This document shows, piece by piece, positions 1-64,000 of a DNA stretch of 64,000 bases. The stretch spans positions 64,001 to 128,000 of the forward strand of contig CBDBLX010000002.1 in assembly GCA_965207445.1 (NCBI GenBank). Reading direction: 5' to 3'. The notes beneath the pieces are model-generated. The model had not been told where the DNA came from. It saw only the letters and a program-made list of their open reading frames with translations, and did no database searches. Positions within the stretch are counted from its first letter, which is position 1. The number at the start of each line of letters is the position of its first letter. Position numbers and translations under genes: made by a program. The stretch is from Nitrosopumilus sp. (GTDB taxonomy: Archaea > Thermoproteota > Nitrososphaeria > Nitrososphaerales > Nitrosopumilaceae).

Positions 1-760
1 TGCATGTAAAGCCGGCGACGTCCCTCCACTACGAGCATTTCCAGTTGTGGCAAAAAGAATGAGGGACGCCATCATGTCGCACATACACGATCCGGTACAC
101 GCGGTAATTTCTGGGCACAATCCAGATGGAACTTCACTTCAGAAGCCACACCTAGCTATAATTCCCTTGGCAAATGTAGGATGGAAAAAATATTCTGACG
201 GGAGACTCTTGGGGCTTGCCATGATATTGCCTAGCACGTCCAAATATGGAAGTGTGGAAAGGAGGCAGTTGAAGGGTGCGGTAATTCAGTTTCTAAATTC
301 AAGCCAATCCAAGCCCGAAGAGGCCGGCACTCTGCAAATTGGCATGCACACAAAACTGCAGTTGAAGAGATACAATGGTGACAAAGCGTCTCTGCAATCA
401 GGGCGCTACATGCAGAGTAGTAAGACTTGGAATACCGTAACCCCGATCGTGCTGGACAAGCACCCAAAGAAGAATAAGAGCGCAGAGGACATAATATCTG
501 ACAGTTGTGAGAATGTGGAGCTACCAAGGCCAGTGTCGATCGAGATCTCCAGGTACTCGCGCGTGGTAGGCGCCTCCGCGGCGTTTACGGCAAAGAAATC
601 AAGTGACGGTTGGATGCCACCCAAGCGCGGAATGCTGGATAACAAATTCATATGCCACGCATCACTCAGATTTAATGACATGGTGCGCGGACCCGTGATT
701 ATAGGTTCCGGACGATATTATGGGTTAGGATTGTGTGTGAGACAAGGTGAGAGGGTGTAG
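1..760 (+). CDS. csb2: Type I-G Csb2 (Cas5/Cas6 fusion), C-terminal part; the frame is open back to the window start
   Basis: Motifs HLAIIPL, TWNTVTPIVLD and a Gly-rich Cas6-type C-terminus (GPVIIGSGRYYGLGLC). The stop overlaps the cas3 start. Confidence 0.88.
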   Translation, partial: ACKAGDVPPLRAFPVVAKRMRDAIMSHIHDPVHAVISGHNPDGTSLQKPHLAIIPLANVGWKKYSDGRLLGLAMILPSTSKYGSVERRQLKGAVIQFLNSSQSKPEEAGTLQIGMHTKLQLKRYNGDKASLQSGRYMQSSKTWNTVTPIVLDKHPKKNKSAEDIISDSCENVELPRPVSIEISRYSRVVGASAAFTAKKSSDGWMPPKRGMLDNKFICHASLRFNDMVRGPVIIGSGRYYGLGLCVRQGERV

Positions 761-3651
761 TGAGCCTCTCAACATCAGACTTTAGTGCATTTTTTAAGGA
801 GGTGCATGATGGGCTCGAACCGTTCAGGTGGCAGGCGGCGCTGGCCAAAAAGGTGTGCCATACAGGCGAATGGCCCGAAGGGTTGAATCTCCCAACCGGT
901 TCCGGAAAAACGTCCGTGATTGACGTGGCCGTCTTTCACTTGGCACAGGAGGCCGCCAAAAAGCAAGACAGGAATGCGCCAATCAGGATAGTATTTGTGG
1001 TGGATCGGCGCCTTGTTGTGGATGATGTGTTTGAACATGCGTCCAGGATAGCAACAAAGATACAAGAGTCAAACGGTCCGGTTACTAAAAAAGTCGCAGA
1101 GGCATTAAGTATGCTATCGACAACCGGCGAGCCCTTACGCGTAGTCAAAATAAGAGGTGGTATGGTGCAAGAGCCAGACTGGGCCAAGACTCCTGCGCAA
1201 CCCTTGATTATAGTATCCACGATAGACCAAGCAGGATCAAGATTACTGTTTAGGGGATATGGGGTGTCGCAATCGATGAGGCCGGTTCACGCAGGCCTTT
1301 TGGGAACCGATGTATTGTACATTTTAGATGAGGCACATACGTCCCAGCCCTTTTGTGACACTATGAAAAAAGTGCGCCAGATAATGCAATCCAATAACGT
1401 ATTACGGCCGTTCAAATTCGTGTCAATGAGTGCGACTCTCCCGAGTGGGAGTTTGTTCCCTCCTGAAAACTCAAACATGTTATCAGGCGACAGTTGTTTA
1501 CAAAAGAGAATGTCGGCCCACAAGTATGCAAAGTTAGAAAAGACAAACACAAGCCAGCAGTACGACAAGTTTGTTAAATTTGCGCTGGATCTCGCCGGAC
1601 CAGACGATGTCAAGAGTGTAGGTATCGTGGTCAATAGGGTGGGTGCGGCGCGGCGCATTTTTTTGCAGATGCGGGAAAAATTAAAAGGACATAGTCTTGG
1701 CGAGTGTGAGGTGCATCTTCTCATAGGCAGGGCACGTCCACTAGAACGCGACATGTTTGTAAAAAACAAACTAAATCAAATACGTAACGAGGCCAATGTC
1801 ACAGTAGATAAGATATTTTTTGTCGCGACCCAGTGCATAGAAGTTGGTGTGGACGTGAGTTTTGATGCACTTGTAACTCAGATTGCCCCCATAGACTCAC
1901 TGCGCCAGCGCTTTGGCCGTCTGAACCGAATAGGAAAGTTTGAAGAGAGTAAGGCAGTTATCGTGGCTGTTGGAAACGAGATATTAACAAAAAACAAGAG
2001 CGATCCCATATATGGAGACGTTCTACCACTTGCTTGGAAGTACCTATGTGATTTAAGAAACGAAAATGATGAGATTGATTTTGGTATAAAATATTTTAAT
2101 CCAAAAGAACCCAAAGTTTCGGCTCCAAGGCCGAACTCCGTCACCTTGTTCCCATCCTACGTCGATTTGTGGGCACAGACTCGGCCTCCACCTCACCCAG
2201 ATCCGGCCCCACAATTCTTCCTGCACGGGAAAGACACAAAGTCTCCCGACGTCCAAGTCATATGGAGGACAGACATTATACTAGAATCAGAACGATATCA
2301 TCAGACACTTGTAAGTCCACCATCACAACTTGAGGCGGTATCCATCCCCATCTGGACCGTAAAGAAGTGGCTTTCCAAGAAAACGGACGGGATGGTGGGT
2401 GACGTTGAGGGGGTACCAGAACCAGAAGAAGATAATGATAGTCGAGTGTCAAGTAGGAAGGTATTATTGTGGCATGGGAAAAAAAGCCCGCGAACCAAGA
2501 TTGGGGATTCAAAAGATATAATCCCAGGAGATACGATCATAGTGCCATCTTCATACGGTGGGTGTGACAAGTACGGGTGGGACGACAACAGCTCAGACGA
2601 GGTGAAAGACATAGGTACAGAGTCCAATCTGGTTCAAAGAAGGCGCATAACCCTCAGGCTTAATGAACAGATGATTAAATCTGTATGCGGCCATGAGATG
2701 TGGTCCCAGGTACAAAAAATTACAGAAAAATATGCAGAGTCTCCCGATTATGATGAGATGATCTCTAGTCTGCGCGACATGGTGGGCATTCCCAAGACGT
2801 GGGGGCGCATGTTAGACATAATGAGTCGGGATGTGAGTCTAGTAGGGGTCGAAAAGACATCAGAGGGTGACGAGACATGGATAACAGGAATAACATACAA
2901 GAAAAAGATCCAACTGCCAGAGATCGATGATATTTTTTCTGACAGTGACGAAGTTGGGATTCATGAAAGCGCAAAACATGAAAACACCCACTCAGAGTCA
3001 TCTACCGACGAGGAACACGAGTCCGGCTCGGGTGTGAAAACCGTCAGTTTAATCCACCACAGTGAGGGAGTCCGGGAACATGTGAATATGTTTGGCACTC
3101 ACATAGGACTGGATAGTGCCATACTTGACGACGTAAAGATAGCCGCGTTCTTGCACGACTCCGGCAAGGCAGAAAAGAGGGTGCAAGCGCTACTACGCAA
3201 ACAAGACTCTGACGAGTTATACGATCATAATTTACTCGCGAAGGGAATTTCAAGTACAGATAGTTTGGAAGAATACAACAAGTGCCTAGACAGGGCGCAT
3301 CTACCAAGGGGATACAGGCATGAATGTTGGTCTGTAAATCTCGCAAAAAACCACCCAAACATCGGTAGTGCAAACGATCACGAGTTAGTTCTGTACCTGA
3401 TAGGAACACACCACGGGTATGGAAGACCGTGGTTTCCAGCAATAAACGACGTCCACTATGACGGCACAGATGTGTTTTTGTTTGATGGTGTAGAGGCCAA
3501 GTCCGATTACGAGACTACAAGTATTGATTCCGGATGGATAGACATGGTCAATCGACTAGGACATAGATACGGTTGGTGGCAGCTTGCGTACTTGGAGATG
3601 TTGCTACGACTTGCGGATCACCGCCAGTCTGAAAAGGAGCAGAAGACATGA
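760..3651 (+). CDS. cas3: Type I-G Cas3: SF2 helicase with C-terminal HD nuclease
   Basis: Walker A LPTGSGKT, VDRR, DEAH, SAT and QRFGRLNR motifs; C-terminal HD domain (HDSGK, HHGYGRP, LRLADH). Helicase-then-HD order is typical of I-G. Confidence 0.95.
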   Translation: MSLSTSDFSAFFKEVHDGLEPFRWQAALAKKVCHTGEWPEGLNLPTGSGKTSVIDVAVFHLAQEAAKKQDRNAPIRIVFVVDRRLVVDDVFEHASRIATKIQESNGPVTKKVAEALSMLSTTGEPLRVVKIRGGMVQEPDWAKTPAQPLIIVSTIDQAGSRLLFRGYGVSQSMRPVHAGLLGTDVLYILDEAHTSQPFCDTMKKVRQIMQSNNVLRPFKFVSMSATLPSGSLFPPENSNMLSGDSCLQKRMSAHKYAKLEKTNTSQQYDKFVKFALDLAGPDDVKSVGIVVNRVGAARRIFLQMREKLKGHSLGECEVHLLIGRARPLERDMFVKNKLNQIRNEANVTVDKIFFVATQCIEVGVDVSFDALVTQIAPIDSLRQRFGRLNRIGKFEESKAVIVAVGNEILTKNKSDPIYGDVLPLAWKYLCDLRNENDEIDFGIKYFNPKEPKVSAPRPNSVTLFPSYVDLWAQTRPPPHPDPAPQFFLHGKDTKSPDVQVIWRTDIILESERYHQTLVSPPSQLEAVSIPIWTVKKWLSKKTDGMVGDVEGVPEPEEDNDSRVSSRKVLLWHGKKSPRTKIGDSKDIIPGDTIIVPSSYGGCDKYGWDDNSSDEVKDIGTESNLVQRRRITLRLNEQMIKSVCGHEMWSQVQKITEKYAESPDYDEMISSLRDMVGIPKTWGRMLDIMSRDVSLVGVEKTSEGDETWITGITYKKKIQLPEIDDIFSDSDEVGIHESAKHENTHSESSTDEEHESGSGVKTVSLIHHSEGVREHVNMFGTHIGLDSAILDDVKIAAFLHDSGKAEKRVQALLRKQDSDELYDHNLLAKGISSTDSLEEYNKCLDRAHLPRGYRHECWSVNLAKNHPNIGSANDHELVLYLIGTHHGYGRPWFPAINDVHYDGTDVFLFDGVEAKSDYETTSIDSGWIDMVNRLGHRYGWWQLAYLEMLLRLADHRQSEKEQKT

Positions 3652-4559
3652 GTAAAGACGTCGAGATGCGCGGGTTTGACGGCCACAACCTACTCGCATT
3701 TCTTGCTCTGTTGGGATTGTTGACCGCACTTGGCAGATCGCGTCCGGAGTGGAACCCACGCGCGTCTTGGGCGGGAGTAACACCACACCTGCACATATCA
3801 ACTGAGGCAAACCAGGAACAGATCGTCCGAGAAGTTCTCAAAGGCATAAGTGAAATCGGAGGCCTAATGAAGTTCAGTCCGCTCAAGAACCTGAAACTTA
3901 CGCATGAAGAATTTAGCAAGTTACAGGAGCGAATATCACCGGAAATTATGGTGGCACTTGGATCCGATGGGGCTGCAGATGATACAGGTAAAGTCCTGTA
4001 TCCTCCTTTGTGTACCATGCTTGGTAGTGGGAAGCAGAATTTTTTGGAGCGGCTTGAGAATGCCACATGTGTCGACTATGATGAGGGTGATAAAAATATT
4101 GAAAAAATAAAAAACGTATTGTTTGAAAAATGGGAATACAAGGATAAAGAATCAAAGATTACGTTTCGGTGGGATCCCAAGGAGTATCGACCGCATGCAT
4201 ATCGTGCGAAAAACCCAAGTATTGAGAAATTTTCTGCAATTGATGGCGCGAATCGACTGGCAGCAGTGGGCTTTATCAACTACTGGTGCGTTCCAACCAA
4301 AAATAAGCTAAGTACGGTTGCGTGTAAAAGAGATGGTAAGACTTGGAGTACATTCTGGCCAATTTGGACGAAAAAGATGACACTCGGCTCAATACGCGCA
4401 CTCATGTGTAGTCAATATATGGCCAGCATACAGAACAATAAACTTACCCGTGATGAAGAGCTAAGTTTAAAGGCAATGGGAGTGACTCAAGTCATAAAAG
4501 CCCATATATTTTGGGATGAAAAGTTCCGTAACGTTACATGGGGAGAGCGAGTTTTTTAG
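3648..4559 (+). CDS. cas8g: Type I-G large subunit Cas8g (Cas8u, short Csb3-like form)
   Basis: Overlaps the cas3 stop (ATGA). N-terminal LLAFLALLGL, GSGKQNF, RWDP and GANRLAA motifs; position in a csb2-cas3 operon. Confidence 0.72.
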   Translation: MSKDVEMRGFDGHNLLAFLALLGLLTALGRSRPEWNPRASWAGVTPHLHISTEANQEQIVREVLKGISEIGGLMKFSPLKNLKLTHEEFSKLQERISPEIMVALGSDGAADDTGKVLYPPLCTMLGSGKQNFLERLENATCVDYDEGDKNIEKIKNVLFEKWEYKDKESKITFRWDPKEYRPHAYRAKNPSIEKFSAIDGANRLAAVGFINYWCVPTKNKLSTVACKRDGKTWSTFWPIWTKKMTLGSIRALMCSQYMASIQNNKLTRDEELSLKAMGVTQVIKAHIFWDEKFRNVTWGERVF

Positions 4560-4568
4560 TGCAATATA

Positions 4569-4603
4569 ATTTCAATGAGTCATAATTTGTTAGTTGTAGA
4601 AAT
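4569..4603 (-). repeat. Degenerate terminal (trailer-end) CRISPR repeat
   Basis: ATTTCAATGAGTCATAATTTGTTAGTTGTAGAAAT aligns to the consensus at both ends (TTCAATG...GTTG..GAAAT) and lies one spacer length before the first intact repeat. Confidence 0.75.
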
Positions 4604-4639
4604 ATAGGATTTTGTTTATGCTCTCGAGTCCGGGGCGAT

Positions 4640-7600
4640 GCTTCAATGGGGCCGCAACTTTTGCGTTGCGGAAATAACAGTGTTCATATATTTTGACGCC
4701 GCCTCCATGACCGCTTCAATGGGGCCGCAACTTTTGCGTTGCGGAAATTTGTCTTGGATGTTTATGATAAATTCATTATGTATGCTTCAATGGGGCCGCA
4801 ACTTTTGCGTTGCGGAAATTTACGCCACCTCAGCAGCACTCACCACTCACGATGCATCTTCAATGGGGCCGCAACTTTTGCGTTGCGGAAATTATTGTGA
4901 ATTAAACATACCATATATTAAACTCAACTCTTCAATGGGGCCGCAACTTTTGCGTTGCGGAAATCTAATCTAGAAATTTTTGTAACTTTTTTAATATATC
5001 TGCTTCAATGGGGCCGCAACTTTTGCGTTGCGGAAATATAAAAAATAATATCGTATATAATAATTAAATGTTAAGCTTCAATGGGGCCGCAACTTTTGTG
5101 TTGCGGAAATCATCTGCTTTGAGCTTGACAGACTGCTGAAAAAAGACGCTTCAATGGGGCCGCAACTTTTGTGTTGCGGAAATAGATGTACGTTCGGCAA
5201 ATACTCTCTCACCATTATACGCTTCAATGGGGCCGCAACTTTTGCGTTGCGGAAATTCACGACAATCTCAATACGTAGAAGAGAAGGCACCGGGCTTCAA
5301 TGGGGCCGCAACTTTTGTGTTGCAGAAATGTGTCTATACGTGTATATCTTATCTTGCTCAATTTTGCTTCAATGGGGCCGCAACTTTTGTGTTGCGGAAA
5401 TGTGTCTATACGTGTATATCTTATCTTGCTCAATTTTGCTTCAATGGGGCCGCAACTTTTGTGTTGCGGAAATTGCCATGGGATCATAATACACACCTGC
5501 CACCCCGTAGCTTCAATGGGGCCGCAACTTTTGTGTTGCGGAAATTCACGACAATCTCAATACGTGGAAGAGAAGGCACCGGGCTTCAATGGGGCCGCAA
5601 CTTTTGTGTTGCGGAAATTAACATCGGTGAGAAAACTATGATTACACCTGACATGCTTCAATGGGGCCGCAACTTTTGTGTTGCGGAAATCGTGACCGAA
5701 CATCATGTCTACTAACTCGGCTTGCATACTTCAATGGGGCCGCAACTTTTGTGTTGCGGAAATCAAATTTTGAATTTGCTCATGACGCAACAATATCAAG
5801 ACTTCAATGGGGCCGCAACTTTTGTGTTGCGGAAATGTCACTGCCTGGTATTACTCTGTCTGAATTTGTGACGCTTCAATGGGGCCGCAACTTTTGTGTT
5901 GCGGAAATGAAACCCTATGTATGAAGGGTAAGTCATTATCGACGTTGCTTCAATGGGGCCGCAACTTTTGTGTTGCGGAAATAATCACAAGACAGGTGGA
6001 CACCAACAAGATCGAGCCGCTTCAATGGGGCCGCAACTTTTGTGTTGCGGAAATCAACCACACCCACACCACCTACCACTAAGGAGACGGGCTTCAATGG
6101 GGCCGCAACTTTTGTGTTGCGGAAATCACAATTGCGGGTCTTCGTTTGTCTGTCCCATGTATGCTTCAATGGGGCCGCAACTTTTGTGTTGCGGAAATCT
6201 AGTTGTTGCTGTAACAAAAAGCGGTAAAACCGTAGCTTCAATGGGGCCGCAACTTTTGTGTTGCGGAAATCTAGTTGTTGCTGTAACAAAAAGCGGTAAA
6301 ACCGTAGCTTCAATGGGGCCGCAACTTTTGTGTTGCGGAAATGACTACAAAAAATACATATTTTGGCATGTATACTGGTGCTTCAATGGGGCCGCAACTT
6401 TTGTGTTGCGGAAATCGCTTCATGACGGGCCAACATGTCAGCGTGACCAACGCTTCAATGGGGCCGCAACTTTTGTGTTGCGGAAATCTATAAAGGTATC
6501 AAGTGTTTGTCCTATTGCTGGTAGCTTCAATGGGGCCGCAACTTTTGTGTTGCGGAAATCAATGATGGTAATTTTCCGTCAGTATCTGCCGCAGTTGCTT
6601 CAATGGGGCCGCAACTTTTGTGTTGCGGAAATTCGCCCCTTTTGTACGCCCAATTCGGCTTTCTCAACTTTGCTTCAATGGGGCCGCAACTTTTGTGTTG
6701 CGGAAATACGCTTATCATTTGGCACACCACACCCACCATAATCGCTTCAATGGGGCCGCAACTTTTGTGTTGCGGAAATATTGGGCAGCGGCGGCGGCAA
6801 TGCAAACAAAAGAGTGCTTCAATGGGGCCGCAACTTTTGTGTTGCGGAAATCAAGACGCAAAAAAATGGATTGCTTTTGTGTCAAAGCTTCAATGGGGCC
6901 GCAACTTTTGTGTTGCGGAAATCTGAGGAGGACTACAAACGACTAAAACAATACGTAATGCTTCAATGGGGCCGCAACTTTTGTGTTGCGGAAATCTGAT
7001 GCTGGCAAATTAGAGATCAGACTAGCCGCGATGCTTCAATGGGGCCGCAACTTTTGTGTTGCGGAAATTACATCATGTATTACCACCTGTAACCCCGTCG
7101 TTTGTAGCTTCAATGGGGCCGCAACTTTTGTGTTGCGGAAATATATACAAGAAACTATTCAAGTGTATAACGCCATATTGCTTCAATGGGGCCGCAACTT
7201 TTGTGTTGCGGAAATAGGGGCGTCAGACAGATTCTGCACGGACTGCCGTGGTGCTTCAATGGGGCCGCAACTTTTGTGTTGCGGAAATGTGACCTCAGTT
7301 GCGGAATTGTCAACTGTACTGTTGCTTCAATGGGGCCGCAACTTTTGTGTTGCAGAAATTCCCCCAAGAAGCAATGGCAACCGGCAACGACTATCTGCTT
7401 CAATGGGGCCGCAACTTTTGTGTTGCGGAAATATGGAATTACAGCGGGAGGCAAACACTGCCATAATCGCTTCAATGGGGCCGCAACTTTTGTGTTGCGG
7501 AAATGTTTTTTCTTTGATGACTTCTAAAAAACCAAAGACATGCTTCAATGGGGCCGCAACTTTTGTGTTGCGGAAATCGAGTCGGGATCAAATGGAATCT

Positions 7601-10600
7601 CCACAGGTTCAGGCTTCAATGGGGCCGCAACTTTTGTGTTGCGGAAATTGCTGTGCGGAATCAGAAATGCGCATATATCAGACGGGCTTCAATGGGGCCG
7701 CAACTTTTGTGTTGCGGAAATATGGAATTACAGCGGGAGGCAAACACTGCCATAATCGCTTCAATGGGGCCGCAACTTTTGTGTTGCGGAAATGTTTTTT
7801 CTTTGATGACTTCTAAAAAACCAAAGACATGCTTCAATGGGGCCGCAACTTTTGTGTTGCGGAAATCGAGTCGGGATCAAATGGAATCTCCACAGGTTCA
7901 GGCTTCAATGGGGCCGCAACTTTTGTGTTGCGGAAATTGCTGTGCGGAATCAGAAATGCGCATATATCAGACGGGCTTCAATGGGGCCGCAACTTTTGTG
8001 TTGCGGAAATTAAACCCCTTGCTAAATATTAACAGTGCAGATAATAGCTTCAATGGGGCCGCAACTTTTGTGTTGCGGAAATTTAGTGTCCGCCGTTAAT
8101 GTGGCCGTAGTCGTAGCCGCTTCAATGGGGCCGCAACTTTTGTGTTGCGGAAATATAGAAAGCCATTGCGTAATAATCAGAATTATCACCTGCTTCAATG
8201 GGGCCGCAACTTTTGTGTTGCGGAAATTATACCGCGCCCTGCCAATATAATGAATATACATGCCGCTTCAATGGGGCCGCAACTTTTGTGTTGCGGAAAT
8301 CATTACGTCTACGGTATTCATCAGCATCTCACCTACGCTTCAATGGGGCCGCAACTTTTGTGTTGCGGAAATCAGGCACCACGCTTGTGGCGGCAAAAAG
8401 TTTAGGCAGGCTTCAATGGGGCCGCAACTTTTGTGTTGCGGAAATCACGGCAAGCACCACTATCATTATAATTGCAGGCCAAACCTTCAATGGGGCCGCA
8501 ACTTTTGTGTTGCGGAAATCGAGGGACGACACAAGCCAAACTACTTCCCAAGATTATCCTTCAATGGGGCCGCAACTTTTGTGTTGCGGAAATACGGGCC
8601 GTCAAACCCGTGTAGAGTTCATGATCGTTCCTTCAATGGGGCCGCAACTTTTGTGTTGCGGAAATTACTGTACTTTGAAATTTACGCCACGTGTGTGAGG
8701 TACCTTCAATGGGGCCGCAACTTTTGTGTTGCGGAAATCCACTGCCAAGAGTTGTATTACTTCCAAATTTCTTACCTTCAATGGGGCCGCAACTTTTGTG
8801 TTGCGGAAATCCCTCCCAGTCCTCATAGTCGGCATCAAATATGCACACCTTCAATGGGGCCGCAACTTTTGTGTTGCGGAAATTCTACTAGAAGCAAGGC
8901 AGGCCTTAAAGATAGAGCTACCTTCAATGGGGCCGCAACTTTTGTGTTGCGGAAATTTAAAATAGAGATTTCATCGCATGAAGCCCGTGCGTTCCTTCAA
9001 TGGGGCCGCAACTTTTGTGTTGCGGAAATTATGATAATATTGTGGTTCTTTTTTGCATGTTTGGGTCCTTCAATGGGGCCGCAACTTTTGTGTTGCGGAA
9101 ATACCCAAATCAAACAATAATTGAACGGTGTAATTTAGATCCTTCAATGGGGCCGCAACTTTTGTGTTGCGGAAATCAAAAGCCACAGTATATGTAAGTG
9201 GTTCGTTATATAGCCTTCAATGGGGCCGCAACTTTTGTGTTGCGGAAATCTTTTGTGCAGATAAAGGTATTACATGGCATACAGTCCTTCAATGGGGCCG
9301 CAACTTTTGTGTTGCGGAAATTTGATATCACGTCCATCCCCGGTATGAGGTCTACTCCTTCAATGGGGCCGCAACTTTTGTGTTGCGGAAATGGTGTTCA
9401 TGAATGATAGTGAGGCCCCTATTACCGTTCCTTCAATGGGGCCGCAACTTTTGTGTTGCGGAAATCAGTAAAACAGAGAAACGACGCAAGCCAAGCAGGC
9501 CCTTCAATGGGGCCGCAACTTTTGTGTTGCGGAAATCCCCACATAGTGGTTATACTTCTCCTCTAGTCAATCACCTTCAATGGGGCCGCAACTTTTGTGT
9601 TGCGGAAATCTAGTGACTATGATACTATTGAACAGTATTATGGCCCTTCAATGGGGCCGCAACTTTTGTGTTGCGGAAATCTGCCACCCTCATATCTATT
9701 CTTGTGATGTTCGTTGTGCCTTCAATGGGGCCGCAACTTTTGTGTTGCGGAAATCATGTGGGTAGTTTTACCACTATTATCAATACCCTCACCTTCAATG
9801 GGGCCGCAACTTTTGTGTTGCGGAAATCGTCAATATCTCCTTTATCGACGCGGCCGGGTGTCAACCTTCAATGGGGCCGCAACTTTTGTGTTGCGGAAAT
9901 AAGTCCATAAATGGTGTAAATGTATGCAGGTATTATGCCCTTCAATGGGGCCGCAACTTTTGTGTTGCGGAAATCTAGGCCTAATTGACGTAACATCTTA
10001 AACATATCAGACCTTCAATGGGGCCGCAACTTTTGTGTTGCGGAAATTGGATATTACAGTTTCTTGATCTGTAGAGTTGACATATCCTTCAATGGGGCCG
10101 CAACTTTTGTGTTGCGGAAATTTCTCTAGGGGAATTGTATACTCTGGATTGCGATCAGGCCTTCAATGGGGCCGCAACTTTTGTGTTGCGGAAATTACAT
10201 AATGACCACTGGCAAGTCACTGTACAAAAGGCACCCTTCAATGGGGCCGCAACTTTTGTGTTGCGGAAATTTGAATCAATATTTAGATATTTAACCGCTT
10301 GCTTGACCTTCAATGGGGCCGCAACTTTTGTGTTGCGGAAATACATGTGTGTATTATTGCTCAGTTGACTGTTTATTTCCTTCAATGGGGCCGCAACTTT
10401 TGTGTTGCGGAAATAGGACAAGATATTGAGTATAAGCAATTATACCTTAGCCTTCAATGGGGCCGCAACTTTTGTGTTGCGGAAATTCATTTTACTGCAC
10501 AATATGTGCACACAATTGTAACCTTCAATGGGGCCGCAACTTTTGTGTTGCGGAAATTCATCACATGAGGGTTCAGTCTCATCGAGGTGGCCGTTCCTTC

Positions 10601-10678
10601 AATGGGGCCGCAACTTTTGTGTTGCGGAAATTTGCGGAATTATCCACAGTGTTATTAAATTTGTCACCTTCAATGGGG
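4640..10678 (-). CRISPR. CRISPR array, leader-distal part: 83 intact repeats plus the left piece of the IS-split repeat
   Basis: + strand repeat (G/C)CTTCAATGGGGCCGCAACTTTTG(T/C)GTTGCGGAAAT, 36 bp, with a CCGCAAC/GTTGCGG hairpin; spacers about 35-39 bp. Minus-strand transcription is inferred from the ATTGAAG(C/G) 3' end and the degenerate repeat on the left. Confidence 0.98.
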
Positions 10679-11086
10679 GTAACAGTTCAACCCCTATTTT
10701 GTAAGTAGTCATGCAGATACAGCAATAGCGATCACCGATCATTACTGTGATCGAATTTACGTAAATCTAAATGATAAACACGACGATATGTGAGAAAGTG
10801 CTCAAAATGTTGAAAACACGTTTGATTATTTTTTGCATCTAGGCAGGAAATTACTCAACTAATTGACCTGTGGTCAGCTTTTGACATTGCGGCCTGTTAA
10901 ATACATATTTTTCTACTTATCATTGTACTCGAAAATGATAAGTAGAAAATCTATTGATATTGTATTGCAAAAACAGTATTTAGACTATTTTAACCACAAT
11001 AATGAAAATTTACATAATTGTGTACATGGTGTACGCAAACACAGTTGTGCGGTGGGTAGCAAAATCATCAGAGGTGGTGTGTTGCA

Positions 11087-11356
11087 ATGATCTCAGAGAT
11101 GGCCACACTGCGCAAAGAAATTCATACATTGCACTCACAGTTGGATTCTGCAAATGATACGATACGCAACAATTCTGCTGAATTAGAGAAGAGTCATCTA
11201 GAGACGGCTACTGCGCGAGCAGAGATTGCGGTATTAGAAGAGAAATACTCCAAAATGTCTGCCAAAAACAAGCAGCTTGAGGATACAATAAAGCAACAGC
11301 AACAGCCACAATTGCAGTCAGGAATGCATAGTTTTGAGAGAGTCAGGAATGCATAG
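11087..11356 (+). CDS. Coiled-coil ORF inside the IS66 element, probably the detached N-terminal leucine-zipper part of the transposase
   Basis: Heptad-rich sequence that ends within a 25-bp tandem duplication (11316-11365) just before the transposase ORF. Confidence 0.55.
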   Translation: MISEMATLRKEIHTLHSQLDSANDTIRNNSAELEKSHLETATARAEIAVLEEKYSKMSAKNKQLEDTIKQQQQPQLQSGMHSFERVRNA

Positions 11357-11358
11357 TT

Positions 11359-12756
11359 TTGAGAGAAGAGGTTGCACAACTAAAACAACAACTCCAACAA
11401 AAAACCAGACAACACCACCGTGTTGATAATGCCCACACACCTCCCTCTGCAGGAAGTGACTCACAAAATAAACTCAAAAATTACAGACGCGAACATGAAG
11501 AACGCTGTTACTTGGAATATGGAATAGTTATGGAAGCCATTACTAATTCTGACAATTATGTACTCGAAAATGCAATTGCACATGAAACCAACGACAAAGC
11601 GGTTAGAAAAGGAGTCAGTCTAATCCTGTATGGGTTAGAAGAGAAGACAAAAGGAAAAAAATGGAATGAAGAGGAGGAGGAGAAAACAACAATATACAAC
11701 ATGGGCGTCACAGAGGAAATTGACTGTACAGTAGACAAATGCCCCGAATGTGGTGCAGATGTAGATGTTAAACACGAATGCAAGATGGTAATAGACACTC
11801 CAGTAATAGTCAAAGCCACAAAAAAACGGATTAAATCATCAAAAGGCAAATGCAAAAACAACCACAAAATAAACACCATGCCCAAAGGATATACCAAAGG
11901 CTCAATGTTTGGCCCCAATCTCATGACCATGATCGTATTCATGTTCTTTACAACACTCAGTCTAAACTCCATATCACACATGCTAACGCTAGTCGGCGTT
12001 CCAAAGGTCTCAAAGGTGACCATAATGAATGCTCTTACAGCAGTAGCAAGAGAAAAGTTTGCAGCAACTGCAAAACAGATCTCAAAAAATCTTGCAAAAA
12101 CAAGATATTTGATGGGTGATGAAACGCCAGTCAAAATAGGCATAAAACGTGGCTATGCGTGGGTCTTCATAGGCGAATATGGCATCAGTTTTGTCATTAC
12201 TCGCTCACGTGGTGCGGCTGTATTAGATATACACTGTCCGTTATTTGACATTCCAATCGTGGTGGATGGATACGCCGCATACAACAAATTCAAAACCAAA
12301 CAGCGCTGCTGGGCGCATGTTTTGCGCGATGCCGAACTGCTGGCAGCCATGCAAGGCGGCAATCTCGTAGAATTACACCAAAAACTCCAGCACATATTTC
12401 ACGAGGCCAAACAGCTACCCCCAGACACCACAGATCAACAACTGCAAGACAACTGGATAGATCCCGTCATGGCAATTGCAGGCACATATACAGAACTAGG
12501 ATATTCGTTTGGTGGCAAACTGCTCAATGCGGCGCCAGACCTGTTTACATTTGTCAAATATCCGGGCATGCCACCTACCAACAACAAATCCGAACGAACA
12601 CTGCGGCGCGTCGTAATTCACAAAAAGATTCGTCAGATGTTTCGCAGTACAACAGGAATGGAAGTTTATGGTATATTGATGTCATGTATGATGACGTGGT
12701 ATGATCAGGACAAGGATCTTGTAAAGAACATCCATAACACCATCATGGCAAGCTAA
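11359..12756 (+). CDS. IS66-family transposase (TnpC-like)
   Basis: DNAHTPPS, CPECG zinc finger, GDETP, VDGY, QRCWAH and PTNNKSERTLR motifs. Confidence 0.9.
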   Translation: MREEVAQLKQQLQQKTRQHHRVDNAHTPPSAGSDSQNKLKNYRREHEERCYLEYGIVMEAITNSDNYVLENAIAHETNDKAVRKGVSLILYGLEEKTKGKKWNEEEEEKTTIYNMGVTEEIDCTVDKCPECGADVDVKHECKMVIDTPVIVKATKKRIKSSKGKCKNNHKINTMPKGYTKGSMFGPNLMTMIVFMFFTTLSLNSISHMLTLVGVPKVSKVTIMNALTAVAREKFAATAKQISKNLAKTRYLMGDETPVKIGIKRGYAWVFIGEYGISFVITRSRGAAVLDIHCPLFDIPIVVDGYAAYNKFKTKQRCWAHVLRDAELLAAMQGGNLVELHQKLQHIFHEAKQLPPDTTDQQLQDNWIDPVMAIAGTYTELGYSFGGKLLNAAPDLFTFVKYPGMPPTNNKSERTLRRVVIHKKIRQMFRSTTGMEVYGILMSCMMTWYDQDKDLVKNIHNTIMAS

Positions 12757-12828
12757 ATCATTCACCAAACTTCATCGCATAGCAGTAGATGTGTGTTGAG
12801 GTGTACAGGTAGGGGGTTTAACTGTTAC

Positions 12829-15634
12829 TCAATGGGGCCGCAACTTTTGTGTTGCGGAAATTGGCATAATGACGATCCGAACAGACACACAAAAACACCT
12901 TCAATGGGGCCGCAACTTTTGTGTTGCGGAAATTTACTAGCGGTGACATATACATGAGACGTTTTGACATCCTTCAATGGGGCCGCAACTTTTGTGTTGC
13001 GGAAATTTACACACCCAGACACAACCAAGCAAAATCTTAGGACCTTCAATGGGGCCGCAACTTTTGTGTTGCGGAAATTCAGAAGTGATTTTAAATCATA
13101 AGTTATTTCCATATAACCTTCAATGGGGCCGCAACTTTTGTGTTGCGGAAATCATGCCATAAAAAAAGCAATCCCACCAGCCGACCTAATCCTTCAATGG
13201 GGCCGCAACTTTTGTGTTGCGGAAATAGCACCCGAGATACACGTGGCTAGAATGGTAAGGGATGCCTTCAATGGGGCCGCAACTTTTGTGTTGCGGAAAT
13301 TCAATACAGTACGATTACAAGGAAGCCACGTACCACCCTTCAATGGGGCCGCAACTTTTGTGTTGCGGAAATTTAGCGCCACGTATGTTCACAAAACAAG
13401 AGAAAGATGCCTTCAATGGGGCCGCAACTTTTGTGTTGCGGAAATATGGGAAGCACTACTTTGTATAGAGATAATAACGATCCTTCAATGGGGCCGCAAC
13501 TTTTGTGTTGCGGAAATCAAAAAAGATGGGACTCTGCACAGGAGTTGCAATGCAACCTTCAATGGGGCCGCAACTTTTGTGTTGCGGAAATCGCACTAAC
13601 ACCAGTCTTTGCACGTTTGCCAAAAATCCTTCAATGGGGCCGCAACTTTTGTGTTGCGGAAATTATGACGCCCTCACGTGGGTACACGTACGGTTGTTCC
13701 CTTCAATGGGGCCGCAACTTTTGTGTTGCGGAAATAGGTCGGGCGTGGATATACCTTGTCCGTATTCTAAACCTTCAATGGGGCCGCAACTTTTGTGTTG
13801 CGGAAATCTAAGTCTTCATTTGCATGACTGCCTGCCATTTCCATCCTTCAATGGGGCCGCAACTTTTGTGTTGCGGAAATAGAACTGATACTGGTACAGG
13901 CAGAACTTATACTCAAACCTTCAATGGGGCCGCAACTTTTGTGTTGCGGAAATTATTACCACTCAACATGAAGCATTTGCTCAACAAGGACCTTCAATGG
14001 GGCCGCAACTTTTGTGTTGCGGAAATTTCAAGGACGCGACCCCGAACCAAACGCACCTAGTGACCTTCAATGGGGCCGCAACTTTTGTGTTGCGGAAATT
14101 AAAGATAAACGAAAAATATCAGCTTTAATCTCAACCTTCAATGGGGCCGCAACTTTTGTGTTGCGGAAATAGCAATATGACGCAATGGACAGACCCCCAG
14201 AATATAGCCTTCAATGGGGCCGCAACTTTTGTGTTGCGGAAATTCGTATATCTACTGCTGTAGAAACCACAAAGCCCGCACCTTCAATGGGGCCGCAACT
14301 TTTGTGTTGCGGAAATTTATAATCCAGTTTTTGATCGTCGGGGGGGACTTGCACCTTCAATGGGGCCGCAACTTTTGTGTTGCGGAAATTGATCACCTAC
14401 TGCGCCGCGTAGATGCACTATGCCAACCTTCAATGGGGCCGCAACTTTTGTGTTGCGGAAATACCCACTTGGTGGCCGCCCCATAGAATACCGCGAGTAT
14501 CCTTCAATGGGGCCGCAACTTTTGTGTTGCGGAAATTAGTATATGTGGTTGTGGTCCATGTGCCTGAGATATATCCTTCAATGGGGCCGCAACTTTTGTG
14601 TTGCGGAAATCATTGGCAGTTGGAGCAGTTGGGTGGCTATTGAGACTAGCCTTCAATGGGGCCGCAACTTTTGTGTTGCGGAAATGTGTAAATTCAAAAG
14701 GTAGACGTTGCATACCACTTGGCCTTCAATGGGGCCGCAACTTTTGTGTTGCGGAAATCTACTATCAATTTACCACTATAACATACATCACACAACCTTC
14801 AATGGGGCCGCAACTTTTGTGTTGCGGAAATTCCATTCGAATCAATATAATCACATGCTTCATAAGATCCTTCAATGGGGCCGCAACTTTTGTGTTGCGG
14901 AAATTGTATGCTCTACGTGCAAATTCATCATCAATGTCAATCCTTCAATGGGGCCGCAACTTTTGTGTTGCGGAAATATTAATATCTATCAATAACAACG
15001 CAACCCCTTGTTTCCTTCAATGGGGCCGCAACTTTTGTGTTGCGGAAATCAAATGGAAATGATCAGAACGAAGTTCAAAGACGCATTCCTTCAATGGGGC
15101 CGCAACTTTTGTGTTGCGGAAATTTAGTGCGCCATATACACATACATTCTCATTACAGAATCCTTCAATGGGGCCGCAACTTTTGTGTTGCGGAAATTAA
15201 CAATACAATTAGTATATACGTTGATGGAATATATCCCTTCAATGGGGCCGCAACTTTTGTGTTGCGGAAATGACACCCAGACATATGGACAATCCAATAA
15301 CCATAGCTCCTTCAATGGGGCCGCAACTTTTGTGTTGCGGAAATCCAATGTGCGGATCGGGTACTGTATGCAAAATGGCGCCTTCAATGGGGCCGCAACT
15401 TTTGTGTTGCGGAAATTGTTTTCAGTAAAATCGATTTGATGTAATATATCTGTCCTTCAATGGGGCCGCAACTTTTGTGTTGCGGAAATTCACTAAGATC
15501 AATAGGTTTCCAATTACGTGAATTATCCTTCAATGGGGCCGCAACTTTTGTGTTGCGGAAATAGTATGCTTTGAGCGCGTTGTATATCTCCACAAACCCC
15601 TTCAATGGGGCCGCAACTTTTGTGTTGCGGAAAT
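12829..15634 (-). CRISPR. CRISPR array, leader-proximal part: right piece of the split repeat plus 38 intact repeats
   Basis: Uniform repeat CCTTCAATGGGGCCGCAACTTTTGTGTTGCGGAAAT; last repeat at 15599-15634. Confidence 0.98.
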
Positions 15635-15807
15635 CCTATACACATGCCGATATTCAACATTATTCACAATTATTCATAAATTTTATTAAAGTTATGTACG
15701 TTCCACAGATTAATTGTAACAGCATTATAGTGTTTGTGCGTTTGCCATATATAATATCTGCGAGTGCTCACACACCTTTCTATTTGTTCCTGACCTCTCG
15801 CACAGAT
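15635..15807 (-). promoter_or_regulatory. Putative CRISPR leader
   Basis: AT-rich non-coding stretch between the cas2 stop and the non-degenerate end of the array; TATA-like TTATATAT on the minus strand near 15750. Confidence 0.65.
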
Positions 15808-16095
15808 CTACACCACTATTGTTGCCTCTCTTTGTGTTTCAAGTGACACACCCATCGTTGTTATCCGCACATCACTTTGACCAACAGGACCCACATTAAC
15901 GATAATGAGACTGTCTTCTTTCATATTCATGATATCTGCTAGATCATCTTTCATTATTATCAATTCACTAGGGCTTAGATCGCACATAAAAACTGAATAT
16001 TGCATATGATCACCATATCCACTCATCTTTTTGTATGTTTGTACAAGCCGTTGTCCATCCCTCACATCATAACACACAAAATATCTGTTGCGCAA
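15808..16095 (-). CDS. cas2: Cas2 (likely TTG start at 16095; the ORF track over-extends it to 16245)
   Basis: RYFVCYDVRD, GDHMQYSVFMC and EDSLIIV motifs; 95 aa directly downstream of cas1. Confidence 0.93.
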   Translation of the reverse strand: MRNRYFVCYDVRDGQRLVQTYKKMSGYGDHMQYSVFMCDLSPSELIIMKDDLADIMNMKEDSLIIVNVGPVGQSDVRITTMGVSLETQREATIVV

Positions 16096-16099
16096 TACA

Positions 16100-17797
16100 T
16101 CACCTCGTACGAAACACAGGGTATGTAGGAATTTCACCCAGTACGTGTCTAGCAAGTAATCTTGCTTGAGTCTCCAATATTCTCCTATAACTTGCACGAT
16201 ACCCAAGTAATGGGTGCATAACTGATGTATCCATACGTCTCTCATATGCCTTTATGATTGTCTTTCTTCCCTCTGCTGAAAGTGACACACCAAAATCAGT
16301 CTTTGTCATATCAGACTCTGTAATCTCACCGTTATTCACAACAGTAAGACATGTAGAGTCACATATGATTGAACGAAATTCTTCTATCAAATCAAGTGCA
16401 AGTGCAGGTTTTGAGTATTTGGGTCGGTGTAAATAACCAAGATATGGATCAAGCCCAACTGCGGAAACAGTAACAGTGGCTTGTCTAGTAAGTACAGCAT
16501 ACAAAAATGATAATATTGCATTAATCGGATCTTTTGGTGGCCTCCTATTTCGACCATCAAAATCAAATGTAGTTGAATCAGATTTTATCATCCCATGAAA
16601 TTCTGAAAAGTATAAACGCGCCGCTATTCCTTCAAATCCAAGTAGAGTATCATACTGTCTTGCAGTTAGCGCTCTATCAGCAAATGATTCCATTTCATTT
16701 ATCTTCTCTATTGGAGGTGACTTGTGATTTCGTCTGAGTAATGTTATACTGTTCTTTATCTTTCCAGCAACGATCTCTCGTGCAATTGCTAGTTGTAAGC
16801 TAGGTTTAGCATATACAGAATGTTGATGTATTCGGAGCTCAATGTTCTTGCTTGCAAGCCCACTAGTCATACCCATGAACCACCCACCATATGTCATATA
16901 ACAAATGGGGATATTTCTCTCACATAGTTCTCTTATTGCTTGTGTGCTAATTTGTACATTTCCAAATATAGTGAGTTCAGATACATCGATAAGTCTAACC
17001 TTTTTAATTTCGTTTTTGGCTTTGATATGCAAACAATCACCTGATTTTGATACGTAGGCGCCTTGTTCTTGTACATACACAGGCACAGCATCATTACGAA
17101 TTGGATACATGCGACGAACTTGATCTTTTGTGATATGTTGCGTTTCATCATCATCATCATTAATAGCACCAAGAAGATTTGTTTCATCAGGCAAACATAT
17201 TCCGACAAGTGAGCATTTTGGACATTTTGGACTATCAACCAATGGTGGCGGCATAAGATCTTTTTGTGCCATTTCCTTCATATCATGTATGGTTTGTAGT
17301 GTCATGGCTATGATTTGATCATCGAAATCTACTGTAACACGTTTCTTGGAGCCAATATAGTATATGATGCCATGTGTACAAGTGTAACCATTAGCGCGTA
17401 AAACCAATCCTTGGGCGCATACTTGAACCACATGATCAGGGTATGTGTTTGTAGGAGTTTGAGGAATTGTACCGCGTTTATACTCTATTGGCGTAGCAAC
17501 ATTTCCATCAATCTCCAATAAATCCATCTTTGCAATCAATCCCAGTTCAGAATCAGAGAGCATGGCAGATCGTGCATGAATGATCTCATCGGCACCATCA
17601 TCCGTATTGCTGGTAGATTTTGTTCTCTTTGATGGTTTGTCAACATTTCGGTGTTTGTATTTACCATCTATAACTTCAGTATTATATGCAAATTCCCCTT
17701 GAGTCCATTCCAAATATGCCAAACGTTTACAGTATGCAAACTGAGTCAACATTCTCACAGGTATAAGATCTGGAACATCACTCTTCTCCATACTCAC
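16100..17797 (-). CDS. cas1: Cas4-Cas1 fusion
   Basis: N-terminal Cas4 (YCKR, MDLLE, PIEYKRG, CPKCSLVGIC) fused to Cas1 (LGFEG, RRPPKDPINAILS, LALDLIEEFR); this fusion is typical of I-G. Confidence 0.95.
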   Translation of the reverse strand: MSMEKSDVPDLIPVRMLTQFAYCKRLAYLEWTQGEFAYNTEVIDGKYKHRNVDKPSKRTKSTSNTDDGADEIIHARSAMLSDSELGLIAKMDLLEIDGNVATPIEYKRGTIPQTPTNTYPDHVVQVCAQGLVLRANGYTCTHGIIYYIGSKKRVTVDFDDQIIAMTLQTIHDMKEMAQKDLMPPPLVDSPKCPKCSLVGICLPDETNLLGAINDDDDETQHITKDQVRRMYPIRNDAVPVYVQEQGAYVSKSGDCLHIKAKNEIKKVRLIDVSELTIFGNVQISTQAIRELCERNIPICYMTYGGWFMGMTSGLASKNIELRIHQHSVYAKPSLQLAIAREIVAGKIKNSITLLRRNHKSPPIEKINEMESFADRALTARQYDTLLGFEGIAARLYFSEFHGMIKSDSTTFDFDGRNRRPPKDPINAILSFLYAVLTRQATVTVSAVGLDPYLGYLHRPKYSKPALALDLIEEFRSIICDSTCLTVVNNGEITESDMTKTDFGVSLSAEGRKTIIKAYERRMDTSVMHPLLGYRASYRRILETQARLLARHVLGEIPTYPVFRTR

Positions 17798-17913
17798 AAA
17801 TCACGCCCACATGATACTATTTATTTGAACGCTAGTAAAATATAAAATGAATATATAAAAATAAGATATGACAGAGTCAACATATTTTTAACACATAAAA
17901 AAATTACAATATT

Positions 17914-18054
17914 GTGCAGATAGACAAACCAGACGACGATGTAATTAAATGCCCCATATGTGACAACATTATGACAAACATGCAAGCCTGTCATTTACAT
18001 TGTAGTAATTGTGGCGCTCATATGGACTGCTCAGATAAAGGAAGTTACTGGTGA
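17914..18054 (+). CDS. Small zinc-finger protein, 46 aa (below the ORF-track cutoff)
   Basis: Manual translation from GTG: MQIDKPDDDVIKCPICDNIMTNMQACHLHCSNCGAHMDCSDKGSYW; two CxxC pairs. Confidence 0.7.
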   Translation: MQIDKPDDDVIKCPICDNIMTNMQACHLHCSNCGAHMDCSDKGSYW

Positions 18055-18228
18055 CTAGAGTCCGGGACGGTCAGGTATGTAGTCAGCAGACATGTTAACT
18101 GCCAAGTCCTTCATAATCTCCAAATATTCATCATACTCGCGCTCAAATCCACAATGCGGACACGTCACCTTTGTGACATTATCATCCAATATAGCAACAC
18201 TACTGCACTCTGGGCATTTTGCATCCAT
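18055..18228 (-). CDS. Small zinc-ribbon protein, 57 aa (below the ORF-track cutoff)
   Basis: Manual translation: MDAKCPECSSVAILDDNVTKVTCPHCGFEREYDEYLEIMKDLAVNMSADYIPDRPGL. Confidence 0.75.
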   Translation of the reverse strand: MDAKCPECSSVAILDDNVTKVTCPHCGFEREYDEYLEIMKDLAVNMSADYIPDRPGL

Positions 18229-18280
18229 ACATCATATTAACACTGAAGATATTTAATCATAAGTAAATAAAACTAGTTAG

Positions 18281-18354
18281 GCGGAGTTAGTTTAGCCCGG
18301 TATGACGTCAGCTTCCCAAGCTGAAGGCCGCGGGTTCGAATCCCGCACTCCGCA
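18281..18354 (+). tRNA. tRNA-Gly(CCC)
   Basis: Acceptor stem GCGGAGT/ACTCCGC, anticodon arm TCAGC-TTCCCAA-GCTGA, T-loop GGTTCGAATCC; CCA not encoded. Confidence 0.95.
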
Positions 18355-19338
18355 TCATGCCAATTCCTTGATTGCTTGTTCTATAACGCCTCTATCTATT
18401 GCATTTGGTAGATATTTCAGATACATCTTCAAGTCATCACTTGCCTCTTGTCTTTTGTTTAGCTTTTCCATCAAGTATGCACGATTCTTGTATATGCGCG
18501 CAGAGCGTTTTTCATTTATTTGAATTGCCTTTGTATAAGATGATATGGCTTGCTCAAATTTGTTGCCTTTGAGATAATAGTTGCCAAGGCCATTATGTGC
18601 CAAATACGCATTGTCATTTATTTGAATACATTGTTCATAATACTTTACACATTCTGGATTATTCTGCTCATTGTATAGAGCCCCCAACATTTGCAGTGCC
18701 GTCACGTTTTCAGGGTCCATTTGTAATGCTTCCTGTAAAGATTTCGTAGCGCTAGGTTTGTCACCTAATATCATGGCGCGTTCTGCATCAAAACACAACC
18801 TACACGCAACACTCATCTGTGCAGATATTCTCATAGGTAGTTGAGATAACGTATCTGATGGTGCCACAATTATCATCAGTCTACCCTCCTCAGACCATTG
18901 TACATCAAACGTATCACTTGGTATGGCGCCCTCTTGCTGCTCACCTTGCGCCGTACCTTGTTGTACATAATGAAACACCATACCTGCATCACTATACCCA
19001 GAGACAACAGATGCATGTTGTGTTATTTCTGGATTGCCAGGAATACCAGGCAAGATAACAATTGGTGGAATGCCAGCATCAACTACAGTTTTCAATCCCT
19101 GCATATCGGTGTGCAGCATTACACACGACAGACCGTGTCGCTCTGCTAACTCGACACCTTCAATTATAATACTGCCATCAAACCCCGGATACCTTTTGGC
19201 AGTCTCTACTGCTTCTGATACTGGTAGTGAGACATTCCAGTACGAGGCCACCACATTAATGGGTAATGGTAATGACACTAGCTCTTCTGTCACTAGTGGT
19301 AAAAACAACACATGATCATCATTTTCGTCTGTAGACAT
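18355..19338 (-). CDS. TPR-repeat protein with an N-terminal peptidase C39-like region
   Basis: C-terminal TPR motifs (AHNGLGNYY, AISSYTKAIQIN); N-terminal GIPPIVIL...HASVVSGY. Confidence 0.75.
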   Translation of the reverse strand: MSTDENDDHVLFLPLVTEELVSLPLPINVVASYWNVSLPVSEAVETAKRYPGFDGSIIIEGVELAERHGLSCVMLHTDMQGLKTVVDAGIPPIVILPGIPGNPEITQHASVVSGYSDAGMVFHYVQQGTAQGEQQEGAIPSDTFDVQWSEEGRLMIIVAPSDTLSQLPMRISAQMSVACRLCFDAERAMILGDKPSATKSLQEALQMDPENVTALQMLGALYNEQNNPECVKYYEQCIQINDNAYLAHNGLGNYYLKGNKFEQAISSYTKAIQINEKRSARIYKNRAYLMEKLNKRQEASDDLKMYLKYLPNAIDRGVIEQAIKELA

Positions 19339-19419
19339 ACAGTATACACAAAAAGTGAGTTATTAAAACATGTTTACTATCAGGATGTCAATACGTGTAA
19401 TTATCATCATGACACCGTC

Positions 19420-19507
<88 letters not shown>

Positions 19508-20062
19508 TCACAACTTACAAAACCGCTCAATCATAAAGCGGCCATCTCTGCTCATCTCAGGATGAAACTGCATCCCATACACACCATCCCTATTCACATG
19601 TTTGATTATCTCGTATGCACATGCATCAGACCCCCCCACCACCTCCAACACATTAGGCAATCGACTTATCTCATAACTATGACTCTCATATACACTCACT
19701 ATACCCTTGTCAACTATCGGCAGATCTTTGTAAACACTCACTATATTATGTGTATTTTTTTGCGGCGTATCGGATCGTTTTATGGTGCCACCTAGCGTCA
19801 ATGCTAGTATCTCTGCACCATAGCATATTCCAAGCAATCGTACATCATGATATATCGCATATTTGATAACCTTAGAGTTGACCTTGTTGACCAATCGATC
19901 GTTGCGTTTGCGGCCTGATAACACTATTCCACTATACACAGACAATGTTTCCAAGTCAAGATCAAATGGTTTTATGCGTCTATACACAACATTCAAACAA
20001 TCCAACAATACTGCAAGTTCGTCTGTGTAAGATGAGCCGTTATCAACAATTAGTATGGTCAA
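19508..20062 (-). CDS. Class I glutamine amidotransferase (GMP synthase subunit A-like)
   Basis: VDNGSSY, LGICYG, ESHSY and QFHPE motifs. Confidence 0.88.
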   Translation of the reverse strand: MTILIVDNGSSYTDELAVLLDCLNVVYRRIKPFDLDLETLSVYSGIVLSGRKRNDRLVNKVNSKVIKYAIYHDVRLLGICYGAEILALTLGGTIKRSDTPQKNTHNIVSVYKDLPIVDKGIVSVYESHSYEISRLPNVLEVVGGSDACAYEIIKHVNRDGVYGMQFHPEMSRDGRFMIERFCKL

Positions 20063-22974
20063 TTAACTCCGACACCTACTGATACATAGTACACCTCAGG
20101 TATCCCATCTTTAATCAGTATCGTACCAATGTTAATTACCGTGTCACTGTCATCATCCAAATTATTCGCATCCCACACCAACACACGATTAGTCCGCGGC
20201 ACGATATAATCATCGATGAACTCTTCTAGCGCCTCTATGGTCTCTTCTCGGTCCCGATCAGTGTAAAAGAACAGTTCATTGACATTAAATGACAACGGTA
20301 CTGCCAAAGATGTAGGTCTTGACACCTCTAGTTCAGCGTCCTCAAACACCTGCAGCACAATATCAATTCTATCTTCTAGCTCTAATTTAACAAAGCCCTC
20401 AGTATCATTACCATCACCACCACTAACACCAGATGGCTCAACACCAGAAACCTTGCTCAGATACGCCTCAAATGCGTCTTCTTGCGTGTCCCCTAACCCT
20501 ACAAAATACTCACCATTAAACGCAGCACCAACAGCAGCTATAGTTCCCAACTGGGCCACTACACCACCGGCACCTGCAGTATACACAGGTATGAAATACA
20601 CATCATGCTCACCTACACGATACAAGATATTATCCCCTATTCGGGGTGTTCTCAATAACGTCTTTAGTTGCGCAAACTCTGGGTCTCTATCAAGCGCCTC
20701 CTTTACAGCAGTGGGCCCTATCAGTTTGGTAGTAGAATTAAGCGGTACTTCATAAAACTGTATATTACCCAAACGCGACAGATCATTTTCCACTACGATA
20801 TATCCTGCTAGATTCCTGCCTTGTGAGCCCCTCAACTCTAGTGACAACAATCCCAAAAATTCCGTCTGATTAAACCCAGGAGGTTTTGCCTCTACATAAT
20901 ACGTATCTAGTCCTGCAGGTATCTCATAAAACTGATTTGCTTGGATAAACGTCTCTACATCAGTCACGTGATAAATGTTGTACATTTCAGTCTTCCAATT
21001 AAACAACTCTACTGGATATCTGATCTGCTCCTCTAGCCATGCAGGCATCGGACTGAACTGATCTGCGTATTGGGCAGCAAACATTTCAGTAAAAAAGTCA
21101 TCACCGGTCTGTAATAGTTGTATATTCCCATCATACGAGTCAACTAGCGCATATCCGACTAGCCTAAGATATGGATTGCCAATTGACCACGGTACATTCT
21201 GAGTATCAAATCCGATAATAAGCGGAATCAACCAATACGAGTTTGTGCCATCTGTAACAGGTAGCGAATCCAATTCTTTTCCAAACAAGTCATACAAAAA
21301 GTACGGATACAGCACTTCCATGCGATGATTAACGTCCTTGTATCTCATAACATGTACTGATTCAGCTGGAAACTGAAGTAAAAAGTTCGGCTCAAATATC
21401 CAGCTAAATGGAGGTCCAACATCCAAGCCACCTACCCCAGAGTACATCGCCTCCCCCAACTCTGCGCTCTCACCAGGACCCCTAGAAGTCGGGTGTCCAG
21501 ACCACGTTGACTCAAATAGTCCACCCTCTCCATAGTATATCTCACGTTGCTGGAAGAACTGATTACTGTCAACTATCTGACCATCAGTTGCCTCCAAAGT
21601 CAAAAACCCATCAGGTACATGCGTATACACAAGATGCTCATTATACCATCGATTATCAGAACTCACAGATGATGGCAGTATAGGTTTCATCGATGCAGTC
21701 CAGTACAAAGTATCATCAAATCGCAATATGTCATTGTCCTCAAAGTCAACATACGGTATCAGACCAATCTCTGGCTTTAGTTTTGCAAAGGCGGCCTCCC
21801 AATCCCACACGCGTATGACATCAAGTACATCTGCATTACTCTTTACATAGCCATCAATGTTATTTGGCGAGACGGGCCGCAACTGTACATCATGGGTCAC
21901 TTTGTTAATATCATCAAGCTCACCCAAATATCTATTCACACTAATCTGCTGAGCGGTATAGGGGCCCAAATATTCTATTTTGCGCGCGTCAGCTATTGTA
22001 TCATTAACTTCTACAAAGATAAACAGAGCAACACCAATGGCCAAGATGGTCAAAAAGCGTATCCACACATCACGCTTGAACATGTGAGTTAAGACACGCG
22101 CGCGTATACGATCTACTACAGAAAAAGCAACAAGCGCAAGACCAATTATCAAGACGCCACCAATTTCGTATTTGGTGTTATAATCAATCTGGTTTGTAAA
22201 AAACATGTTAAAGCCTGCCCACAAGACAGCAATTCCAACCAAGCCTTCTATAGTGGATACATAATTCAAATATCGAGGCTTGCCACTATTAGAGTCCTGA
22301 ACAAAGGATGTTACAACATGAATCATCCTATGAACACCCACATACAGTATAAGACGCAACCCAATAGCAGCCAAGATAGGCGGTATCAAAACTACAAGTG
22401 CAGGTATCATCGGAATTACACTCTCAGTAGCATATATCACATCAGTAGGCGGAGTTACAAATGGCAACGTAAAGAGAATAGGTAGATTCTCAACACCTAA
22501 CATATTACCGTCTACCAAAAATGCAACTGCACCAAACCCGAACATTATATTTGCAAAAAATGCACCAAACAGCAACACCTTTGTTATCTGCCATACAACA
22601 AACTGCAAAACACTAAGCTTGTAATCAGCATAACTTTCCAGACTATCAGATATAGGCTCTTGGACTGGAGACGTTCTAGGACCACGTGCCACAAATGCAA
22701 ATGTGGTCTTTATAGCATACCAGAACATCGATGACCTACCTAACATGTTAACGCGCACCAAAGCTATGGCAGCTAGTATGAGCGAGGACACCAAAGTATA
22801 ATACAAAGGTCTAGTAAACTCTTCATCAAACTCTGAAAAGTTCATGTAAAGTACCACACCTTGGTTTCCCACCACGATCAGCGTAGCTATTGCAATTGCA
22901 GCTACGACTATAAGCCTCAGATACTTGCTAGTGTCAGCCGGCGGGGTCGGTTTATCAGTAGTTGCGCTATACAA
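20059..22974 (-). CDS. UPF0182-family membrane protein
   Basis: Multiple N-terminal TM segments, then RVWD, HLVYTH, IYYGE and IRYP motifs. Confidence 0.85.
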   Translation of the reverse strand: MYSATTDKPTPPADTSKYLRLIVVAAIAIATLIVVGNQGVVLYMNFSEFDEEFTRPLYYTLVSSLILAAIALVRVNMLGRSSMFWYAIKTTFAFVARGPRTSPVQEPISDSLESYADYKLSVLQFVVWQITKVLLFGAFFANIMFGFGAVAFLVDGNMLGVENLPILFTLPFVTPPTDVIYATESVIPMIPALVVLIPPILAAIGLRLILYVGVHRMIHVVTSFVQDSNSGKPRYLNYVSTIEGLVGIAVLWAGFNMFFTNQIDYNTKYEIGGVLIIGLALVAFSVVDRIRARVLTHMFKRDVWIRFLTILAIGVALFIFVEVNDTIADARKIEYLGPYTAQQISVNRYLGELDDINKVTHDVQLRPVSPNNIDGYVKSNADVLDVIRVWDWEAAFAKLKPEIGLIPYVDFEDNDILRFDDTLYWTASMKPILPSSVSSDNRWYNEHLVYTHVPDGFLTLEATDGQIVDSNQFFQQREIYYGEGGLFESTWSGHPTSRGPGESAELGEAMYSGVGGLDVGPPFSWIFEPNFLLQFPAESVHVMRYKDVNHRMEVLYPYFLYDLFGKELDSLPVTDGTNSYWLIPLIIGFDTQNVPWSIGNPYLRLVGYALVDSYDGNIQLLQTGDDFFTEMFAAQYADQFSPMPAWLEEQIRYPVELFNWKTEMYNIYHVTDVETFIQANQFYEIPAGLDTYYVEAKPPGFNQTEFLGLLSLELRGSQGRNLAGYIVVENDLSRLGNIQFYEVPLNSTTKLIGPTAVKEALDRDPEFAQLKTLLRTPRIGDNILYRVGEHDVYFIPVYTAGAGGVVAQLGTIAAVGAAFNGEYFVGLGDTQEDAFEAYLSKVSGVEPSGVSGGDGNDTEGFVKLELEDRIDIVLQVFEDAELEVSRPTSLAVPLSFNVNELFFYTDRDREETIEALEEFIDDYIVPRTNRVLVWDANNLDDDSDTVINIGTILIKDGIPEVYYVSVGVGVN

Positions 22975-23127
22975 AACTGTATATCGTATCTGTTTGTTAA
23001 ATTAATGTGTTGTTAGGTTTGGCACAGTAATAAAATGTTCAACTAAAATGTGCACTTGTATGTATGATTTTCAATAAAATAGGCAAAATCACTAAAATTT
23101 CACCATACATGGTAATTAATCTCAACA

Positions 23128-24279
23128 TTATGGTATATGGGCAAGTCCTTTACATAGTAGATAGGCAGCAGCATATTTTGGTAGAGTAATTTTTTTGTCA
23201 TGTTTGTATGATCCAAGTACCGTGTCTCGCAGACGGAACCGAAGTGGACAATCATGCACAACCACATCAACAGTATCACTAGTATCAATCACAGCATCCA
23301 CATATGGATCAAATGTATCTATATCAGAGCAGGTCATCTTTATCATCGAACTCTTGCTGTTTATGGTGTGCGGCATTCTAAATATACGATGCACATCCAT
23401 CGTAACTCCAGAATCTATCTTTATGCCAATATTATTAATGGCATCATTAACCATACCTTGAAATCTAGCATACCTAGAGTCACCATCTAGTTTATCAAAT
23501 TCTGATAATATGTTGTTGCGGCCTTTTTTAGAGACAAACACATATTTTGCAAACTTGCCGCGCCAACCACGCTCACCAATATTAGGAATGTATTGCTTTT
23601 CAAATTTAGATCTGCTCACTCCCATAGATTCAGGTAACAGTCCTCTGAGTGTGATATAATCGGCTAGTTCTGTACGCGCACTAGCATCTAGTTTCAAAAA
23701 AGGCCCATGTAAAACATGTACATGATAACCCTCATTACCAGAAAAATATATTGTAATTACATTTGGCGAGATGCCCAAGTCATCACACAATATGTCAACT
23801 AGTAGTTTGATCTGCTCTTTTGCGCCTGCCATGCATTTTTTGCACGGCAGTGATACTGGTTTTGTGTTGATATTTTCCCCACATGTGTCACATGTAATTT
23901 TAGTAGATGCAGCATTGCACGTATGGCACACATAAAACACATGATTTTTGCGACAGGGCAACTGCAAGTCTTTGGCATCAACATCAAATATCAAGTCAGC
24001 GCCCTGCCAGTCTTTTTCTGTCAATGGCATATTTGGGAATCTGTAATATGCATTAGAGCAGTAGACATCAGATGGCGTGTTGCGCAAAAAGAATATATTC
24101 ATATTTTTTTTATCACGTATTTGGATATGTCGCATCATGCCAATATTTCCAAGCGTTTGGTATCCAAACTCGCGGCGTTGTATGTGTGTAGGGTGGGGTA
24201 TGTCATCTGTATGATCATAGTAGTATTGCTTGAAGAATGATTCAAGAAATTCAATATCAGGCGGATTCAACTTTATCAT
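23128..24279 (-). CDS. priS: DNA primase small subunit
   Basis: REFG, DLIFDVD, FSGNEGYHVH and DVHRIFRMP motifs. Confidence 0.95.
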   Translation of the reverse strand: MIKLNPPDIEFLESFFKQYYYDHTDDIPHPTHIQRREFGYQTLGNIGMMRHIQIRDKKNMNIFFLRNTPSDVYCSNAYYRFPNMPLTEKDWQGADLIFDVDAKDLQLPCRKNHVFYVCHTCNAASTKITCDTCGENINTKPVSLPCKKCMAGAKEQIKLLVDILCDDLGISPNVITIYFSGNEGYHVHVLHGPFLKLDASARTELADYITLRGLLPESMGVSRSKFEKQYIPNIGERGWRGKFAKYVFVSKKGRNNILSEFDKLDGDSRYARFQGMVNDAINNIGIKIDSGVTMDVHRIFRMPHTINSKSSMIKMTCSDIDTFDPYVDAVIDTSDTVDVVVHDCPLRFRLRDTVLGSYKHDKKITLPKYAAAYLLCKGLAHIP

Positions 24280-25321
24280 CTTTTGTTGTGTTTATCTTTT
24301 TTCTGCCAAACTGCATAGGTGAAATAATTCCATCACATTGAGGTGTAGCGTGACACAAATTTTGTGTGCGTAGTTTGTCACAAGAAGGACATATGTATTT
24401 TGTAGTGGTGCCGAATTGACCTGACAAGTGATTTAACTGGTACATGGTGGTTTTTTCATTATAGTCAGGCGCATTTTTAAACAGAGGTGCTATCTGTTGC
24501 ACCGTCTGATTTCGTCCAAGTAGAAAAGTCGCCAACATGAATCTACCAGAGTGAGGTAGATTCTCGCCCCGTTCAAGTACAGAGATTGCGTGTTTGATGC
24601 ATGGTGGGTACTCACCTGTGTGCTCGTATTTTGGGGTGAGTTGATCAGCGCATGTACTTAGTTTTGAGACTATCTTTTCTAATCCAGGTATCATGTCTGG
24701 TGTAGGTGAATTTTTGATACGAGATATGATGTATGTTGTGAGTGCGTGACGTATCAGGCGGACTGTCTTATCAGGTGTTAATGCTACGTATCCTTTTACA
24801 ACTTGCCTGTTTACCAGTTTCCACTCACGCTCATGAAATACTGCAGAGTGTTTGAGATATTCAGATATGCGTATCAAATAGTAATCATTGCGCTGTGTGA
24901 TCTCCATACCAAACATATCAATAAAGATGAGGCGTACTAGGTTGTATCGCATGGTGTTATTATGTATGATATTGAGATCATTTTTGAGATGCTCTTCTGC
25001 ACGTCTAGCTTCACTTAGCGCAAATCGTTGTATTAGTGTGTGGCGTTTTGTTAGTTTGATGAGTACAATGGCAATCAAAAATGAAAGTATCTCTACATCA
25101 AACATTTGATCCTCAGAAAAGGTGGTCTTGTTATTATGCTCAGATCTGTACACTTTGCCCTGAGTTGCCGTCATTACACGCTCATATGCTGTTTTTACTA
25201 TAATCTCAAGGGCAGGGTCAGTACCAAATTGAGATATCTCAAAACCATAATCCTGAAGGTATTTTCCAGCACCAGTCATAAATGGGTATTTTGCCAAATC
25301 ATCACGACCCAATATTAGCAT
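24257..25321 (-). CDS. priL: DNA primase large subunit
   Basis: AKYPF, YPPCI, NLPHSGRF and CPSC Fe-S motifs; adjacent to priS. Confidence 0.93.
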   Translation of the reverse strand: MLILGRDDLAKYPFMTGAGKYLQDYGFEISQFGTDPALEIIVKTAYERVMTATQGKVYRSEHNNKTTFSEDQMFDVEILSFLIAIVLIKLTKRHTLIQRFALSEARRAEEHLKNDLNIIHNNTMRYNLVRLIFIDMFGMEITQRNDYYLIRISEYLKHSAVFHEREWKLVNRQVVKGYVALTPDKTVRLIRHALTTYIISRIKNSPTPDMIPGLEKIVSKLSTCADQLTPKYEHTGEYPPCIKHAISVLERGENLPHSGRFMLATFLLGRNQTVQQIAPLFKNAPDYNEKTTMYQLNHLSGQFGTTTKYICPSCDKLRTQNLCHATPQCDGIISPMQFGRKKINTTKDDKVESA

Positions 25322-25599
25322 ACTATTGCATCAACAAACACATACATAAAATGCACGACTATATCAGTTGGAGAGGTTGTAATTAGGTATGGTTGTTATT
25401 CTTTTTTTTGAGAGTTCTCATCAAATCATAAAAAGTATTTACAAATCATATTATATTTTAATGATCATTAGATATAATATTCCCAAAGCCTACGATCATG
25501 GCAGACTGGTATCTGAGATGAAATCTGGAATTAACCATAATTCATATGAATATAATTGCACAGATACGCGCTCAGGGCAGCTTGTAAAAAGTTACTATT

Positions 25600-26466
25600 T
25601 TACAGAAATTTTTGCCCAGGCGTATGAGGATAATTTATGGCAACAATCTCCATACTGTCATTTTGTGTTGTATATTGCAGTGATCGTCGCAACGCCACAT
25701 AATATGTCTCAAATTTCATATCTGACAGTCCCAAGTCATCAGGGCTGTTTTGTTCTGATATCATGATACGATTATCTCTGCGTGTAGCATCTACAAACTG
25801 CAAGAAACTCTCAGTTGTCGGAACCTCATTGTAATGTGAGTTGGGATTGTTCATGTATGGCGGGTCCAAATACAAAAACGAATTTTTAAGATGTTCAAAT
25901 TCTTCAAATCTCTTGTTTGTTATTGTTATGTTTTTTATGCTCTTGCTAATATTGTGCATATGTCCATTTAGCAGATCAGGGCAGCGTGTATTTTTACGCA
26001 TGGGTACATTAAATCTGTTTTTTCGATTAAAACGAATCTTACCACTAAACGCATTTTTTGCCAAGTATAGAAATTGTCCTGCGCCCTTTACACCATCAGT
26101 TAACGAGTCCTCTGCACGTACTGCTAGATAATACTCATGAGATGATCGACTTTTGTGTTTGTTATATTCATGTATAAGTTGATCAATGTCATCACGCACA
26201 CATGTCATAAAATTAGTCAGTACAGGGTTGTTGTCATTATATGTGATATCACTCAAAGGCCCAAAACGAAAAGAACAGTATATGGTAAACGCCCCAGAGC
26301 CACCAAACAGGTCATAGATTTGTTCGCCATATTCGTTTGGCATCAAGTCATCAAATATGTGAGTGAAACCAGATTTGTTTCCCACATATGGTAACAGGTG
26401 ACACTTTTGATTCTTATTGTTTCTTACTTCATAGTGTGGTGCCGATAACAATAATAGTACACACAA
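25600..26466 (-). CDS. Solitary Dam-family (D12 class) DNA adenine methyltransferase
   Basis: YVGNKS, DLFGGSG, RFNRKNRFNVP and YLDPPY motifs; start codon uncertain. Confidence 0.88.
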   Translation of the reverse strand: MCVLLLLSAPHYEVRNNKNQKCHLLPYVGNKSGFTHIFDDLMPNEYGEQIYDLFGGSGAFTIYCSFRFGPLSDITYNDNNPVLTNFMTCVRDDIDQLIHEYNKHKSRSSHEYYLAVRAEDSLTDGVKGAGQFLYLAKNAFSGKIRFNRKNRFNVPMRKNTRCPDLLNGHMHNISKSIKNITITNKRFEEFEHLKNSFLYLDPPYMNNPNSHYNEVPTTESFLQFVDATRRDNRIMISEQNSPDDLGLSDMKFETYYVALRRSLQYTTQNDSMEIVAINYPHTPGQKFL

Positions 26467-26524
26467 GTTTCCTAATTTGTAATTTTTGATCCGGGTTTAA
26501 ATTATCATAATAATACCAAAAGAT

Positions 26525-27376
26525 ATGCAGATAGGATGCCACGTCTCTATATCAGGCTCACTTGCAAATGCAGTCGATAATGCTACTAGCCGTAATTGTA
26601 CTGCATTTCAACTATTCACACACAATCCACGGGGATGGTATGCAAAAGACTTGGATGAACAAACAATAGAATCATTCAAGACAAAACTAGAGCAAAGTGA
26701 CATTAATAGTAATGCAGTGTGTGTACATATGCCATATCTGCCTAATTTGGCGTCACCGGATGATGCAAAATTCAAAAGGTCACTGGCATCATTAAAAGAT
26801 GAAATACGCAGGTGTTCTTTGCTTGGAATACCATATGTTGTAACACATCTTGGCAGTCACATGGGTACTGGTGAAGAGGCAGGTATAAACAGATTAGAAA
26901 AGGGATTAAACGCCGCTGCAAAAGATACACCTGATGATGTTATGATACTCTTAGAGAATACAGCAGGCCAAAAGAACTCTGTGGGCGCTGATCTGAAACA
27001 GTTAGGGGAGATACTTTGTCGTTGCAAGCCTGCAAAACGATTTGGCGTCTGTTTTGATACATGTCATGCATTTGTAGCAGGGTATGACATGAGAACAAAA
27101 CAAAAAGTAAATGAGACATTTGCAGAGTTTGACAAGCATATAGGGCTAGATAGACTACGAATAATTCATCTCAATGATGCCAAAGGTGAGTTAGGCTCCA
27201 AGCGCGACAGACACTACCACATAGGGTTAGGTGAGATAGGGGAGAGAGGATTGGCAGAGACCATAAAGATTGCAGTTCAAAAAGGCATCCCGCTGATTTT
27301 AGAGACCCCAATTGATGAGAAGAGAGATGATATAGGAAACATGGAAAAAGCAAGAGAGTTGTTTGCGACGGTTTAA
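26525..27376 (+). CDS. nfo: Endonuclease IV
   Basis: HMPYLPNLAS, LENTAG, CFDTCH, HLND, DRHYH and LETP motifs. Confidence 0.95.
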   Translation: MQIGCHVSISGSLANAVDNATSRNCTAFQLFTHNPRGWYAKDLDEQTIESFKTKLEQSDINSNAVCVHMPYLPNLASPDDAKFKRSLASLKDEIRRCSLLGIPYVVTHLGSHMGTGEEAGINRLEKGLNAAAKDTPDDVMILLENTAGQKNSVGADLKQLGEILCRCKPAKRFGVCFDTCHAFVAGYDMRTKQKVNETFAEFDKHIGLDRLRIIHLNDAKGELGSKRDRHYHIGLGEIGERGLAETIKIAVQKGIPLILETPIDEKRDDIGNMEKARELFATV

Positions 27377-27405
27377 TTATAATTGATTTTGTGAGATGAT
27401 AATAT

Positions 27406-28884
27406 ATGATAGATTATGAACAAGTAGTAAAACTTGCACTAGAGCGCGGTTTTTACTTTCCAAGTTGTGAGGTGTACGGGGATGCACAAGCAGGATTCTG
27501 GGAGTATGGTCCATCAGGTGTTGCACTAAAAAATAAATTTCTAGAGTTGTGGCGACGTGAACTTCTCAGAAGAGACTCGATGATGGAGATCGACGGCTCT
27601 CAGATAATGTCAGGTTTGGTATTTGAGGCATCAGGACATTTGGCAAGTTTTGTAGATCCTATCATTAAATGCCAAAAATGTGGGCTGACAGCAAGAGCAG
27701 ACAAGACAATACAAGAGATAGTAAACATTACAGTGCCCGAGTCAGCAGAGCCTGGAGAGTTTGATGATATCATATCAAGATATGACATACGGTGTCCCAA
27801 ATGCAAGGGTGAATTTACAAAAACTGAACGATTCAATATGATGTTTAAAGTGGGAATTGGTCCTGAGCAAAGGGAAGCTTTTTTGCGCCCAGAGACGTGT
27901 CAGTCAATATTCGTTGACTTTCCCAGATTATACAAGTCGATGAGAGGTACATTACCAATAGGAATAGGGCAGATAGGTAAGAGTTTTAGAAACGAGATTG
28001 CACCAAGACAAGGTCTGTTGAGATTGCGTGAGTTTTATCAAGCAGAGATTGAAGTATTTTGTAATCCTCAACGACTCGATGAGGTACCAAATTTTGCAGA
28101 GATAGCGGATGTAGAGTTAAATTTACAGTTGGACTCTGATGAGAGTGATGGTACACAACATACTGTAACATGTGATCTGGCAGTAAAAAATGGTTTTTTG
28201 CCAAACAAATTGATCGCATATTATTTGGGCATGTTAACTGAATTTTATCAAAAAACCGGAATTGACATGTCATATAGTAGATTTCGTAAATTGGGACAAA
28301 AAGAAAAGGCGTTTTATGCACAAGTCGCATTTGATTTTGAGGTCAAGACCTCGACTGGATGGCTAGAGTTAGTTGCGTGTAATTACAGATCAGGGCACGA
28401 TCTGCAGGGACATGCTGATAAAAGTGGAGAAAAATTTGAGGTGATCGACTGTGAGCAAAAAGTATTGCCACATGTCTTTGAGATATCAATGGGTATTGAT
28501 CGCAGTTTGTACACCATACTAGAGCATAGTTTGTATTTTGACAAAGAGCACGAGAACAGAAAGGTGTTGTCATTAAAGCCGTATTTGGCGCCAGTACATA
28601 TTGGTGTCTTGTCTCTAGTCAAAAAAGATGGGTTGCGCGAAAAGACAGATGAGATATATGGTATGATAAAACGAAAATGTGACGCATTTTTAGATCATTC
28701 AGGTGCCATTGGTAGACGATACAGGCGACTAGATGAAGTAGGGGCCCCGTTTGCCATAACAGTCGATCATCAGACATTGCAAGACCAAACTATCACAATT
28801 AGAATGCGAGATAGTATGGAGCAATCAAGGATTAGTATATCACAGTTAGATGAGTTTGTAGCAAAACGTATTGCATATCCATAA
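27406..28884 (+). CDS. glyS: Glycine--tRNA ligase (alpha2 type)
   Basis: LRPET, GKSFRNEI and GAIGRRYRRLDEVG motifs. Confidence 0.95.
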   Translation: MIDYEQVVKLALERGFYFPSCEVYGDAQAGFWEYGPSGVALKNKFLELWRRELLRRDSMMEIDGSQIMSGLVFEASGHLASFVDPIIKCQKCGLTARADKTIQEIVNITVPESAEPGEFDDIISRYDIRCPKCKGEFTKTERFNMMFKVGIGPEQREAFLRPETCQSIFVDFPRLYKSMRGTLPIGIGQIGKSFRNEIAPRQGLLRLREFYQAEIEVFCNPQRLDEVPNFAEIADVELNLQLDSDESDGTQHTVTCDLAVKNGFLPNKLIAYYLGMLTEFYQKTGIDMSYSRFRKLGQKEKAFYAQVAFDFEVKTSTGWLELVACNYRSGHDLQGHADKSGEKFEVIDCEQKVLPHVFEISMGIDRSLYTILEHSLYFDKEHENRKVLSLKPYLAPVHIGVLSLVKKDGLREKTDEIYGMIKRKCDAFLDHSGAIGRRYRRLDEVGAPFAITVDHQTLQDQTITIRMRDSMEQSRISISQLDEFVAKRIAYP

Positions 28885-29245
28885 CAAAAAGTGCGTATAA
28901 AATAAAAGATCATTTATTAGTTATTTCAAATAGAAATTTGGTTTTATTTGTATAGACCTTTTGCACAATCAACATATTATAAGAAAAAATCAAAGTAAAT
29001 TTCAATAAAAAATCATATTAGTATATGATATATGATAGATGGAAAATAAATAAAAGCAAGCTCGGGTAAAATGAATCCTTAATTACTGCTCAGAGATCAA
29101 ACTTTAATTTTTTCTCTTTAGAATCCAAGTGTATGGTGGTTAACTAGCCCCGATATAATCTGCAAGATACGGTCAAGAGAATCATCAAATTTAATGTATA
29201 TGTTTCGCAGCACTGAAAAATGTTTTAGTTTTACTATTGCATGCT

Positions 29246-29784
29246 CTATTTTGATTCGAATTTTACTGATGGATTTGTTGTATTTTTTTTCTCATCTTCT
29301 GCCAACTCTTTTTTTGATTGTCCTCCACGTGCAAATGATTTCAATGTGACTAGTGCACATTCTGTATTTTCTTGTAATTCTGAGCTTTTATACGAACGGC
29401 CACGAGTTACAGTAATCATGTTGTTCAAATACACAGGGTTATCTCTACTAGTAACATCTAAAGATGTTTTATCTTTGAACAGTAAAATTTTCTGTGCGTT
29501 TACAATTTTTTTAAATTGATCATCAATTGTTTTTAGATCTATTATATCTACACTAAGGAAGATCAGAATCGTCAAATTCAATACTCAGGTTTGTCATGGT
29601 GTTGTGGTCTATGGGTCGTTCACCCTCCACGGCAAGATCCAAATCTGAGCCATCATGTGTTGTCTATTTAGATCTGCTTCCAAATACCCATTCTGACATC
29701 TGGCTCAAGATGTCTTTGAAGAATATCGCACACCATACTCATGTGATTCGTGGATATGTCGATTGGACTAGTCAACAGACGCAT
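29246..29784 (-). pseudogene. Decayed MNT nucleotidyltransferase-HsdS fusion, paralog of 40586-42214
   Basis: Manual translation across frameshifts and stops gives PIDIS...DILQRHL...WVFGSRSK*TTHDGSDLDLAVEG...LSIEFDDSDLP, then IIDLKTI...KKIVNAQK and a short HsdS-like GRSYKSSEL...LVTLKSFARGG. Confidence 0.8.
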
Positions 29785-30199
29785 TCATCTCCTTGAGGTG
29801 GGCCAAGGTATATTGTACATCCTGCAGAAAATCTACCACACCTTCAAAGATCTCTTGTGCCTTGTCCTCATTGTATGTGTGACTGGTGGTTCCACGACTT
29901 TCTCTGTATTTGCGCCAAACGGTCACATCAGAACATACAAGATTCTTGCCATATGCTTCTCGTATAATTCTGTTAAAAGTCATATCGTTAACTGTTTTGG
30001 GACTGGGTGCAGTTTCTATCAAATATCGCTTGATCATTTTAAATGTAAGTTCATATGTAAATTCAAAGGCCTGTATGGTGGCCGAGCGCAGGTGTCTTTG
30101 CAACACAACATCATTCCTAGTTGCCTCTCGCTTGTATATGTCCAAGGACTCTTCTAGTTGGGCCACTGCTCTCTCCAATGGTCCAAGATCAAGACTCAT
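29768..30199 (-). CDS. HEPN-domain protein, HI0074 / nucleotidyltransferase substrate-binding family
   Basis: IQAFEFTYEL and an RX4HXY motif (RGTTSHTY). Confidence 0.88.
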   Translation of the reverse strand: MSLDLGPLERAVAQLEESLDIYKREATRNDVVLQRHLRSATIQAFEFTYELTFKMIKRYLIETAPSPKTVNDMTFNRIIREAYGKNLVCSDVTVWRKYRESRGTTSHTYNEDKAQEIFEGVVDFLQDVQYTLAHLKEMNASVD

Positions 30200-30606
30200 A
30201 CGCCACCCTCCATGCCTGCAAACCCCAAGTCCCTTATGTTTTTTGTGATGAATTTGTCCAGTTTCCGCGCTTTAGACTGTTGTTTGCCTAATTCGGCTGC
30301 CAGTCGTCTCATCTTTTGCTCAAACGACTCACCATCACCTTCCTCCTGAGGTGCAACTCCTACGTAACGACCCGGCGTGAGTACGTGGCCGTGTTCGCGA
30401 ATCTCTTCAATTCCGACACTTTTACAAAAACCCAGTTCGTCTGTATATTTATTTTTGTTCTGCCATACATGATACACGTCTACGATCTTTTGTGCATCTA
30501 CCTCATCTAACACACGATGTGTACGATCCTCCATTCTGCCCATATTGCGGGCGTCAATAAATAACACCTGCCCGCGTCTTTTGGATTTCTTGATTGTAAA
30601 TGTCAA
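30196..30606 (-). pseudogene. hsdM: C-terminal fragment of type I HsdM
   Basis: [16 protein letters not shown] and LTPGRYVG match the C-terminus of the full HsdM at 43620-45206; the catalytic part is missing. Confidence 0.85.
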
Positions 30607-30824
30607 TATCGTATTATGTAATATGAACTTTATAACTGAATCTTCGATTGCATGATTTCATGATATCTTAAAAACCAATGCTTTGGGTCGGGCAGGTAGT
30701 GATCGTGGCAGATTCAAAACTATTGCGAACCGTCAAGAGCCCTTCTCAAGTCTGAATAGTCCTAAAACAAGTTCACCCAAGTGGATAAGCTCATGTGGGT
30801 CATTCTGGACTAAACCGAGTAAAC

Positions 30825-31220
30825 GTAACTATTTTGCTTTTTAAAGTGCATACATAAGGTAAAAGATCATGCGCATTTTTCCGATTATAATGATCTCGAC
30901 ATTGTATATTCATATATAATCAATTGGCAAGGATAGTGCGTAGTTGATTATAATACGCAGATGGACACTAATGATTCTGTAGTTTTTAGCCAGGTTTGCA
31001 TGCCTTGCACAGCATGTCAAAAAAGCTCTCGCCTCTGATCTTACCTGTTGCAAGCAGTGTGAATAATATTGAGTTGGCATCCATACCACGAGATGTGCTG
31101 TTTCCACCACCATCATTTTTTATGAATACAAATACTCGATTAGTTGTGTGAACCAAGCTCATTGGATACAATAATGAAATACATACCTGTATTTGGTTAT
31201 ATTCCTGTCTGCATATCAAG
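30825..31220 (-). mobile_element. IS66-family remnant (terminal end plus transposase C-terminal fragment)
   Basis: End GTAACTATTTTGCTTTTT; closely similar to 47502-47961; TNRVFVFIKNDGGGNSTSRGM fragment. Confidence 0.75.
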
Positions 31221-31289
31221 TATCGTGCATGCGATACATTTGGCTAGGAGTTATTTTTGAATGATTATATAGTCATGGAGGTTGGTTCA

Positions 31290-31859
31290 CACCAACACAT
31301 CCCTATGAAATCCGAGAAGCGGACATTACATACATCCCGGCAGAAAAATCATGGGCCTATTGTTATATAATGATTGACGTCTTTACGCGGGTCTGGGTGA
31401 GATACACCCTGAGCACTACTACCAATGCAACTGCCGCTGTAAAGACGCTACTTGATGCACTACATAGGCATCCCAAAGCAGATCTTACCAAGCTCACGAT
31501 ACGTACTGAGCATGGTAGTCAGTATACGAGCAAAGAATTCAATTTAACCATTAGTGCGCTGGATCTAAAACATGAATACATAAGGTACAAGACACCACAG
31601 CATAACGGACATTGTGAATCATTTCATGGAAAACTTAAATTCGAATATGTATGGCCAGCATATCCGGAATCCTTTCAAGAAGCAGAGAAGATCATACTGA
31701 GAGCATTAGTTGATTATAACAAACGACGTCTCCACTCTGTAATCGGATACATGCCGCCAGCAAAATTTGCATCCAAATGGGAAGAGGCAGAAAACTCATG
31801 ACTGGCGATCTCTCGATTTTTTCTCAAAAAACGCTCTCAATTCATAGGGGTCCAGCTCA
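31290..31859 (+). mobile_element. IS3-family remnant (integrase core ORF 31370-31801 plus right end)
   Basis: DITYIP...IDVFTR, HGSQY, NGHCESFHG and YNKRRLHS motifs; the end reads TGAGCTGGACCCC on the minus strand. Confidence 0.78.
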
Positions 31860-31897
31860 CGATCTTGATAATGAACAACGACATTTTTGAATTTTGT

Positions 31898-33886
31898 TTA
31901 TTCTTCTTTTTCTTGTGTTTGTTGCTTGTACCCTATATCTTTGATCTGACTCTTTCCAGATGGCAACACTCTAACAAAGTCATCAAGATGGATTATCTTT
32001 GTTATGGTCTCATTTACATTTAGAAATTCTGTTCTAATTCGCTTGGCGGCCTCTGCTAGATCAAAGCCGTGTGGTTCGATAATCGCATATATCACACAAT
32101 GAGATATGATGGGTTCTGGGGGCCCACATATCAATATATAATCATCATTATGTTTGATAATTCCAACTGCCAATCGCAACGTTTGAGCACGAATCAAGTT
32201 GCGTTGCCCCTGTATAGTAAATGATCCTTTTGGAAGAAATTGGCCTGTTGGTGCAGATTTTTTTACTTGGTCAGGATGCACCCAAAATGCACTCATGCCA
32301 TACATTCCCTCTTTCCATGCCCTGCTAAAGCATACAGTTGCATGTGCGACCTCATTCATGCTTACATCAGAAGGCGATACGGCATCTTTGAGTATGAAAA
32401 ATGGTGAGCCATGAACCTCTGCATGAAACACACGGTCATCTTTTGACATCTGCTTTCTAATAACAGCCGAGTTTGATGCAGCATCACGTCCGCCTACTGC
32501 AAGGGAGCCATCAGATGTCAAGAACCATCTATACCTTTCAAACCAGCTCTTTTTGCGTATCTCAGAGGCTAGTTCATCGGCTTTGCTACGATCAGATTCG
32601 GCAGTGTTTTGTAGTTTGGCAAGTTTGCGTTGTGCCTCTTGCATCGATTTTTGTATGGCAGGTGCCGCTTTTGCCTGATGCTTTGCCTCATCAAACAGTT
32701 TGGATGCTACTGATTGTAGTGAGGTTTCCATGTTTACGTTTATTTTTTTATTATCAGATATTAAGATTAGATGCGCACCCTTTTCTTGAATTATACGAGC
32801 GTTGCACTGTTCTAATGCAGGGGTTATTTGCGCATCTGACATTGACAGTACACCTTGAGACGCAAGGCTCATCAGTGATCGCGCCAATGCACTGATAGAC
32901 TCTGATCGGTCCATTACAAGACGTATGGCTTTTTCTTGCTCGATAATCTTTGTCTGTAGATCTTTTATTCTAGTTGCAGAGTGTGATGTTTTGACATCTC
33001 TTGCCTTTCCAATTAATGATTCTGTGAATATTTTATCTAGTCCTGCCATAAAGGTCGACACAGACATTATTTTTTTACTAGATTCAGAGTCAGATGTATC
33101 TGGGATTATATCTTTGATTGGAATGGCCTCTGATTTGTCACCATCATATATTATGGCAGGTCTATGATTGCCATTTATGATATCAGAGACTAGTCTTTGA
33201 ATAGTAGAAAATATTGTATTTACTTGTTCTGTGTTTAGTTGTTGTCCGATAGTTCCAGATTTGATATTTGATATGTACAGTATGCCTTCTGCATATTTTT
33301 TTGGCAAGCCTAGTGAGCGGCCAATCCATCTTGCAACTGCCATATCAGTGTCCTGTAATTTGTTAAAATGATGCGCAGAGAGATTTAAAATATCAATTGT
33401 ATTTTCTGCATCATTACCAGAGATGGCGGGAGGTGGCATATACACAGATCCAACATTTAATGTTCTGTGTCTGACGTTTACTGAACGCATCAGTGCAAGT
33501 ATCTTCATATTTTGCTCATCACATAAGATTACATTACCATCACCGAATAATTCTACTACCAAGACGTAATGATTATCGAACCCTTCAAACGTAAGATAGA
33601 CAATACGCTCAGCACCTATCTGTTTAATACCCTCTAGTCTCATGCGCAAAAGGTTGCTTCGCAGACGCCGCTGCATCTTGTTTTCTTCTATCTGGCTTAG
33701 TTTAGTTGATGTTAACCATATGCCAAACACAGAGATCATTAAAAACAAGTCGTCTTTGGTGGTGTGATGTAGCTTGAAGAGTATACTGTCGCGTGTGATG
33801 CCATAGATGTTATTGACATAATAGCCGTCTAGTTGATCAGAGATATGATCTACAATAAAACGAAGTTCTATTCCAGCAAGGGCCAT
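31898..33886 (-). CDS. rqcH: Ribosome quality-control factor Rqc2/RqcH (NEMF family)
   Basis: ELFGDGN, WFERYRWF, GGRDA and PTGQFLPKGSF motifs. Confidence 0.92.
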   Translation of the reverse strand: MALAGIELRFIVDHISDQLDGYYVNNIYGITRDSILFKLHHTTKDDLFLMISVFGIWLTSTKLSQIEENKMQRRLRSNLLRMRLEGIKQIGAERIVYLTFEGFDNHYVLVVELFGDGNVILCDEQNMKILALMRSVNVRHRTLNVGSVYMPPPAISGNDAENTIDILNLSAHHFNKLQDTDMAVARWIGRSLGLPKKYAEGILYISNIKSGTIGQQLNTEQVNTIFSTIQRLVSDIINGNHRPAIIYDGDKSEAIPIKDIIPDTSDSESSKKIMSVSTFMAGLDKIFTESLIGKARDVKTSHSATRIKDLQTKIIEQEKAIRLVMDRSESISALARSLMSLASQGVLSMSDAQITPALEQCNARIIQEKGAHLILISDNKKINVNMETSLQSVASKLFDEAKHQAKAAPAIQKSMQEAQRKLAKLQNTAESDRSKADELASEIRKKSWFERYRWFLTSDGSLAVGGRDAASNSAVIRKQMSKDDRVFHAEVHGSPFFILKDAVSPSDVSMNEVAHATVCFSRAWKEGMYGMSAFWVHPDQVKKSAPTGQFLPKGSFTIQGQRNLIRAQTLRLAVGIIKHNDDYILICGPPEPIISHCVIYAIIEPHGFDLAEAAKRIRTEFLNVNETITKIIHLDDFVRVLPSGKSQIKDIGYKQQTQEKEE

Positions 33887-34196
33887 TATAATATTCGTAA
33901 TATACGTAAATTAAACTCCTTGCCAATTATGATTATCTGCTAGACTGTCAGTCCAGTCACTTGCAAACACGTCTCCAAACAAGCCTGATATTTGTTATAT
34001 TTGCATAATAAAATTAAAAGTTTGAAACGAGTTTGCAGAGATGACAAGTACTCAGTCTAATCCCAAAAACATGTCACAGCATATTTGGTCCAATTTTGGT
34101 ATCACATGTGATATTACGATCAGATGTAGATGATTAAAAATAGTTAAACAACACAAAAGGTATTAAACAAGGCATAGGGAATACACGCTAGATTAC

Positions 34197-34694
34197 TTGG
34201 CAAAATTCAAAAAGAGAAAATCAAATCCGACGGTAACAAAAGACGGCAAAACCACAAAACAAGACACGTCTGATATACCACCTACTGAACATGTAGATGA
34301 TGAACGTCCAACAGTAAGGCCACCACCAGGGCCTCCTCCACCACCCATTGATCCACCATTCTCAGAGGCAGAAAGGAGTGAAAAAGACCGCAAGCTCAAC
34401 CAACTGTTCTGGTTGCGCATAATAGTTTCAGTTTCAGCAGGAATAGCTGCCACATTTGTCTTTGAGGGTATTGAGGGAGAAGAACGGAGATGGGCATCTA
34501 TTGCATTTATGATTATACTGTTTATTGCCACGATCATAGTAGCAAAGAGCATGAAGATGCAGCTGCCATCATCTGATAGAAAAAAGATCGTCACACAAGC
34601 ACTTGGCAGCTACGTATTTTTGTATTTGTTCACTTGGATTGTATCATATACTCTAGTGAACCTGGAGAATGTACAAAATGGAATCAATCTCTAA
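34197..34694 (+). CDS. Small membrane protein, 3 TM segments, Pro-rich N-terminus (possibly EMC6-like)
   Basis: Hydrophobic segments ending LFTWIVSYTL; lies upstream of the cbi genes. Confidence 0.6.
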   Translation: MAKFKKRKSNPTVTKDGKTTKQDTSDIPPTEHVDDERPTVRPPPGPPPPPIDPPFSEAERSEKDRKLNQLFWLRIIVSVSAGIAATFVFEGIEGEERRWASIAFMIILFIATIIVAKSMKMQLPSSDRKKIVTQALGSYVFLYLFTWIVSYTLVNLENVQNGINL

Positions 34695-35355
34695 AAAGAT
34701 TCCAAAAGAGGCAATAGGGAATCACACTTACTGGGGTTCGATGTCACCTGGTATTCCTGATGAGTACTTTGAGAGGACAGAAAATGTTCCCATCACAAAA
34801 CAAGAGATACGTAGTATAATCATCAACAGAGCAAGACTCCATTCGGGTAATTGCATATTGGAGGTAGGAAGTGGTTCGGGTTCTGTCACAGTCGAGGTTG
34901 CAATTCAACTAGGCCAAAAAGGAATCGTCACAACAATTGATCATGATAAAAATGCAGTTAAACTTACAAAAAAGAACCTAGCAAGATTTGGATTTGATTA
35001 CATGACAAAAATAGTACATGGTGATGCAGTAGATGTAATAATAAAAAAAGAAGAAGAAGAAGAACCAGTAACAAAGTACCAAGCAGTAATTATTGGTGGG
35101 ACGGGAGGAGACACTGCAAATATCATAAAGGCGTGCTCTGATCAATTGATCAAAGGTGGTCGAATGGTAATCAGTACAATACAGATAGAGACACTAAGCG
35201 CAGTACTAGACACATTATACAACATGCAATTCAAAGAGATAGATGTGACACAAGCTACCATATCAAAGAGTCGTAAGACATCAAGTGGCACCATGATGCT
35301 TGCTCGAAATCCAGTCACAATAGTATCTGCGACTCAAAATTCAGATACTAGTTAA
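34669..35355 (+). CDS. cbiT: Cobalt-precorrin-6B C15-methyltransferase CbiT
   Basis: PGIPDEYF, PITKQEIR, EVGSGSGS and ARNPV motifs. Confidence 0.9.
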   Translation: MYKMESISKKIPKEAIGNHTYWGSMSPGIPDEYFERTENVPITKQEIRSIIINRARLHSGNCILEVGSGSGSVTVEVAIQLGQKGIVTTIDHDKNAVKLTKKNLARFGFDYMTKIVHGDAVDVIIKKEEEEEPVTKYQAVIIGGTGGDTANIIKACSDQLIKGGRMVISTIQIETLSAVLDTLYNMQFKEIDVTQATISKSRKTSSGTMMLARNPVTIVSATQNSDTS

Positions 35356-35459
35356 GATGAGATTAAGAATATCAGGTTCTGGTGCGATCATAGTGTTGCG
35401 ATCATAGTGTTGCCAATCAAATGTGCATTAACATTAGATTAATTTAGATTAAAAATAGG

Positions 35460-36221
35460 TTGCCACACACCAACATTATGGCAGGTTTGATAGGAATAGG
35501 TGTAGGTCCTGGTGATGCAGAGTTATTGACCATCAAGGCAGTGCGCGCAATACACAATGCAGATATTATCATGTGTCCAGCATCTGCACCTGACAGAGAC
35601 AGTATAGCATATTCTATCGTCTCAGATGTGATAAATGACAATCCGACTCAAAAAAAAAATAAACAGCAAAAAGTTATAAAATTGATTTTCCCAATGACAA
35701 AAGATCGCAACATATTAGAAGAGACATGGCGTCGTAACGCAGAGATCATGGCTCAAACAGTAGCAACAGGTAAGAATATTGTATATTTGACAGTCGGCGA
35801 TCCGTATCTGTACAGTACATGGATATACATGCACAGGCACTTGCGCGCCAAGTATCCAGATATGAGCATATCAGTAATACCGGGTATCGTGTCAATGTTT
35901 TCGTTTGCATCAAAGGTAGGAGTCAGTGTCGCAGAAGGAGCAGAGAAAGTGGCAGTAATTCCTTCTTGTTATGATATGGCAGGCGTCAAAGAGATAGCTA
36001 GACATGCAGAATCAATGATATTTCTCAAAGATGGCAGATACTTTGATCAAGTGATACAAGTATTACGTGAGTCTGGATTTGGTCCAAAGTCGATATTTGC
36101 AATAGGTCAATCACTAGGAACAGAACAAGAGGTAATACAAAAGATGACATTAGATGAGGTAGACGATGCAGATTTAGGCTCAAGATACTTTTCGATATTG
36201 GTGGTCAAGCGTGTCAACTAA
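35460..36221 (+). CDS. cbiL: Cobalt-precorrin-2 C20-methyltransferase
   Basis: GVGPGDAELLTIKA, FPMTKD, GDPYLYST and YFS motifs. Confidence 0.9.
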   Translation: MPHTNIMAGLIGIGVGPGDAELLTIKAVRAIHNADIIMCPASAPDRDSIAYSIVSDVINDNPTQKKNKQQKVIKLIFPMTKDRNILEETWRRNAEIMAQTVATGKNIVYLTVGDPYLYSTWIYMHRHLRAKYPDMSISVIPGIVSMFSFASKVGVSVAEGAEKVAVIPSCYDMAGVKEIARHAESMIFLKDGRYFDQVIQVLRESGFGPKSIFAIGQSLGTEQEVIQKMTLDEVDDADLGSRYFSILVVKRVN

Positions 36222-36990
36222 TAAAAAAGAGGTATATTTTGTTGGGTGCGGTCCAGGCGATCCTGAACTAGTCACGATAAAGGCGCAAAAACTGATCAAA
36301 AGTGCCGATGTTATAGTGTACTCTGGCTCATTGATTCCACCACAGATCATCGCAATGGCAAAAAAAACGGCAGAATTGCATGATGCAGCAAAGATGATAA
36401 GAGAAGAGATATTCGATACGTTATACCAAAGTGCAATTAAATGTAAGATTGTGTTGCGTCTGCACGACGGTGATCCTGCTATATATGGTGCCATCAAAGA
36501 ACAGATTGATGCATTACATAAAAAAGAGATACAAACCAAAATCATACCAGGCGTCACATCATTTTTAGCATCAGCGGCTGCTTTGGGTACACAACTCACA
36601 CTACCAGGTGTCACACAGACTATGATAATCACCAGAGCCGAATCACGCACCAAAGTACCAGATGCCGAATCCATATCAAAGTTAGCAGCGCACAAGGCAA
36701 CTATGATATTTTATCTTAGTGTACACTTATTAGATGAGATTGTATCAGAATCCATCAAGGGGGGTTACAAAAGTACTACGCCTGTTGCTGTGATATATCG
36801 TGCAAGTTGGGACGATCAAAAAGTGATTAAAAGTACATTAAATGACATTAAACAGAAAACAAAGGATGCGCACATTACGAAAACTGCAATTGTAATTATC
36901 GGTGACGTGATAAATCCAGAGTCGTACGAATATTCTAGACTGTATGACAAAGAGTTTAGCCACGGATATAGAAAGGCAATAAAAAATTAA
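36211..36990 (+). CDS. cbiF: Cobalt-precorrin-4 C11-methyltransferase
   Basis: GCGPGDPEL, RLHDGDP, TLPGVTQT and SRLYDKEFSHGYR motifs. Confidence 0.92.
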   Translation: MSTNKKEVYFVGCGPGDPELVTIKAQKLIKSADVIVYSGSLIPPQIIAMAKKTAELHDAAKMIREEIFDTLYQSAIKCKIVLRLHDGDPAIYGAIKEQIDALHKKEIQTKIIPGVTSFLASAAALGTQLTLPGVTQTMIITRAESRTKVPDAESISKLAAHKATMIFYLSVHLLDEIVSESIKGGYKSTTPVAVIYRASWDDQKVIKSTLNDIKQKTKDAHITKTAIVIIGDVINPESYEYSRLYDKEFSHGYRKAIKN

Positions 36991-37208
36991 ATCGTACACA
37001 AACCCTCACATGACACATGATTAATTTATTATTTTAAAAACAGTAACGATAGTCTAGTTATCATAAATAGAAACAATTTTTCCCACCTACAAATATTCAT
37101 TGTAAGTTAAAAATCTACATAAAAAATTATGATTCAATATAATCATAATCAGTATCATAATCATAATCAGTATCGTAATCATAATAATCAAAATTATAAC
37201 AATAATAA

Positions 37209-37994
37209 TCAAAATTTTTGCACAGTTTCAATAATTCCAAGTTTCCTCAAATTATCTTGCAGTATGTCATAATTACCAGTAGCATATATCTCTAAACTAC
37301 CCTTGTCTGATTTTTTATACGGATATTTTATGGATATTAATTCTGCCACATTGCGTGCAGGATTTAAAAATTTTACAAGAGGAAATTCTTTTTGCAATAG
37401 TGGTGACAAAAACGGTAAATGTGTACTAGACAGTGTCATGGTATCAATATCATACTTGGATATGACAGGTGTCAATGTCTGACGTATTAAAACACGGCAC
37501 GACTGCACACATTTCAAAAACAAGCCAGACTCTACTGCATCAACAAGTACAGATGCATCGATTCGATGAACTGTAATGTTGCGTATATCATGCAGTGTAT
37601 ATTTTTTGATCAGTTGATCTAATCCTGCACTCTTTATACTAGATGCTGTTGCAAGTATACCAATGTTGCAAGTCTGAGATAGTTTGATGGCACTCTCAAG
37701 TGGAGGCCTCACGCCCATCACATACACACCTTTGCAGTATCCATCATCAATACCCAAGACCATAGTAGGTGTATTTGAAGCAATTACAATCACGTCAGGA
37801 TCAAAACGTTCTTTGATATTTTGTATAGTGGTGTGTATGATCTGCTCTAGTTGCTCTTTTGATTTTATGCCATATGGAAAGTTCATTGTATCAGCAAGAT
37901 AGATGATCTCGCTTGTTTTGTTCATCTTTTGTAGCTCTCTTATCACCGATAATGAGCCTAAACCAGAGTCAAAAACCACAATTCTAGCCACCAC
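37209..37994 (-). CDS. Glutamate racemase (MurI)-like protein with Ser at both catalytic Cys positions
   Basis: FDSGLGSLSV, FPYG and GILAT motifs; IASNT and LSSTH replace IACNT and LGCTH. Confidence 0.8.
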   Translation of the reverse strand: MVARIVVFDSGLGSLSVIRELQKMNKTSEIIYLADTMNFPYGIKSKEQLEQIIHTTIQNIKERFDPDVIVIASNTPTMVLGIDDGYCKGVYVMGVRPPLESAIKLSQTCNIGILATASSIKSAGLDQLIKKYTLHDIRNITVHRIDASVLVDAVESGLFLKCVQSCRVLIRQTLTPVISKYDIDTMTLSSTHLPFLSPLLQKEFPLVKFLNPARNVAELISIKYPYKKSDKGSLEIYATGNYDILQDNLRKLGIIETVQKF

Positions 37995-38082
37995 AATTAG
38001 TGAATTTGGTTTGAATAATTTAGTTTTTTAGCCAAAAAAAACTGACTAGCGTCGTTAAGTACAAACTTTATGACAAGGTATT

Positions 38083-38742
38083 ATGGCAAGTAACTTCGAC
38101 AAAAACTGGGCTAGACCAGACACCCGAAGTGTAGCTGACAAGTTTCGTGATGCTACAAGGCCGCAGGGCCCGCTCAAGCCTCGAATCCAGACTGCAGTTA
38201 ATGGGTTGCAAGTTCAGATCACAAAGATGGACAGCATGCTCAAGAAACTTGGTGAAAAGGATCAAAAGCTATTTCAGCGGGTCGTCGCAGCCATGCAGCA
38301 GCATGACAGTGCAGCTAGTAGGGTTTACTCTAACGAGTTAGCAGAGGTACGTAAAGTTACAAAGATGCTAAGCAATATGAGGATGGCACTCGAGCAGAGC
38401 CAACTCAGACTGACCACCGTTCATGACTTGGGCGACGCCATGGTAGCACTCCAGCCGGCAATGTCCACTATGAAGGGACTAAAGTCATCGCTTGGAAAGT
38501 TCATGCCAGAGGCCGATTCAGAGCTCAATGCAATGACGCAGACGCTCAATGGTCTTATGATGGACTCACTTGCAGGCGACTCTTTTGGTATGGAATCAGA
38601 TGTATCCAACGAAGAGACAGAAGAGATATTGCGACAAGCATCGGCAGTTGCAGAGCAGCAGACCGCTCAGCAGTTCCCATCTGTACCTTCGACTACAGGA
38701 TCTTCGTCCCAGATGACAAGCACATCAAACTTTGTTCCGTAA
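38083..38742 (+). CDS. cdvB: ESCRT-III / Snf7-family cell division protein (CdvB paralog)
   Basis: Helical sequence ELAEVRK...LEQSQLRLTT...GDAMVAL with an acidic C-terminal EEILRQA..VAE. Confidence 0.85.
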   Translation: MASNFDKNWARPDTRSVADKFRDATRPQGPLKPRIQTAVNGLQVQITKMDSMLKKLGEKDQKLFQRVVAAMQQHDSAASRVYSNELAEVRKVTKMLSNMRMALEQSQLRLTTVHDLGDAMVALQPAMSTMKGLKSSLGKFMPEADSELNAMTQTLNGLMMDSLAGDSFGMESDVSNEETEEILRQASAVAEQQTAQQFPSVPSTTGSSSQMTSTSNFVP

Positions 38743-38858
38743 TAGGAACAAGTATTTTTCTTTTTTATTATTTTTATGTTATGATCATAAATTGTAATTA
38801 TATGTATTAATATTAAATATACATTTATTATGATTCATAAATATATAATGACAAAAAA

Positions 38859-40031
38859 TTATTCCCAAACATTTTCACGAAATGTGAGTTTTTTGTTGAG
38901 TATAAAGTTACTAAATGCGCCTATAGTAATTGCAATGAATAGTGCAAATGGATATGACATACCATATGTGTCCACCAACCAGTACACAACGCCAAGTTGA
39001 ACAGCAGCACCTAGTGAGCTGAAGACTGCAAATCGGCCATACTGCGATAGTGTTCTTCGGAGTCCAAAGTCGGGATCCTCAAATGTCCATATTTTGTTGA
39101 GTATAAAGTTAGTTGAGAGTGACGTTATGATTCCAAGCACGTTTGCCTGAAGATACCAAAAGTCAGCAACGCCAGATGTGAATAGTGTCGACACCAAATA
39201 ATTGATTAAAAATCCTGATGCGCCTACCGTAAAGAATCGGGCAGCCTTTGAGAAGAACCTTACTGACTTTCGTTTTTCTGTAGGTTCATCTCGTAATTTT
39301 TTACTCTTGTATAGCTTCCATACAGCATGCATATATTCGACGCCCGTCTTGTATATGGATGCGTCTAGTTTACTCTCACCTAATTTACGATTCACAAATG
39401 TATACGGTATCTCTTTGACAGTAATGGTTTTGTCTGCCTTTACTAGTAACTCTAACAAAAATTTATACCCCAAGGCATCAAATGTCAGACCATTTATGAT
39501 ATTTCGCTTAAATACAAAGAATCCTGACATAGGGTCCTTTGTCTTTACACGCAATCCTAGTTTGGCAATCATAGCACCACACTTGCTTATGATCTTGCGC
39601 TTCATAGTCCAGCCATATGTATTGCCACCTTGCACATATCTTGAGGCAATAACTAAATCACATTGGTACTGTTTGATAGTCTCTAAGAGACGCGGTATGA
39701 CTTGAGGGGGGTGTGAGAAATCAGAGTCCATCACTACAATAATGTCTGCTTTTGCATTTTGAATGCCATTTAGTATCGCAGATGCAAGCCCACCCTGTTT
39801 TGCTTTACGATGTATTATATTGACAGTATCCTTTGCAAATTTTCTTACATTTTGGATATAATCATCTACCATACGACCCGTTCCATCAGGTGAATTGTCA
39901 TCTACGACAATGGTCTCTGCTAGAATGCCTTTTGGTATATTTTCACGTATTGACTTTAGTATTGATATGATGTTTTGTGACTCATTGTATGTTGGAAGTA
40001 TTATCGATACTTGTGGGGAGGAAGTGGTCAT
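38859..40031 (-). CDS. GT2 polyprenol-phosphate glycosyltransferase (DPM1-like) fused to a GtrA domain
   Basis: LPTYNE, VDDNSPDGT, MDSDFSH and DPMSGFF motifs; C-terminal GtrA (NFILNKIWTF). Confidence 0.9.
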   Translation of the reverse strand: MTTSSPQVSIILPTYNESQNIISILKSIRENIPKGILAETIVVDDNSPDGTGRMVDDYIQNVRKFAKDTVNIIHRKAKQGGLASAILNGIQNAKADIIVVMDSDFSHPPQVIPRLLETIKQYQCDLVIASRYVQGGNTYGWTMKRKIISKCGAMIAKLGLRVKTKDPMSGFFVFKRNIINGLTFDALGYKFLLELLVKADKTITVKEIPYTFVNRKLGESKLDASIYKTGVEYMHAVWKLYKSKKLRDEPTEKRKSVRFFSKAARFFTVGASGFLINYLVSTLFTSGVADFWYLQANVLGIITSLSTNFILNKIWTFEDPDFGLRRTLSQYGRFAVFSSLGAAVQLGVVYWLVDTYGMSYPFALFIAITIGAFSNFILNKKLTFRENVWE

Positions 40032-40094
40032 TGTATACTAGTTTACATGAATGAATATAAGGGTAATAGATGATCAAGTTAGACTCAATATGAC

Positions 40095-40161
40095 GTAAGC
40101 GTTCAGGTCTAATTATTGATGATCATAGGCAGGCACGCCTGCATGGGTCAATTAATGATAT
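40095..40161 (+). repeat. IS66-like end A, left copy (inverted partner at 43435-43501)
   Basis: Begins GTAAGCGTTCAGG; 63/67 identical to the reverse complement of 43435-43501. Confidence 0.85.
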
Positions 40162-40164
40162 TGC

Positions 40165-40589
40165 AGAGGATAACTATGACAAACTGGTTAACTGCAAAAA
40201 AGTCATTATTGTTAATTTTTTTACTGTCAAACTCAGAGTCACACCTTTCTAGACCGTTCACCTGATTCCGTTTTGACAAAAACATCCACACCATCAACCA
40301 ACATTTTGTAAAATGACTCGTTGTCAACAATTGACTGATGTGACGAGTTTCAAAGCACCTACCTTATCGCATCCTCTATTGAAGTCTCTGGGATGTTTGG
40401 GTTGATTCGCTGCAGTGCCACCCGCAGCCTACCTGTCAAAACTACCGACTGGTAATCATCGCGCAGTGCAAAAGAAGGTCCACCAGTCGGGTATTCTTCA
40501 TTACTCCCACGTATTATTTCATAACCAAGTGTCTCTAGCACGGATAAAGCATGTTCCTCCACATCTGATTCTGAAATTTGATTTATCAT
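40165..40589 (-). pseudogene. hsdR: Type I HsdR N-terminal fragment
   Basis: SESDVEE...LGY...VVLTGRLRVALQRINP, then stops, NESFYKMLVDGV and NNDFFAVNQF; truncated at the IS66-like end. Confidence 0.82.
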
Positions 40590-42214
40590 TTCTGGGCCAT
40601 CGTTTGGATTCTAATTTTTCCTGACAAGAGTTTTGGTAACAGCATGTCGCGTATGTTTGTTAATGATCTAGATGTGTATGTATTAGTCCTTATACATTTA
40701 TCGTATGCTGACAAATGTGTTTCAAATTGATGAATTAAATTGATAGGTGGTTCAACTGTCAATATATTTTCAAGTTGTTTTTTAGTAACAGCACCAAATA
40801 CAGTACCCATTGATTCGTATTGTTTTAGATCCTTTTGTAATGACCACATGTAATAATATGTAAATGATCTTGAATTTGTTTTATGTCTAATTGCTACAAT
40901 TCCTCTCCCTATACAACATGTTTCCCAAGCCATGTTTATTGCTCCAACAGGAGCTCTAACACTGATCAATGTATCATCTGTATGCACAATACAAGTGGGT
41001 TCTGTACAATATTTTCGATTTGTAGGGTATCTTAACCCAAAATCAGCACTACCTTGAAAGAATGGCAGTCCATTTTGTTCATCATTATATGTGTCGCTTG
41101 GTGGCGATTGGCCCATAACTAAATCAAAACAGTTTTCAAGCACATTTGTTTTCCACCCTTCTGGAATCATGCCTAGTTCTGAATCGACCAATGTATCTGG
41201 AAATAAATCATAGGCAGTTGATGGCAATCCTGGAAGTGATTGTCCTCGTTTCCAGCGCCCATCCATCTTGGCACGAACAGGCTCAAAATTTACAAACCAT
41301 GACTTGAACAACCTACGTGCAATTCTCTCCATGGTTTGGTTCATTTTGTTGTTTAATTCTATTTTAGAGTCAAGGTCAGAAAGAATTTTGGCAATTGCAT
41401 TTTGTTCTTGTATTAACGGTATGGTAATATTTATTTTTTTAAATATATCATTTTTAACTCTCTGTCTATCAGAAGTTCCAGTCATAGATTTTATAGCAAT
41501 ATCTCGCACCATAGTAGTTCTAGATAAATAATAAACAAAAATGGAATCAAGACGTTTATCTTTGGGCGCCAATATTATGAATTCCGTTGAACCCGCTCCA
41601 ATTTCATCTTTATCTAAAAAATCCACATAAGCGGTTTTTCCGTTTTCTAAACTTGGAGTAATTCGTGCAAAGAGAATATCACCATTTTGAAATTTTGATC
41701 CACTTGAGTAATTTTTTATTGTGTAATTTGAAATTTTTCGAGTAAAGGGTTTAAGATTTTCCATACTAACAAATTTCACAATGGTGTCTTTTTTTAAATT
41801 TCTTTTAGGGTCAATGTCAATCACATCACTAAATACTGCATGGATCCAGTTTTTTGGAGTAAATGTAGTTTCATTGGATTGTATTTTTGAGTTATTATTT
41901 TGGTTAGCAAACAGCAATGGTATTTTTTGTGCATTTATAATTTTTTTAAAGTTACTACTAATCGTTCTAAGATCAACAATATCTACAGTGTAAGGAAGAT
42001 TCGAATCATCAAACTCAATACTCATGTTTATCATAACATCATAGTCAATAGGTTGGGTACCCTCCACTGCAAGATCCAAATCGGATCCATCATGCGTGGT
42101 CCATTTTGCTCTGCTTCCAAACACCCAAACTCGTGTATTAGGTAGTAGGTACTTACGCAGTATGTCCAATATTATTTCCAATGAATCAGGACTAATATCA
42201 ATTGGATTTGGCAA
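40586..42214 (-). CDS. hsdS: MNT nucleotidyltransferase fused to a type I specificity subunit HsdS
   Basis: N-terminal FGSRAKWTTHDGSDLDL (GSX10DXD); two TRDs (GDILFARITP; MGQSP...SVRAPVG); conserved helices EQNAIAKILSDLDSKIELN and RDMLLPKLLSG. Confidence 0.9.
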   Translation of the reverse strand: MPNPIDISPDSLEIILDILRKYLLPNTRVWVFGSRAKWTTHDGSDLDLAVEGTQPIDYDVMINMSIEFDDSNLPYTVDIVDLRTISSNFKKIINAQKIPLLFANQNNNSKIQSNETTFTPKNWIHAVFSDVIDIDPKRNLKKDTIVKFVSMENLKPFTRKISNYTIKNYSSGSKFQNGDILFARITPSLENGKTAYVDFLDKDEIGAGSTEFIILAPKDKRLDSIFVYYLSRTTMVRDIAIKSMTGTSDRQRVKNDIFKKINITIPLIQEQNAIAKILSDLDSKIELNNKMNQTMERIARRLFKSWFVNFEPVRAKMDGRWKRGQSLPGLPSTAYDLFPDTLVDSELGMIPEGWKTNVLENCFDLVMGQSPPSDTYNDEQNGLPFFQGSADFGLRYPTNRKYCTEPTCIVHTDDTLISVRAPVGAINMAWETCCIGRGIVAIRHKTNSRSFTYYYMWSLQKDLKQYESMGTVFGAVTKKQLENILTVEPPINLIHQFETHLSAYDKCIRTNTYTSRSLTNIRDMLLPKLLSGKIRIQTMAQK

Positions 42215-42223
42215 GTAAATTAT

Positions 42224-42802
42224 TCAACTCCTAGAAATTTTGCGTGTGTTTTTTGTAGTTGTATCAACTTTTGAATTTTTAGTTTTTTTGGAATCGGCAT
42301 CAATATCACGTAATTTAGATTGAAGTCTTTTGATCTCGAATTCAATATTCTTTCTCGCAGATTTCGGGGTTATTGGAGGTGAATCGGCTTGAGCATTTTG
42401 CAAACTAGACAGTGTGTATTGAGCTTCGAGTAAAAAATCAGATGCAGCTTCAAAAACACATTGTGCTTTTTCTTCATTGTATGTGTGACTAGTAATTCCA
42501 CGATTTTTTCGATACTGATCCCAATAATAAACATCAGATCGAATGAGATTTTTTTTGTACGCTTCACGAACAATGTCTTTGAAATTCATAGAGGCGACTT
42601 CTGCAGGGTTAAATAATGTCATTCCCAAATGTCGTTTGATCATTCTGAGGGTCATCTCATATGTAAATTCAAAAGCTTGTATGACTGCACCGCGCATGTA
42701 TATTTTGTATTTTGGTTTTTCTTGTATTAGTTCATAGTACGCATCTAGTGCATTTTCAAGTTGGTTAATTGCCTTTGCCAACGATGTAACATCAAGACTC
42801 AT
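42224..42802 (-). CDS. HEPN-domain protein (HI0074 family) with a basic C-terminal extension of about 55 aa
   Basis: IQAFEFTYEM and RGITSHTY motifs; paralog of 29768-30199. Confidence 0.88.
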   Translation of the reverse strand: MSLDVTSLAKAINQLENALDAYYELIQEKPKYKIYMRGAVIQAFEFTYEMTLRMIKRHLGMTLFNPAEVASMNFKDIVREAYKKNLIRSDVYYWDQYRKNRGITSHTYNEEKAQCVFEAASDFLLEAQYTLSSLQNAQADSPPITPKSARKNIEFEIKRLQSKLRDIDADSKKTKNSKVDTTTKNTRKISRS

Positions 42803-42965
42803 TGTTTACTCCGCTTTATATCAAATTCTAGATTTTTTATGTTTTATGTAATTGCAGCATCTAGATTTTTGGATTTTGTTTGGAGTTCGCCCCACTGCAA
42901 TGCTAATTGTTGCATTTTTTCCTCAAAAGATTCTTTTTCATCTGATTGGGATTCGACACCTACGT
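42799..42965 (-). pseudogene. hsdM: Remnant HsdM C-terminal tail
   Basis: Manual translation VGVESQSDEKESFEEKMQQLALQWGELQTKSKNLDAAIT*NIKNL; its stop overlaps the HEPN start, as at 30196. Confidence 0.7.
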
Positions 42966-43055
42966 CAGTAGTTTGCAATGTGCCAATTTTTAATGATCTT
43001 ATTTCTAATTATGCAGCGCGGCAGATTTACTATGTCAAGTAACTACCGTGCTCCA
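42966..43055 (-). repeat. Inverted repeat B, left copy (about 90 bp; partner at 45207-45297)
   Basis: Reverse complement reads TGGAGCACGGTAGTTACTTGACATAGTAAATCTG...AAATAAGATCATTAAAAATTG, matching 45207 onward. Confidence 0.85.
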
Positions 43056-43133
43056 ATTCCCACCGAAGCAGTCTTCTGATCAATCCGGCAATTGAATCCA
43101 TAAATAATCCATTGTAAATAATTTTTCATCTCA

Positions 43134-43432
43134 GTAGTTCAAAAAGTAAATCAGTGTTTGAGTCCGGATTCAGGTACATTGTCACCACATGTCGCGTGTC
43201 AGGTCAGTGACACGATTGCGAGGTAGAAAACACATGTATCGTACAGATGAACAGGCGGGTTTGCAAGCCCGATTCGGCACGCCACAACATGACGTGCGCA
43301 GGCGGAGGCCCGGTTTTTATCTTCCCGTGATTTGGCACGTCGTATTTTGTATTGTGCTTGCGGTATTTTTGAGGCAAGATATCACCTGATGTCTTCCAAA
43401 AACCTTCGTGACACCGTCACTTTTTGAACTAC
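43134..43432. mobile_element. MITE-like element, about 300 bp
   Basis: Perfect 14-bp TIRs GTAGTTCAAAAAGT / ACTTTTTGAACTAC; a similar end occurs near 50558. Confidence 0.6.
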
Positions 43433-43434
43433 GG

Positions 43435-43501
43435 ATATCATTAATTGACCCGTGCAGGCGTGCCTGCTTTTGATCACCAATAATTAGACCTGAACGCTTA
43501 C
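43435..43501 (-). repeat. IS66-like end A, right copy
   Basis: Ends in CCTGAACGCTTAC; inverted match to 40095-40161. Confidence 0.85.
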
Positions 43502-43619
43502 GGTTCGGATGCTATTGTAGTATGCAAGCACGTTTGTGTGGGATCCAAATTGAACATCTTGACCGGCTTGAATGTATACTTAATATGTTGATAAATAGAA
43601 CGTCGTCACGAATCATAGA

Positions 43620-45206
43620 ATGGCACAGACAAAATCCAAATCCACATCGGGAGGGGCAGACACAAATCGTTCTGCCGATACAGATCTACTCGGATTTGAA
43701 GAGAAGATGTGGAAGGCTGCAGACAAGCTCCGAAGCAACATGGACGCAGCAGAATACAAGCACATTGTACTGGGCCTGATATTTCTAAAGTACATCTCGG
43801 ATGCGTTTGTGTCTCTCCACGAGTCACTGAAGAAAGACCCCGATTCTGATCCAGAAGATCAAGACGAGTATATTGCTAAAAGAATCTTCTGGGTACCCAA
43901 AAAGGCACGGTGGGACTATCTTTCGGACAATGCAAAAAAGCCAGAGATAGGAGAGTTGATCGACAATGCAATGCAGTCTATCGAAAAAGAGAACTCATCC
44001 TTGCGCGGAGTCCTGCAAAAGGACTATGCACGGCCCAGCCTCAATAAACAGAGGCTTGGAGAACTAATAGACCTGATAGGCACCATAGGTCTAGGAGACA
44101 AGGAAAGTAGAAGTAAAGACATTCTTGGACGCGTATATGAGTACTTTTTAGGCCAGTTTGCAGACGCAGAAGGTAAAAAGGGTGGGCAGTTCTACACACC
44201 ACGAAGCATTGTCAAATTATTGGTAGCTGTTTTACAGCCATACAAGGGCAGGATTTTTGATCCATGTTGCGGATCAGGGGGAATGTTTGTCCAGAGTGAG
44301 AAATTTATCAAGGCTCATGGTGGAAAAATTGGAAACGTCTCAATCTACGGGCAGGAGAGCAATCCCACCACCTGGCGCTTGTGCAGAACAAATCTCGCCA
44401 TACGCGGAATAGAATCCAACATGATTAAATGGAATGGGCAAGGTAGTTTTGTACAGGATGAACACAAAGATTTACGAGCAGATTTCATACTTGCAAATCC
44501 GCCATTCAATGACAGTGACTGGAATGGACATCTGTTGCAAGATGATGTCAGATGGGCGTATGGCGTGCCACCTGTAACCAATGCAAACTATGCATGGATT
44601 CAACACTTCATAAACCATTTGTCACCTGCAGGAACGGCCGGATTTGTAATGTCAAACGGCTCAATGTCATCCAACATAAGCGGTGAGGGTGAAATTCGTC
44701 AAAAAATAGTAGAACAAGATCTGGTAGATTGTATGGTCGCACTGCCCTCACAATTATTCTACAACACAGTGATTCCGGCCTGTCTGTGGTTTGTAACTAA
44801 AAACAAGAAAAAAAATACCCAGTTTAAAAATCGTCAAAAACAGGTACTGTTCATTGATGCTCGCAATATGGGTATGATGATTGATAGACGACATCGGGAG
44901 CTAACAGATACAGACATCACTAGAATTGCAGATACCTACCATGCTTGGCGCAATAAAAAATTTAACTCTAAATACAAAGATGTTGCAGGATTTTGCAAAT
45001 CTGTACCGGTATCAGACATAGAAAAACAAGATTGGGTGTTGACGCCGGGTCGATATGTTGGGATTAAAGAGGAAATTGAAAATGAAGAAGAATTCGAAAC
45101 AGAAATGTTCAAACTTACAACAGAATTGTCTGTACAATTTCAACAGAGTAAAAAACTTGAAAGTGAAATAAAAGGTAATTTAAAAAAAATTGGATTTGAA
45201 ATCTAA
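43620..45206 (+). CDS. hsdM: Type I R-M methyltransferase subunit
   Basis: [31 protein letters not shown] and LTPGRYVG motifs. Confidence 0.95.
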
Positions 45207-45297
45207 TGGAGCACGGTAGTTACTTGACATAGTAAATCTGTCGCACCGTATAATCAAAAATAAGATCATTAAAAATTGAGCACATTGCGAACTACTG
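45207..45297 (+). repeat. Inverted repeat B, right copy, immediately after the hsdM stop
   Basis: Inverted match to 42966-43055; the first 34 bp are identical. Confidence 0.85.
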
Positions 45298-45592
45298 GTC
45301 ACCGGTATGAGCATAAGATTGGCCGGGACGATACTGATGTCATCGTTATGAGTCAGAGGCTTCGAATACTTCAACAATGACAAAAAGCGAACGGGACGCT
45401 TACAATCCTGTCACTCATTTTTTACATTAATTCATCGGTTCTGTTACAATTCATGATCTAGTCTAAAACTACAGATAGGTCATAAATTGGAAGCAGATCT
45501 AATTTGCTTCACTACGCATAATGTCTTTGTAAATCTGCTGGAGGCATTTTCTACTGTCGGTATCCTACTGTCTTGTCAATGGTCCGTTAAAA

Positions 45593-47166
45593 TTAGGCCA
45601 AAAGCAGAAAGAGTGACGCCGGAACCATCACATATTCTGAAGAAACGTCGAGTCGATCTTTGGATATTACTAGACCCTTGCCACGCGTCTTGTTCAGAAC
45701 CCTACACATGCCGGCTAGGTCACGTCCCGGCCTGTTTCGATATTTTACTTCTATTGGCACCACCATCTTGCCACCGTCATCATATACAAAGTCAACCTCA
45801 CGACCCTTCTCCATGTGATAAAAGATTCTATAGTGGTGGTCAAAATTTTGTTTGCTGGGACTGGCATTAAAGGCCAATCTTGTCAGATGGTTGGCGACAA
45901 TACCCTCTATCAACACACTTTTGTTTTCGCTTGCATCAAGGTATTCTGATGATGCGTCAAAGTAGCCCCTAGATGCAGTCCATCCATTGAACATGTGAAA
46001 GAAAAACGGATCAACAAAGTAGATTTTTTTGTTACGGTGAAACATAGGGCTCCTGCTATCCATATTGTATCCATATATTGTAAGCAAAACGAAGAGGTTT
46101 GAGAGTGTCTGCACAGAGTCCTGTACCGTCTTGGGGGATCCGACATCTGCATTCTTGGCCATGTTGTTCCATGATGCATGGCTTCCTTGTGACTTTACAA
46201 CCTCCCTGCCAACGCGTTTTAACAGATTATTGTCTCTGCCAAGCCTTGACCACTCCCCCATGATGCTATCCATGTATGTACTGTACACGTTTTCGCGAAT
46301 AGGCAAAGTCGATGCTTGGGCATTTACGACAAAAGGAATTCCTCCGCTGTACATGTATTTGGACAAAAGATCGTCTAACAAGTGTTGATGCATGTGAGTG
46401 AGATCCATTGCACGATCTACTTCACCATTTGCCAGTTTGCCAAATGTTGTAAGCCGATCCTTGGATCTGAGAAAATACGAATCCACAATCGTTCTTATCT
46501 CCGAATCCATCGCACTGGCATACTCTGCAAACTTTAACGGAAAAAGAACTTTGTCGTGAGGTTCTGTTGTGCTTCCCCTTCGCCCGGGCAGCCGTTCAAT
46601 TGATCTCTGCAGGTCTATTGCATCAGAACCCGTCGCCATGACGGTACTGTTTGCAATACTGTTTCTATCCTTCAATCGTTTTATACCCTTTTGCCAGTTT
46701 GGGATGGTCGATACCTCATCTAGGAAGATGTAACGCCTCCCTTTATCCCACATACGACGTGTTAGTCTATTGTAAGACTCTACTACGTCGACCAGCTCAC
46801 TCGGTGTCTTGCACAGATCAAATGAATAGTAGAGTATGTTCCAAGGAGATGTTCCTTTCTTCAAGAATTCGCGTATCTGTAGTTTTAACAGGGTGGTCTT
46901 TCCAATCTGGCGTGTTCCCCTTAATGTATACACTACAGGATTGTCGGGCTCAAAATCATAGGTTATCTTGTGCATTATTCTCGGTACAATTTGCAACTTT
47001 GATCTCATCCACATTGTTATCTCCGGATCATCGTCAACCCAGTCAGAACCTCTCCACCATGGATTGTCCCTTATGATCTCACGTTCTACATCGAGATTAT
47101 CAAACTTTACTTGTCAGAACCTCTCCACCATGGATTGTCCCTTATGATGTCGCCATCTGCAATCAT
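45593..47166 (-). pseudogene. AAA_14/DUF4143-type ATPase with a C-terminal PD-(D/E)xK-like motif; 5' end interrupted by a 71-bp insertion (residual ORF 45593-47014)
   Basis: GTRQIGKTT, IFLDEV, TGS, GGIP, KKIYFVDP and EVDFV...PIEVK motifs. Removing 71 bp joins ATG 47166 (MIADGDIIRDNPWWRGSD) in frame. Confidence 0.82.
47042..47148. repeat. Exact 36-bp direct repeat around a 35-bp unique insert
   Basis: GTCAGAACCTCTCCACCATGGATTGTCCCTTATGAT at 47042-47077 and 47113-47148. Confidence 0.95.
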
Positions 47167-47203
47167 GCACTGTACTACTAAGTAATTTATATAAGAATTG
47201 TCA

Positions 47204-47275
47204 TCACACTACTAACTTAGTTATATACTAACTATCCTCACACTACTAACTTAGTTATATACTAACTATTCTCAC
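47204..47275. repeat. 34-bp tandem duplication upstream of the ATPase gene; each unit contains a palindrome
   Basis: TCACACTACTAACTTAGTTATATACTAACTAT x2; TAGTTA-N5-TAACTA within each unit. Confidence 0.85.
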
Positions 47276-47501
47276 GAGGCTGTCAAGTTACAGGAACAAG
47301 AATCCGCCGGTTAAACGCGTGACATGGAACAAGATCAGACTACTTTCAGCGGTAAGATCGCCTGAGTCCATTTCCAATCGTCAGTCTTACAGTAGGATCT
47401 AGGTTGTCAAGACTCAGTAGCGCCGCATCCGCATAAATTGATTTTCATATGGTATGTGGGTGTAGAGCAGTCATGCCCAGCCACGTAAACCCCTTCAGAC
47501 C

Positions 47502-47961
47502 GTAACTATTTTGCTTTTTGAAGCGCACACACATAAAGTAAAAGATCATGCGTGTTGTTCTGATCATGATGATCTCGGCATCGTATATTCATGTATGATC
47601 AATTGGCAACAATAACGCATAGTTGATTATAATATGCAGATGGATACACAAATGATTCTGTAGTTTTAGCCAGGGTTATATGATTTGCACAGCATATCAA
47701 AAAAAAACTCTCACCTCTGATCTTACCTGTTGCAAGCAGTGTGAATAATATTGAGTTGGCCTCCATACCACGAGACGTTCTGTTTCCATCATCACCACCA
47801 TCATTTTTTATGGATACAAATACTCGATTAGTTCGTTCAACATCATTGTTGTCTGGCGGCACATCCTTTATGTGTAAAAAGGTTCTCATGTTGTAGAGGT
47901 TGGTGCGTAATTGACATTTGGCCTGCCTGTGACCCTTCTGTGAGCTTGGTTTATTGTACAT
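47502..47961 (-). mobile_element. IS66-family remnant
   Basis: End GTAACTATTTTGCTTTTTGAAG; transposase C-terminal fragment VPPDNNDVERTNR. Confidence 0.8.
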
Positions 47962-48076
47962 TCAATCTACAAAAGACTGAAATCTATCTATAGTGTGTTT
48001 TGTTTTTGAATATACATGTGTGTTTTAGCAGACAGATTATAGAACATGAAACGTGCAAGTGTGATGGCAGTCACTA

Positions 48077-49189
48077 TCATTCGTATGATGGAATTTTTTG
48101 CCCTTTTTCATGAGCGCAGATAAATCTGTTCAGGACGTTGATATTCCATGCAATCGATAGTATTTTACCAAACCGCTTTTGGTTTTTGGCCAGGCGCATA
48201 CGACAGTGTAGCCTGTGATTCTTTGTTTCTTCTGCTCCAAATATTGCCTCGATAAGTGCGCGTTGTTTGTATGCATCTTGGTCAAAGATCTCCGCTGCTT
48301 TTTTTCTGCTTGGTTTGCCACGGTTTGTATGACCTGCGCCATCTGTGTGATTGCGCTGCTTTATGTTCGGTTTCATGTTTGCATTGAATATTGTCTCGCA
48401 ATTTTGATCCGAGTCGTATCCCTTGTCTCCGTTGAATAAGCGTTCTTCAATCTGTGTATAGTTTTTTACAAGAAAGTTGACCATATGTGGAAGCATTGAC
48501 GTGTCACTCACATTGCTTGGTGTTGTGTATGATGCAAGTATGATCTGGTGTCCGGTTATCGCAGTAATGTGATATTTTAGGTACATCTTGATGCGTGTCG
48601 GCTCAAAGTCTTGTAGTAAATGATTAGGTCTTTCTTGTTTTTCGTACCTGTCAGTCTCTACCCCACTACTGTCTACCCCAATCGGAGCGGTAGGTCCTTT
48701 TTTTACGTCTTGTTTACCGCTCTCAAAATCCTCGGATCCGTGCGTAAGTATGGTCTCTTTACCTTTTATCGGTACCGGATCTGTCCCAGATTTTTCAAGT
48801 TCAGTTAGACACATGTTGGCAGTATATGCCAAAATAGAATCAAGCCAGTCGAGATCAATTGTTTGCATATGTTTGGTTACCCAACTATAATCAGGCTTCG
48901 TCTCGTCAACCCATTCATCATGCATATGTCCAAGCTCATTTACCACATCACGAAAAGGAATATTTTTTGCAACTTTTAAAAGACACAAAAAATCCATCTT
49001 GTCACGAGAGTGTACCGGCTTGCATCCTCTATTTGTCTTCTTTTCCTTGCACGGATGTGGGTTTTTTCGTATCGCTGACAACAAGGTCTTGCGCATAAAA
49101 TCCGGCTCAGATTTGCGTGCCTGTTCGTAATACAGCCAATAACCTTCGCGTCGCTTGTGCTGCTCTGTCACTATACGGTCTGCCTCCAT
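48077..49189 (-). CDS. IS5/IS4-type DDE transposase
   Basis: GVDSSG, KYHI, GDKGYDS and YKQRALIEAIFG (YREK-like) motifs; element ends not identified. Confidence 0.82.
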   Translation of the reverse strand: MEADRIVTEQHKRREGYWLYYEQARKSEPDFMRKTLLSAIRKNPHPCKEKKTNRGCKPVHSRDKMDFLCLLKVAKNIPFRDVVNELGHMHDEWVDETKPDYSWVTKHMQTIDLDWLDSILAYTANMCLTELEKSGTDPVPIKGKETILTHGSEDFESGKQDVKKGPTAPIGVDSSGVETDRYEKQERPNHLLQDFEPTRIKMYLKYHITAITGHQIILASYTTPSNVSDTSMLPHMVNFLVKNYTQIEERLFNGDKGYDSDQNCETIFNANMKPNIKQRNHTDGAGHTNRGKPSRKKAAEIFDQDAYKQRALIEAIFGAEETKNHRLHCRMRLAKNQKRFGKILSIAWNINVLNRFICAHEKGQKIPSYE

Positions 49190-50122
49190 AATTTGTTCTT
49201 ATTTGAAACCCACACACTAAATTTACACAAACAACAAGCAGACATCACATTCATCACAAACCATGCATTGTAATGGGTGTCATTCTGTGTAGTATAGCAT
49301 GTTGTGGCAACCCACCATATGTCGTCGTTCCACCGCACTTCACAAACGATACGTTGATAACATTGGCTAGTCAACGTTGTTTAGCATCCCCTTTGGTCAT
49401 ATTCCAATTATTCAATTGGGGTGCCCCTATAAGTAACTTTTGGTATGCGCGCATATACTTTTATATATGAGCTTATTAAATATATGTACATAAAACTCTG
49501 GCGATATTTGCAGATGGCTTTGCAAGTACGATGCAGATGGCGATTTGATGAATTACGCACCAACCACCATGTTGTATCCTTTGCGCCTCAATCTCTTTTT
49601 TTTGAATCGGTTTATTATGCCCTCTTTGTCACCGTCCCAGTCTTTTTCCTTTGTCCAATCATTGTTCATTAGTTGGCGCAGTTGGCTGTCCAAACAATGA
49701 GGCCACTTGTCGTGTGCGAAGATCGCCTATTTCATCTGCTTTATAGAATTGTTTGAATATTCGAACTAACGTGGTGAGAAATCAGTGCTACACCTTTTGG
49801 ATTCACATATTTGATGTCTTTTTTTGGCAGTCGAGTCTGATGTGCCAAACACATCTGATGGATTATTCCAATGTGACTCTATGATGGATTAGAGTCGTGT
49901 CGTACTAGTCCCTTGTATTTTGGCAGGAATTTTTTGAGGGCGGATATTGTTTTGTCATCAATTATCTCTATTAGACAGCAGTCGTCTCCGAGCGCAATCA
50001 AACCACACACATGTTTTTTGTTTGCTCCAGGCCAGTCAAACTCATCACAGCCTAACTCGTTTTTACTCAAAATTTTTTAAACCAAAATTATCATAGTATA
50101 TAATCATAAGAATTTAAGTGTT

Positions 50123-50268
50123 CACTTCAAAAAGCAAAATAGTTACACATTTTGGGTATTTTCTTACATATCGTGTTTATCATTCAGATTTACATAAATT
50201 CGATCACAACAACGATCGATATTGCTGTATATGTATGCATACTTACAGAATAGTGGTTTAACTGTTAC
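50123..50268 (-). mobile_element. Two nested IS66 end remnants
   Basis: The reverse complement of 50147-50268 aligns with the left end of the array-inserted IS (10679-10810). It is cut at 50146 by a GTAACTATTTTGCTTTTTGAAG end like that at 47502. Confidence 0.8.
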
Positions 50269-50276
50269 GTGTCCCT

Positions 50277-50555
50277 TTACCCGCGTTTCGGGTACTTTGG
50301 GCGTCCGGCCCTCAAGCTTGCGTTCTGGTCGGAAAGGTCCCTCAACCTTGCAATCAGGTGAACCACATAGTCCGCCATCCTTTCGACGCCCTCCCGGTCC
50401 ATGCCGGTCATCATACGGACGAGCTGCTCGCGTATTATCTCAGGCTGGACCACTGGCCCCTCGCCGGGCATGACCTCAGTCGCCTTGAAGTACTCGTACG
50501 GAACCGGCGTCTTTGACGTTTTTTTCGTCGATTTCGCGGCTTTTTTCTTATTCAT
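50277..50555 (-). CDS. Hypothetical protein in a GC-rich patch
   Basis: 92-aa ORF with GC-rich codon usage, co-oriented with 50580-51236. Confidence 0.5.
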   Translation of the reverse strand: MNKKKAAKSTKKTSKTPVPYEYFKATEVMPGEGPVVQPEIIREQLVRMMTGMDREGVERMADYVVHLIARLRDLSDQNASLRAGRPKYPKRG

Positions 50556-50579
50556 GGTAGTTCAAAAAAGTGAAAGGGG

Positions 50580-51236
50580 CTATGCCCAGAACCAGCTCCA
50601 ACTGCCTGTCTGCCTGCCGTCATAGTCCACCGTGACGTGGACTATGTAAAGGCCCCCAAGCGTGGCGCATTCCAGCGGGTACTTGTCTACCGGGGGCACC
50701 TCCAAGTTGGCGTGGCACCCGGATCCGTCCCAGACGTTCCTGATGTCAAGGTACACATTGGTTTCCCAGCCGTGTTCCTCGCAGTTCGGGGAATCTCCGG
50801 ACGTCAGTATGCTCGGGAACCACTGGTCGACACGGAGGTTGATGTTGCCGTCATAGTCAACCTTGTAGTGCCACGTCTCGTTGGCATCGTCACATCCCTT
50901 GTTGACCCCGTACATGTTGAACAGGTCCCTCCACTGGGTGCTCTGCTGCTGGGTGTCGCTTCTCGTGGCCTGTGTCGTCTGGACGTCGGAGACGTCATCG
51001 TGCAGCCTCTGGAGCACGTCCTGCTGTTCGGACTTTAGGCTCTCCCTAATCTGCACGTCTTCGGCCTGCTGTATCTGCGCTTCCAGGGACTGCACTTGCC
51101 GTATCAGTTCCTTTTTTTCGCTGCCTGACAAGCCTGTCGCTTCCTCGGCCACGGCACGATCCATTGCGCCAAGCGGCAGGATCATTGCGGTGATTATGGG
51201 CGCGGACAGTGCAGTCTTTACGTTTTGCAAAGTCAT
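50580..51236 (-). CDS. Hypothetical, possibly exported protein in a GC-rich patch
   Basis: Hydrophobic signal-like N-terminus, a coiled coil and a 4-Cys beta-rich C-terminus. Confidence 0.6.
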   Translation of the reverse strand: MTLQNVKTALSAPIITAMILPLGAMDRAVAEEATGLSGSEKKELIRQVQSLEAQIQQAEDVQIRESLKSEQQDVLQRLHDDVSDVQTTQATRSDTQQQSTQWRDLFNMYGVNKGCDDANETWHYKVDYDGNINLRVDQWFPSILTSGDSPNCEEHGWETNVYLDIRNVWDGSGCHANLEVPPVDKYPLECATLGGLYIVHVTVDYDGRQTGSWSWFWA

Positions 51237-51391
51237 TGAACGGGTATGATGGTATCGTCTACTTAAGGCTTCATGTAAATCTGAATATTCATACCTGTAT
51301 TTTCGTGTGAGTTAACTTATTGTGGCATAATCATAAGATCATATATCTTTAAGATTTATCATCAAGTGATAGACCAATAATTTTACACAAT

Positions 51392-51754
51392 TCATCCCAG
51401 ACATTGTACACGCAGATTCCACGTCTCAACACAACTAAATATTACACAGAGATTTTCTGCCCCCTTGTCACTCTTCAACTGCAGACGACTGTTCCTCTGA
51501 CTTGTTACAGGTTTCATTGATTGCTCTCCAAGATTTGTGGTAGAGTAGACAAATGGATACAAAACAAATGTAAAAAGTTCGGGCGCTGCGTTTTCTAGTG
51601 TGGCGCCAAACTCTTTCATTATCTCATATCTGCTTTTTTTGTATCTAGATATTATACCACACAACCATTTTTGAAGTTTTGTAACATATGAACTCTTTGT
51701 GTGACCCAAACTCTTTGGATGCAATAACGAAATCACATATTTGTATTTGGTCAT
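51392..51754 (-). pseudogene. IS66 transposase C-terminal fragment
   Basis: LENAAPELFTFVLYP..STTNLGEQSMK resembles LLNAAPDLFTFVKYPGMPPTNNKSERTLR in 11359-12756. Confidence 0.75.
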
Positions 51755-51813
51755 ATTTCTATCTGTATATTGAGATAGTGCATGCGATGCATTTGAGTAG
51801 GCGTTATTTTTGA

Positions 51814-52038
51814 ATGATCATATTAGTCATGGATCTTGGTTCACACATAAAATTTATAGACATTGCCCGTATCAATACATACATGAGCAAAGGTGGAGAA
51901 GTGGCACGTCGTTTAAAAGACAAACTACCACAACATGCAGATGATCTGGAATACATTGCGCTCAGTTTTGATCGCACAGAACAGCTTTTGAAGGAAGCCG
52001 ATGAACGATGGGACAGCCTAAATGCAGGTACAGCATAG
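51814..52038 (+). CDS. Small hypothetical protein (probable start at MSKGG)
   Basis: Protein-like helical composition only. Confidence 0.35.
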   Translation: MIILVMDLGSHIKFIDIARINTYMSKGGEVARRLKDKLPQHADDLEYIALSFDRTEQLLKEADERWDSLNAGTA

Positions 52039-52248
52039 TTAAATCGGGAGGTTTTTTAAAAGAATTTTAAAAAGCAAATCACATTTGTTTCACAAGTGTG
52101 CAAGACCCAATACAGAGCTAAATTACAATTTTTTGAAGAAAAACGTCGCAAAACTAAAGGTGAACGTTGGATTTTATTAGAAAAGTGATTATATTTCAAG
52201 GGTAAATATTGCCATGATTATCCAGATTAAAAAAAGTATTAAAATGAT

Positions 52249-52941
52249 CTAATATTGAGATTTACTAATTAGAATTTTTGCCACCATTTTCTCGGTAAAA
52301 TTTACAATCATCACGTATCTGGCATACCCCACACATAGCGAGACGGGCTTGCAAATATTCTGCCCATACATTACAAACGTGTCGTTTATGCGCAACCAAT
52401 ATCGTTTGGGTATCAAATCCATTAGCGCTTGTTCGGTATCTTCGGGTGTCTTTGTATTTACAAGTCCTAACCTATTTGATATTCGATGTACATGTATGTC
52501 AACTGGTATGGCAGGCCGCTCAAATGCATACACTAAAACACAGTTGGCAGTCTTGCGCCCTACACCGGGTAATGATACAAGTTTGTCAATATCATCTGGT
52601 ACGACACCACCATATTGTTTCTCTATAATCTTGGCAACATCGATAATTCTACGCGCCTTTACATGATAAAATCCAATAGGCATTACAATACGCTCAACGT
52701 CTTTTATTCGAGCAGTTGCAAGTTCTTTGGAATTTGTATATCTGGCAAAGAGTTTCTTGACTACCTTTGTAGTGTTCTCATCTTTTGTACGCGCAGATAA
52801 AATTGTCCCAATCAGGATACTAAATGGACCTCCAGTCTCTGCATCATGTAGCTCTCTGAGCGCAGTCATTCTAGGAGGTTTGACGGCGTTCATAGTCTTT
52901 GTCATGCCATCAAGTATCTTTTTCATGCATATAGTATTCAT
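52249..52941 (-). CDS. nth: Endonuclease III, with an apparent 1-nt frameshift in the C-terminal Fe-S motif
   Basis: LSARTKD, LPGVGRKTAN and VDIHVHRI motifs. Adding one base near 52338 gives CKPVSPMCGVCQIRDDC. Confidence 0.9.
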   Translation of the reverse strand: MNTICMKKILDGMTKTMNAVKPPRMTALRELHDAETGGPFSILIGTILSARTKDENTTKVVKKLFARYTNSKELATARIKDVERIVMPIGFYHVKARRIIDVAKIIEKQYGGVVPDDIDKLVSLPGVGRKTANCVLVYAFERPAIPVDIHVHRISNRLGLVNTKTPEDTEQALMDLIPKRYWLRINDTFVMYGQNICKPVSLCVGYARYVMIVNFTEKMVAKILISKSQY

Positions 52942-52976
52942 GCAAGTGTTATATCTGTAACATTTAGAGTACACGT

Positions 52977-54149
52977 GTGGAGTTAACAGAATCAGAAGAA
53001 AGAGCACTTGCAGGTGAGAGTGGCGAGGTTATGCAGATGGCTTATCGCATACTAGTTGCAACTGGCAAGGCAACTGATGCAGACAGACTAGTACCCGTGC
53101 AATGGGCACACCTATCAGGTGTCAACTATAATACCATAGGAGATGCAGGTGAGGAATTTCTAAAGAGTTTAAGCCACAAGGGTGCCAGGGTGCGCGTAAA
53201 GACAACATTAAATCCTATGGGATTTGATGCTGACAGTGTATCTAGATATGGATTAGATGATGAGTTTATTGCAAAACAAGAGTCAATAGCAAAATCATAC
53301 ACGATAATGGGCGTGACACCGTCATTCTCATGCATACCATATGAGATATTCAAGATGCCTATCAAAAATTCACAAATAGCATTTGCAGAGAGTAATGCTG
53401 CAATATATGCAAATTCATTTGATCATTTAAAAACGAATAAAGAAAGTGCATTTAGCGCACTTGCAAGCGCCATAACTGGAAAGAGTCCATACTCTGATCT
53501 ACGACGTGATGAAGAGTCAGATGAAATACCAGTTGTGCGTATGAGGATAAAAGAACCAGATGAGCTAGCATATGGGATGCTCGGATACTTTGCAGGCAAA
53601 GCCACTGATACGTCAGTAGTTGATATATCAGGCGTCTTGTCATCTGCAATGGATAGACGGCAATGCAAAGCTATGTGCGGGGGCATGGGAACATCAGGTA
53701 CCTGTGCAAAGTTTCGGTTTGTGAGTAATAATGATAAAAAAAATGTAGAAAAGATAGATTTTGATCATGATGCAATGCAACAAGTCAAAGACGAGTTAAA
53801 CACAGCAGAGAATGGAGATGTAGTCATACTTGGCAGCCCACAGCTTGGATTATGGGAGATATTAGATTTAATCAAACGACTGAAGGGCCGCTCATTTCAA
53901 AAGAGATGTATGATATTTTGTCCTAGAATAGTAAAAGAGCAAGCACAAGAACAGATTCAAGTGTTAGAAAAGGCAGGATGTGAGGTCATGGCAGATTGTT
54001 GCGCGTGCCTCTCGCCACTAGTTGAGACAGATGATATAGATACCGTGACTACAAATAGTATCAAGGGTGCGTTTTATCTTAACAATGCAAGTGGTGTTGG
54101 AGTAGAGTTGAAATCATTATCTGAAATCCTAGAGGACGAGACTGTATAA
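52977..54149 (+). CDS. Aconitase X large subunit (DUF521; probable phosphomevalonate dehydratase large subunit)
   Basis: AHLSGVNY, TTLNP, SCIPY, AESNA and TNSIKGAFY motifs. Confidence 0.85.
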   Translation: MELTESEERALAGESGEVMQMAYRILVATGKATDADRLVPVQWAHLSGVNYNTIGDAGEEFLKSLSHKGARVRVKTTLNPMGFDADSVSRYGLDDEFIAKQESIAKSYTIMGVTPSFSCIPYEIFKMPIKNSQIAFAESNAAIYANSFDHLKTNKESAFSALASAITGKSPYSDLRRDEESDEIPVVRMRIKEPDELAYGMLGYFAGKATDTSVVDISGVLSSAMDRRQCKAMCGGMGTSGTCAKFRFVSNNDKKNVEKIDFDHDAMQQVKDELNTAENGDVVILGSPQLGLWEILDLIKRLKGRSFQKRCMIFCPRIVKEQAQEQIQVLEKAGCEVMADCCACLSPLVETDDIDTVTTNSIKGAFYLNNASGVGVELKSLSEILEDETV

Positions 54150-54579
54150 TGAATCATACAATTATTCAAAAACCCCAAAAATGCAAAATTCTAGTAAGTG
54201 GTAAGACTGATGGCATCATACTACAATCACACACACCGATAAACTTTCTAGGCGCAGTGAATAAAAAGACTGGTTTGATCACTGATAAAAAACACGAATT
54301 ATATAAAAAAAGCATTAAAAATGTCATACTAGTATTCCATCGGGGGCAGGGAGTAGTGTGGGAGCATATACCATATACTCTATCAAAGCAAACAAAGTAG
54401 CCCCACATGCTATGATATGCCAAAGAGCTGACTTGACAATTGCAACAGGGTGCGCCGTTGCAGATATTCCACTTTTAGTCATTGATGATGATAATATATT
54501 GAATATGCTCAATACAGGATCACACGTCACACTAGATACAGAGTCAGATAATTTTATTACATTAACAAATGATGATTAA
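54149..54579 (+). CDS. Aconitase X small swivel subunit (DUF126), split by an apparent 1-nt frameshift near 54337
   Basis: PINFLG..TG.ITD..H and GAYTIY...APHAMI motifs. Adding one C restores FPSGAGSSVGAY. Confidence 0.85.
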
Positions 54580-54736
54580 GTATAATAATAATGATCATTA
54601 AAATAATCAGTATTAGAGTAATATTTAGTATCAATTAAGACAGATGCAGTCTTTGTTAAAGTCCATTTACAAAACAGTCAATCTCAATAAAATGATCAAA
54701 AATTACTATACAAAGTAAAAAAAAGACGTCACAAGA

Positions 54737-55459
54737 TTATCTCTTTTTTGTCAAGTATAGCGCACCCACAATAATTCCTATCCCTGCTGCCACATAAAAT
54801 GGAAATAATGCAAATACATTTTGAGAAGGATCACCTGATAGAAATTCGACTAGAACGGTACCAGATGCCACGGCAGGCGGGTCAGTTGATCCCTCCATTC
54901 CATGTGTAGAAAAAGATACAGGTGCAAACAACCCAATATCCAAATTAGATACTACAATTCTTGCGCCATTGTTTACAGTCATACCAGCACGCTCCGTATA
55001 TGACACGATGACTTTAGCCTGCGGATACCACCCACGCTCCAAATCTTTGTGAATTATTATATATCCTTCATCAGGCGTCTGTACTGCTACCCAAAACCTA
55101 TAATCTGGATTTGCACCCATTCCAATTTCTACAAACTCGTCTTGTGTCTCTTTGTCATATAATCTAATTACGGCGTTTCCATTAGGATGCGCATATATCA
55201 AATCATTATCTATTGTAGCTTGCCAGCTTATGATATGGGATTTTTCCAGATCTTGAATCGGGGCAACGCGCAACACACGGTTGAACTCGGATGCATCAAT
55301 AGTAATCTCCTCTATGGTAAGAGACGGATTCTTGATATCTGTGTCAGTGTCTAGTTGTGTGTTATGCTCAGTAGCAACAGAATCAGGTATGGCAGATAAA
55401 GCTACAAGTGTGAGGGCGATAATACTAGTAGTAATGTAAGATGATACCAAACGTGACAA
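54737..55459 (-). CDS. Hypothetical exported protein with a C-terminal membrane anchor
   Basis: N-terminal signal-like segment; C-terminal TM helix followed by KKR. Confidence 0.7.
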   Translation of the reverse strand: MSRLVSSYITTSIIALTLVALSAIPDSVATEHNTQLDTDTDIKNPSLTIEEITIDASEFNRVLRVAPIQDLEKSHIISWQATIDNDLIYAHPNGNAVIRLYDKETQDEFVEIGMGANPDYRFWVAVQTPDEGYIIIHKDLERGWYPQAKVIVSYTERAGMTVNNGARIVVSNLDIGLFAPVSFSTHGMEGSTDPPAVASGTVLVEFLSGDPSQNVFALFPFYVAAGIGIIVGALYLTKKR

Positions 55460-56262
55460 TTATCTCACATGAAGTTTCTTTCTCAATTAATTAAATTGTA
55501 CTTTGCGTTGTTCGGGAATTGTATATTTTAGTTAACTGTGTGAGACCCTAAAACCAACCCCTACTATGAATCAGAGTACCCGGCAAGCATTTTAGGGAAG
55601 GTATAACTCGGACTGAATTGTTCAAGATATTCCCTGATAATCAGTTTGCAATGCAGTGGTTTGAGAGGCGCATATGAAATGACGGTAGAGGATGCCCAAC
55701 TTGCGAGAATCCATACACCACAGTATCCACACAAAAGACGACGCCTTACTATTGTTACAAGTGCCGGCACTTTTTCTCAGTCAAAAAAGGTACTGTAATG
55801 AAGCAGCCACACATATCATATCAGAATGGGCTATTGGAACCTATCTTGTTGTAACTAACCTGAGGTGTCTCAAGTATGAAAATTCATAGAGATTTAGGAA
55901 TGACCCAAAAGTCTGCATGATTCATGCTTACAAGGCTCCTCGAATCTTGGAAGCAGTTGGCAGGCGTTGATAAGATGGATGGGACTAGAGACTGATGAGG
56001 CGTTCGTTGGTGGCTCAGATAAGAAGAATCGTCATGCAGACAAGAAAGTCACCAAACCAAAGACTGCTGTAGGTGGTGTCAAAGACCGTACATCAAACAA
56101 GGTTACTGTAAAGCCAGTGCCAGAAATTACAAAGACATGCTTGGAAGATTTCATTGAAAAGAATGTGACCGAGGATGCCAAAAAATACACTGATGAAAAT
56201 AGGATATATTCTGACTTGAGGAATCACGAGTCCGTAAACCACTTTGTAGGAGAGTATGTAAG

Positions 56263-56370
56263 GGGACAGGCGCATACAAACGGCACGGAGTTATTCTAGC
56301 TGAGAGACTAGAAGCTAAAAGAATAGAAAGAGAAAGGGACAGGCGCATACAAACGGCACGGAGTTATTCT
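56263..56370. repeat. Exact 35-bp direct repeat around a 38-bp unique insert
   Basis: GGGACAGGCGCATACAAACGGCACGGAGTTATTCT at 56263-56297 and 56336-56370. Confidence 0.95.
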
Positions 56371-56383
56371 GGTCCATGATGAA

Positions 56384-56489
56384 GTGCGGTTATGATGGAT
56401 GTACCATCACATATCCGACTGCTCTTCTAGTATGATCACGGTCAGTTGTATAACGTGCGGTTATGACGGATGTACCATCACATATCCGA
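56384..56489. repeat. 35-bp direct repeat (1 mismatch) around a 36-bp unique insert
   Basis: GTGCGGTTATGA(T/C)GGATGTACCATCACATATCCGA at 56384-56418 and 56455-56489. Confidence 0.95.
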
Positions 56490-56569
56490 GGATCATTTGT
56501 ACCGATACGTTAATGAATCCACCGGACGACACAACATTAGGAACATGGATAGTGTAGAGATGATGGGTA

Positions 56570-58235
56570 GTAGTTTCATTAAAGATCCGATAGTTTTTAG
56601 ACATTCTTATAATCATATATTTGGAAATCAAGCAGGCCCCATGTTGTAATCCATACATGCTCCATGATTTTTCCGTGCCATGTCCATGCCAGCCGTGTAT
56701 TCAGGCGTGGCAAAAAGTATGTGCGCAGCCGTCCTGATCATAGTGCGATCTGTGCGTCGCACAGCCTCACCCGGACCCACCTAGTTCGCGTAATATGCAG
56801 TTCATGCAGCCCGGAGTTCTGGTATTGGCGCGTTGTTCTTTGCGTCCTGTATGGCATTGCGCATGTACTCTAGCAGCCTGACTGTACCCACCTCGCCTTT
56901 TTCCATCATGTGTAGTATGGACTTTTGAATCTCTGGAAAACCACCTTTGTAGTATCTGCCTGCTAGTGCGCGCTTTATCTCGCGCCATTGGATCTCTATG
57001 GGATTGTGCTGAGGCGTATATGGCGGCAAGTACCATAGTGCAACTTGTCCTCTTGTCTGTTCCAGATACTGCTTGATGCCTTTGGACTTGTGCGCAGATG
57101 CATTGTCACATATGACAAATACCTTGCCGTACTTTTCTCGGAGCACCTCCAACAACTTTATGACGTTTACAGTATTCGCACTGTCGCAAAAGTGCAGGTG
57201 GCATGTACCGGCCCCGAGTGCACCCAGCATTTTCATACTTGTTTTTGAAAAGTTGACCTTTACAGTCTCAGAGCCTCCCCGGGTATATAGTCCGCGCGCG
57301 ACATACGGCGAGTTTGTGATTGCAGAGGCGTCCATGCAGAACACCTCATAGCCGGCGCGGGCGTGCGCCATGATGGCGCGTATTGTGTCGTGTACATAAT
57401 GTAGTTCTTCTAATGGACTGGCAGACTTGTGGTGAATTGGTCTGGGTATTCTTATTGAAAAGCCCATCCTGTGAGCTAGCGCCAGGGCCCCGGTCCACGT
57501 GTACTGGACGTCAAAAATGTTTGCCAGATGCAATGCAAACAAGGCGGCAGTCCATGTCCCACGCTCAAAGCCGCACTGCATCGGCTCTCTACTCAGATCG
57601 GTCTTTGCCTGTTCTTGTTGTTCTTTTGTGAGTCTGCACGGCCTGCCAGGGCTCTTGCGGTCGTACCTGCCCTCCAAGCCCTCTGACTGCAGTCTATTGA
57701 GCCACTCAGATATGACACCCTGACTACGTCCGAGCTGGGCGGCTATTACAGACTCACTCTTGCCCTTTTTTCGTCCAACTGCCGCCTGCAGTCTGTCCCG
57801 GGACTTACCCGGAGGCTCGTTGCGGTAGGCGGTTTTTAGATCTTCCAGGGACACGTCGGGCATGAACCCGTCCCCTTTTCCTACATAGGCCGTCTTCAAA
57901 AAATACGCACCTCGTCGATGCCGCAAGACGATCTGCCTGCAGAGTCGTTAAATATGGTATCGGCGAGTACTACTCGATGTACCATTTTTTCGTTTGACAA
58001 CAAACACTAATGGCCACATCGCCTTTTGACACTCGAGGTCAAATTAGTTAAACCAAATGATCAAAAGTTACTCTAAATACCTGCCACGGGATATACACCC
58101 TAATTCCTCGTCTCTCTTCTGGCTACCACACGGTATCTGCTACACATAGTGCCAATTACGTCTATTTTTCCACTCAGTACACAACTGCCTAGCCGAAATC
58201 GCCTGCAAAAACCATCGGATCTTTAATGAAACTAC
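56570..58235 (-). mobile_element. Nested element carrying an IS630 transposase
   Basis: 29-bp TIRs GTAGTTTCATTAAAGATCCGAT(A/G)GTTTTT with TA on both sides. The flanks also repeat ATGGGT, so the exact TSD is ambiguous. Confidence 0.85.
56802..57926 (-). CDS. IS630-family transposase (likely start near 57863)
   Basis: HTH with PGRP, CMDAS, CDNASAH and LPPYTPQHNPIE motifs. Confidence 0.92.
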   Translation of the reverse strand: MRHRRGAYFLKTAYVGKGDGFMPDVSLEDLKTAYRNEPPGKSRDRLQAAVGRKKGKSESVIAAQLGRSQGVISEWLNRLQSEGLEGRYDRKSPGRPCRLTKEQQEQAKTDLSREPMQCGFERGTWTAALFALHLANIFDVQYTWTGALALAHRMGFSIRIPRPIHHKSASPLEELHYVHDTIRAIMAHARAGYEVFCMDASAITNSPYVARGLYTRGGSETVKVNFSKTSMKMLGALGAGTCHLHFCDSANTVNVIKLLEVLREKYGKVFVICDNASAHKSKGIKQYLEQTRGQVALWYLPPYTPQHNPIEIQWREIKRALAGRYYKGGFPEIQKSILHMMEKGEVGTVRLLEYMRNAIQDAKNNAPIPELRAA

Positions 58236-58332
58236 TATGGGTACGATGGCCGAGAACATGGCGGGAAGCAAGCTTACATACAATACGCTCATAGAACCAG
58301 GCAGGCTTGATGGAGATGTAGTCTGAATGTTA

Positions 58333-58453
58333 TTACAGAGAAGTTACAGAGAAGTTACAGAGAAGTTACAGAGAAGTTACAGAGAAGTTACAGAGAAGTT
58401 ACAGAGAAGTTACAGAGAAGTTACAGAGAAGTTACAGAGAAGTTACAGAGAAG
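58333..58453. repeat. Perfect 11-bp tandem repeat (TTACAGAGAAG) x11
   Basis: Directly visible. Confidence 0.95.
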
Positions 58454-58687
58454 TACCCTCGACACGGGGGGTTTATTTTTTGGGCATCTAAATTTTGCAC
58501 ATGCTACATTACAGATGAGGTAACTCCCATTGCTGTCAATGCGGCAGCAGATCCAAGTCTAGGAGGGGCATGACTACTGCATAAGAAAACAGAACGTTCC
58601 CGTTCAGATAAGGATCACTATAATCGAGCCGTAAGCAGACTGGTATCGGTCAGTGCCAAGAGTGAAAAGACGCGCCAAAATGCAATC

Positions 58688-61504
58688 ATGGGCTGGATTG
58701 ATGTCACGTTTCCCAACACAGCGCCCGAACTTGAATATGTGACTGATGCAGGAGGCCAGATTGACATCTATCTGCCAACTCATCGTGCCATAATAGAAGT
58801 AAAGACGCCTAGCTCCCTTGGGAATGACCCGCGAGTCGGACTGGGATCGTATAAAGAATCCGCATATAAGCAACTTGCAAGATATGTTGAGGATGAGCGT
58901 AAGATTACACAAACATACATTGTAGATGAAGAGAATCCACGGAAGGACACCACATGGATTGGATGCGTCACGGATGCACGCAGGTGGTGGGTGTGGGAAT
59001 GGGAACATACCAGACACGCCGATGGCCGCGAGATTGGCGGGTGGCAGGGAACGCTACTGTCAAGCAACAACATCAGGAATCTTGAGCGGTTGTTTGACCG
59101 CCGTGTGGGCAAGCCATGGGCGCCAGCAGACCCGTCAGAACTATTCGCAGAATCACTGCAGAGACTACGCAACCTGTATGAGCGTGAACGATATGTGCCT
59201 GCCACCATAACACAGCGCAATCTGTGGTTGCAACAACTCAGAGCAAGTGGGAATGCACCCGTTGAAAGTATTGATGAGTTGTTTGTGCGACACACACTAC
59301 TCATACTCATAACGCGGCTCATCATCAAGACCATACGGCGCGACGACAACGATACCACGGCAGGCTTTGTCCAATGGGTGTCCGAAGACGGTGAGTTTAT
59401 CAGGGATTTGGCAGGAGTCATAGACCAATACAACTGGAGACATCGTAAGATCGACATACTCAGAGGACTGTACGGGAATTTTGTGGATGCCAAACACCGC
59501 AAGGCGTTTGGCGAATATTATACACCGGATTGGCTGGCCGAGCGCATATGCCACAAGACAATCGATGACGCGTACATAGAGGAGCAGATTACAAATTTCA
59601 GAAAGGGAGCCACCATAATGGGAGTGTTGGATCCGTTCTGTGGCTCTGGAACATTTCTTGTACATGCAGTGCGGCGCATTCTCAGTTCAGAGGCGCTTGC
59701 AAAAGCCACTCTTACGGATCACCAGAAAAATGACTTTGTGTCACAGATGGTTCATGGAATGGATATACATCCGGTGGCAGTTGAGATGTCACGCGGCAAC
59801 ATGCAACGCCTGCTGCCTACTGTGCCACCCACGGCAATACATGTGTACCAAGGGGATTCAATGCTCGTCGCTAGGTCTGAGAGTTCTGTATTGAGTAGTG
59901 GGGGCGAGTCAATGTTCCTTGAATCTCCCAAGGGGCACAAACTTGTCATTCCAAAAAATTTTCTTCGATCCAATGATGACATACGCGCATTCGTACTGTC
60001 GGCGCAGGTTGGAGATCGTCTTCCCGTGGGAATTACAGAAGGATTATCTCAGAACGAACAGAATGAGGTTGAGGAAGCCCACAAGATAATGTCAAAAATC
60101 ATCAAAGAGGAGCAAAATGGTGTTTGGTATTGGTATATAGTAAACCAAGCAGCCCCAATCCTACTGAGCGAGGGCAAGGTGGGCAGGATCGTCTCAAACC
60201 CACCATGGGTCGCACTACAGGAAATACAACACAAGCCCAGAAAGGAAGAGATTGAGCGGTTTGCCAAAGCCGAAAATCTGTTTGTGGGTGGTAAAGTCGC
60301 AGGCAGATTCGATGTTGCCATGCTTGCGGTACGCCGTTCAATTAATCTGTACATGAGTAAAGGTAAAAGAAAGATGGGGTTCTTGCTGCCACAGGGCGCC
60401 ATGCTGGGGGCTGAAAATTGGTCAAAGCTCGCAGATTCATACGGGCAGATAACTACAGACGAGTGGGATATGGGCCGCCTGCCGTTTCACAACACACCGT
60501 CATGTGTGATCTTGATGGATGATAAGCAGTCCGGACGCGGCGGGGCGTCCAGAAAGGCATATCGCATGCGGCGGGGCATTTTGCGCGTCAAGCCACATGA
60601 AACGTGGAGTGCGGTTGAAAGAAAGGTATGCGATGTTGGAATCTCCGAGTTTGTAAGTGCACCATCTGAATACATTGGCAGGCATGGCGCCTCACTTCAA
60701 CCTATGACTCTTGTGCGCATAAAGGACAGTGAGGTTCATGGAAAAAATATCAAGTTCACCACTTTTGCATCATTTAAGACGCCATGGAAGGCATTGGGAA
60801 GTCGGACAGGTGAGGTTCCCTCGCGGTTTGCCAAAGATACTCTGATTAGTGCAGGCATGTTTCCTTTCTACGCCAAGATTGGCAGTAATATAATCCCGAT
60901 GCGCGATGACGGGTCATGGGATCCGTCTAGAAACACCAATGCATACTGGCAGTCAGCCCAGAGTATGTATGATAACCACAAGGGTCTTGGAAAGAACACG
61001 CCAAAGACACTGGAAGCAAGTCTGGATCACATGCAAAAACTGACTAAGCAGATGGGTTCCAAGAATCACCGCGTTGTGTATAATTCGGTAGGAGACTATC
61101 TGTATGCGGCCATCATACAGCCCCATGTAATATGCGGTGTGGGCACGGTATATGTCAACACAACAGGAAAGAAGGAAGCGCAGTTTTTGTCAGCACTCTT
61201 AAACGCAGACTGCCTACATAATGCATTTGTATCTGCACAGAAAACAGATAGAAATTTTCACATGCACATACTAAACGATGTACCCCTTCCGAGATTTTGT
61301 CAATCGAGTACAACACATAACAAGATTGTGGACATATCTATTGAATGTGCGAAACTGGCACAACAAACATACAAGACACATTATACTGACATTGGAGACT
61401 TTAAGATGCGCACTACGATCCGAGTCGCATTGCAAGAGTCAGGTCTACAGGAGGAACTGTCCAAAAACATCAAGAAGATACTGCATGGGTATATGGATAT
61501 TTGA
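58688..61504 (+). CDS. Type IIG-like restriction-modification fusion (nuclease, N6-adenine MTase, TRD)
   Basis: IDIYL...IIEVK nuclease motif, TDARRW, GEYYTP, DPFCGSG and SNPPW motifs; C-terminal TRD-like region. Confidence 0.85.
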   Translation: MGWIDVTFPNTAPELEYVTDAGGQIDIYLPTHRAIIEVKTPSSLGNDPRVGLGSYKESAYKQLARYVEDERKITQTYIVDEENPRKDTTWIGCVTDARRWWVWEWEHTRHADGREIGGWQGTLLSSNNIRNLERLFDRRVGKPWAPADPSELFAESLQRLRNLYERERYVPATITQRNLWLQQLRASGNAPVESIDELFVRHTLLILITRLIIKTIRRDDNDTTAGFVQWVSEDGEFIRDLAGVIDQYNWRHRKIDILRGLYGNFVDAKHRKAFGEYYTPDWLAERICHKTIDDAYIEEQITNFRKGATIMGVLDPFCGSGTFLVHAVRRILSSEALAKATLTDHQKNDFVSQMVHGMDIHPVAVEMSRGNMQRLLPTVPPTAIHVYQGDSMLVARSESSVLSSGGESMFLESPKGHKLVIPKNFLRSNDDIRAFVLSAQVGDRLPVGITEGLSQNEQNEVEEAHKIMSKIIKEEQNGVWYWYIVNQAAPILLSEGKVGRIVSNPPWVALQEIQHKPRKEEIERFAKAENLFVGGKVAGRFDVAMLAVRRSINLYMSKGKRKMGFLLPQGAMLGAENWSKLADSYGQITTDEWDMGRLPFHNTPSCVILMDDKQSGRGGASRKAYRMRRGILRVKPHETWSAVERKVCDVGISEFVSAPSEYIGRHGASLQPMTLVRIKDSEVHGKNIKFTTFASFKTPWKALGSRTGEVPSRFAKDTLISAGMFPFYAKIGSNIIPMRDDGSWDPSRNTNAYWQSAQSMYDNHKGLGKNTPKTLEASLDHMQKLTKQMGSKNHRVVYNSVGDYLYAAIIQPHVICGVGTVYVNTTGKKEAQFLSALLNADCLHNAFVSAQKTDRNFHMHILNDVPLPRFCQSSTTHNKIVDISIECAKLAQQTYKTHYTDIGDFKMRTTIRVALQESGLQEELSKNIKKILHGYMDI

Positions 61505-61615
61505 AGAATCTCTGATTCCCAAACAACACATGCGCCTCATGAAACTATACCAAAAGCCACCAGGAGTGTTCATGTGTCGAGTCAACTAAAATATATAATT
61601 CCCCGTTGTTCTTGA

Positions 61616-63488
61616 GGTTCTCCTGCAAACGCGGTTGGTGGCAATTAATACAGATTTGAACCGTTGTAGTCAATCCGGACACGTAACTAGTATTTTGTCG
61701 CCACGTATGATAAACTTCAAACCCTCTGGGTTACCAAGTTTGGCAAGGACCGGCTTTGGAATGTATGAGTAACTGGTACCTCTTTTCACGTTGTGGGTTA
61801 TGGATACTTGGAATTCAGTGGCATTGGCAGCCCATTTAGTCATGTTTGTTGTTCTCAGTACAACGTTATAACGTCACTGACATCGGATTGCGCACGAATG
61901 CTTATATATCCAATTGGTGATATATGTATAATGAAACAAAAAACAGTTCAGGAAGAAAAGGTGGTAGACGAAACAACTCAATCAAGATCAAAAACATTGG
62001 AAAATGACAACCCAAAGCCTGGCAAACAGAGGCGCTCCAAGGCTCAGATTGATGCTATTAGGAAAGCAGGCATTCAGATTGCATGTATTGCAGGTGCCAT
62101 AACTACACTAAGCTCGATTAAATGGACAGTCGCATCGCAAACTATGCAAGGTCTATTGTATGTGGTGTCGCTTAGTTCACTTGGAATGAGATGTCAGTGT
62201 GAGGCCAATCAAAATGGAAAAAAGATATGCAAGCATGTGGTGGGGGTATACAAGCTCTTAGACAAAGAGTGGTGGTGCGGGCGTAGAAAAAGGATACAGA
62301 TTAGGCGCAAAAAATTGAGATGTCAGTATCCAAAATGCAGATCCAAAGATGTGGTAGGATGGGGAGAGCGCAAGTGTAAGAGAAAAAGATCTGTGAGGCG
62401 ATACATGTGCAAAAAATGTGGCCGTACATTTTCTGGAATGGAAGGGTTCAAGGGGCGGCATTTTGATGCATCCGTAATAGCAAAAGCGTTGTCCATGATG
62501 GCAACTAAAATGTCTCCAGAAGAAGTATGTGTGCAGCTTGCAATGGATGAGATCATCATAAACCCATCTACAATACATAGGTGGACTGATGAGTATTCGC
62601 GAATCATGCTACGGTTCTCAAGTTTGTTGTGTCTTGATGCATGGTTTCAGTGGCATGTCGACGAGTTAGAATTTAAAATACGTAAACAGACCAGATATTT
62701 GTTTGGTGTGATTGATGGCGCAAGTCGATTTGTTTTATCCCACGAGATCCTCAAGAAGAAAAAGGGATCTGATCCCACTAACCTGTTTCAAATGGCTGCT
62801 GCTCGTACGCGTAGGCTACCACGCATACTTGTAAGTGATGGACTGCAGGAGTTCATAAAGCCCGCCAGAAAAGTATTCTTTAGACGGGCTGGATCGGTGT
62901 TTGTACACATACGTGAGATACACATACAGAATCTTTTTAATCAAAATAACGTCTACGAACGACTCAATGGAGAATTTGAGGATAGACTCAAGTGTGTACG
63001 TGGACTAAAATCAGAGGACCCCGGACTCTTACGTCTGATCATAGTATATCATAACTTTTTTAGAAAACACACAAGCCTCAAAAACAACATGACGCCTGCC
63101 AAGGCAATTGGAATTGACATTATACCAGTAAAAGACTCTGATCTTGCAGATAGTTGTGATATGTGGATAACACTCATCCAAAACGCATCCATACGTGCCT
63201 CTGCCTGAATTGTCAAATTCTACACATTACACATCATATATACAAACACTCTACATCTGTTTGTGTTTTGATGCCAAATCAAACTATCATTTTTGGTGTA
63301 CAATCTAATTTCTTCAAGATGAACCACCCTCGTTTGTCTTTTTGATACTGACTCTAACTATCCTTATTCCAAACTATCATCATAGTCATACAAAAAAGTA
63401 CTAAAAACTTACACTTTTTTAACCTCAAATACCAAATTCAGATAAAAAGTTCATATAAACACCGATCAACCGCGTTTGCAAGAGAACC
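61616..63488 (+). mobile_element. Complete IS6-family element
   Basis: TIRs GGTTCTC(C/T)TGCAAACGCGGTTG; 8-bp TSD GTTCTTGA at 61608-61615 and 63489-63496. Confidence 0.92.
61931..63208 (+). CDS. IS6-type DDE transposase with N-terminal SWIM and zinc-ribbon motifs (the ORF track starts it at 61793)
   Basis: CQC...CKH (SWIM), C..PKC...YMCKKCG, TIHRW, WHVDE, VSDG and NNVYERLN motifs. Confidence 0.85.
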   Translation: MKQKTVQEEKVVDETTQSRSKTLENDNPKPGKQRRSKAQIDAIRKAGIQIACIAGAITTLSSIKWTVASQTMQGLLYVVSLSSLGMRCQCEANQNGKKICKHVVGVYKLLDKEWWCGRRKRIQIRRKKLRCQYPKCRSKDVVGWGERKCKRKRSVRRYMCKKCGRTFSGMEGFKGRHFDASVIAKALSMMATKMSPEEVCVQLAMDEIIINPSTIHRWTDEYSRIMLRFSSLLCLDAWFQWHVDELEFKIRKQTRYLFGVIDGASRFVLSHEILKKKKGSDPTNLFQMAAARTRRLPRILVSDGLQEFIKPARKVFFRRAGSVFVHIREIHIQNLFNQNNVYERLNGEFEDRLKCVRGLKSEDPGLLRLIIVYHNFFRKHTSLKNNMTPAKAIGIDIIPVKDSDLADSCDMWITLIQNASIRASA

Positions 63489-63530
63489 GTTCTTGACAAA
63501 AATTAAATAATCAAATCCAAGAGAAAGATC

Positions 63531-63785
63531 ATGGGATTACCGCCATATACACATGTTCCAAAAGAGGCTTGGCCTAGCTGGACATGGTATGCAATTGAAT
63601 TTGGAATTGTACTTGCAGCATCCATGCTAGTATCACGCGAGATTACAGACTCTTTTGAGGAACTAGCACCTGATGTGCAAAACTATGTATTCATGGGAAT
63701 CGTTGGATTGATATTTTTGGCATGGTATATTGGTCTGCGACACTTGCTGTTTAGAAAAAAAATCTTGAGAAACACATACGAATAA
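63531..63785 (+). CDS. Small 2-TM membrane protein
   Basis: Two hydrophobic segments; clean ATG after an AT-rich promoter. Confidence 0.65.
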   Translation: MGLPPYTHVPKEAWPSWTWYAIEFGIVLAASMLVSREITDSFEELAPDVQNYVFMGIVGLIFLAWYIGLRHLLFRKKILRNTYE

Positions 63786-64000
63786 TCGAATGAATGAATG
63801 AATAATTAATTCATATATTTAGTCTTGTCAACAATACCCGCACCTACAAATGAGCGCTTTCTATTCATACATGATTCACACACACCACATTGTAACTTTT
63901 GATTCTCGTAACAACTCCATGTCTCATATATGGTGTCACCCAACACATCTAGTCCATATTTGATTAAATCATTTTTTGTGAGTCCAGCAATATACGGAGA

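Follow-up and report, generated by a model that had tools for sequence, protein, structure and literature searches.

A 64,000-nt stretch of contig CBDBLX010000002.1 from Nitrosopumilus sp. (the window) contains three sites at which a short unique insert lies between two copies of a segment of non-CRISPR DNA, and the same window carries a CRISPR array with its adaptation genes. Here we ask which process produced these sites and whether the CRISPR integrase could be responsible.

Three sites in the window and the resident CRISPR-Cas locus

Using a direct-repeat search and reading of the sequence, we were able to confirm the coordinates and sizes that a first-pass annotation had assigned to the three sites. 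Site 1 (period 71, 36+35 bp) comprises a 36-bp left target copy (47042–47077), a 35-bp insert that we read as an ectopic spacer (47078–47112) and a right target copy (47113–47148) identical to the left one; an allele on contig C1 is empty, with a single copy of the target and no insert. Site 2 (period 73, 35+38 bp) comprises a left copy at 56263–56297 (35 nt exact, or 38 nt with one mismatch from 56260), a 38-bp insert containing stop codons (56298–56335) and a right copy at 56336–56370. Site 3 (period 71, 35+36 bp) has a 35-nt left copy (56384–56418) with one mismatch to the right copy (56455–56489), and a 36-bp insert (56419–56454). None of the three inserts matches anything elsewhere in the genome (that of site 1 has no second match anywhere in it), and the central 24 nt of each have no exact match in viral_contigs.

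Site 1 cuts a gene for an AAA_14/DUF4143 ATPase (45593–47166, minus strand; Pfam PF13173 and PF13635) near its 5' end. The original start codon is at 47164–47166, a stop follows just past the first target copy, and the remaining ORF spans 45593–47014. With one copy and the insert excised, the open stretch lengthens from 60 aa to a 514-aa frame, and the resulting sequence aligns to the C1 allele without gaps (98.98% identity over 196 nt); site 1 is polymorphic between two co-assembled variants. Sites 2 and 3 lie 13 bp apart in an IS1595-family transposase pseudogene (55578–56569, plus strand; its ORF at 55967–56299 matches PF12762), which aligns to paralogues at C2:1141.5k, 1427.5k and 1553.7k. 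Both inserts are missing in these three paralogous transposase genes, and removing 73 + 71 bp makes the copy collinear with them, although it is still a pseudogene after excision (152 aa open). The annotated claim that excision restores the interrupted sequence is thus borne out, by the recovered frame at site 1 and by paralogue collinearity at sites 2 and 3. Its call for spanning reads is answered in part: a 257-nt public short-read contig spans 56341–56597 (site 3) without a single difference in any of 4 runs, which represent one sample and possibly the source sample, whereas at sites 1 and 2 the public contigs end within the exact repeats and neither site is bridged.

The genome's only CRISPR array (4640–15634, probably transcribed from the minus strand) contains 122 copies of a 36-nt repeat, with spacers 35–39 nt long. 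Its 120 normal spacers measure 35 nt (10), 36 nt (36), 37 nt (52), 38 nt (19) and 39 nt (3), and an IS66 element (IS66 transposase by Pfam) interrupts it at about 10632–12825. Target duplications of 36, 35 and 35 nt at the three sites compare with the 36-nt repeat, and inserts of 35, 38 and 36 nt with the spacers. Repeat variants occur in blocks and are degenerate at the 4640 end, which suggests that the leader end is the 15635 side; from this block pattern and its position, the segment between the array and cas2 (15635–15807, minus strand) is the putative leader. Next to it, on the minus strand, are cas2 (15808–16110; NCBIfam TIGR01573, 29.6 bits vs a cut-off of 24.5) and a cas4/cas1 fusion (Cas4g/Cas1g, 16100–17797; NCBIfam NF049935, 731.5 bits vs a cut-off of 560, with Pfam Cas1 and Cas4). 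The plus strand carries effector genes of type I-G (2–4559), namely the 3' part of csb2 (2–760), cas3g (760–3651) and a Cas3-extension family gene (3648–4559), and their profiles (NCBIfam TIGR02165, TIGR02621 and NF049934) all score above the cut-offs. By these profile matches, the locus is a type I-G CRISPR-Cas system with a Cas4/Cas1 fusion, Cas3g, Csb2 and a Cas3-extension protein. A PF01867 search of the whole genome gave 1 match, so the intact type I-G Cas4/Cas1, which adjoins Cas2 and the array, is the only Cas1; a casposon-type Cas1 was absent by this Pfam search.

Genome-wide distribution of similar sites

We collected direct repeats that occur in two copies, are at least 24 nt long and have periods of 40–130, and filtered out CRISPR, tandem, multi-copy and low-complexity pairs. 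This left 73 pairs in the genome, 46 of them at periods 70–74 (2, 11, 19, 9 and 5, respectively), as compared to a mean background of 0.26 pairs per other period (Poisson P ~1e-53 for the peak). The largest count outside the peak is 5, at periods 57 and 69; for period 57, one repeated-element family is visible in the unfiltered listing. Unfiltered pairs (60 at periods 70–74) give the same peak. Because the peak is this sharp, chance is no explanation of the sites, and the genome-wide length peak that the first-pass annotation had proposed to look for is present at the period of the array itself.

In this genome (G000) 43 scar units were scored, and the three sites in the window and about 40 others genome-wide are the same class of event. 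The mode of the target duplication is 36 nt (34–39 nt at 28 of the 43 sites) and that of the insert is also 36 nt. Scars are found over the whole chromosome at 2–6 per 250 kb, so the high local density noted in the window is unusual, but only moderately, and two of its three sites share one dead transposase gene. The same scar can occur in diverged copies of a repeated element (e.g. the 479466 scar in four copies). The duplicated targets are coding or IS DNA of the ordinary kind. No motif resembling a leader or a repeat was seen at the ectopic targets, where the sole signal is that T is underrepresented as the first (5') base of the duplication (9/86).

A congener (G051), whose Cas4/Cas1 is 71% identical and whose CRISPR repeat is also 36 nt, has 14 of 43 pairs at periods 71–73 and about 13 scar sites; the scar period thus equals the period of the resident array in two species. 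A relative without a Cas1 match (G072) showed no scars over its first 400 kb (3 pairs, all in one collagen-like gene), in line with the expectation that relatives lacking cas1 would be free of them. Contig C1 is without the whole CRISPR-cas locus, yet it shares one scar with C2 (C1:41141 = C2:27186), which must therefore predate gain or loss of the locus.

Source of the inserts and competing explanations

Gapless empty copies exist elsewhere for 12 of the 43 sites; one is a collagen-like false positive, which leaves 11 genuine cases (e.g. 13 empty copies with 95–97% identity for 1593464, 26 for 1668421 and 9 for 1708312). Donors could be traced for 4 of the 43 inserts (32/33, 33/35, 35/36 and 28/32 nt), and the donor loci have no flanking duplication. 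In the congener, donors were traced for four scar events (5 of the 14 listed sites), two of them perfectly (37/37 and 31/31 nt). There, an ectopic insert (donor 825023–825057) and a genuine array spacer (donor 824934–824970, 37/37) trace to segments 53 bp apart, both in one mobile-element ORF adjoining TraG/VirD4-like and VirB4-like genes. The traceable donors in G000 are about 114 kb to 1.27 Mb distant, and template switching from nearby sequence, raised earlier as a possible source of the inserts, was not seen. The inserts are unrelated to each other (a common 10-mer occurs only in two pairs that duplicate the same scar and in one further pair), and they fold about as stably as array spacers or random 36-mers (mean energies -1.75, -1.70 and -1.43 kcal/mol, respectively; Mann-Whitney P = 0.83). 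A small hairpin or MITE-like element was rejected as the inserted unit, as the inserts have neither a stable hairpin nor a sequence family. The eight traced ectopic donors (G000 and G051) have no common motif on either flank, nor do they share a flank with the single array-spacer self-match in G051 (n=1); G000 array spacers gave no usable protospacer match.

We observed the geometry of the sites, the genome-wide peak, the direction of insertion, distant donors, an integrase in the genome and recurrence in a relative. Very probably, the scars arose when the resident type I-G Cas4/Cas1-Cas2 integrated spacers off target (ectopically), as the first-pass annotation had put forward for natural conditions; the period peak, distant donors, empty sites, sole intact Cas1 and congener scars support this, and we infer Cas4/Cas1-Cas2 as the catalyst. 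Following established Cas1-Cas2 chemistry, a complex loaded with a prespacer of about 36 bp would attack ordinary chromosomal DNA with its two 3'-OH ends, one on each strand and staggered by about 36 bp, as the complex does on a CRISPR repeat. Gap filling would then leave a 36-bp duplication on either side of the insert, adding 71–74 bp per event, with target sequence preference nearly absent. Prespacers would come in part from the cell's own chromosome and integrated mobile elements; the unmatched rest would presumably be foreign.

The scar on C1, which is without the CRISPR-cas locus, and the want of a common donor motif count against this reading, and two features of the scars fit less neatly. 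Ectopic units are about 0.7 bp shorter than array units (means 72.07 vs 72.74, modes 72 vs 73), and selection for in-frame products explains this only partly, as the mean for sites in multi-copy elements is about 72.1 too. In addition, about 14 of 57 sites (G000 and G051) combine a 27–32-nt duplication with a 40–45-nt insert at unchanged total length. Erosion of the ends can account for most of these, which contain mismatches, but not for the perfect short duplications at C2:1463861 and C2:2250948, although the latter has seemingly lost a few bases at one edge.

Such length compensation is what might be expected from an undescribed process unrelated to Cas1 that always adds about 72 nt, composed of a short stretch copied from other DNA and a target duplication that makes up the rest. 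Total length is indeed tighter than its split (with duplications of 27–32 or 40–45 nt, periods stay at 70–74), some inserts copy the genome's own DNA, and no PAM was found. However, compensation is also expected from boundary assignment, in which edge erosion or a chance match shifts bases between duplication and insert at a constant period; at C2:1099770, a 41-nt duplication resolves to 36 nt plus a 4-of-5 chance match. A process of this kind would also have to arrive at the resident array's period in two species, use inserts that are not hairpins, draw one of them from a gene that also donated a genuine array spacer, and spare 400 kb of the Cas1-less relative, and we consider it improbable. 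Less probable again is the integrase of some other mobile element, or a minute non-autonomous element, either of which would duplicate about 36 bp of its target. Insertion sequences abound in the genome, and 12 of the 43 scars are in multi-copy elements; against this, the inserts have no common sequence, terminal repeats or structure, a 35-bp cargo is too small for element ends, and the only Cas1 found is the CRISPR Cas4/Cas1 and not a casposon type. To our knowledge, target duplications made by known transposases are far shorter than about 36 bp.

Direct repeats at short distance would also result if about 72 bp were duplicated locally in tandem, or by replication slippage, and the middle diverged later; at site 1 the units also match at 8 of 13 bases past the repeat. 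This origin is already contradicted by the empty alleles, which have no insert at all instead of a diverged one, and by traced inserts that match distant loci over their full length; slippage would not be expected to favor a single period while others hold 0.26 pairs each, and its probability is minimal. An assembly or polishing artefact is every bit as hard to credit. That sites 1 and 2 are unbridged by public contigs would fit it, but site 3 is bridged without difference in the 4 runs (one sample, possibly the source), the 479466 scar is kept in its four diverged element copies, an independently assembled species (G051) has the same class of scar, and long reading frames stay open through many scars.

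Effects on genes and relation to known systems

If ectopic integration by Cas4/Cas1-Cas2 is the source, the scars cannot serve immunity because their 'repeats' are not CRISPR repeats, and they would act as mutations. Events of 71, 73 and 74 bp would shift the reading frame and persist in dead or dispensable genes (such as the ATPase gene at site 1 and the IS1595 transposase gene at sites 2 and 3), while 72-bp events could persist in working genes as in-frame insertions of 24 residues (12 duplicated + 12 new). Eight period-72 scars are in-frame in frames of 266–990 aa that are open through the insert. Thus the disruption of accessory or mobile genes proposed in the first-pass annotation applies to some scars, but they are not confined there, given these eight and the 12 of 43 in multi-copy elements. 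Its further suggestion that scars could seed new arrays found no support: a third repeat copy or second spacer is present in 0 of the 43 units, and each of the seven three-copy pairs at periods 66–78 is a tandem repeat of low complexity.

Cas1-Cas2 has been described to integrate spacers off target, giving what are called 'neo-CRISPR' loci (Nivala, Shipman & Church 2018, Nat Microbiol 3:310), as cited in bioRxiv 10.1101/148544, PMC6698737, PMC7054753 and PMC11788318. According to these citing passages, the phenomenon is known mainly from E. coli over-producing Cas1-Cas2 (bioRxiv 10.1101/148544, PMC7054753, PMC11788318); that work concerned type I-E, and natural evidence in two other species was called 'circumstantial' (bioRxiv 10.1101/148544). 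The sites reported here are alike in having a spacer-length insert between repeat-length duplications of non-CRISPR DNA outside the array, attributed to the adaptation integrase. They differ from that work, as cited, in belonging to a native archaeal type I-G system and in being fixed in a wild genome at about 40 per 2.6 Mb, with one scar polymorphic, eight in-frame and none grown into an array.

Canonical type I-G adaptation, as summarized in PMC13748974, involves Cas4/Cas1-Cas2, Cas4-assisted PAM processing and directional integration. The enzyme family (NF049935), the 36-bp stagger and the array-sized insert agree with it; unlike there, the target here is not the leader-proximal repeat, and the traced donors have no common PAM. 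Ectopic acquisition inside the arrays of Streptococcus thermophilus and S. mutans (PMC7999890, PMC5338259 and PMC8265633) likewise places integration away from the leader-proximal repeat, but those events use a genuine in-array CRISPR repeat, and here ordinary coding or IS DNA is duplicated. Casposon integration by casposases (PMC5137440 and PMC6977970) also combines a Cas1-family integrase with a target-site duplication. Unlike the casposon setting, this genome is without a second Cas1. Casposons are kilobase-sized, with terminal inverted repeats and much shorter duplications. Literature searches that drew mostly on papers outside subscription journals turned up neither natural scars described across a genome nor in-frame protein insertions of this origin.

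We give roughly even weight for and against a broader reading, in which off-target Cas4/Cas1-Cas2 integration is a standing mutational process in the genus, polymorphic between co-occurring variants, inactivating genes and IS, with its 72-bp products writing 24-residue segments into proteins in use. Class II ribonucleotide reductase would be one protein with such a segment under that reading, a proposal whose chances we see as balanced. If the broader reading is true, CRISPR adaptation is a measurable source of both protein-sequence novelty and genome decay, and the scars record in vivo which targets a type I-G integrase intrinsically chooses. With about 40 fixed events in a wild archaeal genome and about 13 in a second species, the fidelity of a native integrase in nature becomes testable, as do the cost to the host (broken genes vs tolerated in-frame insertions), whether prespacers without a PAM go astray, and what the type I-G integrase recognises without a repeat. 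Past adaptation can be detected cheaply by a period-peak scan at the combined length of repeat and spacer, even after the locus has been lost (as for contig C1).

Repeat-insert-repeat structures in the window and in the genome

The first-pass annotation had described three sites outside the CRISPR array at which a stretch of host sequence is duplicated around an insert of spacer size, and the repeat listing and the sequence bear out all three at these positions. Site 1 consists of identical 36-mers (window 47042-47077 and 47113-47148) with 35 unrelated bases between them, site 2 of identical 35-mers (56263-56297 and 56336-56370; 38 nt if one mismatch is allowed) around 38 bases, and site 3 of 35-mers with one mismatch (56384-56418 and 56455-56489) around 36 bases, so that the periods (repeat plus insert length) are 71, 73 and 71. 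Site 1 falls 18 codons inside a minus-strand AAA_14/DUF4143 ATPase gene, with a stop directly beyond the first target copy; sites 2 and 3 share one IS1595-family transposase pseudogene, with 13 bp between them. None of the three inserts matches elsewhere in the genome under study (G000; two contigs C1 and C2, 2.6 Mb, G+C 39.6%), and their central 24 nt have 0 exact matches in viral_contigs, a search that misses diverged viruses.

The window corresponds to C2:64001-128000 of G000. This genome encodes an archaeal AmoA, which marks the host as an ammonia-oxidising archaeon. Its single CRISPR array (window 4640-15634) contains 122 repeats of 36 nt, and the 120 spacers measure 35 nt (10), 36 nt (36), 37 nt (52), 38 nt (19) and 39 nt (3). 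Neighbors of the array score above the curated NCBIfam type I-G cut-offs for Csb2, Cas3g, a Cas3-extension family, Cas4g/Cas1g (731 bits vs a cut-off of 560) and Cas2, and Cas4/Cas1 is the sole match of a whole-genome search with Pfam Cas1. Cas2 and Cas4/Cas1 are read toward the 15634 end, which is presumably the leader end, given that the repeat variants form blocks and that degenerate repeats are found at the opposite end. An IS66-family element sits inside the array (10632-12825, transposase ORF 11359-12756), and the first bases of the repeat beyond it are damaged. The array also carries internal duplications (spacer 10 equals 11, 22 equals 23, and block 39-42 is repeated as 43-46; window 5294-5473, 6163-6342 and 7397-7974), and spacers 9 and 13 are one base apart. 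No array spacer has a full-length match in G000, in the congeneric G051 or in the first 400 kb of a third relative, G072; the 24-nt cores of three leader-proximal spacers have 0 exact matches in viral_contigs, where such a search again misses diverged viruses.

A genome-wide length peak had been set beforehand as a test of off-target spacer integration. Direct repeats were seeded with 14-mers at periods 40-130, extended and kept at 24 nt or more, excluding array repeats, contiguous tandem repeats, repeats with an in-register third copy, and those with internal or repeat-to-insert k-mer sharing. The peak is sharp. Without the low-complexity filter, there are 7, 12, 26, 10 and 5 pairs at periods 70-74 and 0-8 at other periods; after filtering, 73 pairs are left, including 46 at periods 70-74 (2, 11, 19, 9 and 5) and 5 at period 69. 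The remaining periods have a mean of 0.26 pairs (Poisson P for the 70-74 peak ~1e-53), with the biggest other count at period 57 (5 pairs); one repeated-element family shows there in the unfiltered listing.

We worked with the 43 sites that have periods 70-74 and repeat lengths 28-45. Two events are each counted in two copies (C1:41141 is C2:27186, and C2:479466 is C2:1094704), C2:1118861 is a false positive (a collagen-like repeat) and C2:1890883, in a repetitive gene, is doubtful as a scar, which leaves ~39-40 independent events. The sites are found over the whole chromosome (2-6 per 250 kb), and only 12 of the 43 are in multi-copy elements. Between the two repeat copies there are 0 mismatches at 15 sites, 1 at 17, 2 at 5, 3 at 5 and 4 at one, so the events are of differing ages. 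Pooled base counts at 86 junctions gave no target motif except a scarcity of T at the first duplicated base. Scars tend to lie in close pairs (C2:1970707/1970899, C2:838721/840233, window 56263/56384); two pairs are less than 200 bp apart, vs ~0.2 expected by our arithmetic from the mean spacing. Local hot spots, or DNA that is dispensable, may be behind this clustering. We dropped C2:55916 (50-nt repeat, 22-nt middle), which lies in a ~530-bp stretch absent from C1 and whose middle recurs at dozens of loci; it looks like a piece of a repeated element and no scar.

Empty alleles and the origin of the inserts

Contig C1 (121,040 bp) is collinear with C2:1-119513 and with the end of C2 and represents a variant of both, with ~98-99% identity in most blocks. 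Either a second strain without CRISPR was co-assembled or C1 is a large segmental duplication, and the 5.47% "contamination" figure is compatible with both. C1 lacks the entire 20.7-kb CRISPR-cas locus C2:61087-81864 (window -2913 to 17864), having 70 bp instead, and several 1-2-kb IS insertions also set the two contigs apart. At site 1, C1 has a single target copy with exactly 71 bp missing, and after excision the C2 sequence (flanks and one repeat) gives a gapless alignment with it (98.98% over 196 nt). Despite the absent CRISPR-cas locus, C1 also has the older scar of C2:27186.

Empty copies are found elsewhere too. Both additions, 73 bp at site 2 and 71 bp at site 3, are absent from three IS1595 paralogues (65-70% identical), and genome-wide there are gapless empty copies for 12 of the 43 sites, one of the 12 being a false positive. 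In several IS families the addition is present in one copy only, while 9-26 others at 93-98% identity are empty. At frameshifting sites, excision brings back long reading frames: site 1 goes from 60 to 514 aa, C2:1036499 from 0 to 935 aa and C2:2374093 from 0 to 178 aa. Four copies of a repeated element (C2:479466, 1094704, 1511840 and 2232665) carry one and the same scar, with diverged repeat copies; the scar is therefore older than the spread of the element, two more copies of which (86-89% identity) are empty. At sites 1 and 2, public short-read contigs (4 runs of one sample) end within the exact repeats, and they list no joints omitting 71 or 73 bp, which is uninformative on an empty allele in the sample.

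The inserts are dissimilar to each other, save copies of the same scar and one pair with a common 10-mer, and have a G+C content of 44.6% (array spacers: 41.2%). Four of the 43 match the same chromosome at about full length, ~114 kb to 1.27 Mb away, at loci without flanking duplication (scar/donor pairs 293216/542544, 1629809/1891738, 2374093/1108489 and 521111/406803); the remaining inserts have no match in G000. The four loci are distant donors rather than local template switches, so copying from nearby sequence, which would have spoken against integration, does not describe the traced inserts.

A second species and the alternative to spacer integration

Close Cas4/Cas1 proteins (61-71% identical) are encoded in 4 of 60 other genomes of the GTDB genus. 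A related-loci search with Cas4/Cas1 gave only a Dehalococcoidia MAG, at 57% identity. The closest, G051 (2,387,848 bp, 71% identity), was analysed whole, and the scars sought in relatives are there: 14 of 43 filtered pairs fall at periods 71-73 (3, 6 and 5), representing 13 independent scars of the same geometry. The G051 array consists of 132 36-nt repeats with spacers of 35-40 nt. Four scar events of G051 have donors elsewhere in its genome, two of them perfect (37/37 and 31/31), and one donor is inside a gatA-like amidase gene, a core host gene. The array spacer at G051:C1:1637502 matches its own chromosome 37/37 (G051:C1:824934-824970) and is self-targeting, against an integrated element. 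Only 53 bp separate this array-spacer donor from the donor of an ectopic insert (825023-825057) in the same ORF, which adjoins TraG/VirD4-like and VirB4-like genes and so belongs to an integrated conjugative-type element. The shared donor ORF ties the ectopic inserts to the sampling process that supplies the array. The control was the first 400 kb of the 2.36-Mb genome G072, which has no Cas1 match; this stretch contains 0 scars (three pairs, all in one collagen-like gene), as compared to 1-10 sites per 400-kb block in G000 and 0-4 in G051; this agrees with the integrase reading, but the control is small (one genome, 400 kb).

A process distinct from CRISPR integration could instead always add ~72 nt with a compensating duplication. 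The duplications at 57 sites of G000 and G051 do vary in length (34-39 nt at 37, 27-32 nt at 14, 40-45 nt at 4) while all periods stay at 70-74, and two perfect short duplications are not accounted for by edge effects. Such compensation follows from the drawing of boundaries, however, since erosion at an edge or a chance match shifts bases between repeat and insert with the period fixed: the short duplications mostly have mismatches or extra similarity past a mismatch cluster, and the 41-nt duplication at C2:1099770 is 36 nt plus a 4-of-5 chance match. The inserts also form no stable hairpins, and their folding is not more stable than that of array spacers or random 36-mers (mean folding energy -1.75, -1.70 and -1.43 kcal/mol, respectively; Mann-Whitney P = 0.83). 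With these edge effects, the lack of hairpins, the agreement with the array period in both species and the donor gene shared with an array spacer, we consider the ~72-nt process unlikely for G000. Off-target integration by the resident Cas4/Cas1-Cas2, the mechanism proposed in the first-pass annotation, is very probably the right explanation and the best supported one, given the period peak, the empty alleles, the distant donors and the second species. The further proposal that scars seed new arrays gained no support here, as a second spacer is found in 0 of 43 units.

According to passages in citing papers (bioRxiv 10.1101/148544, PMC6698737, PMC7054753, PMC11788318), Nivala, Shipman and Church (2018) showed off-target Cas1-Cas2 integration in E. 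coli over-producing type I-E proteins, where artificial up-regulation was required, and such integration can give rise to "neo-CRISPR" arrays. Evidence from other species is described in one of them as circumstantial and from two species (bioRxiv 10.1101/148544), and passages in PMC6698737 and PMC13748974 report that archaeal integrases also use off-target sites in vitro, which histones lessen. In the literature covered, which largely excludes subscription journals, neither natural scars across a whole genome nor in-frame protein insertions of such origin turned up. The G000 case contributes numbers, empty alleles, distant donors and a second species.

In-frame insertions, unit length and tandem repeats

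At eight period-72 sites, reading frames of 266-990 aa are open through the insert, each insertion adding 24 residues, 12 of them duplicated and 12 new. In the class II ribonucleotide reductase, the insertion lies near the C-terminal linker; for this protein, same-genus relatives are only ~59% identical and alignments end ahead of the insert-bearing linker. For the gene at C2:1805712, 1 of 20 relatives has any match (matches are partial), and alignment with paralogues is ambiguous across the insert stretch. With relatives too distant or without the gene, the argument for the in-frame cases is the repeat-insert-repeat structure itself. Ectopic units have a modal length of 72, vs 73 in the array; survival of in-frame products accounts for part of this shift, and does not fully cover the ~0.7-bp shortening because sites in multi-copy elements also average ~72.1. 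Apart from site 1, C1 and C2 show no further ~72-bp indels with little or no duplication.

Several tandem repeats were also observed. C2:528489-529823 is a long irregular tandem region with a ~50-nt unit and a variable count of 9-nt CAAAGTCTA repeats, and is not CRISPR-like. A 34-bp tandem repeat (window 47174-47275) is directly upstream of the ATPase gene that carries site 1, with 3 copies and 3 more in the C1 allele. Some 230 bp upstream of an N6-methylase/MmeI-like gene (58688-61504, 938 aa) there is a perfect 11-bp tandem repeat (window 58333-58454; TTACAGAGAAG, 11.1 copies), which might be a phase-variation switch.

Follow-up and report, generated by a model that had tools for sequence, protein, structure and literature searches.

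Spacer integration outside a CRISPR array has been described for the type I-E system of E. coli by Nivala, Shipman and Church (2018, Nat Microbiol), where off-target events gave rise to neo-CRISPR units. These units share with the one reported here an insert the size of a spacer in DNA that is not CRISPR, a duplication as long as the repeat and, very probably, their nature as Cas1-Cas2 products. The E. coli events were reportedly obtained with over-produced Cas1-Cas2 and near IHF-like motifs, with only circumstantial evidence from two other species; on this showing, off-target integration has so far been a laboratory phenomenon. The Cas1-Cas2 of Pyrococcus furiosus carries out full-site integration into non-repeat DNA in vitro with a spacing equal to the repeat length (PMC6698737), a trait it has in common with the present units. 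The study of type I-G adaptation by Cas4/1-Cas2 (PMC10504553) concerns the same family of enzymes, a Cas4g/Cas1g fusion with Cas2, and the term 'off-target' occurs 0 times in it. Ectopic acquisition in Streptococcus thermophilus also takes place away from the leader-proximal repeat (PMC7999890), and casposons resemble our units in their Cas1-family integrase and their target-site duplications (PMC5137440).

An interrupted ATPase gene and a type I-G system

The window, that is the whole stretch of 64,000 nucleotides that was analysed, comes from a Nitrosopumilus genome (G000). It contains an exact 36-nt direct repeat with a period of 71, the two copies of which enclose a 35-nt insert, CTCACGTTCTACATCGAGATTATCAAACTTTACTT. 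The unit lies at the 5′ end of a gene for an ATPase of the AAA_14/DUF4143 family, for which two uninterrupted alleles were found, one on the second contig of the same genome (C1) and one in another Nitrosopumilaceae genome record (L006). The features of the region are the following.

47174..47275, minus strand: promoter-like repeats of 34 nt, three in tandem and all containing a TATATAA-like box, preceding the ATPase gene (putative promoter)
47149..47166, minus strand: codons 1-6 of the ATPase gene, opening with the original ATG (47166-47164), with the same start in the C1 allele and in L006
47113..47148, minus strand: promoter-nearer copy of the duplicated target, 36 nt, exact repeat, encoding IIRDNPWWRGSD in frame with ATG 47166
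47078..47112, minus strand: spacer-like insert, 35 nt, with a TAA stop as its second codon in the gene frame
47042..47077, minus strand: second copy of the duplicated target, 36 nt, continuous with the rest of the gene and with no start codon upstream in frame
45593..47014, minus strand: remaining AAA_14/DUF4143 ORF, 473 aa from the internal ATG 47014 (Pfam PF13173, 5e-23; PF13635, 2.7e-14), without the NPWW N-terminus

The original prediction had proposed that a spacer-sized insertion disrupts the 5′ end of this gene, with a 36-bp duplication as long as the CRISPR repeat around a 35-bp insert. The sequence agrees on each point checked: the duplication is exact, duplication and CRISPR repeat both measure 36 nt, and the gene is truncated after 19 codons. 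Chance is no plausible source of an exact 36-nt repeat with a period of 71 within 64 kb. The minus-strand frame from ATG 47166 reads MIADGDIIRDNPWWRGSDK and then meets, as had been claimed, a stop just inside the insert; since the added 71 nt bring both a frame shift and a stop, only 19 residues can be translated from the original start. The rest of the gene could yield at best a protein that is shortened at its N-terminus and lacks the conserved NPWW segment. In all eight homologues examined NPWW(K/R) lies about 10 residues from the start, and in the broken copy it is cut off from the remainder, in which both domains of the family are recognized. Removal of 71 bp had been expected to add 27 in-frame codons including NPWW, and the uninterrupted C1 allele (MVADGDIIRDNPWWRGSDWVDDDPEITMWMRSK..., 500 aa) indeed has 27 codons before the internal methionine. 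The position relative to the promoter has to be corrected: it is from the start codon that the duplicated segment is 18 nt downstream, and the 34-nt repeats end about 26 nt before it. These repeats are present in six copies in the C1 allele as against three at the broken gene.

Alignment with uninterrupted alleles had been suggested as a check, and both are empty. The C1 sequence aligns without gaps over 196 nt across the junction at 98.98% identity; it has the 36-mer once, lacks the insert and belongs to an intact ORF of 500 aa. In L006, where the gene is about 95% identical, there is again one 36-mer and no insert. A single target copy without insert is what an empty site of a neo-CRISPR unit should look like; homologues sharing the interrupted structure, which the original prediction had named as contrary evidence, were not found in either.

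The resident CRISPR-Cas locus is a complete type I-G system by NCBIfam matches above curated cut-offs (Cas4g/Cas1g, Cas2, Cas3g, Csb2, Cas7g). All signature genes of the type (cas3g, csb1/cas7g, csb2 and the cas4g/cas1g fusion) were identified, with cas7g just upstream of the window.

2..4559, plus strand: type I-G effector genes, comprising the 3′ part of csb2 (2-760), cas3g (760-3651) and the gene of a Cas3-extension protein (3648-4559)
4640..15634, minus strand: CRISPR array, 122 repeats of 36 nt and 120 spacers of 35-39 nt, split by an IS66 element at 10632-12825
15635..15807, minus strand: putative leader, AT-rich, separating cas2 from the first repeat
15808..16110, minus strand: cas2 (NCBIfam TIGR01573, 29.6 bits against a cut-off of 24.5)
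16100..17797, minus strand: cas4g/cas1g fusion, candidate integrase, 565 aa (NF049935, 731.5 bits against a cut-off of 560; Pfam Cas1 and Cas4)

The effector genes were assigned with NCBIfam models TIGR02165, TIGR02621 (735 bits), NF049934 and TIGR02570. To judge from the repeat end ATTGAAGG and the degenerate repeats at the low-coordinate end, the array is probably transcribed from the minus strand. The fusion is the only Cas1 of the genome, with a single PF01867 match in the whole sequence, and the adaptation module is intact, full-length Cas4g/Cas1g and Cas2 adjoining the 122-repeat array. The 120 array spacers measure 35 (10 spacers), 36 (36), 37 (52), 38 (19) and 39 nt (3), a range that includes the 35 nt of the insert.

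The insert itself is 20% identical to its left and 40% to its right flank and has no tandem structure. It differs from all array spacers, among which it had not been seen in the original prediction either, and has no other match anywhere in the genome; it is therefore not derived from a paralogue, and its identity with the 5′ end of a paralogous ATPase, which would have meant a recombination product, did not materialize. A virome search had also been proposed, and no source was found, a point that counts against off-target integration: there was no match in an exact search of viral_contigs, by blastn against phage records, or in 400 genomes of the family with up to three mismatches. The inserts of three further units had no exact match in viral_contigs, and the 36-mer target had none in metagenome_contigs.

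Units with the same period in this and other genomes

Exact direct repeats of at least 24 nt outside the array were counted per period over the whole genome. Periods 70 to 74 yielded 2, 8, 15, 7 and 2 matches (34 strict matches in total), while the 162 other periods between 30 and 200 average 0.60 (Poisson P=4e-24). A mismatch-tolerant scan gave 53 matches against 0.71 per period. After curation, about 32 units remain, or some 50 when mismatches are allowed. The median duplication over 31 of them is 36 nt. Their inserts are 12-47% identical to the flanks, i.e. they are no tandem duplications, and those of separate units are mutually dissimilar, except where copies of a whole IS element carry a unit. 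For eight units a paralogous site that is empty was found at 83% identity or more, and for four others at a weaker level. Two of the additional units lie in the window, within the same transposase gene.

56260..56370, plus strand: second unit, period 73, 35 nt exact, truncating an IS1595-type transposase gene (PF12762, 1.1e-13, on 55904-56299)
56379..56489, plus strand: third, older unit, period 71, with copies differing at 1-3 positions, beginning 8 nt after the second unit

Eight units are located within open frames of at least 250 aa. Seven of these have a period of 72 and leave the frame open as in-frame insertions of 24 codons; the ATPase-gene unit is the only one that breaks the frame of a long gene. 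This skew is the mark of a selection filter and was counted in favour of off-target integration. One in-frame unit concerns the cysteinyl-tRNA synthetase (CysRS). Its orthologues, found in 38 of 40 genomes of the same genus, can be aligned with the G000 frame only from about residue 18-62 onwards, which agrees with an addition at the N-terminus without proving it. With the 2′-5′ RNA ligase/phosphoesterase paralogues the linker is too diverged and no clean 24-residue gap was seen. Two observations count against off-target integration. The ectopic periods peak at 72 and those of the array at 73, a shift for which in-frame survival accounts only in part. A few units also have a duplication of 29-32 nt with 41-44 nt between the copies, outside the range of the array spacers; among six such units, we can read three as 36 nt with a small lesion and three not.

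A genome of another genus (G097), with 63% GC, a homologous I-G system and an array of 135 repeats of 36 nt, shows the same pattern, periods 70 to 74 giving 4, 4, 12, 9 and 3 matches; 23 units were kept and nine dropped as protein or tandem repeats. A genome of the same genus as G000 (G242) has no Cas4/Cas1 match. The tallies of such matches also include the genome G133, with one weak partial match on which no conclusion is based. There, no such unit occurs in the first 800,000 of 1,499,620 bases, where about 10 would be expected at the density of G000, and its period-72 matches number only three, all coding tandem repeats. The comparison across genomes thus comprises two positive cases and one half-scanned negative, which counts against the interpretation.

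Copies of the insert in the genome's own DNA exist for 4 of 31 ectopic inserts in G000, where not one of the 120 array spacers matches the genome (P=0.0015), and for 10 of 23 inserts versus 2 of 134 array spacers in G097 (P=3e-8). Self copies that are common among the inserts and rare among array spacers correspond to immunologically silent behaviour, and this too was counted for off-target integration. On the other hand, the protospacers identified in G097, nine ectopic and two from the array, yielded no consistent PAM, which counts against it.

It had been suggested that the site in the ATPase gene was chosen for its likeness to a leader-repeat junction. As a rule this does not hold over 31 units: their target sites match leader and repeat at a mean best of 16.6 of 45 positions, against 16.3 for random DNA (P=0.15), and are with 53-55% AT less AT-rich than the genome (60%). 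A leader-like or palindromic target was likewise rejected, the longest stem measuring 4.58 nt in target sites and 4.58 nt in random DNA. A half-site match to the repeat end GCTTCAAT is significant in G097 only (P=0.001), not in G000. The first base of the half-sites is G in 31 and C in 11 of 46 cases in G097, and T is depleted in G000 (7 of 62); according to the P. furiosus study, that enzyme prefers G or C at both attacked positions (PMC6698737).

Probable off-target integration and its alternatives

From the geometry, the empty alleles, the genome-wide excess at the repeat-plus-spacer period and its presence or absence in the other genomes examined, we consider it very likely that the resident type I-G Cas4/Cas1-Cas2 produced the unit in the ATPase gene by integrating a spacer off target. 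The integrase, charged with a prespacer of about 35 bp, would attack the two strands 36 bp apart, its presumed normal stagger across a CRISPR repeat, in this case inside codons 7-18 of the gene. Host repair would then fill both 36-nt gaps, so that the target is duplicated and 36 + 35 + 36 nt are left. A mini-array from which crRNA can be processed would have to be flanked by sequences like the repeat of the system, and the similarity given above is that of random DNA. As neither 36-mer is related to the CRISPR repeat, we take the unit to be, most probably, a silent scar rather than a working mini-array.

An addition of about 72 nt might instead result from a process of this lineage that is independent of CRISPR, such as template switching during repair, in which a short copy of DNA from another place is accompanied by a compensating target duplication and the agreement with the CRISPR period is a coincidence. 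The many exact own-genome copies among the G097 inserts would suit such a process. So would the junctions in that genome, where the protospacer match extends beyond the insert, reaching about 1.3 nt per junction into the duplicated ends versus about 0.4 expected by chance (our estimates), an excess that could reflect pairing-assisted integration or a different copying process. The units with a short duplication and a long gap, whose sum is still 71-73, seem to point the same way; however, this sum is constant under any misassignment of the boundaries, and the apparent compensation is therefore no evidence in itself. Self-derived inserts are moreover to be expected for spacers never expressed as crRNA, and 27 of the 31 G000 inserts have no genomic source. 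Inserts are neither more hairpin-prone than random DNA (P=0.08 and 0.17) nor copies of nearby sequence, so that a hairpin or local-copy origin finds no support. With a peak on the repeat-plus-spacer length in both I-G genomes, absent from 800 kb of the same-genus genome without the system, and a median duplication of 36-37 nt, the length of the repeat, we regard a CRISPR-independent origin as unlikely. It is still less likely that the insertion was made by the integrase and then retained as useful, either as a switch silencing the ATPase or as the seed of a promoter-driven mini-array. The unit does follow immediately on what looks like a strong promoter region, with its tandem TATA-like repeats, and it has reportedly been proposed that new arrays can start from off-target units (Nivala et al. 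2018). Yet in none of about 32 units has a second insert been added between copies of one pseudo-repeat, and the pseudo-repeats are unlike the CRISPR repeat. The exact copies, in the sole unit breaking a long gene, fit a recent, unpurged or neutral event, with an intact second copy on C1.

The second contig duplicates about 120 kb, and the assembly is therefore not clean, which could favour an artefact. An independent assembly nevertheless contains the repeat-insert-repeat path unchanged, in a 101-nt contig found in four runs of one sample that spans 47042-47142 without differences. The depth of this contig relative to the flank is 0.69-0.84, a ratio that is uninterpretable because words of the flank occur in the C1 copy as well; among the contigs of one sample none bridged the insert, and coverage of the stretch was incomplete. 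Such a structure could also be left by a small mobile element that duplicates 36 bp of its target, but the same sequence is not found at many sites as it would be for a MITE-like element: the inserts of different units are unrelated and therefore do not form one element family, and G000 has no casposon-type Cas1. Artefact or mobile element together appear highly improbable to us. We give hardly any credence to ordinary tandem duplication, replication slippage or recombination between paralogues followed by divergence. Close direct repeats can arise by slippage and a near-identical paralogous copy exists in the genome, but this origin is contradicted by the low identity of the insert to its flanks and by a paralogue that has an empty site and nothing resembling the insert, and slippage would leave the genome-wide peak at one period unexplained.

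The units in comparison with known systems

Beyond the single unit, the data make it reasonably probable, with less assurance than for the ATPase gene itself, that the type I-G Cas4/Cas1-Cas2 of the ammonia-oxidising Nitrosopumilaceae is a leaky integrase and thereby a constant natural source of insertional mutations, which would arise without any leader-like context and accumulate as dozens of fixed scars of 71-73 nt in a genome. Such scars would amount to a second archive of captured DNA, one free of selection and containing also self spacers that no real array can keep, and would supply 24-residue insertions to working proteins, the N-terminus of the cysteinyl-tRNA synthetase among them. 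In that case the mutational cost of adaptation and the raw bias between self and non-self capture could be measured straight from genome sequences. This matters in several respects. That the memory-writing enzyme breaks genes would be a rarely quantified cost of adaptive immunity, and insertions that are in frame and free of stops, surviving in linkers and termini, a new source of insertions in proteins. The ectopic inserts would represent an unfiltered sample of captured DNA, enriched in self unlike the array spacers. The histogram of direct-repeat periods is a simple survey method applicable to any CRISPR-bearing genome.

In the literature searched we found no description of such genome-wide natural scars, and the 2018 paper of Nivala and colleagues with its supplements may hold related natural cases. 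The work on P. furiosus was done in vitro, on plasmids and with a 30-bp repeat (PMC6698737), whereas the insertions in G000 are fixed in the chromosome with a stagger of 36 bp. In S. thermophilus the target is a true CRISPR repeat within the array (PMC7999890), in contrast to the unrelated genomic sequences hit here. The inserts in G000 are 35-39 nt long and all different, and there is no second Cas1, unlike in the case of casposons. Casposons are kilobase-sized elements with short duplications.

Unlike the E. coli neo-CRISPR units, the present case is natural, archaeal and of type I-G with a Cas4/Cas1 fusion. The events number dozens per genome and are fixed, their sites have no leader-like context, none has developed into an array, and some are in-frame insertions into proteins. 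G000 offers a clean natural record, with empty alleles and about 30-50 events, and the pattern is repeated in a second genome. The unit in the ATPase gene would thus be a natural case, at an unusual scale, of the kind known from the experiments in E. coli.

An interrupted ATPase gene and its empty alleles

The unit at the 5′ end of the AAA_14/DUF4143 ATPase gene consists of an insert between two copies of the duplicated target (window coordinates, read from the sequence).

47166, minus strand: ATG, start of the AAA_14/DUF4143 gene
47148-47113, minus strand: first 36-nt copy, six codons past ATG 47166
47112-47078, minus strand: 35-nt insert, unrelated to the 36-nt copies
47077-47042, minus strand: second 36-nt copy, the same 36 nt as 47148-47113

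On translation, the frame opened by ATG 47166 encodes MIADGDIIRDNPWWRGSDK and then meets a stop, and the next ORF with a start codon begins at 47014 (473 aa, PF13173 and PF13635 domains). The path from copy through insert to copy (47042-47142) is unchanged in contigs from four runs of one sample, which are possibly the source data themselves. C1, the second contig of the genome, carries an uninterrupted allele with a single 36-mer, no insert and a 500-aa ORF starting MVADGDIIRDNPWWRGSDWVDDDPEITMWMRSK; its alignment with a reconstructed empty site is gapless over 196 nt, with 98.98% identity. When one genome per species was searched for exact copies of the 36-mer, the sole additional locus was a ~95% identical gene in another Nitrosopumilaceae genome, also empty. 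NPWW(K/R) lies near the start of 8/8 ATPase homologues examined, so that the N-terminus before insertion is the normal one of the family, as the original prediction had proposed for NPWW. Its central claim, a spacer-like insertion disrupting the 5′ end of the gene, is likewise borne out by the 36-nt duplication, the 35-nt insert, the stop and the empty alleles. The structure is shared neither by the C1 copy nor by the ~95% identical gene in the other genome, and recombination with a paralogue is excluded since the insert has no second match anywhere in the genome. Given a disrupted frame, two target copies without a single difference and an intact twin gene on C1, the unit fits a recent or tolerated hit.

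C1 (121,040 nt) is collinear with the end of C2, the contig holding the window, and with its first ~129 kb (C2:1-128842). Matches to C2 cover 100,884 of the 121,040 nt in blocks of 95.3-99.0% identity, most large ones 98.2-99.0%, and one block of 9,024 nt is identical. The entire 20.8-kb CRISPR-Cas island (C2:61087-81864; window 1-17864) is missing from C1, which has a 71-nt palindromic element (GTAACCGTTCAACC...GGTTGAACGGTTAC) at this position. C1 may derive from a sister strain that was assembled together with this genome, or may be a segmental duplication; the contamination estimate for the genome is 5.47%. Immediately upstream of the ATPase gene (window 47174-47275), a 34-nt repeat containing a TATATAA-like box stands three times in tandem, against six copies in the C1 allele; this is possibly a promoter region of variable copy number. 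Elsewhere in the window (58333-58454), 11 copies of an 11-nt unit, TTACAGAGAAG, form a perfect tandem repeat upstream of a 938-aa methyltransferase-like ORF.

Recurrence of the unit in two genomes

C1 and C2 were scanned at each spacing between 30 and 200 for direct repeats with an exact match of 24 nt or more; the array, genuine tandem repeats and sequence of low complexity were left out. There were 2, 8, 15, 7 and 2 matches at spacings 70-74, and the other 162 spacings gave a mean of 0.60 (Poisson P=4e-24), the highest of them (12 matches at 141) arising from two coding repeat regions. From 41 rows at spacings 68-77, 6 were removed as tandem or low-complexity and later 3 tandem-like rows and the C1 allele of one unit, leaving 31 units, to which a diverged unit at window 56379 was added. 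A mismatch-tolerant scan of C2 (at least 29/34) yielded 2, 12, 24, 11 and 4 matches at spacings 70-74 and 0.71 per spacing outside them, a peak which implies ~50 detectable events. The median duplication is 36 nt, and the inserts are unrelated to their own flanks and to one another. Empty paralogous sites are clear for 8 units (mostly in IS copies) and weaker for 4 more. One unit is common to four copies of an IS and must thus be older than their spread. Two units are close neighbours:

window 56260-56489: units of period 73 and period 71, separated by 8 nt, within the gene of an IS1595-type transposase (PF12762 at 55904-56299)

The second of this pair, at 56379, is older, its copies differing at 1-3 positions, and the proximity of the two suggests local hot spots. 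The units at C2:1135897, 1463861, 1629809 and 1808826 are located within or next to copies of a small repeated palindrome (…CCAAATTTAGGCACAAATTCACCGCCTAACGTCTGGCG…), which is also the element that C1 carries at the position of the CRISPR island.

In a sample of 200 genomes of the family, 14 encode a full-length Cas4/Cas1 orthologue (55-67% identity, E below 1e-200), and none of the other same-genus genomes in the sample does. Weak Cas1 matches with no Cas4 part (24-33% identity, in open frames of ~300-450 aa) are present in many Nitrosopumilaceae genomes and are possibly casposase-type Cas1. A genome of another genus with a homologous I-G system (G097; 1.86 Mb, 63% GC) has an array of 135 repeats of 36 nt at a spacing of 70-76 nt. 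The same scan gave 4, 4, 12, 9 and 3 matches at spacings 70-74 on a background that is near-empty except for a 75-nt protein-repeat family. This large family of coding repeats (25 residues, motif SWDVSSVTDMSxMF) accounts for 86 matches at period 75, contributes to those at 72, and has to be removed before units are counted; examples are:

G097 291267-292396: SWDVSSVTDMSxMF repeats
G097 1604271: SWDVSSVTDMSxMF repeats

Curation kept 23 units and dropped 9. Units in G097 are also clustered, e.g. three within 3.2 kb near 1478675. The negative control is a genome of the same genus as the Nitrosopumilus genome studied here and has no Cas4/Cas1 match. Its first 800,000 of 1,499,620 bases contain no such unit, where ~10 are predicted from the density in the Nitrosopumilus genome studied here; the three matches that it gives at spacing 72 stem from tandem repeats in coding sequence.

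Target choice, insert origin and selection

Target choice is loose. Ectopic target sites show no likeness to leader or repeat, no excess of dyad symmetry and no AT-richness, and the resemblance to a leader-repeat junction originally suggested for the ATPase site is not supported as a rule. The first duplicated base per strand is G at 31/46 half-sites in G097 (P=9e-7) and T at only 7/62 in the Nitrosopumilus genome (P=4e-4), a bias resembling the G/C preference on non-CRISPR DNA reported for P. furiosus Cas1-Cas2 (PMC6698737).

Selection on the units is visible. Eight lie in open frames of at least 250 aa; seven of these have spacing 72 and leave the frame open, the eighth being that in the ATPase gene. 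In-frame units stand before or between recognised domains of a plastocyanin-like protein, a glucose/sorbosone dehydrogenase, a CAP-domain protein and a 2′-5′ RNA ligase/phosphoesterase, two are in proteins without a confident family match, and one is in a tRNA synthetase:

C2:725450-727003: cysteinyl-tRNA synthetase, in-frame unit at the extreme N-terminus (MTVDSETAVDS...TVDSETAVDS)

Same-genus orthologues of this synthetase align only downstream of the unit.

The resident type I-G system and the origin of the units

The window contains the following array and element:

4640-15634: CRISPR array, 122 repeats of 36 nt
10632-12825: IS66-family element within the array, transposase ORF 11359-12756

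The 120 spacers measure 35-39 nt (mode 37). NCBIfam models assign the system to type I-G (Cas7g, Csb2, Cas3g, I-G Cas3-extension protein, Cas4g/Cas1g, Cas2), with 735 bits for Cas3g (cut-off 400) and 731.5 for Cas4g/Cas1g (cut-off 560), the sole Cas1 of the genome. The array repeat adjoining the IS66 element (12826) has degenerate first bases. Two pairs of neighbouring repeat-spacer units are duplicated (5294-5437 and 6163-6306); units 6163/6235 are identical, 5294/5366 differ by one repeat base, and the spacer at 5221 is nearly the same as that at 5510.

Several observations speak against an origin of the units in off-target spacer integration: the ectopic spacing peaks at 72 and not 73, a few units combine short duplications with long inserts, no PAM could be derived and, by our own count, more bases are shared at G097 junctions than chance would lead one to expect. 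The rival reading is a CRISPR-independent 72-nt process. The inserts were tested for hairpins and for local copies, and neither was found. Inserts with another genomic match number 4/31 among ectopic units against 0/120 among array spacers in the Nitrosopumilus genome (P=0.0015), and 10/23 against 2/134 in G097 (P=3e-8), most self-matches being exact across the whole insert. Such a difference is expected where self DNA is among what is captured, self-targeting spacers are lost from arrays and no crRNA is made from ectopic units, and we read this comparison as support for off-target spacer integration by Cas4/Cas1-Cas2; a process independent of CRISPR is very improbable.

In mechanism, off-target spacer integration as the probable origin of the units is that reported for E. 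coli by Nivala et al. 2018. In contrast to the case presented there, the events described here are natural, archaeal and of type I-G, and dozens are fixed in each of two genomes. They also differ from it in having no leader-like context and no array growth, and in their protein-coding outcomes.

Follow-up and report, generated by a model that had tools for sequence, protein, structure and literature searches.

Probable off-target spacer integration in an IS1595-family pseudogene of a Nitrosopumilus genome with a type I-G CRISPR-Cas locus

The insertion site and the CRISPR-Cas locus

The stretch of DNA analysed here, termed the window, comprises 64,000 nucleotides of a Nitrosopumilus sp. genome (GenBank assembly GCA_965207445.1, contig CBDBLX010000002.1, positions 64,001 to 128,000 of the forward strand). 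Towards its end lies a degenerate transposase gene that holds two short inserts, each flanked by direct repeats, and a third structure of this kind lies upstream of it:

About 55560 to 56620, plus strand: IS1595-family transposase pseudogene, host of insertions 2 and 3
47042 to 47148: insertion 1, a 35-bp insert between 36-bp copies at 47042-47077 and 47113-47148
56263 to 56297: insertion 2, target copy 1, 35 bp
56298 to 56335: insert 2, 38 bp, purine-rich
56336 to 56370: insertion 2, target copy 2, 35 bp, identical to copy 1
56371 to 56383: linker between targets 2 and 3, 13 bp, GGTCCATGATGAA
56384 to 56418: insertion 3, target copy 1, 35 bp, with a 6-bp stem-loop inside at 56393-56409
56419 to 56454: insert 3, 36 bp, spacer-sized, CTGCTCTTCTAGTATGATCACGGTCAGTTGTATAAC
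56455 to 56489: insertion 3, target copy 2, 35 bp, with 1 mismatch at 56467

The original prediction described insertion 3 as a 35-bp duplication with one mismatch around a 36-bp insert, only 13 bp from insertion 2, and its coordinates, insert letters and linker were all exactly reproduced. The two copies of target 3 differ solely by a T at 56396 against a C at 56467, and the stem-loop TGATGG-ATGTA-CCATCA of copy 1 is disrupted by this mismatch in copy 2. Start-to-start spacings are 71 for insertion 1, 73 for insertion 2, and 71 for insertion 3 (35 + 36 = 71 bp). The filled structure was recovered without error in independently assembled contigs covering 55500-56292, 56268-56365, and 56341-56597 (three public runs, one sample), and is thus not an artefact of this assembly.

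The host gene is recognized by Pfam PF12762 (DDE_Tnp_IS1595) at 6.3e-14 on 55967-56299. Because its reading frame is broken by in-frame stop(s), by several frameshifts and small deletions relative to its paralogs, and by the two insertions, it is a pseudogene in which no intact IS1595-family ORF survives. Insertion 1 disrupts a different gene, a 514-aa ORF encoding an AAA_14/DUF4143 ATPase, and is directly followed by a 34-nt tandem repeat (3 copies, 47174-47275), more copies of which occur on contig C1, described below. On its other side the pseudogene is abutted by an IS630-like (DDE_3) transposase element (56568-57926), other genomic copies of which are the targets of events E44 and E49 of the genome-wide set presented below. 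A perfect 11-nt tandem repeat, TTACAGAGAAG x 11, occupies 58333-58454, just upstream of a 938-aa ORF (58688-61504) with N6-adenine methylase and MmeI-like domains. PriS/PriL primase genes mark the genome as archaeal, and a search for related loci gave a single match, a Dehalococcoidia MAG at 57% identity.

The opposite end of the window carries a CRISPR-Cas locus:

2 to 760, plus strand: C-terminus of csb2
760 to 3651, plus strand: cas3g
3648 to 4559, plus strand: Cas3-extension gene
4640 to 15634, minus strand: CRISPR array, 122 repeats of 36 nt with spacers of 35-39 nt
15635 to 15807, minus strand: AT-rich leader adjoining the newest repeat
15808 to 16245, minus strand: cas2 (TIGR01573, 28.4 bits vs a cutoff of 24.5)
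16100 to 17797, minus strand: cas4g/cas1g fusion, the proposed integrase, an intact 565-aa ORF (NF049935, 731.5 bits vs a cutoff of 560)

Judged by the sequences of its genes, this is a predicted type I-G system, with Csb2, Cas3g, a Cas4g/Cas1g fusion, and Cas2 beside the array; the assignment uses the genes of the window, csb1 and cas8 being placed upstream of it. The NCBIfam models TIGR02165, TIGR02621, NF049934, NF049935, and TIGR01573 all score above their cutoffs, and the fusion product, which contains Pfam Cas1 and Cas4 domains, is the sole Cas1 match in the genome. The array is likewise the only one found genome-wide. On the minus strand its repeat ends read ATTTCC...ATTGAAGG and resemble the ends of the M. 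barkeri repeat given in the available part of a type I-G acquisition study (Dhingra and Sashital, 2023; PMC10504553). The array is therefore probably oriented along the minus strand, which places its leader at 15635-15807.

Array periods, the sum of a repeat and a spacer, are 71 (10), 72 (36), 73 (52), 74 (19), and 75 (3). The array is split by an IS66-family element (10700-12829, transposase ORF 11359-12756); read on the plus strand, the repeat begins with G on the old side of this element and with C on its leader side. Within it, adjacent repeat-spacer units have been duplicated at 5294-5437 and 6163-6306 (99-100% identical, 2.5 copies each), and the spacer at 5257-5292 reappears nearly unchanged at 5546-5581. 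Insertion 3 was also considered as a functional CRISPR array in its own right and rejected, having two copies only and no likeness to the cas-linked repeat.

Empty alleles and the state of the host gene

Three paralogous IS1595 copies on the same chromosome, at ~70% identity, carry each target once and neither insert. A far closer counterpart was found in a sequencing run from a different study (X5), where a 221-nt contig matches 56187-56297 with 0 differences, continues through the 13 letters GGTCCATGATGAA, and then matches 56455-56548 with 1 difference and no gap. This evidence is one contig with a depth of only 2, in which at least 94 letters fit on either side of the joint. It is the same pseudogene allele prior to either insertion, with the 13-bp linker joining single target copies directly. 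Since the target is present once in the three paralogs and in the X5 allele, insertion 3 is a true insertion with target duplication; a repeat pair already held by intact IS copies, the observation that had been named as fatal to the original prediction, was not found among them.

A base that all three paralogs have after TATGA(Y)GG is missing from both copies of target 3. This 1-nt deletion shifts the frame between ...MMKCGYDG and YHHISEDHLYRYVNE... (that is, ...GYDG / YHHIS...), which bears out the frameshift before YHHIS that had been described as common to both copies. The X5 empty allele aligns without gaps and thus carries the same deletion, so that the gene was broken before the insertion; the earlier suspicion that the transposase was already dead when hit is borne out by both observations.

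The genomes of 40 relatives hold no close alleles of this IS, the best matches reaching 71-74% over short parts, and an exact scan of metagenome_contigs and genome_contigs for the target-linker-target stretch gave 0 matches. An allele with only one of insertions 2 and 3 was not found among the alleles searched, and the copy mismatches of the two (0/35 vs 1/35) are uninformative on their order.

Sister events in this genome and its relatives

The whole 2.6-Mb genome (G000) was scanned at spacings of 45-130 for isolated direct repeats present as two copies. The copies had to match at 28 or more of 32 positions and to enclose a non-repeated insert no shorter than 12 nt. This yielded 132 pairs in total, 62 of them at spacings 69-74 (5, 6, 12, 25, 10, and 4 at 69, 70, 71, 72, 73, and 74) and 70 over the 80 other spacings, where they lie mostly at multiples of three. 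With 62 pairs at six spacings and 70 across 80 others, chance is no explanation for the insertion 3 pair. Six short-period tandem repeats among the candidates were set aside and 57 pairs were retained at 69-74, from which duplicate copies (E02, E32), a repeat of a multicopy element (E03), and low-complexity cases judged by eye (E34, E40, E60, E66) were removed. The 50 independent events that remain have spacings of 69 (5), 70 (2), 71 (11), 72 (18), 73 (10), and 74 (4), a median duplication of 35 nt, and a median insert of 37 nt. Their copies differ at 61 of 1727 positions (3.5%); sixteen events show no mismatch and nine show three or four, a spread which indicates scars of many ages.

Insertion 3 fits this set closely. 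Its 36-nt insert falls within the length range of the array spacers (35-39 nt), its 35-nt duplication compares with a 36-nt repeat and with overlaps of mostly 35-39 nt at empty paralogs, and its period of 71 lies within the 71-75 of the array. Together with the empty sites and some 50 sister events, these values substantiate the earlier description of the insert as spacer-like and of the repeat as a target duplication. Empty paralogous or allelic sites were found for at least 13 events; the paralogous ones (E05, E15/E32, E33, E38, E39, E44, E48, E49, E62, E65) are up to 97% identical, with an overlap equal to the duplication. Two events had already integrated when their element was itself copied (E01 = E02; E15 = E32 plus two further copies).

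Two features of the lengths count against integration of spacers away from the array. The commonest ectopic period is 72, one below the 73 of the array, and the length of the perfect duplication varies (29-41 nt), with the period staying within 69-74. This variation arises in part from chance identity of insert ends with target flanks and in part from mismatches clustered at one end of the copies; a profile of matches past the perfect core was dominated by internal mismatches and gave no explanation. The 36-nt copies of E23 (C2:726894) and E51 (C2:1808826), where C2 is the contig that carries the window, differ only at two adjacent bases, positions 5-6 from one end, which may be a trace of junction repair. 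Imprecise spacer-side integration may also contribute, though alone it would not hold the sum constant.

The 50 inserts are mutually unrelated in sequence, and compared with the existing array spacers they show chance matches of 8-12 nt only. Six of them match single-copy sequence elsewhere in the chromosome whose flanks are entirely different (E59 at 35/35, E65 at 35/36, and E10 at 32/33, with more mismatches in E46, E53, and E17). In these cases small fragments of the cell's own DNA have been copied to another site, as by a spacer-capturing integrase. No donor of insert 3 was found in its own genome, the array spacers, viral_contigs, or metagenome_contigs, nor, with up to 3 mismatches allowed, in 150 genomes of the genus.

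A full-length ortholog of the Cas4/Cas1 fusion occurs in four genomes of the genus, and the genome with the closest ortholog (G055; Cas4/Cas1 71% identity; 2,387,848 nt in one contig) has arrays with a similar repeat and a period of 72-75. Its isolated repeats lie at spacings 71 (3), 72 (21), 73 (6), and 74 (1), other spacings holding mostly 0-1 apart from 63 and 108 with 6 each. Eleven of 32 rows belong to one 72-nt multicopy-gene family, which was excluded because successive units carry the same 'insert' and may be a true tandem repeat; 3 other rows were also excluded. There remain 18 inserts at 16 loci, with spacings of 71 (3), 72 (8), 73 (6), and 74 (1). Seven of the 18 have self donors, two of them perfect (37/37 and 35/35). 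Two loci, 198815-199000 (198815/198886) and 325797-325980 (325797/325869), hold three copies of one target around two different inserts each, and 3 of these 4 inserts have donors elsewhere in G055; these loci are small new arrays enlarged by a second hit. In the excluded family (e.g., at 307648, 673739, and 1406773) the unit is repeated two to three or more times; the family may be no more than a tandem repeat of 24 codons, or unequal crossing-over may have expanded an old ectopic event.

That family illustrates the one circumstance that lends itself to replication slippage, in which units of ~72 bp would be duplicated in tandem and half of each unit would then diverge: tandem repeats of 72 nt, with identical 'inserts', do exist. 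Such a process would repeat the insert too, however, and here what follows copy 2 bears no relation to the insert; empty alleles and paralogs, moreover, hold the target and nothing of the insert, and inserts have donors elsewhere in the genome. Slippage is next to impossible as the source of these structures. The inserts might alternatively be a very small mobile element, or the footprints of one, whose own transposase makes a target-site duplication of ~36 bp, a reading that draws on the frequent location of the events in or near IS elements and on the target duplication at each. It is close to refuted: the 50 inserts have no sequence in common and lack terminal inverted repeats, several of them simply copy unique chromosomal genes, and duplication plus insert equals the CRISPR period in two genomes. 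Casposases make target duplications of 14-15 bp, and we know of no transposase family that makes 35-37-bp duplications with 35-39-bp random cargo.

As a small control, 400 kb of a genome in which a single I-G Cas1 protein query found no match (G076) contained 0 true events, against a density of 7-10 per 400 kb in G000; its two matches at spacing 72 are 18-nt and 36-nt coding tandem repeats. The source assembly itself supplies a further comparison in contig C1 (121 kb), a second haplotype or strain version of C2:1-119.5 kb (C2:1-119513) at 98-99% identity, whose matched span takes in window positions 1-55513. C1 lacks C2:61087-81864, the entire type I-G CRISPR-Cas locus, so that presence of this locus appears variable within the assembled population. 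It carries the older event E01/E02 and, at ~99% identity and with a single target, is empty at insertion 1 (E04). Across G000, G055, G076, and C1, then, events track the presence of the integrase, as a correlation in a small sample.

After reconstruction, 17 of the 50 targets lie in an ORF of at least 150 aa, compared with 69.7% of 2000 random sites. Twelve events are still inside an open ORF of at least 150 aa after insertion, and 8 of these (E10, E11, E20, E23, E36, E47, E50, E56) are in-frame 72-bp additions of 24 codons. ORFs of 514 aa (insertion 1) and of 935 aa (E31) were lost to hits that fell out of frame. This depletion from long ORFs, with in-frame 72-bp survivors, points to near-random hits filtered by purifying selection. 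There is no significant in-frame bias overall, the period being divisible by 3 in 23 of 50 events vs 39 of 120 array periods (Fisher p=0.12). Scar survival looks neutral: the scars that persist lie in non-coding DNA, mobile elements, or pseudogenes, or else add 72 bp in frame. The original prediction had likewise favoured neutral accumulation over targeted silencing, and it gains support from the deficit in long ORFs and from new repeats that are unlike the CRISPR repeat.

Purposeful retention, in which Cas1-Cas2 products were kept as useful guide-RNA mini-arrays or as directed silencing of transposases, is very unlikely. It would suit the many events in IS copies, the two hits 13 bp apart in one transposase gene, and the second spacer gained at the same target at two G055 loci. 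The IS1595 gene was frameshifted before it was hit, however, and new repeats that neither resemble the CRISPR repeat nor are enriched in hairpins would probably escape recognition by Csb2. The long-ORF depletion and the 8 in-frame events among the 12 in surviving ORFs are what purifying selection on random hits gives, and self-derived spacers would be harmful if used.

On the hotspot put forward in the original prediction, two pairs of events lie within 200 bp of each other, E05/E06 (121 bp) and E54/E55 (192 bp), compared with a computed expectation of ~0.2 pairs for a uniform distribution and ~0.6 if only a tolerant third of the genome is available, a restriction that weakens the case; within 5 kb there is no significant clustering (6 pairs vs ~4.7 expected). 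From these few close pairs and the three-copy loci of G055, a thin basis, a site once hit and its immediate surroundings seem to be favoured for a second hit.

Target choice, precedents and consequences

Insertion 3, like insertions 1 and 2, is very probably the result of off-target (ectopic) spacer integration by Cas4/Cas1-Cas2. This reading follows from the period shared with the array, the empty alleles, the genome-wide accumulation of events at that period, the self donors, and the recurrence in G055. That the resident Cas4/Cas1-Cas2 is the agent, and that strand transfer is the chemistry involved, would be in keeping with what has been published about Cas1-Cas2 and about Cas4/1 of type I-G. 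In the normal reaction, the adaptation complex would join both 3′ ends of a prespacer of ~36 bp to the borders of the leader-proximal 36-bp repeat, one on each strand, and gap filling would duplicate that repeat. Here the same reaction probably struck chromosomal DNA of no special kind, within an IS1595 transposase gene that was defective by then, where two attacks about one repeat length apart, followed by repair, would duplicate a target of ~35 bp around the 36-bp insert.

What guides the complex to such targets is barely visible in their sequence. Target 3 had been described as hairpin-forming, and the stem-loop is indeed present in copy 1 (6-bp stem, -6.5 kcal/mol), though a general role for hairpins did not emerge. 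Palindrome enrichment across all such sites, the check proposed with the original prediction, was absent: the best stem was 3.80 in the 50 targets vs 3.76 in 5000 random 36-mers (p=0.44), DNA folding energy did not differ from that of random 36-mers (p=0.36), and there was no excess of dyad symmetry (p=0.25). Stems of at least 6 bp occur in 4 of the 50 targets, target 3 among them, vs a random rate of 5.6%, and the hairpin of target 3 is incidental. Likeness of the targets to the CRISPR repeat is also no greater than chance (best identity 13.80 vs 13.78 of 36, p=0.50), which counts against off-target integration, as does the lack of any consistent adjacent motif, and hence of a PAM signature of Cas4 selection, at the 13 self donors (6 in G000, 7 in G055).

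Targets are slightly higher in G+C (45% vs 39.6%). The only hint of a target preference, a weak one, is an excess of A at position 6 of the target, counted inward from the integration point: A stands there at 37 of 70 G000 junctions and 16 of 32 G055 junctions, with a background frequency of 0.30-0.31. Enrichment of A at position 7 is less clear. In the true repeat, whose spacer-side end is (C/G)CTTCAATGG, positions 6 and 7 are both A.

The mechanism is already known in kind. Off-target spacer integration giving rise to neo-CRISPR loci was reportedly described in the type I-E system of E. coli under overexpression of Cas1-Cas2, in work of 2018 attributed to Nivala, Shipman & Church (Nat Microbiol 3:310). 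According to papers that cite this work, the E. coli case resembles the present one in that a spacer-sized insert lies in non-CRISPR DNA with a repeat-length target duplicated, and in that the new locus can accept further spacers. It differs in resting on laboratory overexpression, whereas the events described here are natural and fixed (~50 in G000 and 18 in G055), in belonging to type I-E rather than to type I-G with a Cas4/Cas1 fusion, and with respect to the self donors, the empty alleles, and the absence of any detectable target likeness to the repeat seen here. In the literature consulted, off-target integration is traced to this one overexpression study, and a citing preprint, in its available part, calls the evidence from nature only 'circumstantial', in two other species.

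Canonical acquisition by type I-G Cas4/1-Cas2 is directed at the leader-repeat junction and selects a PAM, and the accessible text of the corresponding study gives correct-site integration in vitro as 60-70% on the spacer side vs 80-90% on the leader side (Dhingra and Sashital, 2023; PMC10504553). The Cas4/1 protein of that study belongs to the same family as the fusion described here (NF049935, 731 bits), the resemblance of the repeat ends to M. barkeri has been noted above, and its imprecise spacer-side integration fits the variable duplication length of the ectopic events. Unlike canonical acquisition as described in that text, these events occur without a leader, a repeat, or a shared PAM.

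Among archaea, Cas1-Cas2 of Pyrococcus furiosus integrates into non-CRISPR plasmid DNA in vitro at sites that share repeat features, according to the available part of the report (PMC6698737); off-target integration is common to both cases, though here only the weak A at position 6 (and 7) recalls the repeat end. In Streptococcus thermophilus and S. mutans, ectopic spacer acquisition takes place inside arrays, away from the leader-proximal repeat (PMC7999890, PMC8265633). So far as those sources were accessible, such events use a true CRISPR repeat within the array, whereas the targets described here are unrelated chromosomal sequences. The literature search turned up no account of such events accumulating naturally across a genome, though subscription journals or supplements may hold one. 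Relative to these precedents, what is new is the system type (I-G, with a Cas4/Cas1 fusion), the natural setting, the scale, and the evidence in the form of donors, empty alleles, and second hits.

The signature of these events, two isolated copies of a repeat set apart by the length of one repeat and one spacer, makes them countable in finished genomes, and the scan is applicable to any CRISPR-bearing genome. Because the events bring with them empty alleles, donors, and relative ages, several questions become testable, among them the natural miss rate of Cas1-Cas2, the cost to the host, how integration is guided without leader or repeat, and the origin of new arrays. It is an evenly balanced proposition that the type I-G Cas4/Cas1-Cas2 acts in this archaeal genus as a standing genome-wide insertional mutagen, writing spacer-sized and often self-derived pieces into genes and leaving scars, knock-outs, and new arrays. 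If so, adaptation would have left dozens of fixed scars per genome, in-frame additions of 24 residues to proteins, and knock-outs of genes and mobile elements. New arrays would also have been seeded that draw further spacers, as at the three-copy loci of G055 and the adjacent hits described here, and these genomes would constitute a natural record of the birth of CRISPR arrays and of the cost of adaptation to the host.
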